Source: an uncultured Alphaproteobacteria bacterium (GTDB lineage: Bacteria; Pseudomonadota; Alphaproteobacteria; CAAHEQ01; UBA3637). Taken from it: DNA of 64,000 bases. Positions 1 to 64,000 of this stretch are shown in pieces. The translations under genes and the position numbers were made by a program. Location: the NCBI GenBank assembly GCA_937906925.1, contig CALCTR010000029.1, positions 12,119 through 76,118 on the forward strand. The letters run 5' to 3'. Under the pieces are notes generated by a model. That model saw only the letters and a program-made list of their open reading frames with translations. It did no database searches and had not been told where the DNA came from. Numbering within the stretch: the first letter of the stretch is position 1; the number at the start of each line of letters is the position of its first letter.

Positions 1-467
1 TTATAACGAGTTTCTTCCATAGAAACAGCAAAACCTGTTTTAGCAATCAAACCAACCAAATCTGAGGCCGCCACTTTAAATGAAAACGGCGTATTTTCTT
101 GAGCCATTGTTGGAAATCCATCAGCCGGCAAACTTGCCAAAACAAATTTAGAGCGACCAGAAACCAAAGAAACCTGAGAACTTTCTGCCAAATAAGAAAG
201 TTGTACCTGTGAGCCTTCTGATAATTTTTTAACAATATCATAAAGTTTATGTGCCGGAATGGTAACAGCACCGGACTGTTCAACAGATGCAGGTATTTTT
301 TCTGTTATTTCAATTTCATTATCCGTTGCCCGCAGCAAAACTTCATCTGCTCCGGCTTCAATTAACACGTTTGACAAAACAGGGATTGTTTGTCTACGTT
401 CAACAACACTTTGGATATGAGAAAGGGCTTTTAACAGCAAACCTCTTTCTATTGTTAATTTAATCAT
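1..467 (-). CDS. dnaN: DNA polymerase III beta sliding clamp, N-terminal 155 codons only (rest lies beyond window start)
   Basis: Absent from the ORF track because it is open at the window edge. My translation from the ATG (CAT at 465-467) gives MIKLTIERGLLLKALSHIQSVVERRQTIPVLSNVLIEA...KTGFAVSMEETRY. This closely matches alphaproteobacterial DnaN domain I. Confidence 0.9.
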   Translation of the reverse strand, partial: MIKLTIERGLLLKALSHIQSVVERRQTIPVLSNVLIEAGADEVLLRATDNEIEITEKIPASVEQSGAVTIPAHKLYDIVKKLSEGSQVQLSYLAESSQVSLVSGRSKFVLASLPADGFPTMAQENTPFSFKVAASDLVGLIAKTGFAVSMEETRY

Positions 468-682
468 TTTTTCGTTCCTTTTTTTCTAATTTTTTTAAAT
501 CAAAAACCGTTCTTTCAGATTAACAAAACAGTTACTGTTACTATAGAATATTTTTTTGAAAAAAGACACAAAAAAAACACGTTTTTTAAACTTTTTTTAA
601 ACTTTTTACATATTTTTTGATAAATCTCTTTTTTTTAAAATAAAAAAAGGTTATAAGGATAAAAAAAGGATGGAGACTAAAA

Positions 683-3094
683 ATGAAAAGATATGAATTG
701 TCAGCTGACGAAATCTATAAAGAAAGCTTTTTATCTGATGAAGATTTAAAAGATTTACCCAAAGAAAGCCCTATTTTAGGCCAAAACCAAGCTCTGGAAG
801 CTATTAGTTTCGGTGCAAAAATAAAAGCAAGTGGTTACAATGTTTTTTGTACTGGCCCTAAAGGTGTGGGACGAACCGTTCTAACCCTACATACACTTAA
901 GGAGTATGCCGCCACGCAAAAAACACCTGATGATTGGTGCTTTATTCACAATTTTGAAGCACCACATCAACCGATTGCCTTAAATTTTCCGGCCGGTCAT
1001 GGCAAAATTTTTGTCAGAGATATAAAAAAGATGGCAAATGCACTCAGAATGCATTTATCAGCCCTCTTCACTGACGAATCGTATAAAATTCAAGTCGCCC
1101 ACTTAGAGCAACAGTGTGCTAAGGATAAAGAAAACTACTTTAATGTCCTTCAAAAATCAGTTGAAGATAAAAACGTTACTTTAATGCGTGTTCCATCCGG
1201 TGTTACAGTTGCCCCTGTAAAAAAAGGAAAAGTTTTAACACCAAACGCTTTCAATAAACTGCCCAAAGCAGAACGAAAAGAAATTTTAGAGCAATTAAAA
1301 ACAGCTCAAAAAAAGTTGGAAGCTACAATTAAAGAAACACCCAACTGGGATACATCTATGCAATTAATGTTAGAACAGTTGCATATTGATATGGCATCAA
1401 AAGTTTTAAATACCATTATTAACCCCTTGAAAAAAACATATGCCAAAAACAACACAATTCAAATTTATCTAGAATCCATTAGAGTTGATTTACTGGATAA
1501 CATCAATTTGTTAGCTGCCCAAGCGGGTGATACCAATATTGATATGGTTATGGAACAACTAAATGAATTATGGTCCAGATATGCCGTTAATTTATTTGTT
1601 TCACACAAACCGGATGCCGGAGCACCTGTTATTCATTTAAATCACCCAACACTCTCTAATTTAGTCGGCAGAATAGAAAGACAACAGCACTTAGGTTCTT
1701 TAACAACCGACTTTTCTCTTATCCGACCTGGTGCATTGCATCTTGCAAACGGTGGTTATATTGTCATTGAAGCAAGAGAACTCCTTTCAAATGAGCATAC
1801 ATGGAACGCTTTAAAAAGAGCTTTATTTTCAAAACAAATAAAAATAGAATCAGGAACTGATGATAACTCAGTATTTACCATTGTTTCTTTAACTCCGGCA
1901 ATTATTCCGTTATCCATAAAAGTTATTCTTATCGGTGAAACAGACTTATACTATTTACTTATGGACAGAGATGATGAATTTGGTGAACTATTTAAAATTC
2001 AATCCCGATTTGCCGAAAAATTAGAACGCACAAAAGAAAATGAAAAGATATATGCACAAATTTTAACAAATTTTGCACGTAATGAAAAATTAAAACCATT
2101 TTCGCCCAATGCCATGCGTAGAATTTTGGAACACACCTCCAGATTAGCAGGCGATAATACATATTTAAGCACATTTATGACACATGTAAATGATCTTATG
2201 CGTGAAGCAAATTTCTTTGCCGTACAAGCAAGAGCTAAGACTGTTGAAGTCAGCCACATCAACAAAGCGTTAGAGGCCAAGCGTCTACGCTCGGGACATA
2301 TGCAAAAAGAAATGATGGAGATGATAAAGAAAGGCACCATCAGCATATCAACGTCAGGTAAAAACATTGGGCAATTAAATGCTCTTGTTGTACACGATTA
2401 TGGTTCGTTTTCATTTGGACGTCCCAACAGGGTTACCTGTCAAATCAGATTAGGCCATGGTGATTTAATTGACGTTGAACGTGAGGCAGAACTAGGTGGT
2501 GCTATCCACTCTAAAGGCGTATTGATTTTATCTTCATTTTTAGCCAGTCGCTTTTCAAAAGGAGAACCTCTTTCTTTAGATGCTTCATTAGTGTTTGAGC
2601 AATCATACTCTGAATTAGATGGCGATTCGGCCTCATCAACAGAACTATACTGTTTGCTCTCTGCCGTTGGAGATATACCATTAAATCAATCTATTGCTGC
2701 AACCGGTTCTGTCAATCAACTCGGTCAAATACAAGCCGTTGGAGCCGTTAATGAGAAGATTGAGGGCTATTTTACTGTTTGCAAACAAAAAGGGTTAACC
2801 GGTGAACAAGGCGTTATTATCCCTCGCTCTGTTGTCCATACATTAATGTTAAAACCAGAAGTTGTTAACGCTGTAAAAGAGAAGAAATTCCATATTTATG
2901 CCGTTGATACTGTTGATGAGGGTATGGAAATTTTAACCGGTTTACCAGCCGGTAAACTAAATAAAGCCGGACACTATCCAACACACAGCATCAATGGTAT
3001 CGTTGCCAAGAGATTAAATGATTTCTTTAAAAAATCGCAAGAAGCCGAAAACAATTTAAAGAAACCCTCAAAAACAAAAAAAGGGCGGAAATAA
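683..3094 (+). CDS. Lon-like protease with degenerate AAA+ module (LonC / COG1067-like)
   Basis: 803-aa ORF. The C-terminus has Lon S16 protease signatures (DGDSASS Ser motif, VGAVNEKIEG Lys motif). The N-terminal P-loop-like GPKGVGRT has Arg in place of the Walker A Lys. The Walker B position reads IVIEAR instead of hhhhDE. About 290 aa of helical insertion separates the two motifs. Confidence 0.8.
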   Translation: MKRYELSADEIYKESFLSDEDLKDLPKESPILGQNQALEAISFGAKIKASGYNVFCTGPKGVGRTVLTLHTLKEYAATQKTPDDWCFIHNFEAPHQPIALNFPAGHGKIFVRDIKKMANALRMHLSALFTDESYKIQVAHLEQQCAKDKENYFNVLQKSVEDKNVTLMRVPSGVTVAPVKKGKVLTPNAFNKLPKAERKEILEQLKTAQKKLEATIKETPNWDTSMQLMLEQLHIDMASKVLNTIINPLKKTYAKNNTIQIYLESIRVDLLDNINLLAAQAGDTNIDMVMEQLNELWSRYAVNLFVSHKPDAGAPVIHLNHPTLSNLVGRIERQQHLGSLTTDFSLIRPGALHLANGGYIVIEARELLSNEHTWNALKRALFSKQIKIESGTDDNSVFTIVSLTPAIIPLSIKVILIGETDLYYLLMDRDDEFGELFKIQSRFAEKLERTKENEKIYAQILTNFARNEKLKPFSPNAMRRILEHTSRLAGDNTYLSTFMTHVNDLMREANFFAVQARAKTVEVSHINKALEAKRLRSGHMQKEMMEMIKKGTISISTSGKNIGQLNALVVHDYGSFSFGRPNRVTCQIRLGHGDLIDVEREAELGGAIHSKGVLILSSFLASRFSKGEPLSLDASLVFEQSYSELDGDSASSTELYCLLSAVGDIPLNQSIAATGSVNQLGQIQAVGAVNEKIEGYFTVCKQKGLTGEQGVIIPRSVVHTLMLKPEVVNAVKEKKFHIYAVDTVDEGMEILTGLPAGKLNKAGHYPTHSINGIVAKRLNDFFKKSQEAENNLKKPSKTKKGRK

Positions 3095-3107
3095 TCCGCC
3101 TTTTTTT
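3084..3107. terminator. Bidirectional rho-independent terminator between convergent genes
   Basis: GGCGGA-aataa-TCCGCC hairpin, flanked by an A-run upstream and T7 downstream. Confidence 0.75.
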
Positions 3108-3122
3108 ACAACTCTTCATAAA

Positions 3123-4778
3123 CTATTTAACAAAAGATTTCCGTATAGCTTCTTTCACCAATCGTAATTTTAATTTATTTTTTTGTGAAGAAGTTAATTT
3201 TTTAACAACCGCATCTCCGTATTCTTCCATAACCAAACGCAAACACGCCTTTAATGTTTCTTGTGCATCAAAAGATTCTTTTTTATTTTTAAGAGCAGTT
3301 AAATGTCTTAAAATTAAATCGGCGTCTTCAGGTTTTATCGGTAGGTAAGTTGTTTCTTTTAATATCTTTTTTAACAATAATGCCGCCTGTGGTATTTTTC
3401 TGACATACAACAATATTCCCCGAAATGTTTTACGTTGCATATTTCTTAAAACATGATAACTTTCAAAAACCGGTAATTGAATCTGAAATAAATTTTTCCA
3501 TAAAAAATAAGCCATATCCACATTTTTTTGTTTCAATGCTTTTAAAATTGGTGATTGGCCTTTTGCATCAAATGACTGGAACCAATTAGACTCGTTTTTA
3601 ACAACCAAACCAACTAGCTCTAAATCATTTTGATCAATGGCTTGGTGAATTAAAAAATCGCCAGAACGATTTCTTAAAGGCAATATTTTAGCACCGGTTT
3701 TTAAAAACTGCCTAAGCTCTTGTATTTGCTTATTTTGAATCAATTTTTCTTGTAGGGAAAACATTTTTTTTATTGATAACACATATGCTTTAAAATCAAA
3801 AAACAATTCCTTTCCTGCTTTAAGCCAATCAGAAATTTGTTTTTGATTAGAAAGAGATTTAATTATCGTTAATGGAGATTTCTTTCCATTGAAATCTAAT
3901 GAGGCACGTATATATTCACAAATAAAACCTGAGACATTCTCCCATTCCGGTGTTTTTAAAAAATCTAATGAGTAATCTTTAAAATAGGCACGATAGTGGT
4001 GATCATCTATCTCATACATTAATAATTTTTGTGTACTTAAAACCATTTCATCTGGTTGTAAAAAAGTTAACCCGTTTTTATCTTTATCTTTTTTTCTTGT
4101 ATTTAAAAAAGCGTGAAAATTAGAATACTTCCAATTTCGTTCTTGCTGCCTATCAGAATAAGAAACAACGTGCAAAACCGTAGATTTTGTTACTTGCATC
4201 GGAAATCTGCTGGCACAAGCAACAACTTTAAATGCTTTACAAATTTTAGTTCTATCTTTTAAAGAAAATTTTAACCTTTTTAAACGCTCTTCTAAAAAAC
4301 GCGACATTTCATAAGAAACAAATCCTCCGTAGCAATAAGAAACCAAAATTAGGCGATTTAATTTTTCACAAATTTCTGTAACTGTTCTTGCTTTTTTATT
4401 TTCATCTATCAAAATCGGTAAAAAAACAGCATTAAAAAAAGGTCTGAAATCAGGAGAAACAGGTAACTCTTCTTTTGGAAAAGATGCTTTTATATCATTT
4501 AGTACTCGGGCTTTTTTTAACGCACGCAACCGGTGATTGGGAACACCGTCATCATCATAGTAAGCACAAAACACCGTTGTATCTGAATCTAACAAGTTTC
4601 CCATCGTGTCTTGGAATCGTTTGATACATCCGTTTGCAGATTTAGGTGTCCGAACAGTCCCGCCCGGCATTATCAAAATCATCTTGCCTGTTTTTGAAAA
4701 TTGAAAATCAGAAATTTCACGCCAATGTGTTTTTTCAACAGATAAATCTCTTATTCCCAAAGAAATTTTTTCAATCAT
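3123..4778 (-). CDS. Hypothetical protein: N-terminal alpha/beta-hydrolase-like domain with Cys nucleophile elbow, C-terminal ankyrin-like repeats (candidate effector)
   Basis: 551-aa ORF. Strand-elbow pattern LILVSYCYGGFV (Sm-x-Cys-x-Sm, Cys149 at 4332-4334). The ankyrin-like segments GDFLIHQAIDQNDLELVGLVVK and GQSPILKALKQKNVDMAYFLWK lie at about aa 370-430. Confidence 0.55.
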   Translation of the reverse strand: MIEKISLGIRDLSVEKTHWREISDFQFSKTGKMILIMPGGTVRTPKSANGCIKRFQDTMGNLLDSDTTVFCAYYDDDGVPNHRLRALKKARVLNDIKASFPKEELPVSPDFRPFFNAVFLPILIDENKKARTVTEICEKLNRLILVSYCYGGFVSYEMSRFLEERLKRLKFSLKDRTKICKAFKVVACASRFPMQVTKSTVLHVVSYSDRQQERNWKYSNFHAFLNTRKKDKDKNGLTFLQPDEMVLSTQKLLMYEIDDHHYRAYFKDYSLDFLKTPEWENVSGFICEYIRASLDFNGKKSPLTIIKSLSNQKQISDWLKAGKELFFDFKAYVLSIKKMFSLQEKLIQNKQIQELRQFLKTGAKILPLRNRSGDFLIHQAIDQNDLELVGLVVKNESNWFQSFDAKGQSPILKALKQKNVDMAYFLWKNLFQIQLPVFESYHVLRNMQRKTFRGILLYVRKIPQAALLLKKILKETTYLPIKPEDADLILRHLTALKNKKESFDAQETLKACLRLVMEEYGDAVVKKLTSSQKNKLKLRLVKEAIRKSFVK

Positions 4779-4781
4779 CTA

Positions 4782-5945
4782 TTAAATATTATCCCACAGT
4801 TTTTTTATCTGAGAAATAAAATCAGAACAAGCTTCTTGCGTCTCTTCTTTAGATTCTTTAGCAAATTCTTTTAATAACTCTTTTTGACGAGCTGTTAAAT
4901 GACGGGGTGTTTCAACTTTTAACGTTACAAACAAATCACCAAAAGAGCCACTCTTCAAAACCGGCATTCCTTTGCCCTTAAGTTTAAGTTGATGCCCACT
5001 TTGTGTACCTGCTTTTATTTCAACTTGCTCCATTTTGCCCGACATAGTCGGTACATCAACTGTTCCGCCTAATGCAGCCGTTGTCATTGCCAACGGTATT
5101 TCACAATAAAGATTAGCACCTTCACGTTCAAAAATCTCGTGTTCTTTAACAGTTAAAAACACATATAAATCACCATTTGAACCACCGTGAAGGCCAGCAT
5201 GACCTTCATTTGGCAAACGCATTCTGATACCGGTATCAACACCTTTGGGAATATTAACCTCCAAAGTCCTTTTTTTACGAACCCGACCTGTGCCCCTACA
5301 TTTAGAACAAGGATCCTTAACCGTTTTACCACTTCCATGACATGTCGGACAATCTGTATCAACAACAAAAAAACCTTGTCTTTGACGAACACGACCATAG
5401 CCACCACAAGTGGCACACTGTTCTAAACTCTTACCGCCTTTTCCAGCACAGTCATCACAAGCAACAAATGTTTCAACGTCTATAGATTTTTTAAGCCCAT
5501 CATAAGCTTCTTGTAAAGAAACAACTAAATCATACCGCAAATCAGAACCGCGATTGTGATTTGCCTCACCGCGTGCTGACTGACCACCACGGGTAAACCC
5601 GCTAAACATTTCTTCAAAAATGCTTTCAAAGCCGGTACCTGAAAAATCAAAACCACCAAAACCGCCTGCTCCACCGGATTGCCCCATACCACTTGTATAA
5701 GCTTGATGTCCATATCTGTCATAAGCAGCCCGTTTTTGGTCATCTTTTAAAACTTCGTACGCTTCATTTATTTCTTTAAATTTGGCTTCAGCAGCTCCAT
5801 CTCCCGGATGATAATCCGGATGGCATTCTTTTGCCTTGATACGAAACGCTCTTTTAATTTCATCAAAAGAAGCTGTTTTAGATACACCTAATAAATCATA
5901 ATAACTTTGACTGGTCACGTTGATACCCTTTGACTTTAAAATCAT
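4782..5945 (-). CDS. dnaJ: Molecular chaperone DnaJ
   Basis: J domain with HPD, a G/F-rich linker, and four CxxCxGxG zinc-finger motifs (CDDCAGKG, CATCGGYG, CPTCHGSG, CSKCRGTG). Lies immediately downstream of dnaK. Confidence 0.97.
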   Translation of the reverse strand: MILKSKGINVTSQSYYDLLGVSKTASFDEIKRAFRIKAKECHPDYHPGDGAAEAKFKEINEAYEVLKDDQKRAAYDRYGHQAYTSGMGQSGGAGGFGGFDFSGTGFESIFEEMFSGFTRGGQSARGEANHNRGSDLRYDLVVSLQEAYDGLKKSIDVETFVACDDCAGKGGKSLEQCATCGGYGRVRQRQGFFVVDTDCPTCHGSGKTVKDPCSKCRGTGRVRKKRTLEVNIPKGVDTGIRMRLPNEGHAGLHGGSNGDLYVFLTVKEHEIFEREGANLYCEIPLAMTTAALGGTVDVPTMSGKMEQVEIKAGTQSGHQLKLKGKGMPVLKSGSFGDLFVTLKVETPRHLTARQKELLKEFAKESKEETQEACSDFISQIKKLWDNI

Positions 5946-6019
5946 TTAAACAAACTTTTTAAATCATACCATTTTAGGATAATTTTTGCAAGTAGAACCT
6001 TTGTTTATTTATAATTAAA

Positions 6020-6057
6020 ACAAGGTATTGAATAACTTTCATTACTCAATACCCTGT
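6020..6057 (-). terminator. Intercistronic hairpin between dnaK and dnaJ (attenuator/partial terminator)
   Basis: 16-bp arms with 2 mismatches (acaaggtattgaataa / ttactcaataccctgt) and a 6-nt loop. Only T4 follows on the minus strand. Confidence 0.45.
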
Positions 6058-6078
6058 TTTTGTTTAAAAATATTAAAA

Positions 6079-7986
6079 TTATTTTTTCACTTCTTCAAAA
6101 TCAGCATCCACAACCGTATCGTCTGATTGTTGCGAAGCTGCAGAATCCGCTGTTTCAGCACCGGCAGAAGCTCCATCTGCTTGTTGTTGCTTGTACATTG
6201 CTTCACCTAATTTTAAAGAAGTTTGCGTTAAAGCATTTGTTTTTTCTTTAATACGTTCTGCATCATTGCTATCCAATACATCTTTTAATTCCTGAACGGC
6301 TTTTTCAATAGCCTCTTTATCTGAAGACGGTATCTTATCTCCGTTTTCTTTTAATAATTTTTCTGTTTCATGAATTAAAGCATCAGCATGATTACGTGCT
6401 TCAATAGCTTCTTTAATCTTCTTATCTTCTTCAGCATGTTGCTCAGCTTCTTTAATCATTTTTTCAATATCGTCATCTTTTAAACCACCAGATGCCTGGA
6501 TACGGATATTTTGTTCTTTACCTGTTGCTTTATCTTTTGCAGATACATTAACGATACCGTTGGCGTCAATATCAAAAGTAACTTCAATCTGAGGCATGCC
6601 TCTTGGTGCCGGCGGAATACCAATTAAATCAAATTGACCCAACAATTTGTTATCTCTGGCCATTTCGCGTTCTCCTTGATGAACACGAATGGTTACCGCT
6701 GTTTGACCATCTTCTGCTGTTGAGAAAACCTGACTTTTCTTCGTAGGGATGGTTGTATTTCTGTCAATCAAACGCGTAAAGACGCCGCCTAACGTTTCAA
6801 TACCTAATGATAATGGGGTAACATCAAGCAATAAAACATCTTTAACGTCGCCTTTTAACACGCCGCCTTGAATGGCTGCACCCATAGCAACAACCTCATC
6901 CGGGTTTACACCTTTATGCGGTTCTTTTCCAAAGAAATCTTTAACAATTTCTTGAACTTTTGGCATACGGGTCATACCACCAACCAAGATAACTTCATCA
7001 ATTTGGGAACGAGATAAACCGGCATCCTTTAAAGCCTTTTCCATAGGGCCTTTTGTTCTGGCCAATAAATCCTCTACCAAACTTTCTAACTTTGCACGTG
7101 TCAATGAAACATTTAAGTGTTTTGGACCAGTTGCATCAGCTGTAATAAACGGCAAATTAATGTCTGTTTGTGTTGCGGAAGAAAGTTCTATTTTTGCTTT
7201 TTCGGCCGCCTCTTTTAAACGTTGTAAAGCCATTCTGTCTTTACGTAAATCAATACCGTTTTCTTTTTGGAACTCATCTGCCAAGAAGTCCATAATACGG
7301 GCATCAAAATCTTCACCACCCAAGAATGTATCACCGTTTGTTGCTTTAACTTCAAAAACACCATCACCGATTTCCAAAATAGATACGTCAAAGGTACCAC
7401 CGCCTAAGTCATAAACAGCAATCATACCTGATTTTTTCTGATCCATACCATAAGCAAGAGCGGCAGCTGTCGGCTCATTGATGATTCTTAAAACTTCAAG
7501 ACCTGCAATTTTACCAGCATCTTTTGTTGCTTGACGTTGCGAATCGTCAAAATATGCCGGAACCGTGATAATAGCTTGCGTGATTTTTTCACCCAAATAG
7601 CTTTCGGCATCTTCTTTTAATTTTTGTAAGACAAAAGCTGAAATCTGGCTGGGTGCATATTTTTTATCATTAACATCTACCCATGCATCACCATTTTCAC
7701 CCTCTACAATTTTATAAGGAACTAACCCCTTATCTCTTTCAACCATTTTATCATTAAAACGACGACCAATTAACCGTTTGATTGAAAATAATGTACCGCC
7801 CGGGTTTGTAACAGCCTGCCGTTTTGCAGCCTGACCGACCAAACGCTCTCCTTTTGAAGTAAAGGCAACCATAGATGGTGTCGTTCTGGCACCCTCTCTG
7901 TTTTCCAACACCTTACCGTCTTTGCCATCCATAATAGCCATACAGGAGTTGGTTGTACCTAAGTCAATTCCTAATATTTTAGACAT
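6079..7986 (-). CDS. dnaK: Molecular chaperone DnaK (Hsp70)
   Basis: 635-aa ORF with [17 protein letters not shown] and [11 protein letters not shown] signatures along its full length. Confidence 0.98.
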
Positions 7987-8029
7987 ATATTTTCTCCTTT
8001 ATCATTATTTATTCTTTTTGATGAGAGTT

Positions 8030-8058
8030 ATATAGGTCATAACATTGTATTTTTCAAC
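8030..8058 (-). promoter_or_regulatory. Candidate sigma32 (RpoH) heat-shock promoter of dnaKJ
   Basis: The minus strand reads gTTGAAA-N15-CCTATAT. This fits the alphaproteobacterial RpoH pattern CTTG-N17/18-CYTATNT. It lies about 45 nt upstream of the dnaK ATG. Confidence 0.5.
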
Positions 8059-8232
8059 CCTCTTTTTCTATTTTTTTTAGATTTTTATCCAAATAAAGAA
8101 AATTACCTATCCAAATTAAAAAAAAACAAACCGATTTTTATTCAAAAAAGTTTTAAATTGCTTGAATAAAAAAAAGAATATGATATAGTTATTTCTTAGA
8201 AAGACAACGTTACAAATACCAGAGACAAAAAA

Positions 8233-8523
8233 ATGACACATCCCATATCTAGAAACTGGTTTTTTCCTTTTATATGCCTTTGGATAACCATATACTTTTT
8301 TTATCATGGTATTGCCGGAAATCATGGTTTTCACAGAATGAAACAAGTTGAAGAAGAAATAAAAACGGCAACCCAAATTTCAACCAATTTAAAAAAAGAA
8401 AAAGAACTTTTACAATCAAAAGTTAATGCTCTTTATCCTCATTCATTGGATTTAGATCAGTTAGAAGAATCAGCTTTAAGAATTTTAAATATGGGCGATA
8501 AAAACGCCAAAATTATTTTTTAA
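8233..8523 (+). CDS. ftsB: Septum formation initiator family protein (FtsB/DivIC-like)
   Basis: 96 aa with one N-terminal TM helix, a coiled coil (EEEIKTATQISTNLKKEKELLQSKVNAL) and a C-terminal LDLDQLEESAR-type motif. Confidence 0.65.
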   Translation: MTHPISRNWFFPFICLWITIYFFYHGIAGNHGFHRMKQVEEEIKTATQISTNLKKEKELLQSKVNALYPHSLDLDQLEESALRILNMGDKNAKIIF

Positions 8524-8915
8524 TTTGACTTATCTCTGTTGCTGAGACCCGCCCTTCTTGCAGCTCTGTAAACAGCCTCTAACTCTTGCTCTTTTAGGGA
8601 AAAGTTAATCATAACTAAATCTTTTTGATATAACTTATTCATCGTATTTAAAATTAAGGTTTCATCTTGTTTCCAGCGTTCGGGTTTAATCTTAATCGCA
8701 ACTTTTAATTTATCTATTTCCCAGCATCCGCTTTTTTGATTAAAAAACACATTACCGATACTGGAAACACAATCCGGATTAAGTCGGTAATGTCTGATAA
8801 ACGCCGCATGTGTCATCTCTCCTAAAAAATTGGGATGCGTTTGAAATAAATGCCAAACACGCAATGAATAATCCTTTACTTTTGGATGATCATTATAAAA
8901 AACAATAAAACGCAC
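8520..8915 (-). CDS. Hypothetical protein, translationally coupled to ampG
   Basis: 131-aa ORF. Its GTG start overlaps the ampG TAG stop by 1 nt (TAGTG). I recognise no motif. Confidence 0.5.
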   Translation of the reverse strand: MRFIVFYNDHPKVKDYSLRVWHLFQTHPNFLGEMTHAAFIRHYRLNPDCVSSIGNVFFNQKSGCWEIDKLKVAIKIKPERWKQDETLILNTMNKLYQKDLVMINFSLKEQELEAVYRAARRAGLSNRDKSN

Positions 8916-10207
8916 TATTTTTTCTCACATACAATCAAATATTTTAACAAAACAAGAGCCGGAAACATTAACACACCCGTAAAAAGGAAAAACAATGCCC
9001 ATCCCATTTTTTCAGCCCAAACACCACTGTAAACAGATACAACACTAACTGCCAACATCATCAGGCTACTTAACAAAGCATACTGCGTTGCCGAATATTT
9101 TTTTGAACAAAGTCCTGATAAAAAAGCCACAAAAACAGCACCCCCCATACCTCCAACAATGTTATCAAATAAAATAACTGTTAAAAACATACTTGTTGAT
9201 TCGGGATAAAAAGAAAAAAGACTAAAAACACATGAAGTTAAAATTTCAACAAATCCCAGTGCCATTAACAATTTTAAAATAGGATAACGCATAACCAAAA
9301 CACCACCTAAAGCGACACCGATTAAGGTAATCCAAGGGCCGATTGTTCCGGAAATAAGGGCTATTTCTGTTTTTGAAAAACCAAGCTCTCTATAAAATGG
9401 TAGAGCCATTCGCCCCAAAACAGCATTACATAATTTATAAAGGACTATAAAAAACAAAATCCACGCCCAATTTATTCGCGTCATAAAATCACGAAAAGGA
9501 GCGACAATCATATCGTATAAAAAAGAACCATTTTTTGTACAAGCAGAACTTGTTTTTTCCTCTTTAACAAAAAAGGTACTGAACAACCCGCCGAACAATA
9601 ATAAACCAACCACCATATAAGCTGTCTGCCAACCAATAACAGCTGAAAGAGCCACAACACCGGCACCAGCCAATAACATACCCATTCTGTATCCAAATTG
9701 ATACATGCCAGCCCCTTCACCAAACTCTTCTTTCTTAAGCGTATCAATTCTTAAGGCATCAACAACAATATCCTGACTGGCAGCAAAAAAAGCAACTAAA
9801 AAAGAAAATAGATATGTTTGCAATGGGATGACAATCTGTTCTTTTTCGCCCTGATATAAAAATGTCCATGTATTTTTTTCAGGAGAATAACAAGATAACC
9901 CTATCACACTTAAAATTAAACCCATTTGAAAAAGAAGCAACCATGCTTTCTTAGCCCCTATTTTGTTTGAAAAATATGGAAGTTTTATTTTATCAATCAG
10001 CGGAGCCCATACAAACTTAAAATTATACGGTAACAGCACAAGAGCAAAAAAGCCAATAACACTTAAAGCAATACCAACATCAGCCATCCATAGTGAAAGT
10101 GAATAACCAATTAAGCTGTATGGTAAACCACAAGAAAAACCCAAAAAAAAGAAAATAAAAACAGCCGGTTTTAAATACCCCTTCAAAGAATCAACCCAAC
10201 TTTTCAT
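8915..10207 (-). CDS. ampG: AmpG-family MFS muropeptide permease
   Basis: 430 aa with many TM segments. The N-terminal FLGFSCGLPYSLIGYSLSLWMADVGI...LPYNFKFVWAPLIDK matches the AmpG/PAT family signature. Confidence 0.8.
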   Translation of the reverse strand: MKSWVDSLKGYLKPAVFIFFFLGFSCGLPYSLIGYSLSLWMADVGIALSVIGFFALVLLPYNFKFVWAPLIDKIKLPYFSNKIGAKKAWLLLFQMGLILSVIGLSCYSPEKNTWTFLYQGEKEQIVIPLQTYLFSFLVAFFAASQDIVVDALRIDTLKKEEFGEGAGMYQFGYRMGMLLAGAGVVALSAVIGWQTAYMVVGLLLFGGLFSTFFVKEEKTSSACTKNGSFLYDMIVAPFRDFMTRINWAWILFFIVLYKLCNAVLGRMALPFYRELGFSKTEIALISGTIGPWITLIGVALGGVLVMRYPILKLLMALGFVEILTSCVFSLFSFYPESTSMFLTVILFDNIVGGMGGAVFVAFLSGLCSKKYSATQYALLSSLMMLAVSVVSVYSGVWAEKMGWALFFLFTGVLMFPALVLLKYLIVCEKK

Positions 10208-10267
10208 TTTTTACTCCCAATGTGAAAGGCGAAAAATTTGTTACATTTTTCGCCTCATAATAAAGAA

Positions 10268-12091
10268 TTAATCTTCTTTTCTACGTTCGTATTTACGTCT
10301 TTCGTTGCTATCCAAGTATCTCTTTCTTAACCGAATATTTTGAGGTGTTACTTCAACAAGTTCATCATCTTCAATATAAGAAAGGGCCACTTCCAAGCTC
10401 ATCACTCTCGGCGGATAAAGAAGAACGTTATCATCCTTTCCGGCTGCACGCATATTTGTCAGCTTTTTACCTTTAATCGGATTTACTTCAATATCCCCCG
10501 GTTTTGCATTTGCACCAATAATCATACCAGCATAAACCGTAACACCGGCCGGAATAAATAACGGACCGCGTTCTTGAATATTAAAAAGTGCATATGGAAC
10601 AGCTTTACCTTGTTCTGTAGAAATTAAAACACCATTTCTACGGCCGGTAATTTGTCCTTTATAAGGTGCATAGCTATGAAACAATCTGTTCATAACACCG
10701 GTACCGCAAGTATCTGTTAAAAATTCACTATAATACCCGATTAAACCTCTGGAAGGAGCGATAAAGGTTAATCTTGTTTTACCTCCTCCACTAGGCATCA
10801 TCTCTGTCATTTCCGCTTTACGCAGACTCATTTTTTCAACAACAACACCCGTATAGGCATCATCAACATCAATGACAACCTCTTCCATCGGCTCTAACTT
10901 TTTGCCATCTTCATCTTCTTTAAATACAACACGCGGACGAGAAACAGAAAGTTCATAGCCTTCACGACGCATCGTTTCAATTAAAACACCCAACTGTAAT
11001 TCTCCGCGACCGGCAACTTCAAAGGCATCTGTTGTATCTGTTCTTGAAACGCGCAAAGCAATATTGCCTTCCGCTTCTTTGCACAACCTATCCCATATCA
11101 TACGAGAGGTAACCTTGTCCCCCTCCGTTCCGGCTAATGGGGATGTATTGATTGAAAATGTCATCGCCAATGTTGGCGGATCAATCGGTTCTGCTTGAAT
11201 AGGCTCTGAAACAGTGGACTCACACAAAGTATCTGAAACTGTCGCATCTGTCATACCGGCAATACTGACAATATCTCCGGCAACACCCTCATCAATTGGT
11301 TGACGTTTTAATCCTCTAAAAGCCAAAATTTTTGAAGCACGAGCCGTTTCAACCGGTTTTCCCTCACGAGTAATAGCCTTAATCATTTGGTTTGTTTTAA
11401 TTTTACCAGACAAAATACGACCCGTCAAGATACGACCGACAAACGGATCAGCCTCCAATGTCGTAACAAGCATTCTAAACGGCCCTGTTTCATCACATGC
11501 CGGAGCCGGTACGTGTTCAACAATTTTTTTAAACAACGGCATAATATCTTTACGTTCATCTGCCAAATCGTTGACAGCCCAACCCTCTCTGCCTGAAGCA
11601 AATAACGTTGGAAAATCTAACTGTTCCTCCGTTGCACCCAAATTGTCAAAAAGGTCAAAAACCTCATTATGGACTTCATCCGGACGTGCATCGGCTCTAT
11701 CAATCTTATTGATAACAACGATTGGACGCAAACCTAATTTTAAAGCTTTTGACAAGACAAACTTTGTCTGCGGTAAAGGTCCCTCTGCTGAATCAACCAA
11801 TAAAATAACACCATCAACCATAGACAAAATACGTTCAACCTCACCACCAAAATCAGCATGCCCTGGTGTATCAACAATGTTGATTCTGATATTATTCCAC
11901 TCTACAGAGGTACATTTTGCAAAAATTGTAATGCCACGTTCTCGCTCCAAATCGTTTGAATCCATTGCACAAGTTACTACTTGTTGATTTTCACGGTACG
12001 CACCGCTTTGTTTTAAAAACGCATCTACAAACGTTGTTTTACCGTGATCAACGTGTGCGATAATTGCAATATTTCTCATTTCCTGTGTCAT
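10268..12091 (-). CDS. typA: Translational GTPase TypA/BipA
   Basis: RNIAIIAHVDHGKTT, DTPGHADFGGEVER and NKIDR motifs, collinear with BipA. I prefer the ATG at 12091 (MTQEMRNIAII, preceded by AGAGG) over the track start at 12124. Confidence 0.95.
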   Translation of the reverse strand: MTQEMRNIAIIAHVDHGKTTFVDAFLKQSGAYRENQQVVTCAMDSNDLERERGITIFAKCTSVEWNNIRINIVDTPGHADFGGEVERILSMVDGVILLVDSAEGPLPQTKFVLSKALKLGLRPIVVINKIDRADARPDEVHNEVFDLFDNLGATEEQLDFPTLFASGREGWAVNDLADERKDIMPLFKKIVEHVPAPACDETGPFRMLVTTLEADPFVGRILTGRILSGKIKTNQMIKAITREGKPVETARASKILAFRGLKRQPIDEGVAGDIVSIAGMTDATVSDTLCESTVSEPIQAEPIDPPTLAMTFSINTSPLAGTEGDKVTSRMIWDRLCKEAEGNIALRVSRTDTTDAFEVAGRGELQLGVLIETMRREGYELSVSRPRVVFKEDEDGKKLEPMEEVVIDVDDAYTGVVVEKMSLRKAEMTEMMPSGGGKTRLTFIAPSRGLIGYYSEFLTDTCGTGVMNRLFHSYAPYKGQITGRRNGVLISTEQGKAVPYALFNIQERGPLFIPAGVTVYAGMIIGANAKPGDIEVNPIKGKKLTNMRAAGKDDNVLLYPPRVMSLEVALSYIEDDELVEVTPQNIRLRKRYLDSNERRKYERRKED

Positions 12092-12237
12092 TTTTGCCTC
12101 TTTTAAATATAAAAAATCAACCATTCTTTTATAAGGCAGTAAAAAAACACTGTTAAAAAGAACAACTGACCCATTTTATCAAAATAAATTAATTGGATAG
12201 ATTATACTCTTTTTTTTACAAAAAGTCCAGTTAAAAA

Positions 12238-12801
12238 TTACTTTCGCAATATCTCAACAACCCCATTTAGATGTATTAAGACAATTTGTGAGGGTTGATG
12301 TGTTGCACCTTTTTCAAAAGAAATATCCACAACTCTATCAACTTTTCTTTTAATTTCATCCGATATTTCTTCAAAAGAACAAGGCGTTTTTTCTCCTGAA
12401 AAATTAGCAGAAGTAGATACCAAAGGTTTTTTAAATCTCTCTAAAAGAGTTAAACAAAATTCATTTTTAGGGATCCGAAATGCACCGGATCCGTTTTGAT
12501 TGACAACCCCTGCCGGCAAATTTTTAACTTGAGGAAAAATAACACTTTGTGGCATCGGATTTTCGCATAACAAGCTATGAAACAAGGGGGATATATTTTC
12601 TACATACGGTTTTAAACTTTCTACATCTTTTATCAACACAATAACACTTTTATCTTGCATCCGTCTTTTAATTTTAAAAAGGCGTTGAACCGCTGTTTTA
12701 TTTGTTGCATCGCAACCTAATCCCCAAACCGTATCCGTCGGATATAAAATAACACCCCCCACATTTAAAACATTGACAATTTCATCAATATAATTTTTCA
12801 T
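12238..12801 (-). CDS. tsaC: L-threonylcarbamoyladenylate synthase (TsaC/YrdC family)
   Basis: 187 aa with YPTDTVWGLGCDA...FKIKRR and STSANFSGE motifs typical of the YrdC/Sua5 domain. Confidence 0.85.
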   Translation of the reverse strand: MKNYIDEIVNVLNVGGVILYPTDTVWGLGCDATNKTAVQRLFKIKRRMQDKSVIVLIKDVESLKPYVENISPLFHSLLCENPMPQSVIFPQVKNLPAGVVNQNGSGAFRIPKNEFCLTLLERFKKPLVSTSANFSGEKTPCSFEEISDEIKRKVDRVVDISFEKGATHQPSQIVLIHLNGVVEILRK

Positions 12802-13268
12802 TTAGAACGGTATTTCCCTTGTAAACAATATGAGTCCAAAATATGATCGGCCATTTCCTTTTTCATTTCCTCTAAAGAAAATCCCGTTTTTAAATCAAGC
12901 TCTTTATCTAGAGCATAAACCGTCAAATCATACACATGGTCCTTATCCGGTGGAGCCATACCGCCATATAATGGCAAATTCCAACTATTAGAACCCTGAA
13001 TAAATTCCGCATTGATATTTGAAGCGGCACCCGCAACAAGTTTTGTGTTTTTTAAATTGGCAATCAACCAATGCTGCCAAACAAAGCCACAAACAGGAAC
13101 AGAATCCTTATCATCTAAAATAACAGCAAATGAAACTGTCCCTTTTGGCTCATTTAAAATTTCAAATGGCAAAGAAAAACTCGGCATATCATCTATAAAA
13201 TTCGCACCAAACTTTCCATAAGCATCATCTATAACTCCATTTACAATTCCAGAACTTATAACTTTCAT
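12798..13268 (-). CDS. YbhB/YbcL-family phosphatidylethanolamine-binding (PEBP) protein
   Basis: 156 aa with PEBP motifs ILDDKDSVP...WQHWLIANL and GGMAPPDKDHVYDLTVYALD. Overlaps tsaC by 4 nt. Confidence 0.75.
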   Translation of the reverse strand: MKVISSGIVNGVIDDAYGKFGANFIDDMPSFSLPFEILNEPKGTVSFAVILDDKDSVPVCGFVWQHWLIANLKNTKLVAGAASNINAEFIQGSNSWNLPLYGGMAPPDKDHVYDLTVYALDKELDLKTGFSLEEMKKEMADHILDSYCLQGKYRSK

Positions 13269-13279
13269 TTCAACTCTCC

Positions 13280-14128
13280 TTATCTGTTTAATGCTCCTTG
13301 TAGATATTTTAAATGAGAATCCGTTAAAACTTTATCAATAACAGATCTGACAAAAATATCTATCGGGGTATTCTCATTATAATCAGCCGGTGCAATGATA
13401 TCAGCTCTATCTATACCCAAAAGACTTTTAACTTTTGATTTATGTCCTGATTGATAAACAGCGATTGTATGTCCCCCTTCACGTTTAACTGTTTTCATAG
13501 AAGGAATATCCGTATCACCATCCCCGATATAAATAATATTCGTAAAAGGGATAGGCTTATCTTCATCATTCATATGCTTGTTAATTTTATCATTATCACT
13601 AATATCCAAACAGCCTTTATTGATACGATACAAAAATTGGGTTTTATTGGTGTAATTCACAACTAACCCTGGCCAAAGCACCTCTCCTTTTTTGTCATAC
13701 ATAAAACTAGAAGCAAAAATCTCTCTGAAATAAGGAGCGATTTTGGTTCCTTCCACCATTTCTTTTAGTCCAGAAGAAATAACATAATGCTCTAACGTAA
13801 TGCCTTTACTTTTAGCATAGGTATTCATCCTTACAAACCACTTTTCAACACCTTTAAACAATTTTACATGTGAGGCATAATCTGTTAAATCCTGCTTAGT
13901 AAAGGACAATCCTTTAGCCTTTGCCTCTTCTTTCATTTGATACATATAGGCTAAAATATTATCAATTTTTTTCTTTTTTGCCAGTGTATTGCTTTTTTTC
14001 CAAAATACATCCGGCGTCATATTCAGTTTTTTTATAAATCCGTATTCTTGCATATTGCCGGGGGCCAAAGTGCCATCAAAATCATAGCAAATTGCCATTT
14101 TTACCTTATAAGGTAGTTTTTTTTCCAT
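13280..14128 (-). CDS. HAD-superfamily hydrolase
   Basis: 282 aa with HAD motif I (YDFDGTL) and motif IV (GDGDTD). Confidence 0.7.
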   Translation of the reverse strand: MEKKLPYKVKMAICYDFDGTLAPGNMQEYGFIKKLNMTPDVFWKKSNTLAKKKKIDNILAYMYQMKEEAKAKGLSFTKQDLTDYASHVKLFKGVEKWFVRMNTYAKSKGITLEHYVISSGLKEMVEGTKIAPYFREIFASSFMYDKKGEVLWPGLVVNYTNKTQFLYRINKGCLDISDNDKINKHMNDEDKPIPFTNIIYIGDGDTDIPSMKTVKREGGHTIAVYQSGHKSKVKSLLGIDRADIIAPADYNENTPIDIFVRSVIDKVLTDSHLKYLQGALNR

Positions 14129-14196
14129 TTAAACCTCTTTATCATAATAATGTAGCAGTATATAAGAATTTGAAAAAAATGTAAACACCACTCTAT

Positions 14197-14225
14197 AAAA
14201 AAGCTCTCAAACAGAGAGCTTTTTT
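14197..14225 (-). terminator. Rho-independent terminator of the giant autotransporter gene (symmetric A/T flanks)
   Basis: AGCTCTC-aaaca-GAGAGCT hairpin with A6 on one side and T5 on the other, 8 nt after the stop codon. Confidence 0.8.
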
Positions 14226-14232
14226 ATAGAAA

Positions 14233-17200
14233 CTAAAAGTTTTGTTTCAATCTCATCATACCGCCATGCTCTTGATGTGATTGTCTAAAGGCTCCCGTAT
14301 ATTCAAGAGATAACTCTGTTAAATCACTCAACTGAGCATCTACACCCAATCTAAGGGCCGTACTAAGCGGTGAAAGGGCATCACCCTCAACAACGTAGAC
14401 TGCTTTATTATCTAAAGTATTAACACCTTTTACATCATCAGCCCCTACGTCATATCCAAATAAAACACTCGCTTGCGGTATAATTTTTAAACCACCGATA
14501 GTTCTAGTTGGTGCCGCAAAATCAATGCCAGCCAACATCGTCATATATCTGCTTGTATTATTATCCACATGTGTACCCAAAGAATCTATATACGCCTCTT
14601 GTGTAATATCCATATAACGAGCACCGACCTTAGGCGTAACAACACCAAAATCAAAAGCCAAATCATAGCCTAACATCGCTTGTGCGGTGAAGGTATCAAC
14701 ATTATAGGTGGCTGATGCAGCTGTTGAAAGGATTTGTTTATCTTCTTCATATTGAGATCTGGAGTAACCAACAACACCTTCAACAAACCAAACAGATGGT
14801 TGATATTTGGCAAAGGCAAATGCTGTGTTGGTATCAGCAACGGTATCTCTACCGGTTTGCTCCACATCAGCATGCCCGTATGCATAACCGATACCCATCG
14901 TTAAATCATCATTAACTTTTCTTTGGACACCCAAGACAAAACCGGTTCCTTGAACTTTAAAGCCGTCATCATTTTCATTTTTCACATGATTATAAAGACC
15001 TTTAACCCAAACAGAAGAATTGGGGACATCATCACCACCGGATAACCCTTTAACTTTTGATGTCAACCTTGTGTTATCTGCAATAGCCCCTGTTATACCT
15101 TCAAAGTGATCTGTTGCAATAGTTGTAATAACAGGATTAAAATTACCACCCAATCGGTCTAAAGAATCTACAGCTCTTTTAACTGCCGCAGAATTACCTG
15201 ATTGCAAATGTTCAATTAACTCTGTTTGCAATTTAGCAAAATCCGCATTAGTGGTTCCAAGATTTTCATGCAAAGCCATAATAGCTCCTGTTTGATTTTT
15301 ATCAGAACCAAAATGCTTAGATACTTCTGATGCTTCTTTAGAGATAAATGAATAACGTCCATCAGCCATATCTAAGAACGTATGACTATCGTTATGAACA
15401 GCTGTCGGCAGGGATTCAATATTGTCCATTTTAACAACGTTATACAATCCCATTTCAAAATCTTTACCCAACTCAAAATCTATTTGAGAACCGGATTTTG
15501 CAACAAGGTTTGTACCTGAAAGAGTACCAAAATCATCCAATCCGTTTAGTCCGATTTTTAAAGACGTATCTTCTTTCAAAACAACATCTTTGGCTTTAAC
15601 GTCTATATTTCTAATATCTAAAGTTGATTGTTTTTGTACCGTTAAATCTGCAACTTCTATGTCTTTAATATTTTCACTAAAAATCATATTATTGCTGACA
15701 AGATTATTGCTTGTTTTAAAGCTATCCTGAACTGTTAATTTAGCATTATTCATCGCTAACGTACCGGTACCGGATAAGGCGTTTTTAATTTCCAAATCGT
15801 TTGTTGCAACAATTTTATTTTTATTTTCAACAGAGTCAAAAACAACCTTGTCAGCATCTATTACACCTTCATTTACAACTGTATCAGCCATTGTCTGATT
15901 AAGTGTTGCCGTTCCTGTATTTTTAAGCGTCTTAATTACTCCATCTGAAACAGTTGCATTTAAGGCATTTGTCAGCGTTTCAATTTTATCTTTTGTTGAA
16001 GTAAATTCAGAACTGTTTGTTACATCACCCAAAACCGTATTAAGAGATGTCAATACACCTTTATTATTAAGTGTTGTAACAATAGTTCCTTCTTTTAATT
16101 CGGCCATAGAATTATTGTCAAAATCAACAATTTCTCCACCTGATACCGTTAATTGATTATCATTTGTTGCCATTTCAACTTTTGTATTTGTTAAAGAGGC
16201 ATTTCCCTGATTATTCAATGTCTTAATTACACCTCCTGAAACGCTTGCATTCAATGTATTTGTAAGCGTTTCAACTTTATCATCCGTTGATGTAAATTCA
16301 GATCTGTTTGTTACATTTGTTAAAACCGAGTTTTGTGAAATTAAAACACCGGTATTGTCAAGCGTTGTAACCGTATCATTTTTAAGAGTTGCTTCAGCCT
16401 TATTTATCAACGAGTTAATTGTATCATTTTCAGAGATAAAACTGGCCTCATTTTCCAATTCTTGTAACCCAGATGATTGTGAAACCAATACACCCTCGTT
16501 TTTAACCCCTTGTAACATAGAACCGTTACTGACCAAAAGTTTACCATTTTCTTTATTGTAAACAGAAGCTTTTTCATCTTCAATTCTAACATTATTTAAT
16601 GTTAAACCATACTCTAAGGCATTAGAACCTGTCGCCTCATTCACAATAACATTTGTTTTATCCGGATTAGCCATATCCTTTATAACAACGTTATCAAAAA
16701 ACGCCTCACCGTCTGAGATATTTAATACAGAAGTAGCATTTTTAATACTGAGGTTTTCAACCGTCAATTTTGTTGCCTCATTTGCAACATTAAACATGGA
16801 GAAGCCACCGGCATCAATCGTACTATCAGCAGCATTTAAAGAAGCACCTTGTACCAACTTTTGACCAACATTGGTATTACCAAGTTCTTTTGTCATTTCA
16901 TAGACACCATCGTTTTCAAGTGTCATATAAAAATTACTGTTACCATCATATTGGTTAATATGGGCAAGGGATTCGCCGTTTGTAATACCGACCGCATCAA
17001 TTTGTACGTCTTGTAACTTACCAGAAGTTTTATTCTCAACAATGCTTGTTCCATAAGTATAAGCGTTTGTTACAGCATTGAAAGCACTTTCATAGTCTGT
17101 ATCAAACACAGCATTACCTGATAAAACTTGTGTTGTATAAGAGGTTAAGATACCGTTATCTTTATTGGCATCTTCTTTATTAAATCCGGTCGGAACAACC

Positions 17201-20200
17201 TTAAAGTTAGCATTTTCAGCACTAAATGTATAGGTGTTATTTCCCGTTACGGCAAATAAATCCGATTTTGCGGTTAATCCGTTAAACGAATCATCTTGAG
17301 CATTTGAGATAAGACCAATATCTATAGAAAGTTTGGTCCCTGAACCGGCTATATTTTCAACTTGAACCGTTGAATATTCACCATCTTGCATATCAATATT
17401 ACCACCGTTAAAGGAGTATGTTTCACCAAGATAATCGCCTTTACTTAGCTGAACGGTTGCATTATCAAATTTAACCGTATCAGCTTTAACTCCGGTTTCC
17501 CCCATATCTTTTGCCAGTGTATACGTACCGTTTTTAAAGGTTACTTCACTTGCCTTACCGGTATTATTAATAGAAATATTATTGGCATTATTAACGGTTG
17601 CATTGCCTAATGCATCATGTGTAATAACACCACCTGTTGCAACAGCAGTATAATCTAAAGAATCACCACTTGTATTTAGCTTACCACCTTTAATTATATT
17701 TGTACCACCAAAGAAATTAGTGCTATCAGCTGTGGTTGTACCATCTGTTTGCGTAAATGTACCCTTAAAGTTTTTATTATCACCACTTGCAAAAGTTAAG
17801 GTGCCGCTATTGTTTATATTGCCAACGCCTTTAACGCCTCCTTCTAAGGCAACAGTTCCACTTATATTTATATCTCCGCCATTTGCTGATGTTAAACCGG
17901 ATACAGTTGTCATTCCTTCTAATCTAATAGCGCCATCATTATTGGTAAGGGCTGTAATATCGCCATTGCTAACCGTTGTTTGACCTTTATTTTCAAGTGT
18001 TGTAACAGTTGAATCTACAAGATCTATAGCACCTGCATTTTCATTTTTTACCAAAGTGATTGTAGCATCTGTAAGCGTTGCCTCACCCGTATTTGTTAAA
18101 TCAGCAATTGTATCACCATCTGATACAAAGCTATCACTGTTTGTTACAGAACCCATCTGTGTATTTGTAGAAGCAAGAACACCACTGTTTGCTACACTTT
18201 GAAGTGTTGCATTAGTTGCTTCTAATTTAGCTCCTGTTGCAACCGTTGTATTACCACCAACTGTTGCTGTTTTTTCATCACCGATTAAAGCAACTGTACC
18301 ATCGCTGACTGTTAACGTGTTTGTAATATCCGCATCTGTAAGCGTTGCCACTCCGGTATTGGTTAAATCTGCAATCGTGTCGCCATCTGATACAAAGCTA
18401 TCGCTATTTGTTACAGAACCCATCTGTGTGTTTGTAGAAGCAAGAACACCACTGTTTGCTACACTTTGAAATGTTGCATTAGTTGCTTCTAATTTAGCTC
18501 CTATTGCAACCGTTGTATCGCCACCAACAGAAACTGTTTTTGACCTACCCGTTAATGTAGCTGTTCCCCCGTCTACAGTCAATGTATTTGTGATCTTCGT
18601 ATCTGTGAGTATAGCTTTACCGGTATTGATTAAAGTACCAATCTCACCATTTGTAACCTCACCCCAATAACCATTATTTTCAAGTGCTACAATTTCATCA
18701 CCATCAGAGGTGAAACTGGAATTATTTATCATTTTGTTTATTTTTGAATTTTGAGATGTAAAAGCTACCTTGTTTGTTACTTCATCAACAGATGAGCTGG
18801 ATAACTCTACATAGTTTTTATTCGTTATATCCTGTAATTTACTGTTATTTACAAACAACTGACCGTTTATATCATTTTGTATCAAACCTTTTTCATCTTC
18901 TATAAACACATTGTTTAATGTCAAATTATTTGAGGCATTAGAAATAATGGCGTCTCCCTCTTTATTTTTAGTATTTGAAATAACCACATTATTTAACTCA
19001 GCCCTACCTTTTGACATCGTTAAAACAGAGGTTGCCCCTTGAATCTCTAAATCTTTAATGAGCAAATCCGTTCCGGCATTATTAACATTAAACATTGATT
19101 GTTCATTAGCATCAATAACGCTTTTAACTTCTCCATCAACAGCACCCTGAATGGTCTTTTTACCACTACCTGTTTCACCTAAACCGATATTACCTGTTTG
19201 TTTAGCCATATCATACCATTTTTCAGAAGCATTGATATAAAAAGCACTATCTCCATCATATTGATTAACAGCTTTTAACGAGTTACCATCAGCAGAACGA
19301 ATCGCTGTTAAATCAATACTCTTTGCATCTTGATTTAGAGAAACTTCATACTGATATACATCAGTTGAAACAAAAGCATTATTTTCAGCCGGTGTTTTAA
19401 ATGTTAAATTATTCCCCAACAATACTTGCTTGGTTAAAGAGGTTACTAAACCCGAATCACCAACCGCAGCATTGTTGATAATGTTAACTCTATTTAAGTC
19501 CAAATTAACCAAACCGGAGCCATTTGTCCGTTGCAATGTATCCACAACCATTGTTAATGAACCATCAACCATTTTTAATTCTGCATCAAATGCCAAATTT
19601 GCATTTTCAAGCCCCAAGCTATCAAATGTTGTTGCTGAAATAGCAGAATTTCTGAGGTCCACCAAACTATTCTTAAATCCATATTCAACACCAGTATATG
19701 TAGCATCATTTAACGCAACCGTCGCATTTTCAAAGGTAACGGCTCCACCCGTTCCCATATTGTTTAGTGCGTAAGCTCCGTTTTTAAAGGTAGCACTTCC
19801 GGCTGTCATTGTAATCTTATTTGGTAAAGATGCTTCTGTGCCTGTATGTGTATGTTCTAAAGAACCCCCATTGACAGTAGCCGTATAATCTAAAGAATCA
19901 CCTCTTGTATTTAGCTTACCACCTTCAATTATATTTGTACCACCAAAGAAATTAGTGCTATCAGCTGTGGTCGTACCACCTATTTGCGTAAATGTACCCT
20001 TAAAGTTTGTATTATCACCACTTGCAAAAGTTAAGGTGCCGCTATTGTTTATATTGCCAACGCCTTTAACGCCTCCTTCTAAGGCAACAGTTCCACTTAT
20101 ATTTATATCTCCGCCATTTGCTGATGTTAAACCGGATACAGTTGTTATTCCTTCTAATCTAATAGTGCCGGCATTGTTGCTAAGGGCTGTAATCTCACCA

Positions 20201-23200
20201 TCCTCAACCGTTGTTTGACCTTTATTTTCAAGTGTTGTAACGATTGAATCTACAAGATCTATAGCTCCCGCATTTTCATTTTTCACCAAAGTGATTCTAG
20301 CATCTGTAAGCGTTGCCTCACCCGTATTTGTTAAGGATGTAATCGTATCGCCATCTGATACAAAGCTATCACTGTTTATTACAGAATCCATCTGTGTGTT
20401 TGCGGAGGTAAGAACACCCTCATTTATTACATCTTGCAAAGTGCTAGCTGTTGCTGATATCTTACCTATATTTTTAATATCACCAGATGTTGTATCTATG
20501 TTTACCCGATCTAAATTTAAAGTTCCTTTATTATTAAAAGCAGTGTATTCAAACACACTTGATATTGGTGTCTCACCTGAATTTTGAATATTAACATCCC
20601 TAAATGTTGCAGTTTTACCACTTTCTATATTGGCAACCAAACTAGCATTTTGAATAGCCAAATCATTAACAGTTAAATTGCCACTATTATTTTGCAAATC
20701 AAAAAGATTATATCCATTTGCATTGATAACAAAACCTAATCCACCTATATCTGGCTTGACAGGAAATAAAGGCATATTTGAGGGATCATCAAATTCCGGA
20801 TATGCCGCATATCCTTGAACGATTTTATTTCCACCTCCCAATACACCCAAAGAGCCATTTTTTAAATCATTTTCCGTAACGGTATAAATATTTTTACCAT
20901 TATTTTCTGCAGCTGCATTTTGGACACTAAAAACAGCTTCTCCCTCATAACGATTAGTTACACCAAGTCCTGCAGAAACAAATTTTATATCTTGATTATT
21001 ATTAACCAAAGTCATATATCCCAACTCTTTGGTTGAAAGATATTTCATATCCGTCGGAACAGAGCTCTCATCAAATACAACGTTCCCATTTAAAACATCA
21101 TAGGTATAACCAACTCCTGAATAATTTAAGCCTACCGTTCCCACATTCAACTGAACCGGTGTGTTTGTTAAACTTGTACCGGCTGTCAACGTCTTACCTA
21201 AAGCAAAATTCAAGGTACTACCTGTACCTGCCAAATTATCAAAAGAAACATTTCCCTCTAAATTTAATGAAGTATCATTAAATGTATATGTTATACCTTG
21301 ATAATTTGTATCCAAAAAATCAACAGAAGCATCATTAAAAACTAATTTATTTGTATTGCTTATTGAAGCACCCATATTTTCTATTTCATAGGAACCATTA
21401 TTAAGAGTTATAACAGCATCATCAGCATCCATGTTAAACGAATATTTATCTGACACATTTATTTTTTCTGAACCGGTATTTGTATGAGTGATTTTTCCAC
21501 CTCTCCTTACACCTGCACTATAATCTAAAGAAGCCCCCTGAGTGATAAGTTCCCCACCCTCAATAATATTTTCTCCGGTAAAAAACTTTGTACTGTCAGC
21601 GATTGTAGTACCGGAAGTTTGTATAAACGTACCTGTAAAAGAGGTGTTATCAGATGCTTTTGAAAAATCATCTAATGCTAAATAAAGCGTACCGGTACTA
21701 CTTTTTGTAATTGTACCGGAACCTGCAATACCGCCATCTACTATATATTCGCTTGCATCGGTAGATCCAGCACTCCACATTGAACCAAATGTAAGTGTTG
21801 ACCCACTTGACATATAAATATCTTTGGAATTAGCAGAAGAATTAGCCACCTGATTGCCCGTAAAACTAACACCACCTTCAATAGTTAAATCTCCAGTATT
21901 ATAGATAGCCCCTCCCTCATTGGTGGCCGTATTATTGATAAAACTTGTTGACGTTAAACCCATTCTACCGGCATTATAAATGGCACCACCATTTGTTCCA
22001 GCCGTATTATTTTCAAAAGTTGTATTCTTTATATGCATATCACCACTAGCAGCATTATAAACAGCACCACCACTCGCTTCAGCGTGATTACCCTCTGCCT
22101 CAGTATCTCCGCCAAATAATGTCTCAATTCTATCAATACCTATTTCCATGGCTCCTTCGTTATAAACAGCACCACCATTTGTTTTTGCCGTATTACCAGA
22201 AAACGTACCTTTTAAAGAAAGTCCGGACTCAGAATCCAAAATAAAAGCACCATACCCCAAAATTCTGGCTTCGCTGTTTTTACCACTATTCCAAATGGCC
22301 CCACCCGATTCTGTTGTTGCGTGGTTATTTATAAATGTAGAAGTACCCATTAAATTCATAAATTTAGTGTTATAAATTGCCCCACCGGAACTTGCTGTAT
22401 TACCTTCAAATCGTGCATCCTCATCAATTTTTACACCATAAGTATCTATATTAAAACCATCTAAAAAATCTCTTAGTGTACCTCCCTCGTTATAAATCGC
22501 CCCACCATTACCAGTAATTGATTTGTTACCATTAAAGGTTGCTATGTTCTCAAACGCGATAACTCCACCATATCTATTATAGATAGCACCGCCATTATTT
22601 GTTGATTCATTAGAACTGAAATCTACCTCGGAATCAAAAGACATAGTGCCACCAATATTATTAGCAATCGCCCCTCCAACATTGGTTGCCGTGTTAAAGA
22701 TAAAATCCACACCAGAATCAAAAGACATTGCACCATTATTATAAATCGCCCCACCATTTGAGGATGCTTTGTTAGAGGTAAATGTCGCCGTATTACCAAA
22801 CTCCATGGCTCCACTATTATAAATCGCCCCACCTCCAGATAAAGCTATGTTATTTTTAAACTCGGATGTACCTGAGAAATTAATTATAGCAGGAGCTGTT
22901 GACCCGGCATAGCTATCATTATAAATAGCACCACCAGAAGAGGCTGAGTTACCATCAAATGTTGCCTTTTTACCACTTGCAAATTCAACTAATGACATCT
23001 TATTATAAATGGCGCCACCGTCTGAACTTGAAACAACCGTATCATTTGCATCTTTTACAATTGTTGTGTTGTTTGTAAATGTTGTATTCCCTTTAAATTT
23101 AACTTCTGAACGGGCTGTTTCATATTCGCTTTGATTGGTTGTTAAATAAATTGCACCACCGCCATTGTCTGAAGTTCCTGCTGTTGTATTTGTAACTTTG

Positions 23201-24495
23201 TTTTCTTCAAACACAACATCACCATAAAATTCGGCTTTTGCACCTAATCTATTGCTTAACGCACCACCTGCAGCACCTGCTTGGTTACCCACAAATCTTA
23301 CGGTTACTGGATCTGAATCTAAGCCAACTGTTAAACTTGCTGCTGAGGCACCATTTAACACACCGCCACCCCATTGTCGTGCAGTGTTATTGCTGATTAA
23401 AAGCTCAGATCCTGCAGATATGTTTGTAACATTAACCGTTCCTTGGTTGAAAAGACCACCACCATTTTGACCGCTTGAGTTTTGACTGATGGTTGTTCCA
23501 TTTGTTATATTAAGCGTTCCTGAACGTTGATTGTTGATTCCACCGCCATTACCTGTTGCTTCGTTTTGCGTAAATTCTGCTCCGCCATTAAACGTGATGG
23601 TTCCATCATCATTATAAATCGCACCACCTACGGATGCTTCGTTAGAGGTAAATGTTGCGGTGTTAGTAAATTCAATGGTTTCATAATTATAAATCGCCCC
23701 ACCCTCGGATGCTGTGTTAGAGGTGAATTCTGCTGTGTTATCAAACGTGATGTATCCACCATTATAAATCGCCCCACCCAAGCCATCTGTTGCTTTGTTA
23801 GAGGTAAAATCTGCATCAGCATTAAAAGACATGTTTCCACCACAGGCATTACTAATCGCCCCACCAGAGCCATTTGTTGCTTTGTTTTCTGTAAATGTTG
23901 CGGTGTTAGCAAATTCAATGGTTTCATAACTATTAAAAATCGCTCCACCCTCGGATGCTGTGTTATTCTCAAATGTTGCGGTGCTACCAAACTCAATGGT
24001 TCCACCATTATCAATCGCCCCACCAACGCTGGATGCTGTGTTAGAGCTAAATGTTGCGGTGCTACTAAACGTAATGGTTCCACCACCATCATTACTAATC
24101 GCCCCACCATAGGAGGAGGATGCTGTGTTAGAGATAAAATCTGCATCGGCATTAAAAGACATGTTTCCACCACAGGCATTACTAATCGCCCCACCAGAGT
24201 AGGATGCTGTGTTAGAGATAAAATCTGCATCGGCGTTAAAAGAAATATTACCACGATTAGCAATCACCCCGCCAGACGACCCGGATGCTGTTAATCCACT
24301 GGCTGTTATAGCTTCTTCATAAGTTAAAGAAGAACCAGGACCATTATTAACAGGCTTAGTTATTGTTTCTGCTGTTGCCGGTGTAGACAAGGTAATCACA
24401 CCAAAAGCCATTAAATTTGCAAGGAAGCATTTTTTTAGAACATTTAAATACCGTTTTTTCAGTTCTCTAAGAGTGGTTCTTGAATAGTGCATCAT
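14233..24495 (-). CDS. Giant (3420 aa) type Va autotransporter adhesin-like protein with Pmp (polymorphic outer membrane protein) repeats
   Basis: AAGGAGG RBS and a long N-terminal signal-like region (MMHYSRTTLRELKKRYLNVLKKCFLANLMAFGVITLSTPATA). The first ~900 aa hold more than twenty GGAI(Y/S/F)N plus FxxN repeats. PATR-like segments (SGTLTFASGDNTNFKGTFTQ..GTT.ADST.FF) occur three times. The C-terminal ~270 aa is an alternating-hydrophobic beta-barrel ending in ...MRLKQNF. Confidence 0.92.
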   Translation of the reverse strand: MMHYSRTTLRELKKRYLNVLKKCFLANLMAFGVITLSTPATAETITKPVNNGPGSSLTYEEAITASGLTASGSSGGVIANRGNISFNADADFISNTASYSGGAISNACGGNMSFNADADFISNTASSSYGGAISNDGGGTITFSSTATFSSNTASSVGGAIDNGGTIEFGSTATFENNTASEGGAIFNSYETIEFANTATFTENKATNGSGGAISNACGGNMSFNADADFTSNKATDGLGGAIYNGGYITFDNTAEFTSNTASEGGAIYNYETIEFTNTATFTSNEASVGGAIYNDDGTITFNGGAEFTQNEATGNGGGINNQRSGTLNITNGTTISQNSSGQNGGGLFNQGTVNVTNISAGSELLISNNTARQWGGGVLNGASAASLTVGLDSDPVTVRFVGNQAGAAGGALSNRLGAKAEFYGDVVFEENKVTNTTAGTSDNGGGAIYLTTNQSEYETARSEVKFKGNTTFTNNTTIVKDANDTVVSSSDGGAIYNKMSLVEFASGKKATFDGNSASSGGAIYNDSYAGSTAPAIINFSGTSEFKNNIALSGGGAIYNSGAMEFGNTATFTSNKASSNGGAIYNNGAMSFDSGVDFIFNTATNVGGAIANNIGGTMSFDSEVDFSSNESTNNGGAIYNRYGGVIAFENIATFNGNKSITGNGGAIYNEGGTLRDFLDGFNIDTYGVKIDEDARFEGNTASSGGAIYNTKFMNLMGTSTFINNHATTESGGAIWNSGKNSEARILGYGAFILDSESGLSLKGTFSGNTAKTNGGAVYNEGAMEIGIDRIETLFGGDTEAEGNHAEASGGAVYNAASGDMHIKNTTFENNTAGTNGGAIYNAGRMGLTSTSFINNTATNEGGAIYNTGDLTIEGGVSFTGNQVANSSANSKDIYMSSGSTLTFGSMWSAGSTDASEYIVDGGIAGSGTITKSSTGTLYLALDDFSKASDNTSFTGTFIQTSGTTIADSTKFFTGENIIEGGELITQGASLDYSAGVRRGGKITHTNTGSEKINVSDKYSFNMDADDAVITLNNGSYEIENMGASISNTNKLVFNDASVDFLDTNYQGITYTFNDTSLNLEGNVSFDNLAGTGSTLNFALGKTLTAGTSLTNTPVQLNVGTVGLNYSGVGYTYDVLNGNVVFDESSVPTDMKYLSTKELGYMTLVNNNQDIKFVSAGLGVTNRYEGEAVFSVQNAAAENNGKNIYTVTENDLKNGSLGVLGGGNKIVQGYAAYPEFDDPSNMPLFPVKPDIGGLGFVINANGYNLFDLQNNSGNLTVNDLAIQNASLVANIESGKTATFRDVNIQNSGETPISSVFEYTAFNNKGTLNLDRVNIDTTSGDIKNIGKISATASTLQDVINEGVLTSANTQMDSVINSDSFVSDGDTITSLTNTGEATLTDARITLVKNENAGAIDLVDSIVTTLENKGQTTVEDGEITALSNNAGTIRLEGITTVSGLTSANGGDINISGTVALEGGVKGVGNINNSGTLTFASGDNTNFKGTFTQIGGTTTADSTNFFGGTNIIEGGKLNTRGDSLDYTATVNGGSLEHTHTGTEASLPNKITMTAGSATFKNGAYALNNMGTGGAVTFENATVALNDATYTGVEYGFKNSLVDLRNSAISATTFDSLGLENANLAFDAELKMVDGSLTMVVDTLQRTNGSGLVNLDLNRVNIINNAAVGDSGLVTSLTKQVLLGNNLTFKTPAENNAFVSTDVYQYEVSLNQDAKSIDLTAIRSADGNSLKAVNQYDGDSAFYINASEKWYDMAKQTGNIGLGETGSGKKTIQGAVDGEVKSVIDANEQSMFNVNNAGTDLLIKDLEIQGATSVLTMSKGRAELNNVVISNTKNKEGDAIISNASNNLTLNNVFIEDEKGLIQNDINGQLFVNNSKLQDITNKNYVELSSSSVDEVTNKVAFTSQNSKINKMINNSSFTSDGDEIVALENNGYWGEVTNGEIGTLINTGKAILTDTKITNTLTVDGGTATLTGRSKTVSVGGDTTVAIGAKLEATNATFQSVANSGVLASTNTQMGSVTNSDSFVSDGDTIADLTNTGVATLTDADITNTLTVSDGTVALIGDEKTATVGGNTTVATGAKLEATNATLQSVANSGVLASTNTQMGSVTNSDSFVSDGDTIADLTNTGEATLTDATITLVKNENAGAIDLVDSTVTTLENKGQTTVSNGDITALTNNDGAIRLEGMTTVSGLTSANGGDINISGTVALEGGVKGVGNINNSGTLTFASGDNKNFKGTFTQTDGTTTADSTNFFGGTNIIKGGKLNTSGDSLDYTAVATGGVITHDALGNATVNNANNISINNTGKASEVTFKNGTYTLAKDMGETGVKADTVKFDNATVQLSKGDYLGETYSFNGGNIDMQDGEYSTVQVENIAGSGTKLSIDIGLISNAQDDSFNGLTAKSDLFAVTGNNTYTFSAENANFKVVPTGFNKEDANKDNGILTSYTTQVLSGNAVFDTDYESAFNAVTNAYTYGTSIVENKTSGKLQDVQIDAVGITNGESLAHINQYDGNSNFYMTLENDGVYEMTKELGNTNVGQKLVQGASLNAADSTIDAGGFSMFNVANEATKLTVENLSIKNATSVLNISDGEAFFDNVVIKDMANPDKTNVIVNEATGSNALEYGLTLNNVRIEDEKASVYNKENGKLLVSNGSMLQGVKNEGVLVSQSSGLQELENEASFISENDTINSLINKAEATLKNDTVTTLDNTGVLISQNSVLTNVTNRSEFTSTDDKVETLTNTLNASVSGGVIKTLNNQGNASLTNTKVEMATNDNQLTVSGGEIVDFDNNSMAELKEGTIVTTLNNKGVLTSLNTVLGDVTNSSEFTSTKDKIETLTNALNATVSDGVIKTLKNTGTATLNQTMADTVVNEGVIDADKVVFDSVENKNKIVATNDLEIKNALSGTGTLAMNNAKLTVQDSFKTSNNLVSNNMIFSENIKDIEVADLTVQKQSTLDIRNIDVKAKDVVLKEDTSLKIGLNGLDDFGTLSGTNLVAKSGSQIDFELGKDFEMGLYNVVKMDNIESLPTAVHNDSHTFLDMADGRYSFISKEASEVSKHFGSDKNQTGAIMALHENLGTTNADFAKLQTELIEHLQSGNSAAVKRAVDSLDRLGGNFNPVITTIATDHFEGITGAIADNTRLTSKVKGLSGGDDVPNSSVWVKGLYNHVKNENDDGFKVQGTGFVLGVQRKVNDDLTMGIGYAYGHADVEQTGRDTVADTNTAFAFAKYQPSVWFVEGVVGYSRSQYEEDKQILSTAASATYNVDTFTAQAMLGYDLAFDFGVVTPKVGARYMDITQEAYIDSLGTHVDNNTSRYMTMLAGIDFAAPTRTIGGLKIIPQASVLFGYDVGADDVKGVNTLDNKAVYVVEGDALSPLSTALRLGVDAQLSDLTELSLEYTGAFRQSHQEHGGMMRLKQNF
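14236..15020 (-). other. Autotransporter translocator (beta-barrel) domain-coding segment
   Basis: From WVKGLYNHVKNEND to the terminal F. Shows the amphipathic beta-strand periodicity and aromatic terminus typical of autotransporter beta-domains. Confidence 0.75.
17648..18190. repeat. Direct repeat copy A (543 bp) inside the autotransporter gene
   Basis: Aligns without indels to 19883-20425 (constant offset of 2235 bp). I counted about 38 mismatches by eye. It includes a 136-nt perfectly identical run (17775-17910 = 20010-20145). Confidence 0.9.
18071..18604. repeat. Tandem 267-bp (89-codon) repeat, two full units plus a degenerate third
   Basis: Units start with gtaagcgttgcc at 18071 and 18338, and with gtgagt at 18605. 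The encoded peptide ...ATLTDADITNTLTV..G...AKLEATNAT.QSVANSGVLASTNTQMGSVTNSDSFVSDGDTIADLTNTG is repeated. Confidence 0.85.
19883..20425. repeat. Direct repeat copy B (543 bp) inside the autotransporter gene
   Basis: Partner of 17648-18190. The same-frame track ORFs 17720-17983 and 19955-20218 (plus strand) are near-identical artefacts of this repeat. Confidence 0.9.
21880..24290. repeat. Pmp-repeat coding array (~28-codon periodicity) with locally identical DNA copies
   Basis: Reiterated GGAIxN/FxxN units. One example is the 49-nt identical stretch at 23821-23869 and 24151-24199 (offset 330). Another is the 84-nt-offset copies around 24119-24245. This array generates the long spurious ORFs in other frames. 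Confidence 0.85.
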
Positions 24496-24606
24496 GGTAT
24501 GCCTCCTTTAAAAAATTAAAACTACATGTTCGGTCCTTTTGTTTAAAAAATCTTCGGAAAGAAAAACGGCCATTTTTTATGCACTCATCCCTCTTCCCAT
24601 ACTTTT

Positions 24607-24615
24607 ATTATACCA
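24607..24615 (-). promoter_or_regulatory. Candidate extended -10 promoter P1 (TGGTATAAT) for the autotransporter
   Basis: The minus strand reads TGGTATAAT about 112 nt upstream of the ATG. There is no good -35, which is consistent with the TGn extended -10 class. Confidence 0.4.
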
Positions 24616-24791
24616 CGAGTTTAGATTTTTGAGGCTAAAAAAGTTAAAAAAATATTAACATTTTTTCAAAAATAATATGTAACACACTGATTTTAAATAC
24701 TTATTTTTTGACAAAAATTAAGCATAAAATTGCCGTTTTTGTGATTTTTTATGTTTTGACAGTGCTTTTTGAGGGGATTTTGTGCGGTATT

Positions 24792-24800
24792 ATTATACCA
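24792..24800 (-). promoter_or_regulatory. Candidate extended -10 promoter P2 (TGGTATAAT) for the autotransporter
   Basis: A second identical TGGTATAAT on the minus strand, about 297 nt upstream of the ATG. It lies inside a duplicated leader segment. Confidence 0.35.
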
Positions 24801-25020
24801 AAATGGTCATTTTTTGCCCCATTTTGGCCTTTTTAGGTCGGCAAATTAATAGACTCTTTAATAAACCGATTCGTTTTTTTGAAATAATTAACTGATTTTA
24901 AATGATTTTTATTTTAAAAACAATAATAAAAAAATTGCAAAAACCCTTTAGCAGAAAAATTATTCCGATGCAACATATTTTTATCAAAAAATAAAAAAAT
25001 ATAAAAAGTTGTTTTTTTTC

Positions 25021-25049
25021 TTGACAATGAAAAATCTTTTGTATAAAAT
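25021..25049 (+). promoter_or_regulatory. Sigma70 promoter of tRNA-His
   Basis: TTGACA (25021-25026), 17-nt spacer, TAAAAT (25044-25049). The tRNA begins 16 nt downstream. Confidence 0.75.
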
Positions 25050-25064
25050 CCCTAAAGTACCGAT

Positions 25065-25142
25065 GGCGAATGTAGCTCAGTTGGTTAGAGCGCTGGTTTG
25101 TGGTACCAGATGTCGTGGGTTCGAGTCCCATCTTTCGCCCCA
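25065..25142 (+). tRNA. tRNA-His (anticodon GUG) with encoded G-1 and CCA
   Basis: Hand-folded cloverleaf. G-1 pairs with C73. The acceptor stem GCGAATG/CTTTCGC has one U-U mismatch. The D arm is GCTC/GAGC and the anticodon stem is CTGGT/ACCAG with loop TTGTGGT. The T arm is GTGGG-TTCGAGT-CCCAT, followed by 3' CCA. Confidence 0.93.
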
Positions 25143-25150
25143 TTAAAAAA

Positions 25151-25177
25151 AACGACCTTTTTAGGCCGTTTTTTTTA
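25151..25177. terminator. Bidirectional terminator shared by tRNA-His and the convergent 1040-aa gene
   Basis: AACGACC-ttttta-GGCCGTT (one mismatch), flanked by A8 and T8. The stop codon of the 1040-aa ORF lies in the T-run. Confidence 0.7.
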
Positions 25178-28100
25178 TTTTGTTCTGTCCGCACTTTTTT
25201 GCTGAACACCTAAATACAGCGCCAGTCGGCTGTCCTTATTTTTATAAATTGAAACAAAGGGGGCAATCTCTTTTTCAAAAAAAGCTAAATGAAAACTGCG
25301 TCTGTGGTGGTCATTTTCATATTGGCGCAAAATCCCCTGTCGCATCAGGTGAAACAATCGCGGATAATGTTTAAGACGGGAGTTTATCGTTTCAACCTTT
25401 AAACCCTCTTGTAAACCAAAGATGATTTTTTGCCGTTGCAATCTCTCATAAATATCCGGTCTTGTCTCCTTGTCTTGTTGCATCAGGTCATAAATCCCTT
25501 GTGTGCATTCTTTATAATAAGAATTTAAAATCAATTTCAGCGGACGACTTTGTAATAAATTCTCTTCTGGTAAATCACTCATCATTGCAATGAGTGTATC
25601 TAACAACCGCCCCTCTGCCTCTAAAGGAATTTTTTGCAACTCTTGAACCGTTACACTGGGTCTTTCTTGTTTATAATCTATAATGCTATTTTTCACATGC
25701 TCATACTGATAAGAGGAATCTATCAAAGCAGATGCCCCCTTGATTCGTTGCATCACTGTTAAATGATGTGGCGTTATATACGGCCTGAATGGTGCGTTTG
25801 TTTTATCCAAATAATTTAAAGCATCCTCAATAGAGCCTATGGATTCTAAAAGATTTTCAGCATAAGAATTATCAATAGCCTTAGCTAAATGCCAATATTC
25901 CACCTGATTGATAACACCCATCACAGATAGCATATCCACCTCGCTACAATGTGCAAAGGCACATCTTGTATCATTGCGATTTATCTCTCTATCTTTTGGC
26001 GTGGTGCAATCTTCATACAACCCTTGTACCACCTGTTTAAGCTCTGTTAATGATAAATCATTGTCTATCGGCTTGACAAGCGGTATCGGCTGAACCTTTA
26101 TACCACATAAATCTTCATCCTTTTTAAAGGTGGAACCAAAACTGTCATTAAATAAAAACTCATAATAAGAAGCCAGTTTTGTTGATCTACTCCCCACTCT
26201 TAAAAGCATCCGTGCCACGTTTGCCATAAATGCCAAATTTTTATCCTTATCATTTAGCACATTGCTGTTTGGAAACTTTTTAGCAAAATGACGGCTCATC
26301 CATTTTAATTGGGGCGTGATATTGGGATGATATTTGTTAATCGGCAATTCATCTAACTGTTTAAGCCTGTTATGATAAAGGGCATACACCATCTTTTTCC
26401 ACAGGATTTTTGCCTCTTTTAACATAGGCGTTTGTTCTACATAGTCTTGTAAAGCCACAAAAACATCACGAATAATAACTAGTTGATTTATAATCGTTTT
26501 ATTTGGCATATCCGTTCTGATACAAGGCGTTTTAACAGATAAATCCTGCACCGTCATATACTTTATACCATTAAAGTCATCTATAATTAAACCGGCAAGC
26601 TCTTTAAAATCATCCGCTAAATCAAAACTGTTTGTATCAAAATAGGTTATCAAATCCTCATACTTATCAAACCCATTGGCTATAAGATAATGATAAAGCT
26701 CCTTGACACTTGGAACTAAATCTTCAATTTCTGCCGGCGATAAACCCAAATTTAAAAGCGTTTCATTCAAATTTAAATATTGATAATCACCGGTCTCTTT
26801 ACCGCATCTATAAGCATCATAGGCTTCATCCATCTCATCAGTTATCTGCCCTTGATTCTTTTGCATATAAACATCAAAAAGCTCATCTAACTTTTCTATC
26901 CCTTTTTCTTGAAATATATCTTGTGCTAATTTTGATAAATTGTCAGCCTGATCTTTTGTAATAATCCCTAATGCAAAAAAAGTATATATATCCGGCAAAT
27001 TTGAAATACAGAAAATTTCTCTTAACTCTTCAGGCAACTCATCTATCTGCAAATAGGCATCATCTTCACCTTTTTGATGCTTGCGATAAAGATGCAGTTT
27101 TAAATCTCTATAAACGCCTTTATGATAATTTTGAGCCAGATAAACAAGGGCCTCTTCCTTAGGCAAGCCGGCTTCTACCGCTTTAAAAAAATCTGTATAA
27201 TCATCATCTCGTTCTATTTCTTCTATCAGAGGAGGCAAATCCTGATCTTTAGTATCCTCCGACTTTTCCATCCCATCTGTCAACTCATCTTCCTCATCAT
27301 TTAAAAAGGATAAATCTATTGAAAGTGGCACATTTGTCGGTTGTTTTAACTTATCCGGCAGACTCTCTTCAAACTCTTTAACCCCTCTTGACAGCCACTT
27401 TACCAAAACCTCTTTATCACCCTCATTTGGATAATTTTCAAGTACGGATTTAGATTTTTGAATAACATGATACAAAATTTGTTGCGGATTAACGGCTCGC
27501 AACACCTTGATATCCGGACAACTTAAAAACTCTATCTCTTTGACGGCATAATCAATTCTAAATGTTTGTAACTTGTTATTCTTTAAAACTGTAGCTAACT
27601 TTTTTAATGCCTCAGTTTGAGATAAAAACCGCCGTAATATGGCTATATTTAACAACCGATTTAACTCTAAACTCACAAAAGGCAGACTCTCTTGCAATAA
27701 ACATAAATTTTGCAAAATGTTATATTCCGTTTCAGACGGTGAGGTATAATCTACCCAACTTGTCGTTATAAGCCCGTCATCTATGGGTAAACAAAATCTA
27801 TTAACGTTTGTTTTAACAATTTCAAAAAGAGTGGCTGTTCTTCTAACTTCTTCAGCAATAGCAAGTGCTTTTTTAGGAATAGAGAGGATATAACCAAAAT
27901 TTTTAGCATACTCTATCACATCACCATAAGCGGGAGTCGGCATCAAAATATCTGAGACCTTAAGCCTCCTCTCTCTCATGTTAAAAGCAGCTTCGTTAAT
28001 AAAAGCTTTTGCCTGAACATTCCTTAATTTTTTTTGAAAGGTCAAAAAAGTATCTAAATCCGATTTTGTACAGCACCCTAACCATGAAACAATCCGCGGA

Positions 28101-28297
28101 ACAGGCATAAAAGATAAACCGGCTAAACTAGCTCCTTTAGGTGATAAAATAGCGGATATAACACCATACGCATCCTGTTTTTTGATTAAATCATAAACTT
28201 CATGCTTAGCTGCCTTATACTCTAAATAAGCCTGTTCTTTTAATTTGTTATCCAACAAGCTGTCAACTGATTGTGTATATGTCTTTTTATTACCCAT
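25175..28297 (-). CDS. Large orphan hypothetical protein (1040 aa), candidate secreted effector
   Basis: Uninterrupted 3.1-kb ORF in AT-rich DNA with an AAGGAG RBS. No TM segment, signal peptide or motif I can assign. Has an acidic stretch, LNDEEDELTDGMEKSEDTKDQDLPPLIEEIERDDDY. Confidence 0.8.
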   Translation of the reverse strand: MGNKKTYTQSVDSLLDNKLKEQAYLEYKAAKHEVYDLIKKQDAYGVISAILSPKGASLAGLSFMPVPRIVSWLGCCTKSDLDTFLTFQKKLRNVQAKAFINEAAFNMRERRLKVSDILMPTPAYGDVIEYAKNFGYILSIPKKALAIAEEVRRTATLFEIVKTNVNRFCLPIDDGLITTSWVDYTSPSETEYNILQNLCLLQESLPFVSLELNRLLNIAILRRFLSQTEALKKLATVLKNNKLQTFRIDYAVKEIEFLSCPDIKVLRAVNPQQILYHVIQKSKSVLENYPNEGDKEVLVKWLSRGVKEFEESLPDKLKQPTNVPLSIDLSFLNDEEDELTDGMEKSEDTKDQDLPPLIEEIERDDDYTDFFKAVEAGLPKEEALVYLAQNYHKGVYRDLKLHLYRKHQKGEDDAYLQIDELPEELREIFCISNLPDIYTFFALGIITKDQADNLSKLAQDIFQEKGIEKLDELFDVYMQKNQGQITDEMDEAYDAYRCGKETGDYQYLNLNETLLNLGLSPAEIEDLVPSVKELYHYLIANGFDKYEDLITYFDTNSFDLADDFKELAGLIIDDFNGIKYMTVQDLSVKTPCIRTDMPNKTIINQLVIIRDVFVALQDYVEQTPMLKEAKILWKKMVYALYHNRLKQLDELPINKYHPNITPQLKWMSRHFAKKFPNSNVLNDKDKNLAFMANVARMLLRVGSRSTKLASYYEFLFNDSFGSTFKKDEDLCGIKVQPIPLVKPIDNDLSLTELKQVVQGLYEDCTTPKDREINRNDTRCAFAHCSEVDMLSVMGVINQVEYWHLAKAIDNSYAENLLESIGSIEDALNYLDKTNAPFRPYITPHHLTVMQRIKGASALIDSSYQYEHVKNSIIDYKQERPSVTVQELQKIPLEAEGRLLDTLIAMMSDLPEENLLQSRPLKLILNSYYKECTQGIYDLMQQDKETRPDIYERLQRQKIIFGLQEGLKVETINSRLKHYPRLFHLMRQGILRQYENDHHRRSFHLAFFEKEIAPFVSIYKNKDSRLALYLGVQQKSADRTK

Positions 28298-28426
28298 CCC
28301 AACTCCTTAAATGACTTATTCCTTTTATTATACCTTATTTTTGATAAAAAATAAAGAAAAATAATGACAAATATCACAAATAAAAATAACATTTTGTAAT
28401 AAAAGAGTTTTTAAAGAATAAATTTT

Positions 28427-29608
28427 CTATTTTTTTGCATCAAGAGCAAGTGATATCAAAACTTCACCCATTTTTTCTGAGGGTAATAAATCCTGATTTA
28501 AGCCCAGCTGATTTAAGCTCGGTTCTACATTTTGTTTGCCCCCTTGTAACAAGGTTTGCACCGTTTGGGTTAAATTTTCAACCGTACATTTATCTTGCAA
28601 TAATTCAGGTATAACCTCTTTATCAGCTAAAATATTTATCAAATTTACATACTTGATTTTAAGCAGTCGTTTGGCTAAAAACCCTGTTAATTTGCTGACA
28701 CGATAAGCAATTAAATGCGGTACTGAAGCAAATGCCAATTCTAAGCTGACTGTTCCGGAAGCCGCCATCGCGACATCTGAAGCGGCAAAAGCATCATATC
28801 TTTGTTTTTCCCCCTGCACTATTATATAAGGTATCGGCCAATCTTTTAATGTTTCTTTAAGTTTATCAGCTACCGTTGCAACTGTTGGAATAACAACAAA
28901 CAAATTCGGGTTTGTTTGTCGGATATTTTCGGCCGTCTTCATAAATACATCCATCAAATAGGCTACCTCATTTTTTCTACTGCCGGGGAGCATACACAAC
29001 ACCAAAGAATTTGCGGGTATTTGATGTGTTTTTTTAAATTTTTCAGCATCACCTTTATCCGAACCACCTTCAATAACCGGATGCCCGATAAATGTTGTTT
29101 GCATGCCATAGGGGGTAAAATATTTTTCTTCATATGGCAATAAACAAAACAAATGATCCATATAGGCACTGACTTTTTTAGCTCTTTTTTTCTTCCAAGC
29201 CCAAACCTGCGGGGCAACACAATGCACATGCGGTTTATTAAACTGCAAGGCTTTTAATTTTTTATGCACCCTTGCTGAAAAACTAAAACTGTCAATCGTC
29301 ATGACAATGTCAGGGTTAACCGCTATAATATCCTTAACCGTTTCATCCAATCGTTTTAAAATAAGCGGAATACTCGGTATAACTTCAGCAAAACCCATAA
29401 CAGCTAAATCTTTGATATCAAAAAGAGAATTAAGCCCCTCCTTTATCATGGACTCCCCTCCCAAACCATAAAATAAAATTTGGTTTGGGTATCTTTTTTT
29501 TAAAGAACGCATTAAACGAGCCCCCAATAAATCACCGGACGGCTCTCCTGTAACCAAATAAATTTTTATCGTTTCATTTTCTTTTAAAACGTTTTTTCTT
29601 CTTTGCAT
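28427..29608 (-). CDS. lpxB: Lipid-A-disaccharide synthase
   Basis: IYLVTGEPSGDLLGARLMRSLK... is collinear with LpxB. I prefer the ATG at 29608 (AGAGGA RBS) to the TTG at 29644. Confidence 0.93.
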   Translation of the reverse strand: MQRRKNVLKENETIKIYLVTGEPSGDLLGARLMRSLKKRYPNQILFYGLGGESMIKEGLNSLFDIKDLAVMGFAEVIPSIPLILKRLDETVKDIIAVNPDIVMTIDSFSFSARVHKKLKALQFNKPHVHCVAPQVWAWKKKRAKKVSAYMDHLFCLLPYEEKYFTPYGMQTTFIGHPVIEGGSDKGDAEKFKKTHQIPANSLVLCMLPGSRKNEVAYLMDVFMKTAENIRQTNPNLFVVIPTVATVADKLKETLKDWPIPYIIVQGEKQRYDAFAASDVAMAASGTVSLELAFASVPHLIAYRVSKLTGFLAKRLLKIKYVNLINILADKEVIPELLQDKCTVENLTQTVQTLLQGGKQNVEPSLNQLGLNQDLLPSEKMGEVLISLALDAKK

Positions 29609-30497
29609 TCTTTTTTTCCTCTGCTTGAGATGAAATTCCCACAATAAAAATATTGAGCTTGTTAGCTAAAGAAAGTGTTTCCTCAGCATCTGCTAATAGA
29701 ACTTTATTCGCTTCTACAGCAATACCCTTTAAATCGGCATCAAAAATAGCCTGAACCGTTTGCGGTCCGATTGTCGGCATATCAATGCGTTTTTCTTGTT
29801 GAGGCTTAATCGTTTTTACAAGAACACCACCCGGACCTTTACGTTTTAAAGATTTTGTCCGCTCTATGAGGGGCCCTGTTCCTTCAATCCCTTCAACAGA
29901 TAAAACCAATCCTTGTTGCACAATAACGGATTGACCAACATCCGCCTGCCCTAAAAGTTTTGCAACATCATATCCTCTTTTGATGTCAACCAAATCACTT
30001 GCCGTCGGTTTTTGATTGGTCATACACCCCATAGGGACCAAAAGCTCGGGCATATATTCATGAATGCCTTTAACTTCAAACCCTTGTTTTTCAACCTCTT
30101 TAATAACAAAACGCAAAAGAGAGTCATCTCCCAATGCTTTTAAAGATAATTTTGTCAAAAGAGATAACCCTTTTAAATCAGGCCGTAGTTCACAAAAAGA
30201 GGGACGCTTAACACCGCCGATAAAAACAATTTGTTTTACACCATATTTTTTTAACAGGTTAAAAACTTTTCCAACGGCACCTAAACGCACCTCTTTAAGC
30301 TGTATGTATTTATTAAATAGCTTTTTATCTGCATGGCCTTTTAAAGCCAAAACAAAAACAGGATAATTCTGCCGATAGAGTTTTTCCGCCAAAGCGGCCG
30401 GTAAAACACCGCTACCTGCAATAATGCCGACTGCAGGTTTACCTCTATCTAAATACCCTCCATTAACGGGCTTTCTCCTTAATGATAAAAAGCGCAT
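29574..30497 (-). CDS. lpxI: UDP-2,3-diacylglucosamine pyrophosphatase LpxI (DUF1009 family)
   Basis: VGIIAGSGVLP..., DVGQSVIVQQGLVLSVEGIEGT and KPQQEKRIDMPTIG motifs. Occupies the lpxA-lpxB position typical of alphaproteobacteria. Has a Lys-rich C-terminal tail. Confidence 0.85.
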   Translation of the reverse strand: MRFLSLRRKPVNGGYLDRGKPAVGIIAGSGVLPAALAEKLYRQNYPVFVLALKGHADKKLFNKYIQLKEVRLGAVGKVFNLLKKYGVKQIVFIGGVKRPSFCELRPDLKGLSLLTKLSLKALGDDSLLRFVIKEVEKQGFEVKGIHEYMPELLVPMGCMTNQKPTASDLVDIKRGYDVAKLLGQADVGQSVIVQQGLVLSVEGIEGTGPLIERTKSLKRKGPGGVLVKTIKPQQEKRIDMPTIGPQTVQAIFDADLKGIAVEANKVLLADAEETLSLANKLNIFIVGISSQAEEKKNAKKKKRFKRK

Positions 30498-30512
30498 TTA
30501 TTTTTCCTTCCA

Positions 30513-31310
30513 TCAATCCGGTTGCAAAATGTTATTTTTAGATGGATTTTTAACAAAATCAATCTGTTGTTTAATCAACGGATTATTCATCCAAATTTCA
30601 TTTTGCTCTACTAAAGAAATTCTATCTGCAAATGTACCCTTTTCTTTATCAAATAGTGTTTTATAAGCTTGTTGCATCATCAAAATATTCTCTTTTTCAA
30701 CACCGGCACGTTGTAAACCGATTAAATTTAATCCACTTAAACCTTGACGAACACCCCCCATCATTAACCCATACGGAATAATATCACGTGTTACACCACA
30801 CATACCACCAATCATAGCACCATCCCCGATTCTGGTAAATTGTAAAACAGCAGAAAGACCACCGATGATTGCTTTATTACCTACATGGACATGACCGGCC
30901 AAAGTTGCATTATTACTCATCACAATATCATCTCCCAAAATACAGTCATGAGCGATATGTGAAGCCACCAAAAACAAATTGCGATTACCGATAATGGTGA
31001 TTTTATTATCAACTTCTGAGCCAACATGTGCCGTTACATGCTCTCTAAAGGTATTATCATCACCAATAATTAACTGAGCATCCGGTGCATTTGAACGTTT
31101 ATGTTGAGCCAATAAACCTAAAGCCGCAAAAGGATAAACCGTATTTCTTTTGCCTAACTTTGTTACTCCATCAATCACAACATGGGACATAAGTTTTGTA
31201 CCGGAACCGATTTCTACATGCTCCCCAACACTACAAAAAGGACCGATTTCTACATCATCAGCTATTTTTGCATTTGGATGAATAATTGCACTTGGATGAA
31301 TTTTAGCCAT
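30513..31310 (-). CDS. lpxA: Acyl-ACP--UDP-N-acetylglucosamine O-acyltransferase
   Basis: MAKIHPSAIIHPNAKIADDVEIGPFC hexapeptide repeats plus a helical C-terminal domain. Supported by synteny. Confidence 0.95.
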   Translation of the reverse strand: MAKIHPSAIIHPNAKIADDVEIGPFCSVGEHVEIGSGTKLMSHVVIDGVTKLGKRNTVYPFAALGLLAQHKRSNAPDAQLIIGDDNTFREHVTAHVGSEVDNKITIIGNRNLFLVASHIAHDCILGDDIVMSNNATLAGHVHVGNKAIIGGLSAVLQFTRIGDGAMIGGMCGVTRDIIPYGLMMGGVRQGLSGLNLIGLQRAGVEKENILMMQQAYKTLFDKEKGTFADRISLVEQNEIWMNNPLIKQQIDFVKNPSKNNILQPD

Positions 31311-31343
31311 TTTTTACTCCTTTGTTACTCTTTTGAACGGCCT

Positions 31344-31393
31344 TAAAAAAAACGCCCATACCGACAAACTGTTTTTATCTGTCATTTGGGCGT
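31344..31393 (-). terminator. Intra-operon terminator/attenuator-like hairpin between fabZ and lpxA
   Basis: The minus strand reads ACGCCCA-aat-GACA...TGTC-ggta-TGGGCGT followed by T8. Confidence 0.5.
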
Positions 31394-31415
31394 ATTTTTT
31401 CTCCTTTGTTAAATC

Positions 31416-31904
31416 TTAGGCTTTCTTAAAAACCATAGCACTGAATGTTGCTTGAGAAACCAATTTTCCATCAACTCTAGCTTCACCACGGAATTTAAAA
31501 ACATTACGTACGGCTTGTTCTTTTTTAACGGTAAATTCAATAACATCTCCAGGAAGAATTGGTTTTCTGAATTTAACCTCATCAACCGTCATAAAATAAA
31601 CACTATTACCGGATCTTTCTTCTTCAGGAAATGCCGTTAAAACAATAATACCGGCCGTTTGAGCCATAGCTTCAATCTGTAAAACACCCGGCATAACCGG
31701 ATTGTCAGGAAAATGCCCTTGAAAAAAGCCCTCATTCATCGTAACATTCTTTATACCGATACCACTTTCACCAGGGACAACATTTTTAAGCCTGTCAACC
31801 AATAAAAACGGATATCTATGTGGCAATAATTTTAAAATCTCACCAATTCTGATTTCCTCTATTACATTTGTCTCTTGAGTTGTCTGTTCGTTTGTTTGTT
31901 CCAT
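31416..31904 (-). CDS. fabZ: 3-hydroxyacyl-ACP dehydratase FabZ
   Basis: LLPHRYPFLLVDR and FFQGHFP..PVMPGVL motifs. Confidence 0.96.
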   Translation of the reverse strand: MEQTNEQTTQETNVIEEIRIGEILKLLPHRYPFLLVDRLKNVVPGESGIGIKNVTMNEGFFQGHFPDNPVMPGVLQIEAMAQTAGIIVLTAFPEEERSGNSVYFMTVDEVKFRKPILPGDVIEFTVKKEQAVRNVFKFRGEARVDGKLVSQATFSAMVFKKA

Positions 31905-31915
31905 TTCCTAATCCT

Positions 31916-32938
31916 TTAATCTTCTTTTTTCTTTTTTGTCAAACGTTGTAATGCAATTTGTTGACGCATAAATTCAACACGGGAAACAGCCGGGGACCCC
32001 ATTAAAACGGCTCCTGGAGGCACATCACTCATCAAACCGGACTGAGCAGCAATTTGAGCTCCGGAACCAATTTTTAAATGACCTGCAAAACCGACTTGAC
32101 CGCCGGCAACAACAAAATCACCAAATTCACAGCTACCGGCAATACCGACCTGCGAAACAATAACACAGCATCTGCCTAATTTAACATTGTGAGCAACTTG
32201 AACCAAATTATCAATACGGCAACCATCTGAAATAACTGTATCACCCATAGCACCTCGGTCAACCGTTGTGCCTGAACCGATTTCAACATCGTTACCAATT
32301 ACAACCCGACCTAGTTGCGGTACTTTTGCCGGCCCCTTTACCGACATAGCAAAACCAAAACCGTCTTGACCAATATGTGCACCAGGATAGACATAAACTT
32401 TTGATCCGGCTATACAATGCGAAACCGTTGCATTAGCACCAATGATACAATCATCACCCATTTGTACACCACTTTCTATAACGGCATTTGCTCTGACATC
32501 ACATCTGTCACCTAATACAACATTTTCTCCGATAAAAGCACCGGCTTCAACCCGACAGCCATCTCCAAGTACGGCACTTTCATGAATAAAAGCTTTATCT
32601 GAAATATAGCTTTTTACTTCTCTGGGATAAAATGCACTAGCTACCAACCCATATGATCGATGCGGATCAGCACTAATTAACGGAATAACACCTTCAGGCA
32701 CAAACTCTAAAAACTTTTCAGGAACGATTACTGCCCCTGCTTTTGTTACTTTTAAAGCCTCCCTCATTGCCGGAATAAATGCCCATGTTACCTCGTTAGA
32801 GGTGGCTTTATCTATAGCAGCCACATCTAAAAATTCTTGTTCTAAATCAACATTGTCGGGGAGTTTAATCTCCCCGATTGCTGCAATATCTTTCAGCTTT
32901 AAAGAAGCTACCTTTTTAAAAAACCTTGAATCAGCCAT
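31916..32938 (-). CDS. lpxD: UDP-3-O-acylglucosamine N-acyltransferase
   Basis: 340 aa with an N-terminal uridine-binding domain followed by long hexapeptide repeats. Synteny is skp-lpxD-fabZ. Confidence 0.94.
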   Translation of the reverse strand: MADSRFFKKVASLKLKDIAAIGEIKLPDNVDLEQEFLDVAAIDKATSNEVTWAFIPAMREALKVTKAGAVIVPEKFLEFVPEGVIPLISADPHRSYGLVASAFYPREVKSYISDKAFIHESAVLGDGCRVEAGAFIGENVVLGDRCDVRANAVIESGVQMGDDCIIGANATVSHCIAGSKVYVYPGAHIGQDGFGFAMSVKGPAKVPQLGRVVIGNDVEIGSGTTVDRGAMGDTVISDGCRIDNLVQVAHNVKLGRCCVIVSQVGIAGSCEFGDFVVAGGQVGFAGHLKIGSGAQIAAQSGLMSDVPPGAVLMGSPAVSRVEFMRQQIALQRLTKKKKED

Positions 32939-33564
32939 TATTTTTTCTCTACAGAAGTTGTTTCTTTAGCTGCTGCAACTCCTTGTTGAGCCGTTGCAGG
33001 AATTGTAAATTGTGCCGGATCCGGATAAGCAACCGGAATATCTTTATCATCTAATAATTTAATAAAATCATCCGTTACATCAACAGTTGGAGAAAAATAT
33101 GTTACATAAGGACGTGGCAAAATAATTTTCAGATCCTTTTTTTGACTAAGCTCTTTTAAAGAAGCCTGTGCAACAGGTGCTACTTGGTTAAGTGCTGCCT
33201 GTCTAGCCCTTGAAATTAAAATTGATTGGAATTGAACCTTTTTTTGAAACTCAGCTAATTCCTTATTAAATTTTTGAACCTCAGAGGCATAAGCATTTTG
33301 TTTTCCTTCCTGAGAAATTTTTTTATTTAAGTCCACCGCTTTTGCTTGTAAGGCTTTTTCTTCGTCCGCATAACGAGCCTTTAAAGCACTAACATGTTTT
33401 TCCGTTTCAATTCTGACTTTTTCGTATGCTTGAGCTTCAAGCTGTACGCGATCCAAATCTAAAACACCAACTGACGAACTAGATGAACCGACAGCTATTC
33501 CCCCTGCAATCAATAAAGCTGCAATACCACAACCGGCACAAACTGTTAATAATCTTTTATTCAT
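32938..33564 (-). CDS. skp: OmpH/Skp-family periplasmic chaperone
   Basis: Signal peptide, a coiled-coil-rich 208-aa protein, and the conserved position between bamA and lpxD. Confidence 0.7.
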   Translation of the reverse strand: MNKRLLTVCAGCGIAALLIAGGIAVGSSSSSVGVLDLDRVQLEAQAYEKVRIETEKHVSALKARYADEEKALQAKAVDLNKKISQEGKQNAYASEVQKFNKELAEFQKKVQFQSILISRARQAALNQVAPVAQASLKELSQKKDLKIILPRPYVTYFSPTVDVTDDFIKLLDDKDIPVAYPDPAQFTIPATAQQGVAAAKETTSVEKK

Positions 33565-33566
33565 TT

Positions 33567-35840
33567 TTAAAATCCTTTCCCAAAGTTCAAACGGAATACT
33601 TGTGTTTTATCATAAGACTCTTTGACAACCGGCAATGAGAAATCCAGATTAATCATTCCCATTGGAGACTGCCATAAAATACCTGTACCGACAGCAACAC
33701 GCACTCCGTTACTATAATCCATATTGTCTCTGTCGTATCCATCAGGTTTACCAATTACACCCGCATCAACAAAAGTTTTTCCTTTGATACCGATTTCTCT
33801 GGGTAATCCAAGCGGAAAAACCAATTCTGTTGAAGCTGTGGCATACCAATTACCGCCTAAAGCGTCATCAGTAGCTCTATCTCTTGCACCAACGCCACCA
33901 TATTCAAATCCTCTTAAAGAGTAATCACCTAAGAAGAAACGGTTGTTAATACGAACATCTTTACCACCGACACCCCAAATGTGTCCACCGTCTCCCCGTA
34001 ATGAAAGGACAACGTCATCCGTCAAAGAGAAATACTGAACAGCTGTTGCCGTAATACGAACAAACTTTGTATCTCCACCAACACCTGCAAAATCCGTACC
34101 CATAGAGAGATAATACCCTTCTGTCGGATTAATTTTACTATCCCGTTTATCATAACTGATATCTTGGCCGATTAAAGAAACATTTGTTTTACCTTCTTGT
34201 TCTCTAATATAAGTTGAGGCATCACTGTCAATATCATTAACATCATCTTGTCTTAAAGTATAACGAACTGTTTGACGTAATGCATCTGTATAGTTCCAAC
34301 CAAATCTTGTTGTTACACCGTATGATGTGTAGCTATATGAACTGGAATCGCTGTTATCTCTTGTTGTCCTAAACAACTCTAAACCGGCCAGCAAAGGTAA
34401 ATCCATAAAATAAGGATTGGTTAAACCGGCAACATACTGTGTTTCTTTTTGTGAAAGCATCGCATTTAAATTAACGATATTGCCGGTACCTAAGATATTA
34501 CGTTCCACAATCCCTGTTTCAAAGAGCATACCGTCATAAGATGACCAACCAACCCCGACATTAAATGAACCGGTTGATTTTTCGGCAACAGAAACATCTA
34601 CATTTGTTTTAGAGGCATCCCCATAAACAGGAACGGTTTTAAAATCAACTTTTTCAAAATAATCTAAATCTTCAACTTTTTGTTTAGACCGACGGAGTTT
34701 AGATGCATTAAAAGCATCCCCCTCTTTAATTTTGAACTCTCTACGGATAACTTTATCTTGAGTTCTGGAATTGCCATGTATATTAATTTTATTAACAAAG
34801 ACTTTTTCACCTTCTTGAACCCTAAAAATAACTTTAACAGTTCTATCCTCCGTATTCTTCTTAAATTCAGGTACAACTTCCACAAAAGCGTATCCTTCAT
34901 TCGCAAATTTATCCGTTAAGCCTTCAATAGTTGAATCAATTAAATCAGCATTAAATCTATCGCCTTGTTCAAAAGTCAATAACTTTATTAATTCCTCTTT
35001 ATTAGCTCTTTGAGCATATTGCGGAAGAGAAACCTTTATCTCAGGTTGAGCAAAGCGGTATCTTTCACCCTCTTTAACACGAATCGTCAATGTAAATCCG
35101 GATTTATCCGGTAATAACTCAGCAGCCGCATCTTCAACTTCAAAATCAACATAGCCATGCCTTAAATAAAAACGACGCAACATTTCTTTATCATAGTTTA
35201 AACGGTCCGGATCATAAGTATCCGTACTTGCAAAAAAACGATACCAGGCATTTTCTTTTGTTACCATAACATCTTTTAAGGTACCCGAATCAAATTTTTC
35301 ATTACCGATAAAACTAATTTTTTCTATAGTTGTTTTTGGACCTTCTTCAATTTCAAAAACAACATCTACACGATTTTGATCCTTTTTAATGATTTTTGGC
35401 GTTACAGAAGCACCAAAACGACCACTTCTTTTATAAAGTGTAAGCAATCTATCCGCATCAGACTGTGCCGTATTGGCGGTATAAACCGTTCTTGGCTTTA
35501 ACTCTATTTCTGCTTTTAAAACGTCATCATCCATTTTGTCGTTACCTTCAAAATAAACTTCACGAACAATTGGATTTTCCTCAACCTTAATAAACAATGT
35601 TCCATTATTCATCCCAACGTTGACATCAGAAAACAAACGAGTATCAAATAATGTTTTTGTGATATTATCCAAATCATACGGTGTTATATTTTGTCCTTTA
35701 GAAATATTTAAATTTCTCATAACAGACGCAGGCTCAAAACGATGAGTTCCTTCTATAGAAACATTTTTCAGCACCTCAGCAGCGACAGAAGACGAAAGTA
35801 CTGATGAAGCTAAAAACGCAAAACCAACAAATTTTTTCAT
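33567..35840 (-). CDS. bamA: Outer membrane protein assembly factor BamA
   Basis: 757 aa with a signal peptide, POTRA repeats (IEGTHRFEPASV..., ISFIGNEKF..., INIHGNSRTQDKVIRRE) and a C-terminal barrel ending FRLNFGKGF. Confidence 0.96.
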   Translation of the reverse strand: MKKFVGFAFLASSVLSSSVAAEVLKNVSIEGTHRFEPASVMRNLNISKGQNITPYDLDNITKTLFDTRLFSDVNVGMNNGTLFIKVEENPIVREVYFEGNDKMDDDVLKAEIELKPRTVYTANTAQSDADRLLTLYKRSGRFGASVTPKIIKKDQNRVDVVFEIEEGPKTTIEKISFIGNEKFDSGTLKDVMVTKENAWYRFFASTDTYDPDRLNYDKEMLRRFYLRHGYVDFEVEDAAAELLPDKSGFTLTIRVKEGERYRFAQPEIKVSLPQYAQRANKEELIKLLTFEQGDRFNADLIDSTIEGLTDKFANEGYAFVEVVPEFKKNTEDRTVKVIFRVQEGEKVFVNKINIHGNSRTQDKVIRREFKIKEGDAFNASKLRRSKQKVEDLDYFEKVDFKTVPVYGDASKTNVDVSVAEKSTGSFNVGVGWSSYDGMLFETGIVERNILGTGNIVNLNAMLSQKETQYVAGLTNPYFMDLPLLAGLELFRTTRDNSDSSSYSYTSYGVTTRFGWNYTDALRQTVRYTLRQDDVNDIDSDASTYIREQEGKTNVSLIGQDISYDKRDSKINPTEGYYLSMGTDFAGVGGDTKFVRITATAVQYFSLTDDVVLSLRGDGGHIWGVGGKDVRINNRFFLGDYSLRGFEYGGVGARDRATDDALGGNWYATASTELVFPLGLPREIGIKGKTFVDAGVIGKPDGYDRDNMDYSNGVRVAVGTGILWQSPMGMINLDFSLPVVKESYDKTQVFRLNFGKGF

Positions 35841-36946
35841 CCGAAAATCCTTTGCATAATACGTGGCACATCTAAAAACATAGTGTAAGCCAGCAACAAT
35901 AATAAAACACTCAAACCTGCCATTAAAAAGGCATTTTGAGCACGCTCCGGCAGAGGTCTGCCGATAACCGCTTCAACGGCATAAAAAGCTAAATGTCCAC
36001 CATCCAATAACGGTATCGGCAACAAATTCATAAATCCAACCGCTACAGAAATCTGCACAATGAACATTAACAAAGAGAAAAATCCACCTTGAACGGCATC
36101 ACCCGACATTTCAGCAATCCCCAACGGTCCTCTCATGTCTTTTGGAGATCTGCTGTCAAACAAAACCTGACCCAAGTAAACAAGTGTATCTACCGTCATT
36201 TTCCAAACAGTATCAACTGATTTAATAAAGGAAGCACCCAAACTTAAATTTTTAACCGGTTCTTTATACTTCATAGATGCCGAAAAACCAATCATCGGAT
36301 ACTTATGCCCCTCCATATATTTAGGCATCAACTGCAATCTATGTTCTACACCATCTCTGTCAAAAACAATATCCAATGGCTTTTCAAACTCAGTTAAACG
36401 AGTTATTCTGACAACATCCGAAAATTCTTCAACTTTTTGATTATTTATCATAATAAACTTATCGCCTGCTTTAAGACCGGCTTCAAAAGCTGGAGAATCC
36501 GGCAAGACACTACCGATAACCGGTAATAATTTTGTATCCCCATAAGAGAACAAAATACCGGTTAATACAATAATGGCAAACAAATAATTCATCCCGGGAC
36601 CAGCAAAAATAATCAAAGCCCTTTTCCATAATTTTTGCGTTAAAAATGCTTTTTTCTTATCTTCTTCAGAAAGCCCCTCCGTCGTAGATGTTGCACTGGT
36701 AGCATCCGTATCACCCAACATTTTCACATATCCGCCGAGTGGAATAAGACAAATTTTCCATTTAGTACCTTTTTTATCCGTCCAAGAAAATAATTCTTTA
36801 CCAAAACCAATGGAAAAATCCGTTACATGAACACCACACCATCTGGCCATCATAAAGTGTCCACCCTCATGAATAACCACAATCAAGGAAAGGACCAATA
36901 CAAACGAGCACAAATAAAAAGAGCCGTAAAACAAACTTTCAAACAT
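35837..36946 (-). CDS. rseP: RIP zinc metalloprotease RseP
   Basis: HEGGHF HExxH motif in TM1, a PDZ region, and a C-terminal NLLPIPLLDGGH motif. Confidence 0.93.
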   Translation of the reverse strand: MFESLFYGSFYLCSFVLVLSLIVVIHEGGHFMMARWCGVHVTDFSIGFGKELFSWTDKKGTKWKICLIPLGGYVKMLGDTDATSATSTTEGLSEEDKKKAFLTQKLWKRALIIFAGPGMNYLFAIIVLTGILFSYGDTKLLPVIGSVLPDSPAFEAGLKAGDKFIMINNQKVEEFSDVVRITRLTEFEKPLDIVFDRDGVEHRLQLMPKYMEGHKYPMIGFSASMKYKEPVKNLSLGASFIKSVDTVWKMTVDTLVYLGQVLFDSRSPKDMRGPLGIAEMSGDAVQGGFFSLLMFIVQISVAVGFMNLLPIPLLDGGHLAFYAVEAVIGRPLPERAQNAFLMAGLSVLLLLLAYTMFLDVPRIMQRIFG

Positions 36947-37794
36947 TAAAAAATAACACTCCCCTCATTAAAAAAGTAGATAATCAATGCCGTTAATACT
37001 GCCGCAAACAACAAGCCGTCAACACGATCAAATAACCCACCATGCCCCGGTATAATATTACTTGAATCTTTTAAATTCAAGGAGCGTTTAATATACGATT
37101 CAAAAAAATCACCCGCCTGAGATACAACAGCAAGAACGCAGGCTGACCAAACCAAAACTATTTTCACCTGCTCAAAAGAAACACCATTTACCGGTGAAAG
37201 ATAATTATTAGCATTTAAATACAGGGCAAAGACATAAGCAACACCCATTGCAAAAGCAGCTCCGCCGATCAAACCTGACCATGTTTTTTTAGCACTGATT
37301 TTAGGAGCGATTTTAGGGCCACCAATACTTTTACCGACAACATACCCCCCAATATCTGTTGCCCATACAACAAAAAAGAGCCACAAAACAATTTCACGAC
37401 TGACGGAATCATTCACATAATATATATATCCCAAAGAAATCAAAGGAATACAAATGTATAATGTCCCCAATGAATATAAAAGTCTGGAGCCCGACTTATG
37501 AAAAACAAGCGTTGTACCCAACAATGCAAGCCACAAAGCAAACAAAGGACTTGACTCCGTCATAAATGCACACAAACACGCACAAACAGCCATATAAATT
37601 GTATTAACCGAAACTTTTTTATCAAACATCATCGTCCATTCCCATGCCAATCCGGCTCCAAAAACCGCTAATAAAATTGTATACAAGGGAATGGAATAAT
37701 CCATATAAAAATCCTTTCCAAACCAAATACTTCCCAAAACAACGGGAGCTAAAACAAGCGCAGAAACAACCCGTAACAACAAATTTGAATGCAT
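36946..37794 (-). CDS. cdsA: Phosphatidate cytidylyltransferase
   Basis: Polytopic membrane protein with the signature SYIKRSLNLKDSSNIIPGHGGLFDRVD. Confidence 0.93.
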   Translation of the reverse strand: MHSNLLLRVVSALVLAPVVLGSIWFGKDFYMDYSIPLYTILLAVFGAGLAWEWTMMFDKKVSVNTIYMAVCACLCAFMTESSPLFALWLALLGTTLVFHKSGSRLLYSLGTLYICIPLISLGYIYYVNDSVSREIVLWLFFVVWATDIGGYVVGKSIGGPKIAPKISAKKTWSGLIGGAAFAMGVAYVFALYLNANNYLSPVNGVSFEQVKIVLVWSACVLAVVSQAGDFFESYIKRSLNLKDSSNIIPGHGGLFDRVDGLLFAAVLTALIIYFFNEGSVIF

Positions 37795-37996
37795 TTTATT
37801 TTCCTTTCGTTTTGCTCACTATTGCAGATTTTTAATCCCCTGTCAAGTCTTTATTCCCCATTTAATTTTAGGTTTTAAAATAAAGAAAAACAAATCCTTT
37901 TTCTCTTCTTATTTTCTTTTTTAAAATAAAAGTTGTATTTTTTTTTATTTAAGGATATAGAAAGAAGAGCGGCTATTTTTATCAAAGGAAGTTATA

Positions 37997-40393
37997 ATGA
38001 ATTTTATTTTACGGATAATTTTTGGGTTTTCTTTTTCAATTTTTGGCATCATCGCATTAATCGCCTGTTTTTCTTATCATTCAACAGATGCTTCTTTTAA
38101 TACAGCAACAACAGCTCCCGTTGAAAATATTTTTGGTTTTTTCGGTGCTTGTACGGCCGATATTTTATTGCAATTTTTTGGTCTAGCCGGATTTTTAATA
38201 CCTTTTGCTTTTTTGGCACTTGGCTTAATGCTTATCAGAAAAAAAAGGTTCATTAAACTGCGTTTATCTATATTCTTAATAGGCATTTTAACTTTTTGCT
38301 GGACATTAGGCCCCTCTTTTATACCAGCAAACGGTGCTTGGATCAATGCAAAGGGAGGCGGTTTTATAGGATTCTACCTTTCGCAATGGATAGGACAAAG
38401 TCAAAATCTTGCATTTTATTTTAAAATAGGCCTTTATCTGTTAGCCGCTTCCTTTGTCATCTTAGGTTTAAATTTTCCATTCCTTAATATTTCAAAATGG
38501 CTTTCAAAATCCCTTCTTTCCAGATTTAAGAAAATTAAATTGCCTCAAACTAAAATTCTTGAATTTAAACTACCCGCTTTTAAATTGCCTCAACTTTTAA
38601 CACCGCAAACCGTTGAAGGTGTACAAGAGACTGTTCAAGTACAAAGCAATGAAGATTTAACTATAAAAGAACCAAAAGTAAAAAAAGAAAAAAGACAACT
38701 CTTTACGTTTAAGAAAAAAGAAAAAGAGCCAAGGAAAGAACGTATAGAGCCAACTTTTGAAACTTATGAGGCTTTTTCAGATTTAAATATCGCATCAAAC
38801 GATGTACAACCGAAAGAAACTGAAAATGTAAAACAAAAAGCAAAAGAGAAAAAAGAAATAACCGCTTCAACATCCCATAAAAACAAAAACAGGCTGGAAC
38901 TACCCTCTTCTTCTCTTCTTGACCCTGTTAAATCAAATAATGCACCAACCTTATCTAAAGATGTTATGCTTAAAACAAGCAAAGAACTTGAAGAAGTATT
39001 GGCTCAGTTTAGTATCACAGGAAAAGTTGTTACTGCCCATCCGGGACCGGTTGTAACACTTTATGAATTTCAGCCCTCTGCCGGCATTAAAAGTGCTAGA
39101 ATCATTACTCTTGCCGATGATATTGCCATGAAAATGAGAGTGGTATCCGTTCGTATTGCTGTCATTCCGGGTACAGATGCCGTTGGCATAGAAATGCCGA
39201 ATATTAAACGTGAAGTTGTCTATATTCGCGAGATGATTGAACATTCTCAATTTAAAAACAATACAGGTGCCTTACCGTTAATTTTAGGAAAAGATATCGG
39301 TGGAGCCCCTGTTTTTGCAGATTTGGCAAAAATGCCTCACCTTCTTGTTGCAGGTACAACAGGTTCCGGTAAATCCGTTGCCATTAACACTATGGTTCTT
39401 TCGTTGATTTACCGTTTTACACCAACAGAATGTCGCTTGATTATGGTTGACCCTAAAATGGTTGAACTTTCCGTATATAACCGAATTCCCCATTTATTAA
39501 CACCGGTTGTTGTTGATCCGGAAAAAGTCGTTATCGCTCTTAAATGGGCCGTTCGGGAAATGGAGGACAGATACACCTCTATGTCCCATCTCGGTGTCAG
39601 GAATATTGAAGGTTATAATCAAAAATTAAAACAAGCCGCACAAGAAGGCAAAAGTCTAACACGTCGTGTCCAAACAGGGTTTGACCCCGAAACAGGACGC
39701 CCTATATATGAAGAGCAGGAATTTGATTTAACACCTATTCCTTATATTGTAATTATTATTGATGAAATGGCAGATTTAATGGGTAGATGCGGCAAAGAAG
39801 TTGATCCACTTATTCAAAGATTGGCACAAATGGCTCGTGCGGTCGGCATTCACTTAATTTTAGCCACCCAACGTCCTAGTGTTGATGTTATCACAGGAAC
39901 CATCAAATCAAACTTCCCCTCTCGCATGTCATTCCAAGTTAGAAGTAAAACCGACTCTCGCACTATTTTAGATGAACACGGTGCCGAAAGATTGTTGGGT
40001 AAGGGAGATATGCTCTTTATGCCGGCTGGACAACGTCCGCAACGGGTACATGGCCCATTTGTTTCCGATAAAGATGTGGAACAGGTTGTCCACCACTGGG
40101 AAATGCAGGCAGAACCTCAATACCTCAATGCCGTAACAACAGATGTTGATGCCTCCAGTGCAGGTACTAACAGCTCTAAAGCCGATATACAAACAGGAGG
40201 AGATTTATATGATCAAGCCGTTGCTATTATTTTAAGAGATCAAAAAGTATCAACCAGTTATGTTCAAAGACAATTACGAATTGGATACAATAAAGCAGCC
40301 GATCTAATTGACAGAATGGAAGCAGAGGGTGTCATTTCAAAACCAAATATGGCCGGCAAGAGAGAAATTCTCGTTCCAACAGTTAATGCTTAA
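37997..40393 (+). CDS. ftsK: DNA translocase FtsK
   Basis: N-terminal TM domain, a K/E-rich linker, a motor domain with GTTGSGKS and IIIDEMADL, and a C-terminal gamma domain (VSTSYVQRQLRIGYNKAADLIDRME). Confidence 0.96.
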   Translation: MNFILRIIFGFSFSIFGIIALIACFSYHSTDASFNTATTAPVENIFGFFGACTADILLQFFGLAGFLIPFAFLALGLMLIRKKRFIKLRLSIFLIGILTFCWTLGPSFIPANGAWINAKGGGFIGFYLSQWIGQSQNLAFYFKIGLYLLAASFVILGLNFPFLNISKWLSKSLLSRFKKIKLPQTKILEFKLPAFKLPQLLTPQTVEGVQETVQVQSNEDLTIKEPKVKKEKRQLFTFKKKEKEPRKERIEPTFETYEAFSDLNIASNDVQPKETENVKQKAKEKKEITASTSHKNKNRLELPSSSLLDPVKSNNAPTLSKDVMLKTSKELEEVLAQFSITGKVVTAHPGPVVTLYEFQPSAGIKSARIITLADDIAMKMRVVSVRIAVIPGTDAVGIEMPNIKREVVYIREMIEHSQFKNNTGALPLILGKDIGGAPVFADLAKMPHLLVAGTTGSGKSVAINTMVLSLIYRFTPTECRLIMVDPKMVELSVYNRIPHLLTPVVVDPEKVVIALKWAVREMEDRYTSMSHLGVRNIEGYNQKLKQAAQEGKSLTRRVQTGFDPETGRPIYEEQEFDLTPIPYIVIIIDEMADLMGRCGKEVDPLIQRLAQMARAVGIHLILATQRPSVDVITGTIKSNFPSRMSFQVRSKTDSRTILDEHGAERLLGKGDMLFMPAGQRPQRVHGPFVSDKDVEQVVHHWEMQAEPQYLNAVTTDVDASSAGTNSSKADIQTGGDLYDQAVAIILRDQKVSTSYVQRQLRIGYNKAADLIDRMEAEGVISKPNMAGKREILVPTVNA

Positions 40394-40409
40394 TAACATA
40401 GGAAAAAAC

Positions 40410-41033
40410 ATGAAAAAAACAATTATATTATTTTTATCAATCATTATCTCAACACCGGCTCTGTGTGATGTTGAAAAAGCGATAGATACACCTCAAAACA
40501 GAACTATTTTAAAAAAAGTAGAAACAGCATATAATAAAATAAAAACATTAAAAGCTGAATTTGCACAATTTAATTCAAAAACAAAAAATGATTTACAAAC
40601 AGGTACATTATATATGTCCCGACCCGGAAAAATGCGACTTGTTTATCAAAAGGGTTCTCCACTAGAATTTTATGCCAATAACGGCTATTTAATTTACCAT
40701 GACAAAGATTTAAAAGAAGTCAGCTATTTTGATTTAAATCAAACACCGGTCAGTCTCATTTTAAAAAGCTCTTTAAAATTCAACGATCCTGAGTTTTTGG
40801 TAACATCCGTTAAAGACATTTTAGATGAATATAAAGTAACAGCCGTTAAAAAAGGGGCCAAAGAACTGGGATCATTAACCTTAATCATTGACAAAGAGTC
40901 CTTATTACTCAAGCAATGGGAAGTTGTTGATATGCAAGGTATTAAATCAACTGTTTCCTTATATAATATCAATCAAAACGTTTCTATTGACAAAAATCTT
41001 TTTTTATTTCAAAATCCATATGAGAAAAAATAA
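40410..41033 (+). CDS. lolA: Outer-membrane lipoprotein carrier protein LolA
   Basis: Signal peptide MKKTIILFLSIIISTPALC and LKAEFAQF...GTLYMSRPGKMRLVY. The start was moved to the ATG at 40410 (AGGA RBS) because the track ORF start lies inside ftsK. Confidence 0.8.
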   Translation: MKKTIILFLSIIISTPALCDVEKAIDTPQNRTILKKVETAYNKIKTLKAEFAQFNSKTKNDLQTGTLYMSRPGKMRLVYQKGSPLEFYANNGYLIYHDKDLKEVSYFDLNQTPVSLILKSSLKFNDPEFLVTSVKDILDEYKVTAVKKGAKELGSLTLIIDKESLLLKQWEVVDMQGIKSTVSLYNINQNVSIDKNLFLFQNPYEKK

Positions 41034-41051
41034 ATAAGAGGAGACTTATTG

Positions 41052-41843
41052 ATGAAAAAAGCCATTTTATTGGGATTAGCACTCTCATTTTTAACTTCAA
41101 CACCAGTTGTGGCTGCACCGGATCGTGATTGCCTGTATCATCCGTTACAAGAAATTATCCGCTCTGCTCGCTCCACCCAAGACATTGCACCTTGGATTAA
41201 AGATGGTGTTAATTTTAACATGAACTTTAAGTGTGGCGGTTCTATTTTGCAATTAGCCATTTTAAGAGGTAATCCGGAAGTTTTGCAGCTTTTATTAGAA
41301 AAAGGAAATATTAATCCTAATGCTCTTGTTTCCAATGAGGATTTTCCCATCAAAGGAGCTCCTCGTACATTTCCAATCGGCTTTTTTGCCGCCTATTATG
41401 CTCCCAGAGCGGATATTTTAAATCTATTTATCAAGCATGCAGGTGAATCCATTTATCAAAAAGATTCTAATGGGCAAGATATCTTATGGTATATAGAGCA
41501 AAATCCCGTTTTAAGAAAAACAGCCTTATCTGATATGCTTGTACGCAATTTATTGATTGAAGATACAAATGAATTTAATCAAAAAGAATATACAGCAAAA
41601 CAAAAAGCACTGGAGCAAGAACGTTTAGCTCAGCAAAAAAAGGCTCTTGAAGAACAATCTAAAAGAAAAACCATCAGTGATAAAAAAACAAATGAGCAAC
41701 CTCAAAAAACAATACCATCAATAAAAAAGGGTCAAAAACAAAACACACAGAAATCTTCTCAAATTATTGAAGATGATTTAGGTAACGCCTTTAATCCGAC
41801 ATCTGAAGCTAAGGTATTTGATGTAACCCGTTCAGATTTTTAA
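41052..41843 (+). CDS. Secreted ankyrin-repeat protein with K/Q-rich C-terminal tail
   Basis: Signal peptide MKKAILLGLALSFLTSTPVVAAPD. Strong ANK match GGSILQLAILRGNPEVLQLLLEKGNINPNA plus a second weaker repeat. AAGAGGAG RBS. Confidence 0.75.
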   Translation: MKKAILLGLALSFLTSTPVVAAPDRDCLYHPLQEIIRSARSTQDIAPWIKDGVNFNMNFKCGGSILQLAILRGNPEVLQLLLEKGNINPNALVSNEDFPIKGAPRTFPIGFFAAYYAPRADILNLFIKHAGESIYQKDSNGQDILWYIEQNPVLRKTALSDMLVRNLLIEDTNEFNQKEYTAKQKALEQERLAQQKKALEEQSKRKTISDKKTNEQPQKTIPSIKKGQKQNTQKSSQIIEDDLGNAFNPTSEAKVFDVTRSDF

Positions 41844-41867
41844 AAAAAAGAAACATCTTTGTTTTAT

Positions 41868-41903
41868 AAACCGAATAAAAAACTTGTTTTTTTATTCGGT
41901 TTT
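41868..41903 (+). terminator. Rho-independent terminator
   Basis: AAACCGAATAAAAAA-cttg-TTTTTTTATTCGGTTT, a long AT-rich perfect hairpin. Confidence 0.7.
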
Positions 41904-41943
41904 AAGTATAATATAATGAGGGATATTTTTTAAGAGGTTATCT

Positions 41944-43353
41944 ATGGTTTCTATACAGCAAACGGAAATGAGCAGAAAATATTTATCAAACGGCCATGTT
42001 GTTGTTTCTTATAAATTAGGGGGAACATTCTTTCATGATGAATACAAATCTTTAACAGATGCCGAAAAAAAAGACCCGACAACCGTTATTGCAAAATCTT
42101 ACAACCAAAAAGATGAAAATGGCAATTTGATGCGTGTTTATGTTAATCCTCAAAAGACAGCTCAAATATTAAGAATTGTTACCTATGATGCCAACAATAA
42201 ACCGGCTGAAGAAGTTCATTTTGATACGCATCAAAATAAAACTCTTTTAAGATATTACCACAATGGTAATTTAAATCAAGATTGGATTTTAAATCCCAAT
42301 ACCGGACAAATTAAAACAGGATATCAATATAAAAAAAATGCAGACGGAAAATATGACATCCTTTCTGTTTCAAAACCAGTTTATGCTCCAAACGGAGATC
42401 TTTCTCATACGGTTCAAACAGCCACAACAACAGACGGAAAACCGACAGGACAAATTTTACAACGTGTTTTTTACCTTTGTAATCTACCTTTTGTTCGGGC
42501 TTCTTATACTTATGACAAAAAAAATTATTCTCAACCAACAACAACCATCTTTTCATTAGAGGACGGTCAGTGGGAACCGGTAACAAACGAGGCCCTCATA
42601 GAACATCTAAACGCTATTTTTAAACGAGCCATTAACCTTGAAACGCCAGCAAAAGAGAAAACATCTGTTTTAGCACAAAATTCCGATTTAGATTTTAAAG
42701 AATTAAGCTATGAAGATGTCCAAAATTTTAAAAAAATAAATCCCTCCATTCAGGTATTATCCCCCTCTCAAGTTGAAGAAATTCCCTCAGAAGAAGAGAA
42801 AAAAGAGGCTATTAAAAATTTAACACCGGAAGAATTTTCTTTTGTTAAACAAGCCAACAACGCTGGTTATTTCGTTTCTTTTATTCCTCAAAACAGTACC
42901 GAAGAGTTTTTATTCGTGCCCTCTAAATCTCAATACAACAACGCCAATCAATCTCGCAAAAAAGAAAAGCAAAATCTAGAAACTCTATCTTATTTAGATG
43001 TATTAAATGCTAAAGAAAATTTTTGGGGATTTGGAATTGTTTCTCAAGATGAAAGTAAAAGCATACCGCTTCTACCCTCGCTTAGGCAAAACTTCTTTGA
43101 AACTCTTTCTGAAGAGGAACAAATCTTTGTTCTCAAAGCCAATTTAGCCGGTCACAATGTCGCTTTAAAAGGGGATAATGGACTTGCTTTTCTTTACATG
43201 GCTCCCAAAACAGAAATTGCACGTACCAGAATAAAAACAACACTTACAAAACTAACCAAAAATTCTGAAAATACGCTATCTGATAATTCAAGGACAACAT
43301 CTATTGATTCAAAGAGAACACCCTCTTTACAACCCAACAAACAATATACCTAA
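41944..43353 (+). CDS. Hypothetical protein with an internal ~93-aa duplication
   Basis: 469 aa. Residues ~254-328 and ~347-422 align (LSYxDVxN...L(T/S)xEExxFVxxANxAG..V...FL(F/Y)xxPK). I recognise no catalytic motif. Confidence 0.75.
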   Translation: MVSIQQTEMSRKYLSNGHVVVSYKLGGTFFHDEYKSLTDAEKKDPTTVIAKSYNQKDENGNLMRVYVNPQKTAQILRIVTYDANNKPAEEVHFDTHQNKTLLRYYHNGNLNQDWILNPNTGQIKTGYQYKKNADGKYDILSVSKPVYAPNGDLSHTVQTATTTDGKPTGQILQRVFYLCNLPFVRASYTYDKKNYSQPTTTIFSLEDGQWEPVTNEALIEHLNAIFKRAINLETPAKEKTSVLAQNSDLDFKELSYEDVQNFKKINPSIQVLSPSQVEEIPSEEEKKEAIKNLTPEEFSFVKQANNAGYFVSFIPQNSTEEFLFVPSKSQYNNANQSRKKEKQNLETLSYLDVLNAKENFWGFGIVSQDESKSIPLLPSLRQNFFETLSEEEQIFVLKANLAGHNVALKGDNGLAFLYMAPKTEIARTRIKTTLTKLTKNSENTLSDNSRTTSIDSKRTPSLQPNKQYT

Positions 43354-43372
43354 ACTATATCGGAGAATATAA

Positions 43373-44074
43373 ATGAAATTTACAGCCCGCCCTTTAAAAT
43401 CACATTTAAAAAAAGTAAAGGGCAGAAAATCATCCAGTACAAAATGGTTACAACGTCAAATAAATGACCCCTATGTTAGTGAAGCTCACCGTCTAGGTTA
43501 TCGCGGCAGAGCTGCATTTAAAATTATGCAACTGGATGACCAATTTCACTTTTTTAAACCGGGAAAACGGGTTGTTGATTTAGGTTGTGCTCCTGGCGGT
43601 TGGTCTCAAGTAGCGGTTAAGCGTGTTCACTCCACCCAAGAAAATCCATTAGTCGTCGGAATGGATTTGTTACCCGCAGATCCCATCAGTGGAGCTAAGT
43701 TGGTTCAAATGGATTTTACCCTTGATGAGGCTCCCGAAAAATTAAGAGAACTATTGGACGGCCATCAGGCAGATATTGTTATGTCAGATATGGCAGCAAA
43801 TACAACAGGTGTTCATGCATTAGATCACCTACGAATTATGAATCTGTTAGAGATGGCTTATGACTTCGCCATTCAGGTTTTAAATCCGGGCGGGGTTTTT
43901 ATTGCCAAAATCTTTCAAGGCGGAACTGAAAATCAATTTTTAGCATCAATGAAACAGCACTTCAAAGTGGTAAAACACGCCAAACCAGATGCCAGCAGAA
44001 AAGATTCTTCAGAAGTTTATGTTGTGGCTACCGGTTTTAAAGGTCTTACAGATAATAAAGAGACAAAAGCATGA
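43373..44074 (+). CDS. rlmE: 23S rRNA (uridine2552-2'-O)-methyltransferase RlmE/FtsJ
   Basis: WLQRQINDPYV..A...GYRGRAAFK and VVDLGCAPGGWSQVA motifs. Confidence 0.93.
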   Translation: MKFTARPLKSHLKKVKGRKSSSTKWLQRQINDPYVSEAHRLGYRGRAAFKIMQLDDQFHFFKPGKRVVDLGCAPGGWSQVAVKRVHSTQENPLVVGMDLLPADPISGAKLVQMDFTLDEAPEKLRELLDGHQADIVMSDMAANTTGVHALDHLRIMNLLEMAYDFAIQVLNPGGVFIAKIFQGGTENQFLASMKQHFKVVKHAKPDASRKDSSEVYVVATGFKGLTDNKETKA

Positions 44075-45180
44075 GAGAAGAAGTTATTTTAAAAACAGCA
44101 GCTGAATTATTTGATGAAATTTGCAATCAAACCAAACCGGCCGGTGAAATTATCAATCTGTTTACGCGAAGCCATAAATCATTTGGCTCAAAAGACAGAA
44201 AACTATTAACCGATACCATTTGGCAGTTAATAAGGCACAAATCTCGTTTAGAATATCTCTATCCTAATAAATCAAGTCTTGAAAAAATTTATATTTTACA
44301 GCAAAAAAATCTTGTTTTAGATGAAAATACACCTTTTCATATTAGAATGGAAATACCCGAATGGCTTACCAATAAAATAAACGCCCCTGAAAATGAATTA
44401 CCGGCTCTTTTAGAAACACCCCCTATTATTTTAAGAGCTACAAAAGAAAGAACAGTCGTGCAACAAAAACTAAAAGAAGAAGGCATTGAAACAGAGCCGA
44501 CTTTACTTTCTCCTTATGGTCTTATCTTAAAAAAAAGGATCAATCTATCCGCTTTAACAGCCTATAAAAACGGCTTAATTGAAATACAGGATGAGGCATC
44601 TCAACTCGTTGCATTAGAAACACAAATTGCTCCTAATGACACGGTCTTAGATTATTGTGCCGGTGCCGGAGGAAAATCACTTATCTTTGCACAGATGATG
44701 GCTCATAAAGGTAAAATTGTTGCACATGATATCTCACAAAGAAGTCTAGATGAACTACAAAAACGTGCCAATCGTGCTCATATAAATATTATTGAAACAA
44801 CAACCAATATACCCGCCTATCTAAAAGCAAATCCTAATGTTCAATTTTCACACGTTGTTGTAGATGCTCCTTGTTCCGGAACCGGTACTTGGCGTAGATG
44901 TCCAGATGCCAGATGGAAACTCACACTGGAGCAGTTTTCCTCTTTATTAAAAAAGCAGGCCTCTATCCTAAAAAAAGCATCCGCATTTGTTTCAAATGGT
45001 GGATTTTTAGTTTATATGACCTGTTCACTAACCAATGATGAAAACATCCTTCAGGTTAGAAAATTCTTAAGATCAAACAGCTGTTTTAAATTAAAAACAC
45101 ATCGTCAATTTTCTCCTTTCAAAACAAAGACAGACGGCCTTTTTGTTGCTATATTACAAAAAGAAAAGCAAAAACATTAA
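44071..45180 (+). CDS. rRNA cytosine-C5 methyltransferase, RsmB/Sun (NOL1/NOP2) family
   Basis: DYCAGAGGKS SAM motif, DAPCSGTGTWRRCPDARWK, and GGFLVYMTCSL with the catalytic Cys. Overlaps rlmE in an ATGA arrangement. Confidence 0.85.
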   Translation: MREEVILKTAAELFDEICNQTKPAGEIINLFTRSHKSFGSKDRKLLTDTIWQLIRHKSRLEYLYPNKSSLEKIYILQQKNLVLDENTPFHIRMEIPEWLTNKINAPENELPALLETPPIILRATKERTVVQQKLKEEGIETEPTLLSPYGLILKKRINLSALTAYKNGLIEIQDEASQLVALETQIAPNDTVLDYCAGAGGKSLIFAQMMAHKGKIVAHDISQRSLDELQKRANRAHINIIETTTNIPAYLKANPNVQFSHVVVDAPCSGTGTWRRCPDARWKLTLEQFSSLLKKQASILKKASAFVSNGGFLVYMTCSLTNDENILQVRKFLRSNSCFKLKTHRQFSPFKTKTDGLFVAILQKEKQKH

Positions 45181-45193
45181 ATAAAAAAAACAC

Positions 45194-45222
45194 TTGACAA
45201 ATAATGTAATTTCTAATAGAAT
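45194..45222 (+). promoter_or_regulatory. Sigma70 promoter of the GT52-like gene
   Basis: TTGACA, 17-nt spacer, TAGAAT, about 30 nt upstream of the ATG. Confidence 0.6.
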
Positions 45223-45251
45223 ATTCATCCAAAGAAAGGAAGAATGTTAAT

Positions 45252-46223
45252 ATGATTTCACGTTTTTTTATTGCAAACTCAGCTTACTCACTTTTACAAT
45301 ATTCACTCGCTTTTACAGATAAAATAGATGAGACATGCTTTTTATGTGGCCCCGCCATTGCTGAAAACAACTTAAAATCCAAAATTACTTTTAAGCTACC
45401 ACCCAAAATTTTTACTGATGATTATATCCGATCATTCATAGACAAACTGGATGGCAAATTAATGGGATTTGAAATTCCTTTTTATGGTAACTTGGTTACA
45501 CCATATGCAAAAGAAATCAGCCAACTCTATCCTTTCTATTCTTTATCAGATGGTGCCAGCGATTCGCACATGGTTGAAAAACATTTGGCAAATCAAAATG
45601 TTATAAAATGTTATACCACAAAACTTGGTCATGATATTGAAAAAAGCGAAAATCCTAAACTTGTTGTCCATGACTTAAAAACGTTATGGAAAGAGAAATC
45701 ACCTGCCGAAAAAGAAAAAATTGCTTCTATTTTTAGTGTAGAACCCGATTCTTTGAAATTATTAGAGCAAAAATCCGTTATCTTAATTACACAACCTTTA
45801 AGTGAGGACGGCATCATTTCAGAAAAAGAAAAAGTATCTCTTTATAAGAGCATTTTAGAAAATTATGATATCAATGATATTGTGATAAAACCTCATCCAA
45901 GAGAAAAAACAAATTGGGCAGAGATTTTTCCGAATGTACCTATCATAACAAGACGCGTACCGGCAGAATTATTAGCAATGATGGTTGAACCTAAAAACGT
46001 TGTAACATTCTATTCAACTGCAGCTTTTTCACTTTGTCCTCCTGAACGAGTTGATATTTATTCAAAAGACTTTTCAAAACTCACTTTTGCACATCCGGGT
46101 CAAAATATGGGAACAGTTCCTTATGTTGATATTGAACAAACATACAAACACCGCCCGTTTAACTGGCAAAGAATCCCTCTAAAAATGTTTTACCGTGATG
46201 AAGACAAAAGAGTCCGTTCTTAA
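45252..46223 (+). CDS. Glycosyltransferase family 52-like protein (LOS sialyl/glycosyltransferase family)
   Basis: 323 aa. The pattern RFFIANSAYSLLQ..., VILITQPLSEDG, VIKPHPREK and VVTFYSTAAFSL resembles my recollection of Neisseria Lst / GT52 blocks (IFCYTILQ, LLGSPD, APHPRQ, YTFFSGAAL). Confidence 0.5.
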   Translation: MISRFFIANSAYSLLQYSLAFTDKIDETCFLCGPAIAENNLKSKITFKLPPKIFTDDYIRSFIDKLDGKLMGFEIPFYGNLVTPYAKEISQLYPFYSLSDGASDSHMVEKHLANQNVIKCYTTKLGHDIEKSENPKLVVHDLKTLWKEKSPAEKEKIASIFSVEPDSLKLLEQKSVILITQPLSEDGIISEKEKVSLYKSILENYDINDIVIKPHPREKTNWAEIFPNVPIITRRVPAELLAMMVEPKNVVTFYSTAAFSLCPPERVDIYSKDFSKLTFAHPGQNMGTVPYVDIEQTYKHRPFNWQRIPLKMFYRDEDKRVRS

Positions 46224-46232
46224 AAATTAAAA

Positions 46233-46264
46233 GAAACCCACTTTAAAAGTGGGTTTCTTTTTTT
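46233..46264. terminator. Bidirectional terminator between the GT52-like gene and gpmI
   Basis: GAAACCCAC-tttaaaa-GTGGGTTTC followed by T7, with an A-rich stretch upstream. Confidence 0.8.
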
Positions 46265-46311
46265 AATCAACGAAAGTTAAAGAAATAACTCTTTAATTTT
46301 AAAAAGACAAT

Positions 46312-47841
46312 CTATTTTTCAAGCAAAGATTGTCCCGTCATTTCTTTTGGTTGTTGCAAATTCATAATATCCAATAACGTTGGTGCAACATCAGATAAAC
46401 GCCCATCTTTTAATCCTTTAACACCATGAGCATTAACTAAAACAGCTTTAACCGGCGTATTGGTGTGAGCCGTATAAGGAGCACCGGTTACCTCATCTCT
46501 CATCCGTTCGGCATTTCCATGATCAGCCGTTACAAAAATAACTCCGTCTTTTTCCTTAACCGCTTCAACAACACGACCCAAACAAGAATCAACAGCTTCA
46601 ACCGCTTTGACAGCCGCATCCATTATGCCCGTATGACCAACCATATCACCATTAGCATAATTAACAATAATCACATCAAAAAGATCTTTATTAATCACAT
46701 CAACCAATTTATCCGTTACTTCATAAGCAGACATTTCCGGCTTTAAATCATAGGTTGCAACTTTGGGACTAGGTATTAAAATTCTCTCTTCATTTGGAAA
46801 AAGAGTTTCTTTTCCACCGTTAAAAAAGAATGTTACATGAGCATATTTTTCCGTTTCCGCAATACGTAATTGTTTTAGATTGTTTTGTGCTAAAACTTCA
46901 CCAAAAATATTCGTTAATTCTTCCGGTGGGAACAAAACTTTAAGCCATTTGTTATGTTCCAGAGAATACTCTGTCATTGCCACCGCTGCCGAAAATTTAA
47001 CAACATGACTTCTTGGTGCCAAATCAAAATCAGGTTGTAATAAAATACGAGTAATTTCTCTGGCACGATCAGATCTGTAGTTTGCCATAATCAAGCCATC
47101 ATTATCTTTCATACCTTGATAATCACCAATAACGCATGGGATAATAAATTCATCATAAACAGCCTTATCATATGATGCCTGTACAGCATCTTCTGCCGTT
47201 GCATATCGCTCTGCTTTAGCATCTACAAGAGCTTGATAAGCCAAATCAATTCGTTCCCAACGATTATCTCTATCCATAGCGTAATAACGACCGGATACAG
47301 TTGCTATTTTTACACATTGGAGAGTGCTGATTTCTGCAATTAAATCTTTAATAAAAGCAAGTCCTGAATCCGGAGCCGTATCACGACCATCCATAAAACA
47401 ATGCAACCAAACTTTTATACCTTTTTCATTTAAAATACGAGCTAATGCCAAAATATGTGTTTGTTGTGCATGTACACCACCCGTACCGATTAACCCCATC
47501 AAATGACAGGCACCACCTGATGCTTTTACCTTTTCTATTAAATCAAGCAAAACAGGATTGTTATCCAATTCTTTTGTTTGAATTGCTTGATCAATTCTGG
47601 GTAAATCTTGCAAAACAACACGTCCGGCACCTAAATTGGTATGTCCCACTTCAGAGTTACCCATTTGGCTATTTGGTAAACCAACATCTAAACCTGATGT
47701 CTTTAACATAGCTGTGGGATATTCCTTTACTAAATTATGCCAAACAGGTGTATTTCCCGTTTCTATCGCATTAAAAGAGGTTTCTTTTCTAAAACCCCAT
47801 CCGTCTAAAATACATAAAACAACCGGTTTTTGTCTTGTCAT
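46312..47841 (-). CDS. gpmI: 2,3-bisphosphoglycerate-independent phosphoglycerate mutase
   Basis: 509 aa. VLCILDGWG, MGNSEVGHTNLGAGR and TADHGNAE motifs. Confidence 0.96.
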   Translation of the reverse strand: MTRQKPVVLCILDGWGFRKETSFNAIETGNTPVWHNLVKEYPTAMLKTSGLDVGLPNSQMGNSEVGHTNLGAGRVVLQDLPRIDQAIQTKELDNNPVLLDLIEKVKASGGACHLMGLIGTGGVHAQQTHILALARILNEKGIKVWLHCFMDGRDTAPDSGLAFIKDLIAEISTLQCVKIATVSGRYYAMDRDNRWERIDLAYQALVDAKAERYATAEDAVQASYDKAVYDEFIIPCVIGDYQGMKDNDGLIMANYRSDRAREITRILLQPDFDLAPRSHVVKFSAAVAMTEYSLEHNKWLKVLFPPEELTNIFGEVLAQNNLKQLRIAETEKYAHVTFFFNGGKETLFPNEERILIPSPKVATYDLKPEMSAYEVTDKLVDVINKDLFDVIIVNYANGDMVGHTGIMDAAVKAVEAVDSCLGRVVEAVKEKDGVIFVTADHGNAERMRDEVTGAPYTAHTNTPVKAVLVNAHGVKGLKDGRLSDVAPTLLDIMNLQQPKEMTGQSLLEK

Positions 47842-47945
47842 TTATTTTCCTTTCTTTAAACAAAAAAAACAAAAGACTGTTAAAAAAGTCTTTCTATTAT
47901 TATGGTGCATTATAAAACAAAAACACTAAAAAGTGTAATATTTTT

Positions 47946-47974
47946 TTGCTTTTTTTACAAAAAAAGACTATAAT
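47946..47974 (+). promoter_or_regulatory. Sigma70 promoter of the U32 peptidase gene
   Basis: TTGCTT, 17-nt spacer, TATAAT, 39 nt upstream of the ATG. Confidence 0.55.
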
Positions 47975-48012
47975 CGCTTTAAAATTCATTTTAATATATA
48001 AGGAAAAGTTAA

Positions 48013-49305
48013 ATGCAACAAATCAAAAAACCTGAACTTTTGTTACCGGCCGGTTCCCTTAACCGCCTCAAAACTGCTTTTTTATATGGTGCTGATGCCG
48101 TTTATGCCGGTATGCCGGGGATCTGTCTGAGAAATAAAATTTCCTTTACTGCCCAAGAGATGAAAGAGGGAATTTCCTACGCTCACAGTATCGGTAAAAA
48201 AGTTTATTTAACCGTTAATCTTTTTACACATAATAAAGATATTGAAAAGGTGAAAAATTTTATCACTCTTTTAAAAGAACTTAATCCGGACGGGGTTATT
48301 GTAGCTGATCCCGGTGTTTTTCAACTTATAAAAGAAGAAATCCCCACCCTCCCCTTACATATTTCAACACAAGCAAATGTTTGCTCCTCTTTAACCGTTA
48401 ATTTTTGGAAAAATCAAGGAGCATCCCTTTGTGTTTTAGGCAGAGAAGTACCACTTACTGAAATTAAAGAAATCAGAGAACTTTGCCCGAATATCAAATT
48501 AGAAACCTTTGTCCATGGAGCATTATGTGTCAGTTATTCCGGCAGATGCTTACTTTCTAATTTTATGACCGGTAGAAGTGCTAACAAAGGAAACTGTGCT
48601 CACTCATGCCGGTGGCGTTATAAAATTTATGAAGGAAAGCCTCAAAAGTCCTCATCGGACTCCATCTATTATATAGAAGAAGAAACAAGACCGAATGATC
48701 TCATGCAAATTGATGAAGATGAAAATGGTACCTATATTATGAACTCGCGTGATTTATGTTGGTTGCCAAGGCTCAATGATTTACTTCCCATCGGTATTGA
48801 TTCTTTTAAAATTGAAGGCAGAAATAAATCCGAATATTATGCCGCTATCACAGCCAGAGCATACAGACACGCCATAGATGACTGGTTTAACGACCCGACT
48901 TCTTGGTCTGCTGATAAATACATGGACGAACTAATGACCTTACAATCTCGCGGTTATACAGTTGGTTTTTTAGATGGAAATGCCGGACCTGAAGCACATA
49001 ATTATGATGTCTCCGCAAGCTTAGGAGATTGGCGTTATGCAGGCCTTGTTAAGGGATCAACAGATAATCGCATTATTATGGAAATCAAACATAAAATCCA
49101 AAAAGGAATGGAATTAGAGTTTTTATCTCCGTATCAATTACAACCAATCAAAATCATTGTATCCGATTTATATGATCATAGAACAGGTGCAGAAACAGAA
49201 AATATCTCTTCCGGTCATTTAGGACAAGCGGTTGAAATACCATTACCAGCTGATATTATTAAGCTTTTACCACCTCTTTGTGTCGCAAGAACAAGAATCG
49301 GATAA
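48013..49305 (+). CDS. Peptidase U32 family protein (YegQ/RlhA/TrhP-type RNA hydroxylation factor family)
   Basis: ELLLPAGSLNRLKTAFLYGADAVY, and the Cys cluster CVSYSGRCLLSNFMTGRSANKGNCAHSCRW typical of the U32 family. Confidence 0.82.
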   Translation: MQQIKKPELLLPAGSLNRLKTAFLYGADAVYAGMPGICLRNKISFTAQEMKEGISYAHSIGKKVYLTVNLFTHNKDIEKVKNFITLLKELNPDGVIVADPGVFQLIKEEIPTLPLHISTQANVCSSLTVNFWKNQGASLCVLGREVPLTEIKEIRELCPNIKLETFVHGALCVSYSGRCLLSNFMTGRSANKGNCAHSCRWRYKIYEGKPQKSSSDSIYYIEEETRPNDLMQIDEDENGTYIMNSRDLCWLPRLNDLLPIGIDSFKIEGRNKSEYYAAITARAYRHAIDDWFNDPTSWSADKYMDELMTLQSRGYTVGFLDGNAGPEAHNYDVSASLGDWRYAGLVKGSTDNRIIMEIKHKIQKGMELEFLSPYQLQPIKIIVSDLYDHRTGAETENISSGHLGQAVEIPLPADIIKLLPPLCVARTRIG

Positions 49306-49332
49306 ACTTTTTTCCGAATCGCATATTGAAAG

Positions 49333-49364
49333 GGAGAAAATTTTTTATTTTTCTCCTTTTTTTT
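49333..49364 (+). terminator. Rho-independent terminator
   Basis: GGAGAAAA-ttttttat-TTTTCTCC followed by T8. Confidence 0.7.
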
Positions 49365-49384
49365 GTTAAAAAAAATAAACAGAT

Positions 49385-49419
49385 ATTAACAAAAAGTAAA
49401 TTATTTACTCTTTGTTAAT
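49385..49419. promoter_or_regulatory. 35-bp near-perfect palindrome (candidate operator or cruciform)
   Basis: attaacaaaaagtaaat-t-atttactctttgttaat, 17-nt arms with a single arm mismatch. Sits about 50 nt upstream of the -35 of the next gene. Confidence 0.4.
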
Positions 49420-49469
49420 AAAAAAACAAAAAAGTATCATATTTTTTAAACAAAAGTCTAAAAAAACGA

Positions 49470-49498
49470 TTGAAGTGATTTGTGTTTTATTTTATAGT
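49470..49498 (+). promoter_or_regulatory. Sigma70 promoter of the DUF2934-like gene
   Basis: TTGAAG, 17-nt spacer, TATAGT. AAGGAG RBS further downstream. Confidence 0.55.
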
Positions 49499-49535
49499 TA
49501 ACTTGAGTTTCACATTTAATAAGGAGTAATTAACC

Positions 49536-49943
49536 ATGAAAAAATACACAAACGACGAAATCCGCCTGGCGGCTTATTTCATCTGGGAACAAGCAGGCAA
49601 ACCTTGGGGTCAAGAAGAAGAATTTTGGAACAAAGCTGTTGAACAATTAAATGCTTATAACTTTTCCAATACAGCTAAAAAAACAAAATGTGCCACAAAA
49701 AAATCTTCTACAACAAGCACAAAGACAAAAGCTTCAACAGTTACCTCAAAAACAGTTGCTTCAAAAGCTAAATCAAATTTAAAAGCAACAGCTCAAACAC
49801 ACTCATCTCTTAAAGCAAAAGCAACTGCAAGTTCTTCTTATAACTTTAAACCGAATGCAACTTCTTTAAAATCTAAAGTTTCATTAAACTCAGGTAAAAA
49901 CATTAACATCAATGTTAAAAATCATAAAAACAATTTGATCTAA
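49536..49943 (+). CDS. DUF2934-like N-terminal domain protein with basic K/S/T-rich low-complexity tail
   Basis: IRLAAYFIWEQAGKPWGQEEEFWNKAVEQL resembles the DUF2934 core (IRxxAYxxWExxGxPxGxxxxxWxxAExxL). The remaining ~90 aa are K/S/T/A-rich. Confidence 0.6.
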   Translation: MKKYTNDEIRLAAYFIWEQAGKPWGQEEEFWNKAVEQLNAYNFSNTAKKTKCATKKSSTTSTKTKASTVTSKTVASKAKSNLKATAQTHSSLKAKATASSSYNFKPNATSLKSKVSLNSGKNININVKNHKNNLI

Positions 49944-49961
49944 TCATTGACTGTTATCTAA

Positions 49962-49990
49962 AAAAAGTGCTTTTATAAGCACTTTTTTTG
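49962..49990. terminator. Bidirectional terminator
   Basis: AAAGTGCTT-ttat-AAGCACTTT flanked by A-run and T-run, between convergent genes. Confidence 0.8.
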
Positions 49991-49994
49991 TACC

Positions 49995-50582
49995 CTAATT
50001 TACTTCTAAAATATACCCATCAGCTATATTTTTAATTAAAAATTCTGCCGCATCTTCACCTATTTTTTGACGCAGTGAATAAATATGCGATTCAACTGTA
50101 TGCGTCTCTATATCGGGTCTATATTTCCATACATAGGTTAATAAATCTATTTTTGATGCTCCGTCAGGCAAAGATTTCACAAGATAACTGATTAAATCTG
50201 TTTCTTTTTCCGTTAGATAATAATCTTTTTTTGTTTTTTTATCAAATAACCGTCTTTTGCTGCCTTCAAACAAAAATCTTTTATTTTCAAAAACAGGGGC
50301 CGTTTGTTTTTTAATTAAAATATCTTTTAAATAAGATTTAACCTCATATAAAAAACAAGGGGCTTTAAGCTCTATATCTGCCTCATCATGCGTAGCTCCA
50401 ATTAAAAAAACCGGACAAGGAATGCCTTTATCTAAAATCTTATCTGCCCCTTCTTGATCCAGAGCAATAATCAACACTTCACCAAAATTATCATCATTAT
50501 TGTACACACGAGCATCAAACTCTTTCAATGCATCACAAAGCGTATTAACGTAAAGCTTGTTTTTAGAAAATACGGTTATCAT
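49995..50582 (-). CDS. OmpR/PhoB-type winged-helix regulator with truncated, degenerate receiver domain
   Basis: The C-terminal LTEKETDLISYLVKS...LLTYVWKY...THTVESHIYSLRQKIG...GYIL matches trans_reg_C. The N-terminal ~85 aa keeps a candidate Asp (IIALD) and LKAP, but lacks the acidic DD pair. Confidence 0.7.
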   Translation of the reverse strand: MITVFSKNKLYVNTLCDALKEFDARVYNNDDNFGEVLIIALDQEGADKILDKGIPCPVFLIGATHDEADIELKAPCFLYEVKSYLKDILIKKQTAPVFENKRFLFEGSKRRLFDKKTKKDYYLTEKETDLISYLVKSLPDGASKIDLLTYVWKYRPDIETHTVESHIYSLRQKIGEDAAEFLIKNIADGYILEVN

Positions 50583-50677
50583 TTCTCTTGCCTTTTTAAG
50601 TTATTTATTCTAGTATGCCTTTAACAAATATTTATTTTAAAGGACGTTATCAACAGTTTAACAGAAAGTTTATAAAA

Positions 50678-51943
50678 ATGGCAATATTATTTTTTTATCA
50701 ATGTGCTTTAGTTTTATTTTATCCGATCATTTTGCTTTTGTTACTGTATCGTCTTTTAAAAGGTAAGGAAGATTTTAAAAGAATCAATGAAAGACTTGGT
50801 TTCCCAAAAAAAGAAAGACCTCAAGGTAAGCTTGTTTGGCTACATGGTGCCAGCGTTGGTGAATGTTTATCCATGCTACCTCTTGTAAAAAAACTATTGC
50901 AAGAAGATAGCTCTTTGCACGTTATGGTTACCTCGGGAACCGTTACATCCGCCAAATTGATGGAACAACGCTTGCCTGAAAGAGCTTTTCACCAATTTAT
51001 ACCGGTGGATACCCCCTTGGCTGCCCGTCGCTTTGTCCATCATTGGAATCCCAATATCGTTCTTTGGTTTGAATCTGATTTTTGGCCCAGTATGCTAACG
51101 GCTATTTATAAAAGCAAAACTCCATTGGTACTTTTAAATGGCCGTATTTCTGATAAATCATTTAATCGGTGGCAAAAATTTCCACGTATTATTAAAAGTA
51201 TTCAATCATTATTCACCTTATCTTTTGGTCAAACAAAAGAAGATGCCCGTAGATTAAGTGTTTTAGGAGCTAAAGACGTTGTTTCCACCGGAAATTTGAA
51301 ATTTGCAGCCGTTAATCCACCTTTTGACAAAGTGGAATTAGAAAATATGCATCAACTTATCGGATCCAGACCGGTTTGGTGTATGGCCAGCACACATGAC
51401 GATGAAGAAACAAAAGGTGCTGATATTCACTTAGAATTGATGAAAAAATTCCCCAATTTATTAACAGTTTTTGTCCCTCGCCACCCTAATAGAGCAGAAA
51501 ACATCTGCCAGATGCTCACCAAAAGGGGGCTTCGGCTTGCAAGACGGTCCCTTAAACAGGAAATAACATCATCAACACAAGTTTATTTAGCCGACACCAT
51601 TGGAGAAATGGGATTATTATATCAACTGGCACCTATTGTTTTTGTTGGCGGATCTTTAATTAAATTCGGCGGTCAAAATATGTTGGAACCGATGCGTCTT
51701 TCACGCACAGTTATTATCGGTCCACATGCTTTTAATTTTAGAGAAATTGTAAAAACCGCCAAAGAACAAAAGGCTCTGATTGAAGTCCAATCCGTCAATG
51801 AACTCAAAGAAACACTTGAAAAGTTTTTTACAAATCCCAGTGATTATTACTCCATGCAAAAAACAGCTCACAATCTGGCAACTTCAGAAATGAGCGTTTT
51901 AGATCGTGTTTGGGATATTTTGCATACCCGATTTCAACTCTAA
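50678..51943 (+). CDS. waaA: 3-deoxy-D-manno-octulosonic acid (Kdo) transferase
   Basis: LLYRLLKGKEDFKRINERLG, WLHGASVGE and FVGGSL motifs. The start is ambiguous (ATG at 50615 or 50678). I prefer 50678 from the typical N-terminal length. Confidence 0.9.
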   Translation: MAILFFYQCALVLFYPIILLLLLYRLLKGKEDFKRINERLGFPKKERPQGKLVWLHGASVGECLSMLPLVKKLLQEDSSLHVMVTSGTVTSAKLMEQRLPERAFHQFIPVDTPLAARRFVHHWNPNIVLWFESDFWPSMLTAIYKSKTPLVLLNGRISDKSFNRWQKFPRIIKSIQSLFTLSFGQTKEDARRLSVLGAKDVVSTGNLKFAAVNPPFDKVELENMHQLIGSRPVWCMASTHDDEETKGADIHLELMKKFPNLLTVFVPRHPNRAENICQMLTKRGLRLARRSLKQEITSSTQVYLADTIGEMGLLYQLAPIVFVGGSLIKFGGQNMLEPMRLSRTVIIGPHAFNFREIVKTAKEQKALIEVQSVNELKETLEKFFTNPSDYYSMQKTAHNLATSEMSVLDRVWDILHTRFQL

Positions 51944-52036
51944 AAAAACAAAAAAAATCAAAAAAAAGCTGGATATCTTCTTTTTTTGTGCTATAGTATC
52001 ATCAGCAAAAATCAAAGTAGAATTAAAGGAGGCCAT

Positions 52037-53011
52037 ATGGAACCACCAAAATTCTGGGATGTTCCAAATTCTTTTTTATCAAAGGCACTTAAACCCTTAG
52101 GTGCTTTATATGCTTTTGGGACAGCCTTTAAAATCAGAAAAGCAAAACCTTATCAAGCAGATGTTCCTGTTATTTGTGTCGGTAATTTGTCTGTAGGCGG
52201 AACAGGTAAAACACCTGTTTGTCTTGCGATTGCAAAAGAACTATATAAACTTAAAAAAGACTTTTTCTTTCTCAATCATGGTTATACAGCACGGAAGCAA
52301 AATGTTTTAGTTGATTTAGAACATCATTCTGCTTATGATGTTGGAGATGAAGCTATTTTGCTGGCCTGTTATGCCCCAACAGTTGTTGACAGGCAAAGAG
52401 CTAGAGGAGCTCAATTAGCAATTAGAAAAGGGGCACAATGCATTTTAATGGATGACGGACATCAACATCCCTCTTTAATTAAAACATTTTCTTTTATCGT
52501 TGTTGACGGCAAAAAAGGATTTGCCAATGAGTGTGTTTTGCCGGCAGGTCCCCTTAGAGAACCGGTACTAAAGGGATTAGAACGGGCTGACGCCATCATT
52601 TTAGCCGGAGAAGATGAATGGGGAGTTCGTTTTTTCTTGCAACGAAATAAAATTGATTTACCGCTTTTTACCGGCCATTTTGAAGCAAAACAAAAATCTT
52701 TAGGCCCATTAAAAGGGAAGAATGTTCTTGCTTTTGCAGGCATTGGCAGACCCGAAAAATTCTTTGATATGCTCAAAAAAAATGACATAAATCCCATTAA
52801 AACCGAAAAGTATTCTGACCATTATTTTTATACCCAATTTGACATTGAACGCCTCCAAAAAAAAGCAAACGGATTACCGCTCGTTACAACCACAAAGGAT
52901 GCTGTTAAAATCCCTAAAAATTTGCTTAAAAACATTCACATTATTGATGGTCATTTTATCTTTGACAAACCGGAAGAAGTACGGGAAATCCTAAAAAGTA
53001 TTACCAATTAA
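52037..53011 (+). CDS. lpxK: Tetraacyldisaccharide 4'-kinase
   Basis: VICVGNLSVGGTGKTP P-loop and ILMDDGHQH. The start was moved to the ATG at 52037, behind an AAGGAGG RBS. Confidence 0.92.
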   Translation: MEPPKFWDVPNSFLSKALKPLGALYAFGTAFKIRKAKPYQADVPVICVGNLSVGGTGKTPVCLAIAKELYKLKKDFFFLNHGYTARKQNVLVDLEHHSAYDVGDEAILLACYAPTVVDRQRARGAQLAIRKGAQCILMDDGHQHPSLIKTFSFIVVDGKKGFANECVLPAGPLREPVLKGLERADAIILAGEDEWGVRFFLQRNKIDLPLFTGHFEAKQKSLGPLKGKNVLAFAGIGRPEKFFDMLKKNDINPIKTEKYSDHYFYTQFDIERLQKKANGLPLVTTTKDAVKIPKNLLKNIHIIDGHFIFDKPEEVREILKSITN

Positions 53012-53027
53012 AAAAAGGAGAATTATC

Positions 53028-53936
53028 ATGGCAAAAGCCATTAGAAGAGGTAATAGAAGTATTTTACAACGTTTTTTGTTTGATCCGATAACTGCCTTAT
53101 TTGTTTTATTGATATATACTTTTTTTAGAATATTACCTGTAAAAAAAGCCTCTAATTTAGGAGCTAAAATCGGTTTTATTTTATATAAATTTATGAAAAA
53201 GAGAAACAAAATTGCAAGACGTAATCTTGAAATTGCTTTTCCTCAAAAAAACGATGAAGAACGGGACCTCATTTTAAAAAATATGTGGGCACATTGGGGA
53301 CGTTTTTTTGCAGAAATGCCTCACGGGAATACGCTTTATAAAACAGCTAGAAAAAAGGGGTTAGAAAATTTAAAAACACTTTACAAACAAAAAAAAGGGT
53401 GCTTTGTCTGCTCCGCTCATTTAGGGAATTGGGAACCGGCTGTATCAGCCTCTTTATTTGACAATTATTATCTAAATCCCGTTTATAGAGTCGCCAATAA
53501 TAAATGGATTGATAAAATTATGTTTCAGCGTCGTAAAGGAACACTTATTCCCAAAGGAAGTGCCGGTGCCAGATTAATGTTGCAGGTTTTAAAACAAGGT
53601 GGCGGTGTTGTTATTTTGTGCGATCAAAAATTAAGAGAAGGCATTGATGTTCCGTTTTTCGGAAAGCTTGTTAAAACAGCACCGGCAACCGCTACCATTG
53701 CCCTTAAAATGAACTTACCGATTTTGATGGCTCGTTGCATTAGAGGAAAGGATGGCCTATTTGATATTGAAGTATCTGAACCCATTTTAATGCCTGATAC
53801 AGAAAAAATGTCGGAAGCTGATGCTATTTATGATATTACACTTAAAATCAACCAAACAATTGAAAAATGGATAAAAGAAAATCCGGAACAATGGCTATGG
53901 GTGCATCACAGATTTGACAAATCAGAATATCAATAA
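53028..53936 (+). CDS. lpxL: Lipid A biosynthesis late (lauroyl/myristoyl-type) acyltransferase, LpxL/HtrB family
   Basis: N-terminal TM helix, RRNLEIAFP, the H-box region CSAHLGNWE, and the C-terminal PEQWLWVHHRF. Confidence 0.82.
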   Translation: MAKAIRRGNRSILQRFLFDPITALFVLLIYTFFRILPVKKASNLGAKIGFILYKFMKKRNKIARRNLEIAFPQKNDEERDLILKNMWAHWGRFFAEMPHGNTLYKTARKKGLENLKTLYKQKKGCFVCSAHLGNWEPAVSASLFDNYYLNPVYRVANNKWIDKIMFQRRKGTLIPKGSAGARLMLQVLKQGGGVVILCDQKLREGIDVPFFGKLVKTAPATATIALKMNLPILMARCIRGKDGLFDIEVSEPILMPDTEKMSEADAIYDITLKINQTIEKWIKENPEQWLWVHHRFDKSEYQ

Positions 53937-53964
53937 TTAAGCGTTTTGTTTTATCTGATTATAA

Positions 53965-53989
53965 AAAAACTCCCGTTCGGGAGTTTTTT
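53965..53989. terminator. Rho-independent terminator abutting the 3' end of tRNA-Leu
   Basis: ACTCCC-gttc-GGGAGT with A7 upstream and T6 downstream. The last T coincides with the first base of the complement of the tRNA CCA end. Confidence 0.8.
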
Positions 53990-54075
53990 GGTGCTCAAGA
54001 AAGGACTCGAACCTTCACACTCGTTAAAGTACTAGCACCTGAAGCCAGCGCGTCTACCAGTTTCGCCACTTGAGC
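53989..54075 (-). tRNA. tRNA-Leu (anticodon CAG), class II with long variable arm, CCA encoded
   Basis: Hand fold of 87 nt. Acceptor stem GCTCAAG/CTTGAGC. Anticodon stem CTGGC/GCTAG with loop TTCAGGT. 15-nt variable arm. T arm GAAGG-TTCGAGT-CCTTT, then A-CCA. Confidence 0.92.
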
Positions 54076-54085
54076 ATTTTAGGTC

Positions 54086-54114
54086 ATTATAAAAAATTAT
54101 GGGTAATAAGTCAA
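54086..54114 (-). promoter_or_regulatory. Sigma70 promoter of tRNA-Leu
   Basis: The minus strand reads TTGACT, 17-nt spacer, TATAAT, ending 10 nt before the tRNA 5' end. Confidence 0.78.
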
Positions 54115-54211
54115 GCATTATCAAATAAAAAAAATATTTTTTTAGTTTCATAAAAAAATACTTTGAAAAAGAAACAAAAATCATTTAAAGTGAATAAAAA
54201 GGAGAATAATT

Positions 54212-54931
54212 ATGACTGAAAAAAAATCAAAAACTTATCAAATCCCCGATTCAAGCACTGTTAATTTAAGTTGGAAAAGATATTTATTACCGGCTATCCA
54301 TCCAGAAGGGCTAAAAATATTTATCGCAGCATTTGTTGTTTGTGCTCTCTTAAGCCTCATTTTACCGGGCTTAAGCATTATTTGGTTACCACTTTTGGCT
54401 TTTGTCTTTTACTTTTTCAGAAATCCATCTCGTGTAACACCCGAAGGAGATAATTTAATTATATCACCCGCAGATGGTATCGTCAGCAATATCAAATATG
54501 TTGTTCCACCTAAAGAAATGGGTCTTGGCGAAGAACCTCTTTTACGTGTAAGTATTTTTATGAGTGTTTTTAATGTCCATGTCAACAGGGCTCCAACGAG
54601 TGGAATGGTAGATGCTTTAACATATAGACCCGGTAAATTTTTAAATGTTGCCGATAAAGACAGTGAGGATAATGAACGTCAAGAAATAACCATTAAAAGA
54701 GAAGATGGTATTAAAATCGGATTTATTCAGATTGCAGGTTTAGTTGCCCGTCGCATCTATTGCCCGCTAAAAGTTGGCGAAATGGTCAAAAAAGGTTCTG
54801 TATTCGGCATGATACGTTTTGGTAGCCGGTTAGATGTATTCCTGCCGACAGGCGTTTATCCTAAAGTTTTACCGGGACAAATTATGGTTGCAGGAGAAAC
54901 CATTTTAGCTAATTTAGATGATAAAGAATAA
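54212..54931 (+). CDS. psd: Phosphatidylserine decarboxylase proenzyme (short alphaproteobacterial form)
   Basis: 239 aa with N-terminal TM helices, FMSVFNVHVNRAP, and the self-cleavage region MIRFGSRLDVFLP. Confidence 0.9.
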   Translation: MTEKKSKTYQIPDSSTVNLSWKRYLLPAIHPEGLKIFIAAFVVCALLSLILPGLSIIWLPLLAFVFYFFRNPSRVTPEGDNLIISPADGIVSNIKYVVPPKEMGLGEEPLLRVSIFMSVFNVHVNRAPTSGMVDALTYRPGKFLNVADKDSEDNERQEITIKREDGIKIGFIQIAGLVARRIYCPLKVGEMVKKGSVFGMIRFGSRLDVFLPTGVYPKVLPGQIMVAGETILANLDDKE

Positions 54932-54945
54932 AAAAAGGGATAATA

Positions 54946-55749
54946 ATGACTGAAAAATTAGAAAAAGATTTAAACATTAGGCCTATTTTTCCAAATGCTG
55001 TAACAATGTTAGCTCTCGCATTTGGTGTCTCCTCAATCAATATGTCTTTTTGGGGCGAATGGTCTATGGCAATTCTATTTATCGCTTTAGCCGGTGTTTT
55101 TGACTTTTTAGACGGAAAGGTTGCACGTATGTTAAATGTTTCTTCCCGTTTTGGTGCCGAACTGGACTCTCTTTCTGATTTTGTCAGCTTTGGTGTCGCA
55201 CCGGCATTCTTAATGTATCTTTGGACGATGGACGGCAATACCAGAATCAACGTGTTACAAAATTTAGCCGTTAAAAAAGAGGCTATTGGTGTTTACTGGG
55301 GATTTGTTCTTTTTGTTTCTATGTGTTGTGCTTCTCGCTTGGCACGTTTTAATAGTTTGTTAGACATCAAACAACCCCCATATTGGAAACACTTTTTTAT
55401 GGGTGTACCAGCACCGGCCGGAGGTTTTTTAACTATTCTCCCACTTGTATTTTGGTTAGCTACAAATCAGGAGTATGAATGCTTTAGAAATCCCGTCTTT
55501 GCTGCTTGTTTTATTATTTTAAGCGGTGTTATGATGGCCAGCAAAATTCCGACTTTGTGTCTGAAACATTTACATGTAACAGCACAGACATCAACCGTTT
55601 TATTAATTGTAGCTGTATTTATTGCCGGTCTTTTTTCCATTCCATGGGTTATGCTAAGCATAATTGGCATCGGATACATTTTATCCATTCCGGTCTGCAT
55701 TTATTACTTCTTAAAATTCAAAAAAGAATATCTTAAAACAAAGGAGTAG
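54946..55749 (+). CDS. pssA: CDP-diacylglycerol--serine O-phosphatidyltransferase
   Basis: Perfect CDP-alcohol phosphatidyltransferase motif, DFLDGKVARMLNVSSRFGAELDSLSD. Confidence 0.92.
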   Translation: MTEKLEKDLNIRPIFPNAVTMLALAFGVSSINMSFWGEWSMAILFIALAGVFDFLDGKVARMLNVSSRFGAELDSLSDFVSFGVAPAFLMYLWTMDGNTRINVLQNLAVKKEAIGVYWGFVLFVSMCCASRLARFNSLLDIKQPPYWKHFFMGVPAPAGGFLTILPLVFWLATNQEYECFRNPVFAACFIILSGVMMASKIPTLCLKHLHVTAQTSTVLLIVAVFIAGLFSIPWVMLSIIGIGYILSIPVCIYYFLKFKKEYLKTKE

Positions 55750-55753
55750 AAAG

Positions 55754-56239
55754 ATGAAAAAGAGTACCTGTCTTTTTTTATTAATATTGTCTGCGTGTTT
55801 TTCCACTATCGCTATAAGTCAAGAGGCAAATACAGTCCCTGTCCCTATCCTTAAAACACCTTATCTGCAAGAAATGTTAAAACAAATAAAGACAGATGCT
55901 AAAATTGACTTCCATAAGAATAAAAAAGATGTTATGGAATTATTAAGAAGAGCAGAAAACTATACACCTCAGGAATACAATGCCCTCTTTTCAAATTATG
56001 AAAATAATCCTCCTTTTATAGAAAAAAATGGCATATTTGAATTAAATCCGGATTATATCGGCAAAAATAAAAAATATATAGAAAAAGATGGTGTTATGGT
56101 TGAAAATAAAAATTATATAGAGCAAACATTTCCTGAAGAGACAAATCCTCTAGTCGTAAAATCCTCACAAATAACTCAACAAAAAAATCGTCTGGGAAAT
56201 AAATCTTTTAAAATAAATCCGGATTTATTTGAAGAATGA
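55754..56239 (+). CDS. Hypothetical lipoprotein
   Basis: Signal peptide with lipobox LSAC (MKKSTCLFLLILSAC). Has short internal repeats, FIEKNGIFELNPDYIGKNKKYIEKDGVMVENKNYIEQ. Confidence 0.65.
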   Translation: MKKSTCLFLLILSACFSTIAISQEANTVPVPILKTPYLQEMLKQIKTDAKIDFHKNKKDVMELLRRAENYTPQEYNALFSNYENNPPFIEKNGIFELNPDYIGKNKKYIEKDGVMVENKNYIEQTFPEETNPLVVKSSQITQQKNRLGNKSFKINPDLFEE

Positions 56240-57003
56240 AAAAAATAAAAAATACTCATATATCTCAAGCCCCTGTCGTTATTTTAGTCAGACCTCAATT
56301 AGATGAAAATATGGGCATGGTTGCAAGAGCCATGATGAATTGTATGCTCTCTGAGCTAAGACTGGTACAACCAAGGGATAACCCCCTCAGTCCAAAAGCT
56401 ATTGCCGCATCATCCGGTGCTCAAACAATTTTAGAAGAGGCAAAGGTTTTTTCCTCTTTAGAAGAGGCATTAAATGATATCCATTTTTCTCTTGCAACAA
56501 CAGCCAGAAAAAGAGATATGACTAAAGAAGTTTTCTCTCCGTTTGACGGCATTAAAACTCTTAACGGTTTTATGCTAAATCATCAAAAGTCTGCTCTTTT
56601 ATTTGGTGCGGAAAGAACGGGTCTTGAAAATTCAGAAATTGTACAAGCCAATGGCATAATTGAAATACCGCTAAATCCTAATCATGCTTCATTAAATCTA
56701 TCTCAAGCAGTTTTATTATTAGGTTATGAATGGTTAAAAACAACACAAAAACAATCTAATACACACCTAGAAACAGGTTCTGCAAAACTTGCAACCCAAT
56801 CTGAACTAAACGCTTTATTTACACATCTAGAAACAGAACTTGCAGACAGAGGCTATTTTAGATTTGATGAAAAAAAAGAGCGTATGGGTTATAATCTTAG
56901 AAATATTTTTTTAAGAAATCATTTAACTTCATCGGAAGTTAAGACTTTACATAAAGTCATTACAGATTTAACACGCCCTAAAAATACGAAAGATCTCTCA
57001 TGA
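56236..57003 (+). CDS. trmJ: SpoU/TrmH-family RNA 2'-O-methyltransferase (TrmJ-like)
   Basis: VILVRPQLDENMGMVARAMMN, LLFGAERTGL and IPLNPNHASLNLSQAVLLLGYEW (SPOUT knot motifs). ATGA overlaps on both sides. Confidence 0.75.
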   Translation: MKKIKNTHISQAPVVILVRPQLDENMGMVARAMMNCMLSELRLVQPRDNPLSPKAIAASSGAQTILEEAKVFSSLEEALNDIHFSLATTARKRDMTKEVFSPFDGIKTLNGFMLNHQKSALLFGAERTGLENSEIVQANGIIEIPLNPNHASLNLSQAVLLLGYEWLKTTQKQSNTHLETGSAKLATQSELNALFTHLETELADRGYFRFDEKKERMGYNLRNIFLRNHLTSSEVKTLHKVITDLTRPKNTKDLS

Positions 57004-57302
57004 AAAAAGTTTTTTTATGTTTCCTTTTATTATTAACCGGTTGTGCTGGCTCAACAGGACTATGCAATAAATACCAGTATACTTCTCAACAAGAAAAAAC
57101 AACCCTTTTTGTACAAAAAAACGGGTACATTGAAAAAGAAACACAAAAAAATAACCTATTTACCGCTCAAAAGGGTCTATATACTTTACAAGAAGATACC
57201 CTCTCTGTCTATATTCAAAATCAAACTGATGAATACAAATTACTTAATAATAACAAAACTCTTTTCAACCCTAAGACAAAAAAACATCTTATCTGTGAAT
57301 GA
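57000..57302 (+). CDS. Hypothetical small lipoprotein
   Basis: MKKVFLCFLLLLTGC contains the lipobox LTGC. 100 aa, coupled to trmJ by an ATGA overlap. Confidence 0.6.
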   Translation: MKKVFLCFLLLLTGCAGSTGLCNKYQYTSQQEKTTLFVQKNGYIEKETQKNNLFTAQKGLYTLQEDTLSVYIQNQTDEYKLLNNNKTLFNPKTKKHLICE

Positions 57303-57317
57303 TAGTGTAAAAAAATA

Positions 57318-57346
57318 TTGACAAACAAGCCTTTTTATGTTATTCT
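57318..57346 (+). promoter_or_regulatory. Sigma70 promoter of the tandem small-membrane-protein pair
   Basis: TTGACA, 17-nt spacer, TATTCT, about 24 nt upstream of the ATG at 57370. Confidence 0.5.
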
Positions 57347-57369
57347 ACCCAAAAACTGAAAGGCTTTAA

Positions 57370-57627
57370 ATGTACACAGAAGAAGATTATAATTTTCAAA
57401 TCAAAGTTGAAAAAACGATTGATGCATACGGTAAAACCGGCTATGGATGCGGTTGTTTGACAGGTATCATTTTTATGGCAGCCTTAGTTACTTATCTGCT
57501 TACCCCTAGCGTTAACCTTGAAGAACTCGGCAAAAAATGGCAGCAAGAAAATTCAACCCAACCACAAAAAGTTAAGCCTGCTAAAAAGAAATTTGTTCCC
57601 ATTATCAGAAGTAATCAACGATATTAA
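57370..57627 (+). CDS. Small single-pass membrane protein, paralog 1
   Basis: 85 aa. YTEED..., then DAYGKTGYGCGCLTGIIFMAALVTYLL (TM), then a basic PQ-rich tail. Paralogous to the next ORF. Confidence 0.6.
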   Translation: MYTEEDYNFQIKVEKTIDAYGKTGYGCGCLTGIIFMAALVTYLLTPSVNLEELGKKWQQENSTQPQKVKPAKKKFVPIIRSNQRY

Positions 57628-57638
57628 AAGAGGCAATC

Positions 57639-57884
57639 ATGCAATATACAGATGAAGAAAAAAGAATTTTAAGAACCGCTAGAACAGATGCCTTTTGTGC
57701 CGGTTTTAGACGTGGCTGTTGTATGACAGGTTTTATCATGAGCATTATGACTTTTATGCTTTTTTCTATGTGCGGAAATAAACCAATGGATAAAAACTAC
57801 CCACATTTAAATAAAAAACCTCAACCCGTTCAAAAAGCAACATTAAACATAAAAAAATTAAAAACAACTGATCATACACGTTAA
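57639..57884 (+). CDS. Small single-pass membrane protein, paralog 2
   Basis: 81 aa. YTDEE..., then DAFCAGFRRGCCMTGFIMSIMTFMLF (TM), then a basic PQ-rich tail. AGAGG RBS. Confidence 0.6.
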   Translation: MQYTDEEKRILRTARTDAFCAGFRRGCCMTGFIMSIMTFMLFSMCGNKPMDKNYPHLNKKPQPVQKATLNIKKLKTTDHTR

Positions 57885-57910
57885 AAAAAGCACTTTTAAG
57901 TGCTTTTTTT
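57883..57910. terminator. Bidirectional terminator
   Basis: AAAGCAC-ttttaa-GTGCTTT flanked by A7 and T7. Overlaps the 3' end of the convergent HAD gene. Confidence 0.75.
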
Positions 57911-58510
57911 GTCAGCTTCTATTAAATCATCTACCGAGCGGAATAAAATACCATTCATTCCAAGCGATTTTGCAACATTTATATTCTCCGAACTGTCATC
58001 TATTAGACATATTTGATTAAACGGAACTTTTAAATGATTTTTTGCGTAAATAAAAAACTCTTCCTGTGGTTTGGCAACCCCTAATCTGGCAGAAGTAAAA
58101 ACCCAATCAAAAACATCTTGCCATTCTGGTTGATGTGTTAAAATATAGTCCATCCGAATATGCGATTGATTGGAAGCAATATGAAAAGAATGCCCTTTTT
58201 GTTTTTGACTTTTTATCCAATTCCAAACCGGTTCTTTAACTTGTATATCATGTGAAAGCCAATATTCTATAAATTCACTGGCACTGATTTCAATCTGATG
58301 TTTTTTTAAAAAAGGCTCAATAAAACGAGATACCATTTTGGTTCGTTGTAAAGCTATTAAAAAAGGCCCCTGAAATAGCTCTTGCAATATCTGTGGTGGT
58401 TTTGCAAAATCTTTTTCAAAATCTTTCGCCCATGAAAAATGTATCTGCCCATTTTCATCAATCAGATAAGAATCTAAGAGCGTGTTATCTAAATCCATTA
58501 AATAATGCAT
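57896..58510 (-). CDS. HAD-superfamily hydrolase
   Basis: Motif I MDLDNTL at the N-terminus, and motif IV-like CLIDDSSENI. Confidence 0.7.
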   Translation of the reverse strand: MHYLMDLDNTLLDSYLIDENGQIHFSWAKDFEKDFAKPPQILQELFQGPFLIALQRTKMVSRFIEPFLKKHQIEISASEFIEYWLSHDIQVKEPVWNWIKSQKQKGHSFHIASNQSHIRMDYILTHQPEWQDVFDWVFTSARLGVAKPQEEFFIYAKNHLKVPFNQICLIDDSSENINVAKSLGMNGILFRSVDDLIEADKKST

Positions 58511-58527
58511 AAAAACTCCTTTTGCCT

Positions 58528-58556
58528 ACTATAAAAAAAAGTGTTTTTTTTGTCAA
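58528..58556 (-). promoter_or_regulatory. Sigma70 promoter of the HAD hydrolase gene
   Basis: The minus strand reads TTGACA, 17-nt spacer, TATAGT, 18 nt upstream of the ATG. Confidence 0.6.
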
Positions 58557-58578
58557 TACATTTTGCAATATAAAAATA

Positions 58579-58607
58579 TTGACAAATATTTGTTTTTTTG
58601 ATATAAT
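58579..58607 (+). promoter_or_regulatory. Perfect consensus sigma70 promoter of the tandem-HEPN-motif gene
   Basis: TTGACA (58579-58584), 17-nt spacer, TATAAT (58602-58607), then AAGGAG 5 nt before the ATG. Confidence 0.75.
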
Positions 58608-58630
58608 ACCATAAAACCTAAGGAGAAAAA

Positions 58631-59986
58631 ATGCCCCCACAAATTCATTTTACTTTGCAAGATATTAAAAATATCACCGATGCCTTTACATGGTTTTATC
58701 ACGAAAGTTTGTATTATCAGATTGCAAAAATGTATCTAACCCCCATTGTTCTTTTAGAAAAACTTAAAAGAGAGCATTTTTTTGATGTAACAGTACAAAA
58801 TCCGGGACAAACATCTAAAGAACAACTTAAAAAAAATGAAACTTTTTGTGCCGTGTCGTACGTTGACAGATTTATATTAGACCATAAAAAACAAGGCATA
58901 CCACTCCCCGATATACTAAAAAAATTAAAAAAAGATATTCGTGAATACAAAAAAATAACCGAATTGGATTTAGCTTGTTTAGATGGTCTCATCACTGTTT
59001 TTAACAAAGAAGATACTCTATTAAAAAATTTTAAAGGCGTTGTCCAAAAAGGTATGACCCTTTCAGCAACGAAAAACAGAAAAACAAGTTTTAGAACAGC
59101 CATTAAAAATGAAGCTGTTTTACTGGATTTTTGCAAAAAAGTTTATATTTTAGATTTACTTTGGCACCAAAAAGGAAAGGATGCGACACAACAAGATTTT
59201 CACACTTATCAAATTCTTTTTGAACGACATATTCTTTTAAATGAATTTAAAAAAGACGTTATTCCGGCATTCATTCAACTTGTTGAAACAACGAGAAAAT
59301 TTTTATATACTGCTTTAACTACACATCACTCTTTACAAATTGCTTTTTCTTTAGAAGAAGCCAAAAACACACTAAAAAATGACAAATCCCTCATTTTTAA
59401 ATATGCCGAACAATTTGGTTATATTGAAGATAAAGAACCCTTTATTTCTTTTCAGAAAATACGCGACAAACTGGCTCACCCGTCAACCGAACAAAATATT
59501 GTTTCTTATTTACCTGATCTTGAAAAAATTGAAAGTACTTTTCTTTCATTCTTTAAAAATCTGACAAACAAACCAAATCTTTCTGTTTATCGCCTAAATG
59601 AAACGGATACCCCTAAAAAAACACCTTTAGCAGAATCAATTTACCCAACAAATATGCGGGGAAAAGAGGCTTTTGAACATTTATTACACACCGATGAAAT
59701 TGAATCCATTATTGCCCAATATCAAGGTCCACTTAACACAAAACAAAAAGAAATAACCGGCTTAAAAAAATTAGAATTTTTAAAAGATAAGGGACTGATT
59801 TTAGCAACTGATTTTGCGTTATTAGAACAGGCTATTTTACTTAGAAATGCGGTAGCTCATGCCAGTAGCGATGACACAACATATCAAAATATAAATGCCC
59901 TAAAAATTGATACGCAAAATATTTTACAAAACATCAAAAACCAACACAAAAAATTTGGTCCACGTGCGGCTATTTCACGGGTTTAA
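58631..59986 (+). CDS. Hypothetical protein with two R-x4-H (HEPN-like, DUF4145-like) motifs; candidate tandem-HEPN RNase
   Basis: 451 aa. Motif 1 is FGYIEDKEPFISFQKIRDKLAHPS (R278-H283, nt 59462-59479). Motif 2 is KGLILATDFALLEQAILLRNAVAHAS (R405-H410, nt 59843-59860). The N-terminal ~240 aa have no motif I can assign. Confidence 0.5.
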   Translation: MPPQIHFTLQDIKNITDAFTWFYHESLYYQIAKMYLTPIVLLEKLKREHFFDVTVQNPGQTSKEQLKKNETFCAVSYVDRFILDHKKQGIPLPDILKKLKKDIREYKKITELDLACLDGLITVFNKEDTLLKNFKGVVQKGMTLSATKNRKTSFRTAIKNEAVLLDFCKKVYILDLLWHQKGKDATQQDFHTYQILFERHILLNEFKKDVIPAFIQLVETTRKFLYTALTTHHSLQIAFSLEEAKNTLKNDKSLIFKYAEQFGYIEDKEPFISFQKIRDKLAHPSTEQNIVSYLPDLEKIESTFLSFFKNLTNKPNLSVYRLNETDTPKKTPLAESIYPTNMRGKEAFEHLLHTDEIESIIAQYQGPLNTKQKEITGLKKLEFLKDKGLILATDFALLEQAILLRNAVAHASSDDTTYQNINALKIDTQNILQNIKNQHKKFGPRAAISRV

Positions 59987-60433
59987 ATAGTCAATAACAA
60001 TATAGTTTTCACCTCGTTGCCATGCTTTAATGGCAGCTAAAACAAATCCCATCAAAGGGGTAGGCAATGCATTTAAATCATAAAAAGCGATACTTTCCGT
60101 TTTGTCAGGCTCTAAATTTTTAACAACCCCCTCATATGTATCCGTAAAAATAAAATAGTTGATAATATCAGCTTGTTTACCTTTATAAGGAGCATTTAAC
60201 AAATGAGCCATCATTTTTATTTCTAATTTATCTTTATCAAGAGTGATATTGGCCTCTTCTTTTGCTTCCCGTATCAAGGCATCAATAACGCCCTCCCCTT
60301 TATCCACATGACCTGCAACCGGACAATATAGTCCGCCCGTAAATTTACCCTTTCGTTTTTGCAACAAAATTTTTCCATCTTGAACAAGTAAAAGATGTGT
60401 TCCGATATATGGGGTTTGGTGTACTTCACTCAC
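59975..60433 (-). CDS. NUDIX hydrolase
   Basis: Near-canonical Nudix box GHVDKGEGVIDALIREAKEEANI (Gx5Ex7REUxEExxU). Confidence 0.85.
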   Translation of the reverse strand: MSEVHQTPYIGTHLLLVQDGKILLQKRKGKFTGGLYCPVAGHVDKGEGVIDALIREAKEEANITLDKDKLEIKMMAHLLNAPYKGKQADIINYFIFTDTYEGVVKNLEPDKTESIAFYDLNALPTPLMGFVLAAIKAWQRGENYIVIDYLNP

Positions 60434-60454
60434 AAAAAAATTTCCTTAAATACG

Positions 60455-60844
60455 TTAATAAACCTGACATTCACTACCTTCAAAACGCCACTGTCTGATA
60501 TAGTCATCCTCTATAACAAAAAGAGTGGTACACCCTTTAGAAACCGTAGCAGTTTCCTCATCAAAAAAAGAGTGATCCTCAGCCATCCGGGGCATACGCT
60601 CAATTTTATTACCTTTTGCCACCGGTTTCATTTTGTATTTTATATAAACGACGTAATTAATATCATTTTTAACATAATCGTAAGAAGGATTGCCCCAAAC
60701 ATCTACCAATTCGGATTTTTCTTTTCCCAGCCACTCATTTAAAACCTCCTGATACTTATCTGTTGAAGCTTTTTTTACCGATTGCGGCATAACACAGGCT
60801 GACAATCCTAAAAAAGAAATGAGCACCATCAAAATTTTCATCAT
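60455..60844 (-). CDS. Hypothetical lipoprotein
   Basis: MMKILMVLISFLGLSAC contains the lipobox LSAC. 129 aa. Confidence 0.6.
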   Translation of the reverse strand: MMKILMVLISFLGLSACVMPQSVKKASTDKYQEVLNEWLGKEKSELVDVWGNPSYDYVKNDINYVVYIKYKMKPVAKGNKIERMPRMAEDHSFFDEETATVSKGCTTLFVIEDDYIRQWRFEGSECQVY

Positions 60845-60945
60845 ATATTCTCCTACTATCTGTTTTAAATTTTTTTATTATTTTTTGCAAGAAAAATTTG
60901 CGTTTTAAAAAAAAGGGTTTTAATATGAAAAAAAAGGAGATAAAT

Positions 60946-61326
60946 ATGAAAAAATTATTTTTACTTTCCAGCATTGTTTTGCTAGGTGCGTGTGGCGAAA
61001 AAAACGCTAATTTAAGAGGGAATGCCTATCAATATACACTAAATAACGTACCAATTATAATTGCCTTTGATAAAAATGAGAATCGCTATTTTGGAAAAGT
61101 TGTCAACAACTATTTTGGCACTTATACACAAAATGGTGGCGAATTAACACTTCATCTGGGCGGGTCCACTATGATGATAGGACCGGCAAATGAAATGGCG
61201 GTTGAACAAACCTGGTTAGAAACATTACCAACCGTTACCAAGGTTACCCAGACAAAAACCGGTATTATATTAACCCTTAAAGACGGCACAAAAATTAACC
61301 TCAAAAAAACAGCTATGCCCAAATAA
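60946..61326 (+). CDS. META-domain (HslJ-like) lipoprotein
   Basis: MKKLFLLSSIVLLGAC contains a lipobox. FGKVVNNYFGTYTQNGGELTLHLGGSTMMIGPANEMAVEQTWLETL resembles the META domain core. Start set at the ATG at 60946, behind AAGGAGA. Confidence 0.6.
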   Translation: MKKLFLLSSIVLLGACGEKNANLRGNAYQYTLNNVPIIIAFDKNENRYFGKVVNNYFGTYTQNGGELTLHLGGSTMMIGPANEMAVEQTWLETLPTVTKVTQTKTGIILTLKDGTKINLKKTAMPK

Positions 61327-61371
61327 CTCTAATGCATCTAAAATCGCATTATTTTAAGTTAAGGAGATTGA

Positions 61372-61983
61372 ATGACATTTTTTTCACTTTTTAATTTTCA
61401 ACAATTCTTGAGTGCTTTTTTAGTTATTTTTGCAGCTATTGACTGTGTCGGATCTATTCCAACCATTTTAGCAACCAAACGTCGGGGCAGTTATATCAAT
61501 CCCAATAGAGGGACGGTTTGTTCTGCCATTATGCTTTTTGGCTTTTTCTACATTGGAGAAGCATTTTTATCTCTCTTTCATTTAGATATTTCCTCATTTG
61601 CTATCGCCGGTTCTTTAGTTGTTTTTTTAATTGGCTTAGAGATGATTTTAGATGTTGAAATATTTAAATCCAGCGGTCCTTCCGGTACAAAAGATGCAAC
61701 ATTTATACCGGTTGTTTTTCCCCTGTTAACGGGTGCAGGTGTTTTAACAACCGTTTTATCCATTCGTTCTCAATACAGTGATATCAATATGCTTTTAGCT
61801 ATGGCTCTTAACGTGTTTGTTATTTATTTTGTTCTTCGGTTTGTTGAAAAAATTGAAACATTATTGGGTAAAGGCATCATTTATATGCTACAAAAGTTTT
61901 TTGGGATTATTTTGTTAGCCATGGCCGTTAAACTTTTTATCACAAATGTCACTATTTTAATCAGCAAAACACATTTAATGTAA
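61372..61983 (+). CDS. MarC-family (UPF0056) integral membrane protein
   Basis: 203 aa, 6 TM. N-terminal FLSAFLVIFAAIDCVGSIPT is typical of MarC/NAAT family proteins. Confidence 0.7.
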   Translation: MTFFSLFNFQQFLSAFLVIFAAIDCVGSIPTILATKRRGSYINPNRGTVCSAIMLFGFFYIGEAFLSLFHLDISSFAIAGSLVVFLIGLEMILDVEIFKSSGPSGTKDATFIPVVFPLLTGAGVLTTVLSIRSQYSDINMLLAMALNVFVIYFVLRFVEKIETLLGKGIIYMLQKFFGIILLAMAVKLFITNVTILISKTHLM

Positions 61984-61990
61984 ATAAAAA

Positions 61991-62019
61991 TTGACAAATT
62001 ATATTTTTTACGCTATTTT
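61991..62019 (+). promoter_or_regulatory. Sigma70 promoter of the HExxH membrane protein gene
   Basis: TTGACA, 17-nt spacer, TATTTT. The track ORF start (TTG at 61991) is this -35 hexamer. Confidence 0.5.
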
Positions 62020-62047
62020 CTTGCCTAACAACAAGAGATTTAAAAGT

Positions 62048-63232
62048 ATGCCCTCTGATTTTTTAAAAGAACGTCTTATTAAAAACACAAAAAAACATAA
62101 ATTTTTAAAATGGTGCTACATTACCATCGGGTTGCTGGGATCACTGTACTGTACCCTCCAATTAAATAAAAAAGTACCCCCACCTAAACAATCCGAAACA
62201 TCTCTATTTTCACTAGACAAAAAGCATATATTACAAGCGTTTCTTTTTTTTAGCATTTGTCTTTCATCTGCAAGTAGTATCTCGCTTAGTTTTTATTATC
62301 CGAGAAAAAAAAGAACACCAAAATCTGTTTTAAATCATCTTAAATTTTCAAGCTCAAATGAAGAAACATCAAATCCTTACACCCCTCTTTCAAAGAGAGA
62401 TATCAAAAAAATACTCTCAAAAGTTGATTTATCCCATTTATCTGAGGAAAAACAAATCTTTTTTTTACAAAATTTAATTGATGTATCCAACAAGCATCCC
62501 TCTTTGGCAAAGTTATTTAAACAAGAGTTAATTCCAACAACGATCAAACATAAGGCAGCATTAAAATCAATTGGCTCTATTTCGCACCCAACTGATGTTA
62601 TTCAAAAAGGTCTTATCAATTTATCTCCCAAGAGTAATTTTTTAACATTTATCCACGAACTTATTCACGCCAAACAAATTTTAGATGGGACTTTTTATTT
62701 CAAGAGACTTTTACCTTTTGCAGCCTTTATAAATGAAGCACAGGCAAAAGCCTATACCATGCTGTTAAAAAAGGAAGAAGAGGCAGTGATGCACAAAATT
62801 GTAACGGCACGACGAAGTATCCTCAAAAATGAGAATCACCTCCTTAACGATAAAGAATTGCAAGGTAAAGCTGAGGAAGAAAGCGTCGCTGTTATAATTA
62901 ACTGTTTAATTAGTGAACATAACTTAACCGTTACGAGGGATACTTTATCAAAATTTTGCCCTAATGCTTTAACGGCAGAAGAAAGTCTGGATATTTATAA
63001 GTTGTGCCTCCTTTGGCGTATTAGTTATGAAAATAAAAATCTAAAAAATTTATCTCAAAAAATCAACAGGGGATTAAAAATATCTTCTAAAGAAATCTGT
63101 GCTTTTTCGCATTTAGACGCCTATTTTCAAAACAAAACAACCATTCCTGTTTGTATTAGGCAAACCCATATCACTCAAAGCGGTCATCCGCTTTACAAAA
63201 TTATCACCTCTTCTGATACGAACCAACGTTAA
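62048..63232 (+). CDS. Membrane-anchored hypothetical protein with gluzincin-like HExxH...NEA motif (candidate metalloprotease/effector)
   Basis: Two predicted TM helices (WCYITIGLLGSLYCTLQL, ILQAFLFFSICLSSASSISLSF). HELIH at nt 62654-62668, followed 22 residues later by INEAQA (compare thermolysin HELTH...INEAISD). Start set at the ATG at 62048. Confidence 0.6.
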   Translation: MPSDFLKERLIKNTKKHKFLKWCYITIGLLGSLYCTLQLNKKVPPPKQSETSLFSLDKKHILQAFLFFSICLSSASSISLSFYYPRKKRTPKSVLNHLKFSSSNEETSNPYTPLSKRDIKKILSKVDLSHLSEEKQIFFLQNLIDVSNKHPSLAKLFKQELIPTTIKHKAALKSIGSISHPTDVIQKGLINLSPKSNFLTFIHELIHAKQILDGTFYFKRLLPFAAFINEAQAKAYTMLLKKEEEAVMHKIVTARRSILKNENHLLNDKELQGKAEEESVAVIINCLISEHNLTVTRDTLSKFCPNALTAEESLDIYKLCLLWRISYENKNLKNLSQKINRGLKISSKEICAFSHLDAYFQNKTTIPVCIRQTHITQSGHPLYKIITSSDTNQR

Positions 63233-63317
63233 AATTAAAAATAAAATCCCTGCCCCTCTTGATTTTTGTAAAAAAAGGAGATAAAAAAGGCATACAAATT
63301 TATTAAAGGAGAAAACC

Positions 63318-64000
63318 ATGTCTTATTATCAACCGGCAGAAATTGCTCAAATATTTGCTGACTCATCCAAAGCAAAAGCAAATATGCCTTTTCTTAAATT
63401 TTTTCTTTTTGCTGTTTTAGGCGGTATGTTTATTGCTCTTGGCGGATTATTAACCGTTGTTGTTGCGGGTGGTATGCCTGCCACCTCTGCCGTAAATCCG
63501 GGTCTTGTCAAATTTGTGGCCGGAGCTCTTTTTCCGGTTGGTCTAATCATGGTTTGCATTGCCGGTGCTGATTTATTTACAAGCGATTGTGCCGGTATGA
63601 CTTTGTCAACCCTTCAAAAAAAGACATCTTGGCAAGCATTGTTAAAAGTTTGGATTTTAGCCTATGCCTTTAACTTTATCGGTGCTCAAATCATTGCCTA
63701 TTTTTTAGCCTATAAAGCAGGCCTTGCCACTGCCCTACCCTATCAAGACTATTTGCATACACTGGCTTACGGCAAATTAAAATACGGATGGGATGTAGTT
63801 ATTATAAAAGCTATCGGTGCCAACGCTCTTGTCTGTCTTGGAACTTGGATGGGATATGCAGGTAAAGACGTGATGAGTAAATCGCTTGGCATATGGGTAC
63901 CGGTTATGATTTTTGTAACACTTGGATTAGAACACTCCATTGCCAATATGTTTTTTATACCAAGTGCCATTTATACCGGTGCAGATATTTGTTGGAGCAG
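63318..64000 (+). CDS. Formate/nitrite transporter (FNT) family protein, N-terminal 227 codons (continues past window end)
   Basis: Not in the ORF track (open-ended). My translation is MSYYQPAEIAQIFADSS...FLFAVLGGMFIALGG...GADLFTSDC...LGLEHSIANMFFIP, which carries FNT signatures. AAGGAG RBS. Confidence 0.85.
   Translation, partial: MSYYQPAEIAQIFADSSKAKANMPFLKFFLFAVLGGMFIALGGLLTVVVAGGMPATSAVNPGLVKFVAGALFPVGLIMVCIAGADLFTSDCAGMTLSTLQKKTSWQALLKVWILAYAFNFIGAQIIAYFLAYKAGLATALPYQDYLHTLAYGKLKYGWDVVIIKAIGANALVCLGTWMGYAGKDVMSKSLGIWVPVMIFVTLGLEHSIANMFFIPSAIYTGADICWS

Follow-up and report, generated by a model that had tools for sequence, protein, structure and literature searches.

The gene, its leader and its promoter

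Within the window, which here means the whole 64-kb stretch of DNA that was analysed, the mechanical ORF list places a coding sequence of 451 amino acids plus stop at 58631–59986 on the forward strand. The translation is as quoted in an earlier note on this DNA, and both R-x4-H segments pointed out there are present in the ORF. Conservation of M-x-[SP]-P-I-x-F at the N-termini of the protein family confirms the start codon. The neighbours of the gene in the window are HAD hydrolase and NUDIX genes, and at its 3' end it shares 12 nt with the convergent NUDIX gene (59975–60433, reverse strand). We refer to it as the tandem-HEPN gene, after the predicted architecture of its product.

The gene is preceded by a sigma-70 promoter (58579–58607, forward strand), which matches TTGACA-17-TATAAT in 12 of 12 positions. 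It consists of TTGACA at 58579–58584, a 17-nt spacer with the TG of an extended -10 element at 58599–58600, and TATAAT at 58602–58607. This is the single 12/12 occurrence in the 64-kb window, where 0.11 are expected, and one such occurrence appeared in 11 of 100 shuffles. A Shine-Dalgarno sequence, AAGGAG, is located at 58620–58625 on the same strand, 5 nt before the ATG, and is also found at the orthologous locus L001. Promoter and AAGGAG are those named in the earlier note. With an inferred 5' untranslated region of about 15–20 nt, there is no space for a leader RNA. An A-rich tract is present immediately 5' of the -35 box. A palindrome, ACAAATATTTGT, which overlaps the -35 box, showed no conservation on visual comparison with loci L001 and L012 and was treated as a chance feature.

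Analysis of the eight loci examined reveals a promoter of the form TTGAC[AT]/TTGAAA-17-TAnnnT, ending 19–26 nt before the ATG, at every one of them (8/8), with the TG element present at seven of the eight. The promoter is retained even between loci whose proteins are only about 24% identical. This very strong promoter is therefore a feature conserved across the family.

The protein family and its domains

Word-indexed homologue search with the 451-aa protein retrieved the protein itself and one orthologue, and four proteins when the family alignment was used. The family was brought to light afterwards by exhaustive phmmer search, and comprises 24 clusters at 50% identity, mostly 430–465 aa in length. 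Two members have a named source or record, and both come from uncultured Alphaproteobacteria. Scanning of the genome collection with the 451-aa protein gave no match, and with P0034 the only match was to its own metagenome-assembled genome.

Family alignment was made from 22 sequences of 19–30% identity, with one 69% identical orthologue among them. The earlier note had made its reading depend on conservation of the R and H residues among homologues, and this conservation is clearly visible in the alignment. There are six invariant columns in all, two of which are R278 and H283 of the first motif (22/22), and P284, directly after the motif, is at least 90% conserved. R405, N406 and H410 of the second motif are each at least 90% conserved; the sole sequence without the second motif is 358 aa long and has no residues aligned across most of domain 2. 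R-x4-H occurs three times in the 451-aa protein (positions 80, 278 and 405), and two or more occurrences are found in 5.6% of residue shuffles, a bare count which is not significant. The motifs at 278 and 405 are taken as real because they are conserved across the family and not because of their number. The alignment supports a genuine protein family with these two motifs as its conserved core.

The AF2 model of the protein has a pLDDT of 87.4 and a pTM of 0.84, and these values suggest that the domains are arranged in a defined way; an earlier AlphaFold run with two sequences gave a pLDDT of 45 and was discarded. The N-terminal alpha/beta domain of the model (residues 1–158; 58631–59104, forward strand, as are all the protein segments that follow) contains helices at residues 13–47 and 77–104 and strands at 51–55, 71–75 and 109–146. 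Residues 161–442 are all-helical. HEPN-like domain 1 (residues 161–312; 59111–59566), delimited from the AF2 model, the invariant columns and sub-threshold matches, begins with long helices at 161–184 and 187–237 (with the invariant R222 and L225), followed by helices at 241–261 (L248, K252, I255), 268–281 and 297–312. The first motif, R278-D-K-L-A-H283 (59462–59479; family form R-[DN]-x-[LI]-x-H-P), is located in the stretch QFGYIEDKEPFISFQKIRDKLAHPS (residues 261–285). The linker between the two domains (residues 313–341; 59567–59653) lacks regular secondary structure in the model and carries large indels across the family.

Domain 2 (residues 342–442; 59654–59956), named RiboL-PSP/DUF4145-like from comparison of the family consensus with Pfam, is modelled as helices at 342–361, 378–386, 392–409 and 415–442. 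The second motif, R405-N-A-V-A-H410 (59843–59860; family form R-N-x-x-[AGSC]-H-[GAN]), lies within DKGLILATDFALLEQAILLRNAVAHAS (residues 386–412). The chain ends in a basic C-terminal tail (residues 443–451; 59957–59983), of which the last six residues, 446–451, have a pLDDT below 50; the C-termini in the family alignment contain many K, R, Q and N residues. The N-terminus of the protein lacks both a signal peptide and a transmembrane segment.

Consensus of domain 2 matches PF18735 (HEPN_RiboL-PSP) with an E-value of 1.3e-7 and 32.2 bits, the Pfam cutoff being 28.4, and further matches HEPN_MAE_28990 (E 2.4e-4) and DUF4145 (E 5.7e-4). In several members the same region gives sub-threshold matches to RiboL-PSP, DUF4145, HepT and MAE_28990, the best single member against PF18735 being P0017 with 20.8 bits, under the cutoff. 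Since only the consensus passes the cutoff and the members do not, the family is related to PF18735 rather than filed within it. At the level of profiles, these matches support domain 2 as a HEPN domain of the DUF4145/RiboL-PSP kind, in agreement with the DUF4145-like context that the earlier note had assigned to the second copy. Domain 2 shares the R-N-x3-H form with PF18735, PF13643 (DUF4145) and PF18737 (MAE_28990-like), and also a helix / G-x-I / helix element that precedes the motif. However, the RiboL-PSP, DUF4145 and MAE_28990 families are single-HEPN proteins, usually fused to or located beside restriction-modification, Abi and other conflict genes (PMC3710099), whereas domain 2 forms the C-terminal third of a three-domain chain with a second HEPN and has no conflict neighbours.

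The profile search for HEPN, DUF4145 or Abi families that had been suggested succeeds with the consensus of domain 2, but not with the 451-aa protein alone, which gives no usable match in Pfam, NCBIfam, PADLOC or PDB sequences, and not for Abi_2. Family and domain profiles likewise have no meaningful match among PDB sequences. No family in Pfam, PADLOC, NCBIfam or PHROG matched the N-terminal domain, either as a consensus or in single members, and the PHROGs search returned noise only. The part of the chain that had been called unassignable is shorter than the roughly 240 N-terminal residues first given: the region without a match spans about 158 residues, and the HEPN-like domain 1 begins near residue 161.

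Domain 1 is more divergent. Sub-threshold matches from three members point to HEPN_Cthe2314 (P0009 and P0020) and NTase_sub_bind (P0010); the domain 1 consensus has one match in NCBIfam, to TIGR01987 (HI0074, E 0.047), and matches no HEPN family in Pfam. Profiles of residues 238–315 and 366–445 align with each other across 66 columns, among them those of the G-[YL]-I element, with a score of 19.4 against a mean of 8.9 (sd 1.7, maximum 13.2) for column-shuffled controls. This alignment is about 6 sd above the shuffles, at an hhalign probability of 15%, and it bears out the description of two similarly built segments. Across the members, sub-threshold matches to seven HEPN-clan Pfam families fall in both domains, and five HEPN-clan families recur in 3–5 members each, whereas the non-HEPN matches are all singletons. 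We infer from these observations that domain 1 is a divergent HEPN domain. Two HEPN domains in one chain, as earlier proposed, are thus supported by the motifs and by the second copy, while the first copy is assigned on indirect evidence.

Foldseek comparison of the model with the PDB gives, at a probability above 0.5, only HEPN proteins (1wwp, 8xdj, 1ylm, 5yep, 7bxo, 1jog and 2hsb), with target-normalised TM-scores of 0.45–0.63, E-values of about 1 or worse and the query region unreported. No Cas13 structure is present among the PDB matches, and comparison with viral structures gave nothing credible. The Foldseek comparison that had been proposed thus finds small HEPN proteins as its sole credible matches, at these weak E-values.

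Genomic context and inheritance

The orthologue neighbourhoods were surveyed at eight loci (the window and seven more), as the earlier note had recommended. In each of them the tandem-HEPN gene stands alone amid housekeeping genes and has kept its promoter. Neighbours across the loci include rho, rpsT, cspA, recR/ybaB and dnaA, and remnant synteny between loci involves NUDIX, Peptidase_S66, MarC and BigA-like genes. There is one copy per locus, with no paralogues within the loci examined.

The claim that the gene has no CRISPR array, MNT partner or mobile context holds in the window and in the seven further loci. No tandem or CRISPR-like array is present near the gene or within the 64-kb window, and neither an adjacent MNT nucleotidyltransferase nor a mobile-element context is found in the window or the seven further loci. 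A faint Polbeta match in L004 lies two genes off, on the opposite strand. Between 56 and 62 kb there is no Rfam match at E ≤ 1, RF03085 included, and gene tables and upstream regions reveal no conserved non-coding region adjoining the gene in the homologue loci. Searching of phage and plasmid collections with tblastn gave no homologue. Remnant synteny, housekeeping neighbours and the lack of phage or plasmid homologues speak for a chromosomal gene passed on vertically and against a mobile defence cassette; the partial synteny, too, is suggestive of vertical descent.

The protein has diverged faster than the products of neighbouring genes. Its syntenic orthologue is 69% identical (dN/dS 0.17), compared with 75–92% for the neighbouring enzymes, and in another comparison the identity is 24%, the adjacent MarC having 47%. 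Within the family, pairwise identity averages 16% in the N-terminal domain, the most variable part, and 15% in the linker.

Proposed function and relation to known HEPN proteins

We propose that the gene product represents a new family of single-chain tandem-HEPN ribonucleases, a prediction to which we give a probability of roughly 0.62. The chain would consist, in order, of the N-terminal alpha/beta domain, a divergent HEPN domain (R278-x4-H283), the linker and a RiboL-PSP/DUF4145-like HEPN domain (R405-N-x3-H410). Most HEPN proteins form homodimers. In the tandem-HEPN protein the two domains may pack together intramolecularly as a pseudo-dimer, as in Cas13, so that both R-x4-H motifs would contribute to a single composite RNase site that needs no metal, and this site would cut single-stranded RNA to leave 2',3'-cyclic phosphate and 5'-OH ends. 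We infer the intramolecular site and its RNase chemistry by analogy. The gene is a self-contained unit with its own very strong sigma-70 promoter and lacks a guide RNA, an antitoxin and a partner gene. It is probably transmitted vertically, in the chromosome of a lineage of uncultured Alphaproteobacteria.

If abundant and unregulated, an RNase would do harm, and therefore the activity would have to be gated or narrowly specific. Gating would occur most plausibly via the fast-evolving N-terminal domain, which we propose to be a substrate-recognition or regulatory module. Toxic RNases are not usually expressed from a very strong constitutive promoter in the absence of an antitoxin, and this counts against the tandem-HEPN ribonuclease. 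As to its role, the protein may be a resident, trigger-gated conflict or stress RNase of the Abi-like kind, which we rank slightly above a lineage-specific RNA-processing enzyme.

It is possible, although clearly less probable than the reading above, that the protein is a lineage-specific housekeeping RNase which processes or turns over a defined cellular RNA (rRNA, tRNA or mRNA). Las1, Ire1 and Swt1 are eukaryotic RNases acting on defined cellular RNAs. With such a role no antitoxin would be needed and strong expression would be tolerable. The chromosomal place of the gene amid rho, rpsT, cspA, recR/ybaB and dnaA, its vertical descent by remnant synteny as a single copy per locus, the strong short-leader promoter kept family-wide, the dN/dS of 0.17 and the lack of mobile, phage or plasmid links would all fit a housekeeping enzyme. 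However, the protein evolves about twice as fast as the adjacent genes and its N-terminal domain is near-random at 16% identity, which is unexpected for an enzyme recognizing a conserved cellular RNA. In addition, the family is limited to a few uncultured genomes, and its nearest HEPN families (RiboL-PSP, DUF4145, MAE_28990) are described from conflict systems (PMC3710099).

A secreted RNase effector or toxin appears improbable. Secretion would explain both the high expression and why no antitoxin or immunity gene is present, and the protein is fast-evolving. Its poorly modelled C-terminal tail is basic, like the K/R/Q/N-rich C-termini of the family, but this argument is weak and unspecific. 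A VirB4-like gene is located about 6.5 kb from one homologue, and giant surface or autotransporter proteins are encoded in the genomes; however, no secretion-system gene is consistently linked across the loci. The N-terminus has neither a signal peptide nor a transmembrane segment, and there is no polymorphic-toxin architecture and no immunity gene.

HepT/HI0074-type proteins, among them the toxins of HEPN-MNT modules (type VII toxin-antitoxin), are about 120–150 aa in length, form homodimers and have their neutralising partner, an MNT nucleotidyltransferase, encoded next to them. They provide the best structural matches to our model (8xdj, 5yep, 7bxo, 1jog and 1wwp; Foldseek probability 0.72–0.96) as well as weak sequence matches (HepT-like, NTase_sub_bind and TIGR01987), and have the R-x4-H motif in common with it. 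Unlike HepT modules, the tandem-HEPN protein has two domains per chain and an extra N-terminal domain, with no MNT in any locus. Because the weak matches of domain 1 fall to the HI0074/NTase_sub_bind group, the protein might be thought of as a non-catalytic HEPN protein that binds a nucleotide or a partner, like the nucleotidyltransferase substrate-binding HEPN subunits. This is very improbable, as conservation in the family is highest at both R-x4-H motifs, which form the catalytic signature, and extends to the N of R-N-x3-H, and as no nucleotidyltransferase partner is adjacent in the loci.

Comparison with Cas13an and the other Cas13 effectors of type VI CRISPR systems shows a likeness in the presence of two HEPN domains in one polypeptide, the domain 1 assignment being less certain here; the difference is that the tandem-HEPN gene lies in a vertically inherited housekeeping region without a CRISPR array or guide RNA. 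Cas13an proteins contain two HEPN domains in one chain of 429–577 aa (PMC12165695), a size range which includes our 451-aa protein. Kinship with Cas13an was considered and rejected: hhalign comparison between the family and 11 Cas13an sequences gave a probability of 0.2%, and no Cas13 was retrieved by Foldseek, which is reported to miss Cas13-type structural relations (PMC12165695). AbiD and AbiF (Abi_2) are stand-alone HEPN defence RNases, and the tandem-HEPN gene likewise stands alone; AbiD/F have been proposed as the origin of the Cas13an HEPN domains (PMC12165695). An AbiD/AbiF system with RF03085 was also rejected, there being no Abi_2, PADLOC or Rfam match and no room for an upstream ncRNA. 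A retron type IX 'tandem' lead proved to concern tandem KH domains, not HEPN. That the protein is an RNA-guided nuclease akin to Cas13an or AbiF, with its guide or antitoxin RNA encoded elsewhere, is the least probable explanation, since its size and two HEPN domains are set against a window with no CRISPR array or repeat, the lack of Rfam, Abi_2 and PADLOC matches, short flanking intergenic regions, the short leader and the 0.2% hhalign result.

Single-chain HEPN pairs outside CRISPR are rare, amounting to only a dozen clusters in a structure-mining study (PMC12165695). Its Table S2 lists bacterial, non-CRISPR intramolecular HEPN dimers of about 450–510 aa, for example Bacillus A0A1Y6ANL6 and Clostridium G7MBT4 (PMC12165695). 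BLAST comparison of our protein with the first 400 residues of these two gave no significant similarity, and their taxa differ from ours. By our own taxonomic placement, a Thermopetrobacter Cas13an is the sole alphaproteobacterial protein among the Table S2 entries examined (PMC12165695).

Returning to the tandem-HEPN ribonuclease, a bolder form of this reading, tentative and rather doubtful, is that an independent, CRISPR-less fusion of an HI0074-like and a RiboL-PSP-like HEPN may have produced a compact Cas13-like RNase, which is strongly expressed, vertically inherited and lineage-wide. Such an enzyme could be either a novel type of bacterial housekeeping HEPN RNase or a novel single-gene immune sensor-effector in which the hypervariable N-terminal domain reads the trigger.

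Cas13 is defined by a pair of HEPN domains in a single chain. The family described here appears to be separate from the known cases, being compact (about 450 aa), without guide RNA or partner, and equipped with an extra N-terminal domain. It is fixed in the chromosome, and its promoter ranks among the strongest conceivable. Present libraries leave it unannotated, and it therefore deserves a family model. Provided that both motifs contribute to a single active site, the family would mark a second and independent path towards intramolecular HEPN nucleases, could reveal how such enzymes stay harmless without an antitoxin, and might offer a small RNase scaffold. Should it prove to be a housekeeping enzyme, bacteria would have in it an unusual equivalent of Las1 or Swt1.

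A conserved pair of R-x4-H motifs

The tandem-HEPN ORF (58631–59986, + strand) encodes a protein of 451 aa whose translation is as quoted in the earlier note. Of the two segments quoted there, the first (aa 261–285) holds R278-D-K-L-A-H283 (nt 59462–59479) and the second (aa 386–412) holds R405-N-A-V-A-H410 (nt 59843–59860), both on the + strand. The bare count of R-x4-H proves little by itself; the protein contains three, and at least two are found in 5.6% of residue shuffles.

An exhaustive phmmer search against 1.84 billion representatives recovers 24 proteins at E ≤ 1e-3, mostly 430–465 aa in length and 25–37% identical over the matched stretches. The two members with a source or record name both come from 'Alphaproteobacteria bacterium' metagenome-assembled genomes. 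Six columns of a 22-sequence alignment are invariant (R222, L225, L248, I255, R278 and H283) and seven further columns are at least 90% conserved (L229, K252, P284, I300, R405, N406 and H410). The first motif, as R-[DN]-x-[LI]-x-H, is present in all family members, and the second, as R-N-x3-H or R-L-x3-H, in every member except a shorter one (358 aa) in which nothing aligns to most of domain 2. Because both motifs are conserved across this alignment, they represent the core of the family, and we regard this conservation as decisive sequence evidence against a chance origin. The observation of the earlier note is, as a whole, confirmed.

Closest is P0002, a syntenic metagenome orthologue at locus L001, with the same HAD hydrolase upstream and NUDIX gene downstream; dN/dS between the two genes is 0.17. 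The HEPN protein diverges more quickly than the products of neighbouring genes, being 69% identical in this close pair versus 75–92% for adjacent enzymes, and 24% in a distant pair versus 47% for MarC. Mean pairwise identity within the family is 16% for the N-domain (aa 1–158), 32% for the core of the first HEPN domain and 21% for the second.

Fold and assignment of the two helical domains

The AlphaFold model built with the 22-sequence alignment (pLDDT 87.4, pTM 0.84) comprises an alpha/beta N-domain (aa 1–158) and two all-helical domains (domain 1, aa 161–312; domain 2, aa 342–442) connected by an unstructured stretch (aa 313–341), with each R-x4-H motif placed where a helix reaches its C terminus. 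The high pTM suggests only that the domains hold a defined position relative to one another. A Foldseek search against the PDB returned nothing at E ≤ 1e-3, and neither a whole-chain analogue nor a Cas13 structure; the matches with probability above 0.5 are small HEPN proteins without exception (1wwp 0.96, 8xdj 0.90, 1ylm 0.87, followed by 5yep, 7bxo, 1jog and 2hsb), with target-normalised TM-scores of 0.45–0.63. The viral structure library gave no credible match.

The window protein alone matches none of the Pfam, NCBIfam, PADLOC or PDB-sequence profiles. Pfam scans of single members give sub-threshold matches, spread over both protein halves, to seven HEPN-clan families, namely RiboL-PSP and DUF4145 (five members each), HepT-like (four), Cthe_2314 and MAE_28990 (three each), and NTase_sub_bind and Swt1 (one each), while non-HEPN matches are singletons throughout. 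The HMM consensus of domain 2 (aa 338–445) matches PF18735 HEPN_RiboL-PSP at E 1.3e-7 (32.2 bits, curated cutoff 28.4), and also MAE_28990 (E 2.4e-4) and DUF4145 (E 5.7e-4). None of Pfam's HEPN models matches the consensus of domain 1 (aa 161–315), whose only NCBIfam match, at E 0.047, is to TIGR01987 of the HI0074 HEPN family and spans almost the full profile. The HEPN identity proposed earlier is supported firmly for domain 2 at the level of its consensus, which exceeds a curated cutoff, and reasonably, though indirectly, for domain 1. That the two segments are similarly built also holds: profiles of aa 238–315 and aa 366–445 align over 66 columns (a K-rich helix comes first, then G-[YL]-I, another helix, R-x4-H and the final helix) with a score of 19.4, against 8.9 ± 1.7 and a maximum of 13.2 for 60 column-shuffled profiles.

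Promoter, neighbourhood and inheritance

A perfect consensus promoter with AAGGAG had been described for the gene, and this is upheld. On the + strand, a TTGACA −35 box (58579–58584) is followed by a 17-nt spacer with an extended −10 TG (58599–58600), a TATAAT −10 box (58602–58607) and the Shine-Dalgarno AAGGAG (58620–58625), 5 nt upstream of the ATG. It is the sole 12/12 match in the 64-kb window, where 0.11 are expected by chance. The promoter is kept in all eight loci (TTGAC[AT] or TTGAAA, 17-nt spacer, TAnnnT, scoring 9–12 of 12), with the TG extension in seven, an A-rich tract upstream of the −35 box, and 19–26 nt between the −10 box end and the ATG; judged from these sequences, it is a family trait and the gene is probably highly expressed. 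The leader, only about 15–20 nt, leaves no space for a riboswitch, guide RNA or antitoxin RNA, and together with the conserved promoter it makes the gene a self-contained unit. Consensus promoters stand back-to-back at 58528–58584, where a minus-strand TTGACA-17-TATAGT (11/12) serves the divergent HAD-hydrolase gene, with about 23 bp between the −35 boxes; a TGTCAATA box is present at equal distance also upstream of the L001 and L008 homologues.

In all eight distinct contexts, of which the window is one, the gene is monocistronic and surrounded by housekeeping genes, with neighbours including rho, mutS, rpsT, cspA, dnaA, recR/ybaB and MarC. No linked MNT, CRISPR, restriction-modification, integrase or transposase gene occurs in these eight contexts, in agreement with the stand-alone character noted earlier. 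The window itself is ordinary chromosome (dnaK, bipA, bamA, ftsK, lipid A genes), contains no CRISPR-like array over its whole length, and has two tRNAs as its only Rfam matches, with nothing around the HEPN gene at E ≤ 1. GC dips slightly at the gene (0.31 versus about 0.35), tblastn found no relative in phage and plasmid collections, and the family HMM found no paralogue at any examined locus. Distant members retain remnants of synteny: MarC lies downstream of the gene, immediately so in L011 and after 1.4 kb in the window; L004 and L001 both have Peptidase_S66 and NUDIX genes beside it; and a BigA-like giant protein gene adjoins it in L008 and L011. This argues for vertical inheritance with rearrangement, not transfer.

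At its 3' end the gene shares 12 nt (59975–59986) with the convergent NUDIX gene, and there is no terminator-like site between them; in L001 the two genes abut exactly. In L004, Peptidase_S66 and NUDIX flank a gene of 256 aa (5993–6763, −) that has a faint Polbeta (nucleotidyltransferase) match and is two genes away from the HEPN gene, on the opposite strand. It is not conserved at other loci and is therefore not taken as an MNT partner.

Elsewhere in the window, a 3420-aa ORF of Chlamydia-type polymorphic membrane protein (Chlam_PMP) repeats (14233–24495, −), with internal tandem DNA repeats of 75–267 nt, probably encodes a giant surface or autotransporter-like protein. A 413-aa ORF (61991–63232, +) with no Pfam family, hydrophobic N-terminal stretches and a HELIH motif (HExxH, zinc-protease-like) may be an uncharacterised metalloprotease. 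In the META-domain lipoprotein gene, the start (60907–60954) holds 2.3 tandem copies of the 21-nt unit AAAAAAAAGGAGATAAATATG, so that Shine-Dalgarno and ATG are tandemly duplicated, giving alternative in-frame starts. Two adjacent small ORFs on the + strand (57370–57627, 85 aa; 57639–57884, 81 aa) look like tandem paralogues. Both contain a membrane-like segment rich in Cys and Gly, neither has a family, and both are kept in L001 at 62% identity. An 803-aa Lon-like protein (683–3094, +) with LonB-type AAA and LonC helical domains lies at the window start.

A predicted single-chain RNase

The evidence is best read as a new family of single-chain tandem-HEPN proteins with a predicted RNase role. 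The chain starts with a variable N-terminal domain, continues with a divergent HEPN domain and ends with a HEPN domain of the RiboL-PSP/DUF4145-like kind. Cas13 and HEPN homodimers serve as models for the active site: as in these, the two R-x4-H motifs are predicted to face each other and would together make one composite, metal-independent RNase site.

Known systems offer partial likenesses. Cas13an proteins (429–577 aa) have two HEPN domains and adjoin CRISPR arrays (PMC12165695); hhalign of our family with 11 Cas13an sequences detects no profile similarity (probability 0.2%). The same paper describes twelve clusters of the AlphaFold database in which two HEPN domains dimerise within one chain, mostly without CRISPR, and BLAST against the first 400 residues of the two bacterial non-CRISPR examples given there finds nothing significant. 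Csx1 of the MJ1666 type is likewise described with a dyad of HEPN domains (PMC3710099) but, unlike our family, bears a Rossmann/CARF domain. The family does not belong to HEPN-MNT, as no MNT adjoins in any of the eight loci, nor to AbiD/F with RF03085, as neither Abi_2 nor RF03085 is matched, nor to RiboL-PSP proper, whose cutoff is passed by the consensus while the window protein has no match.

Autonomous and probably strong expression and the absence of a neutralising partner imply that the enzyme would have to be narrowly specific, or inactive until triggered. A lineage-specific housekeeping RNase is a serious rival, favoured by the vertical inheritance of the gene, its housekeeping surroundings and the conservation of its strong promoter. 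However, the balance in our view tips slightly towards a resident conflict or stress RNase gated by a trigger: the N-domain has diverged almost randomly, the protein evolves fast and domain 2 has affinities to conflict systems. Secreted, RNA-guided and non-catalytic roles of the protein are each less likely.

The family falls within the known HEPN superfamily and is not a new kind of system; its architecture is tidy and rare and its expression signal unusual, while its RNase chemistry would be predictable.
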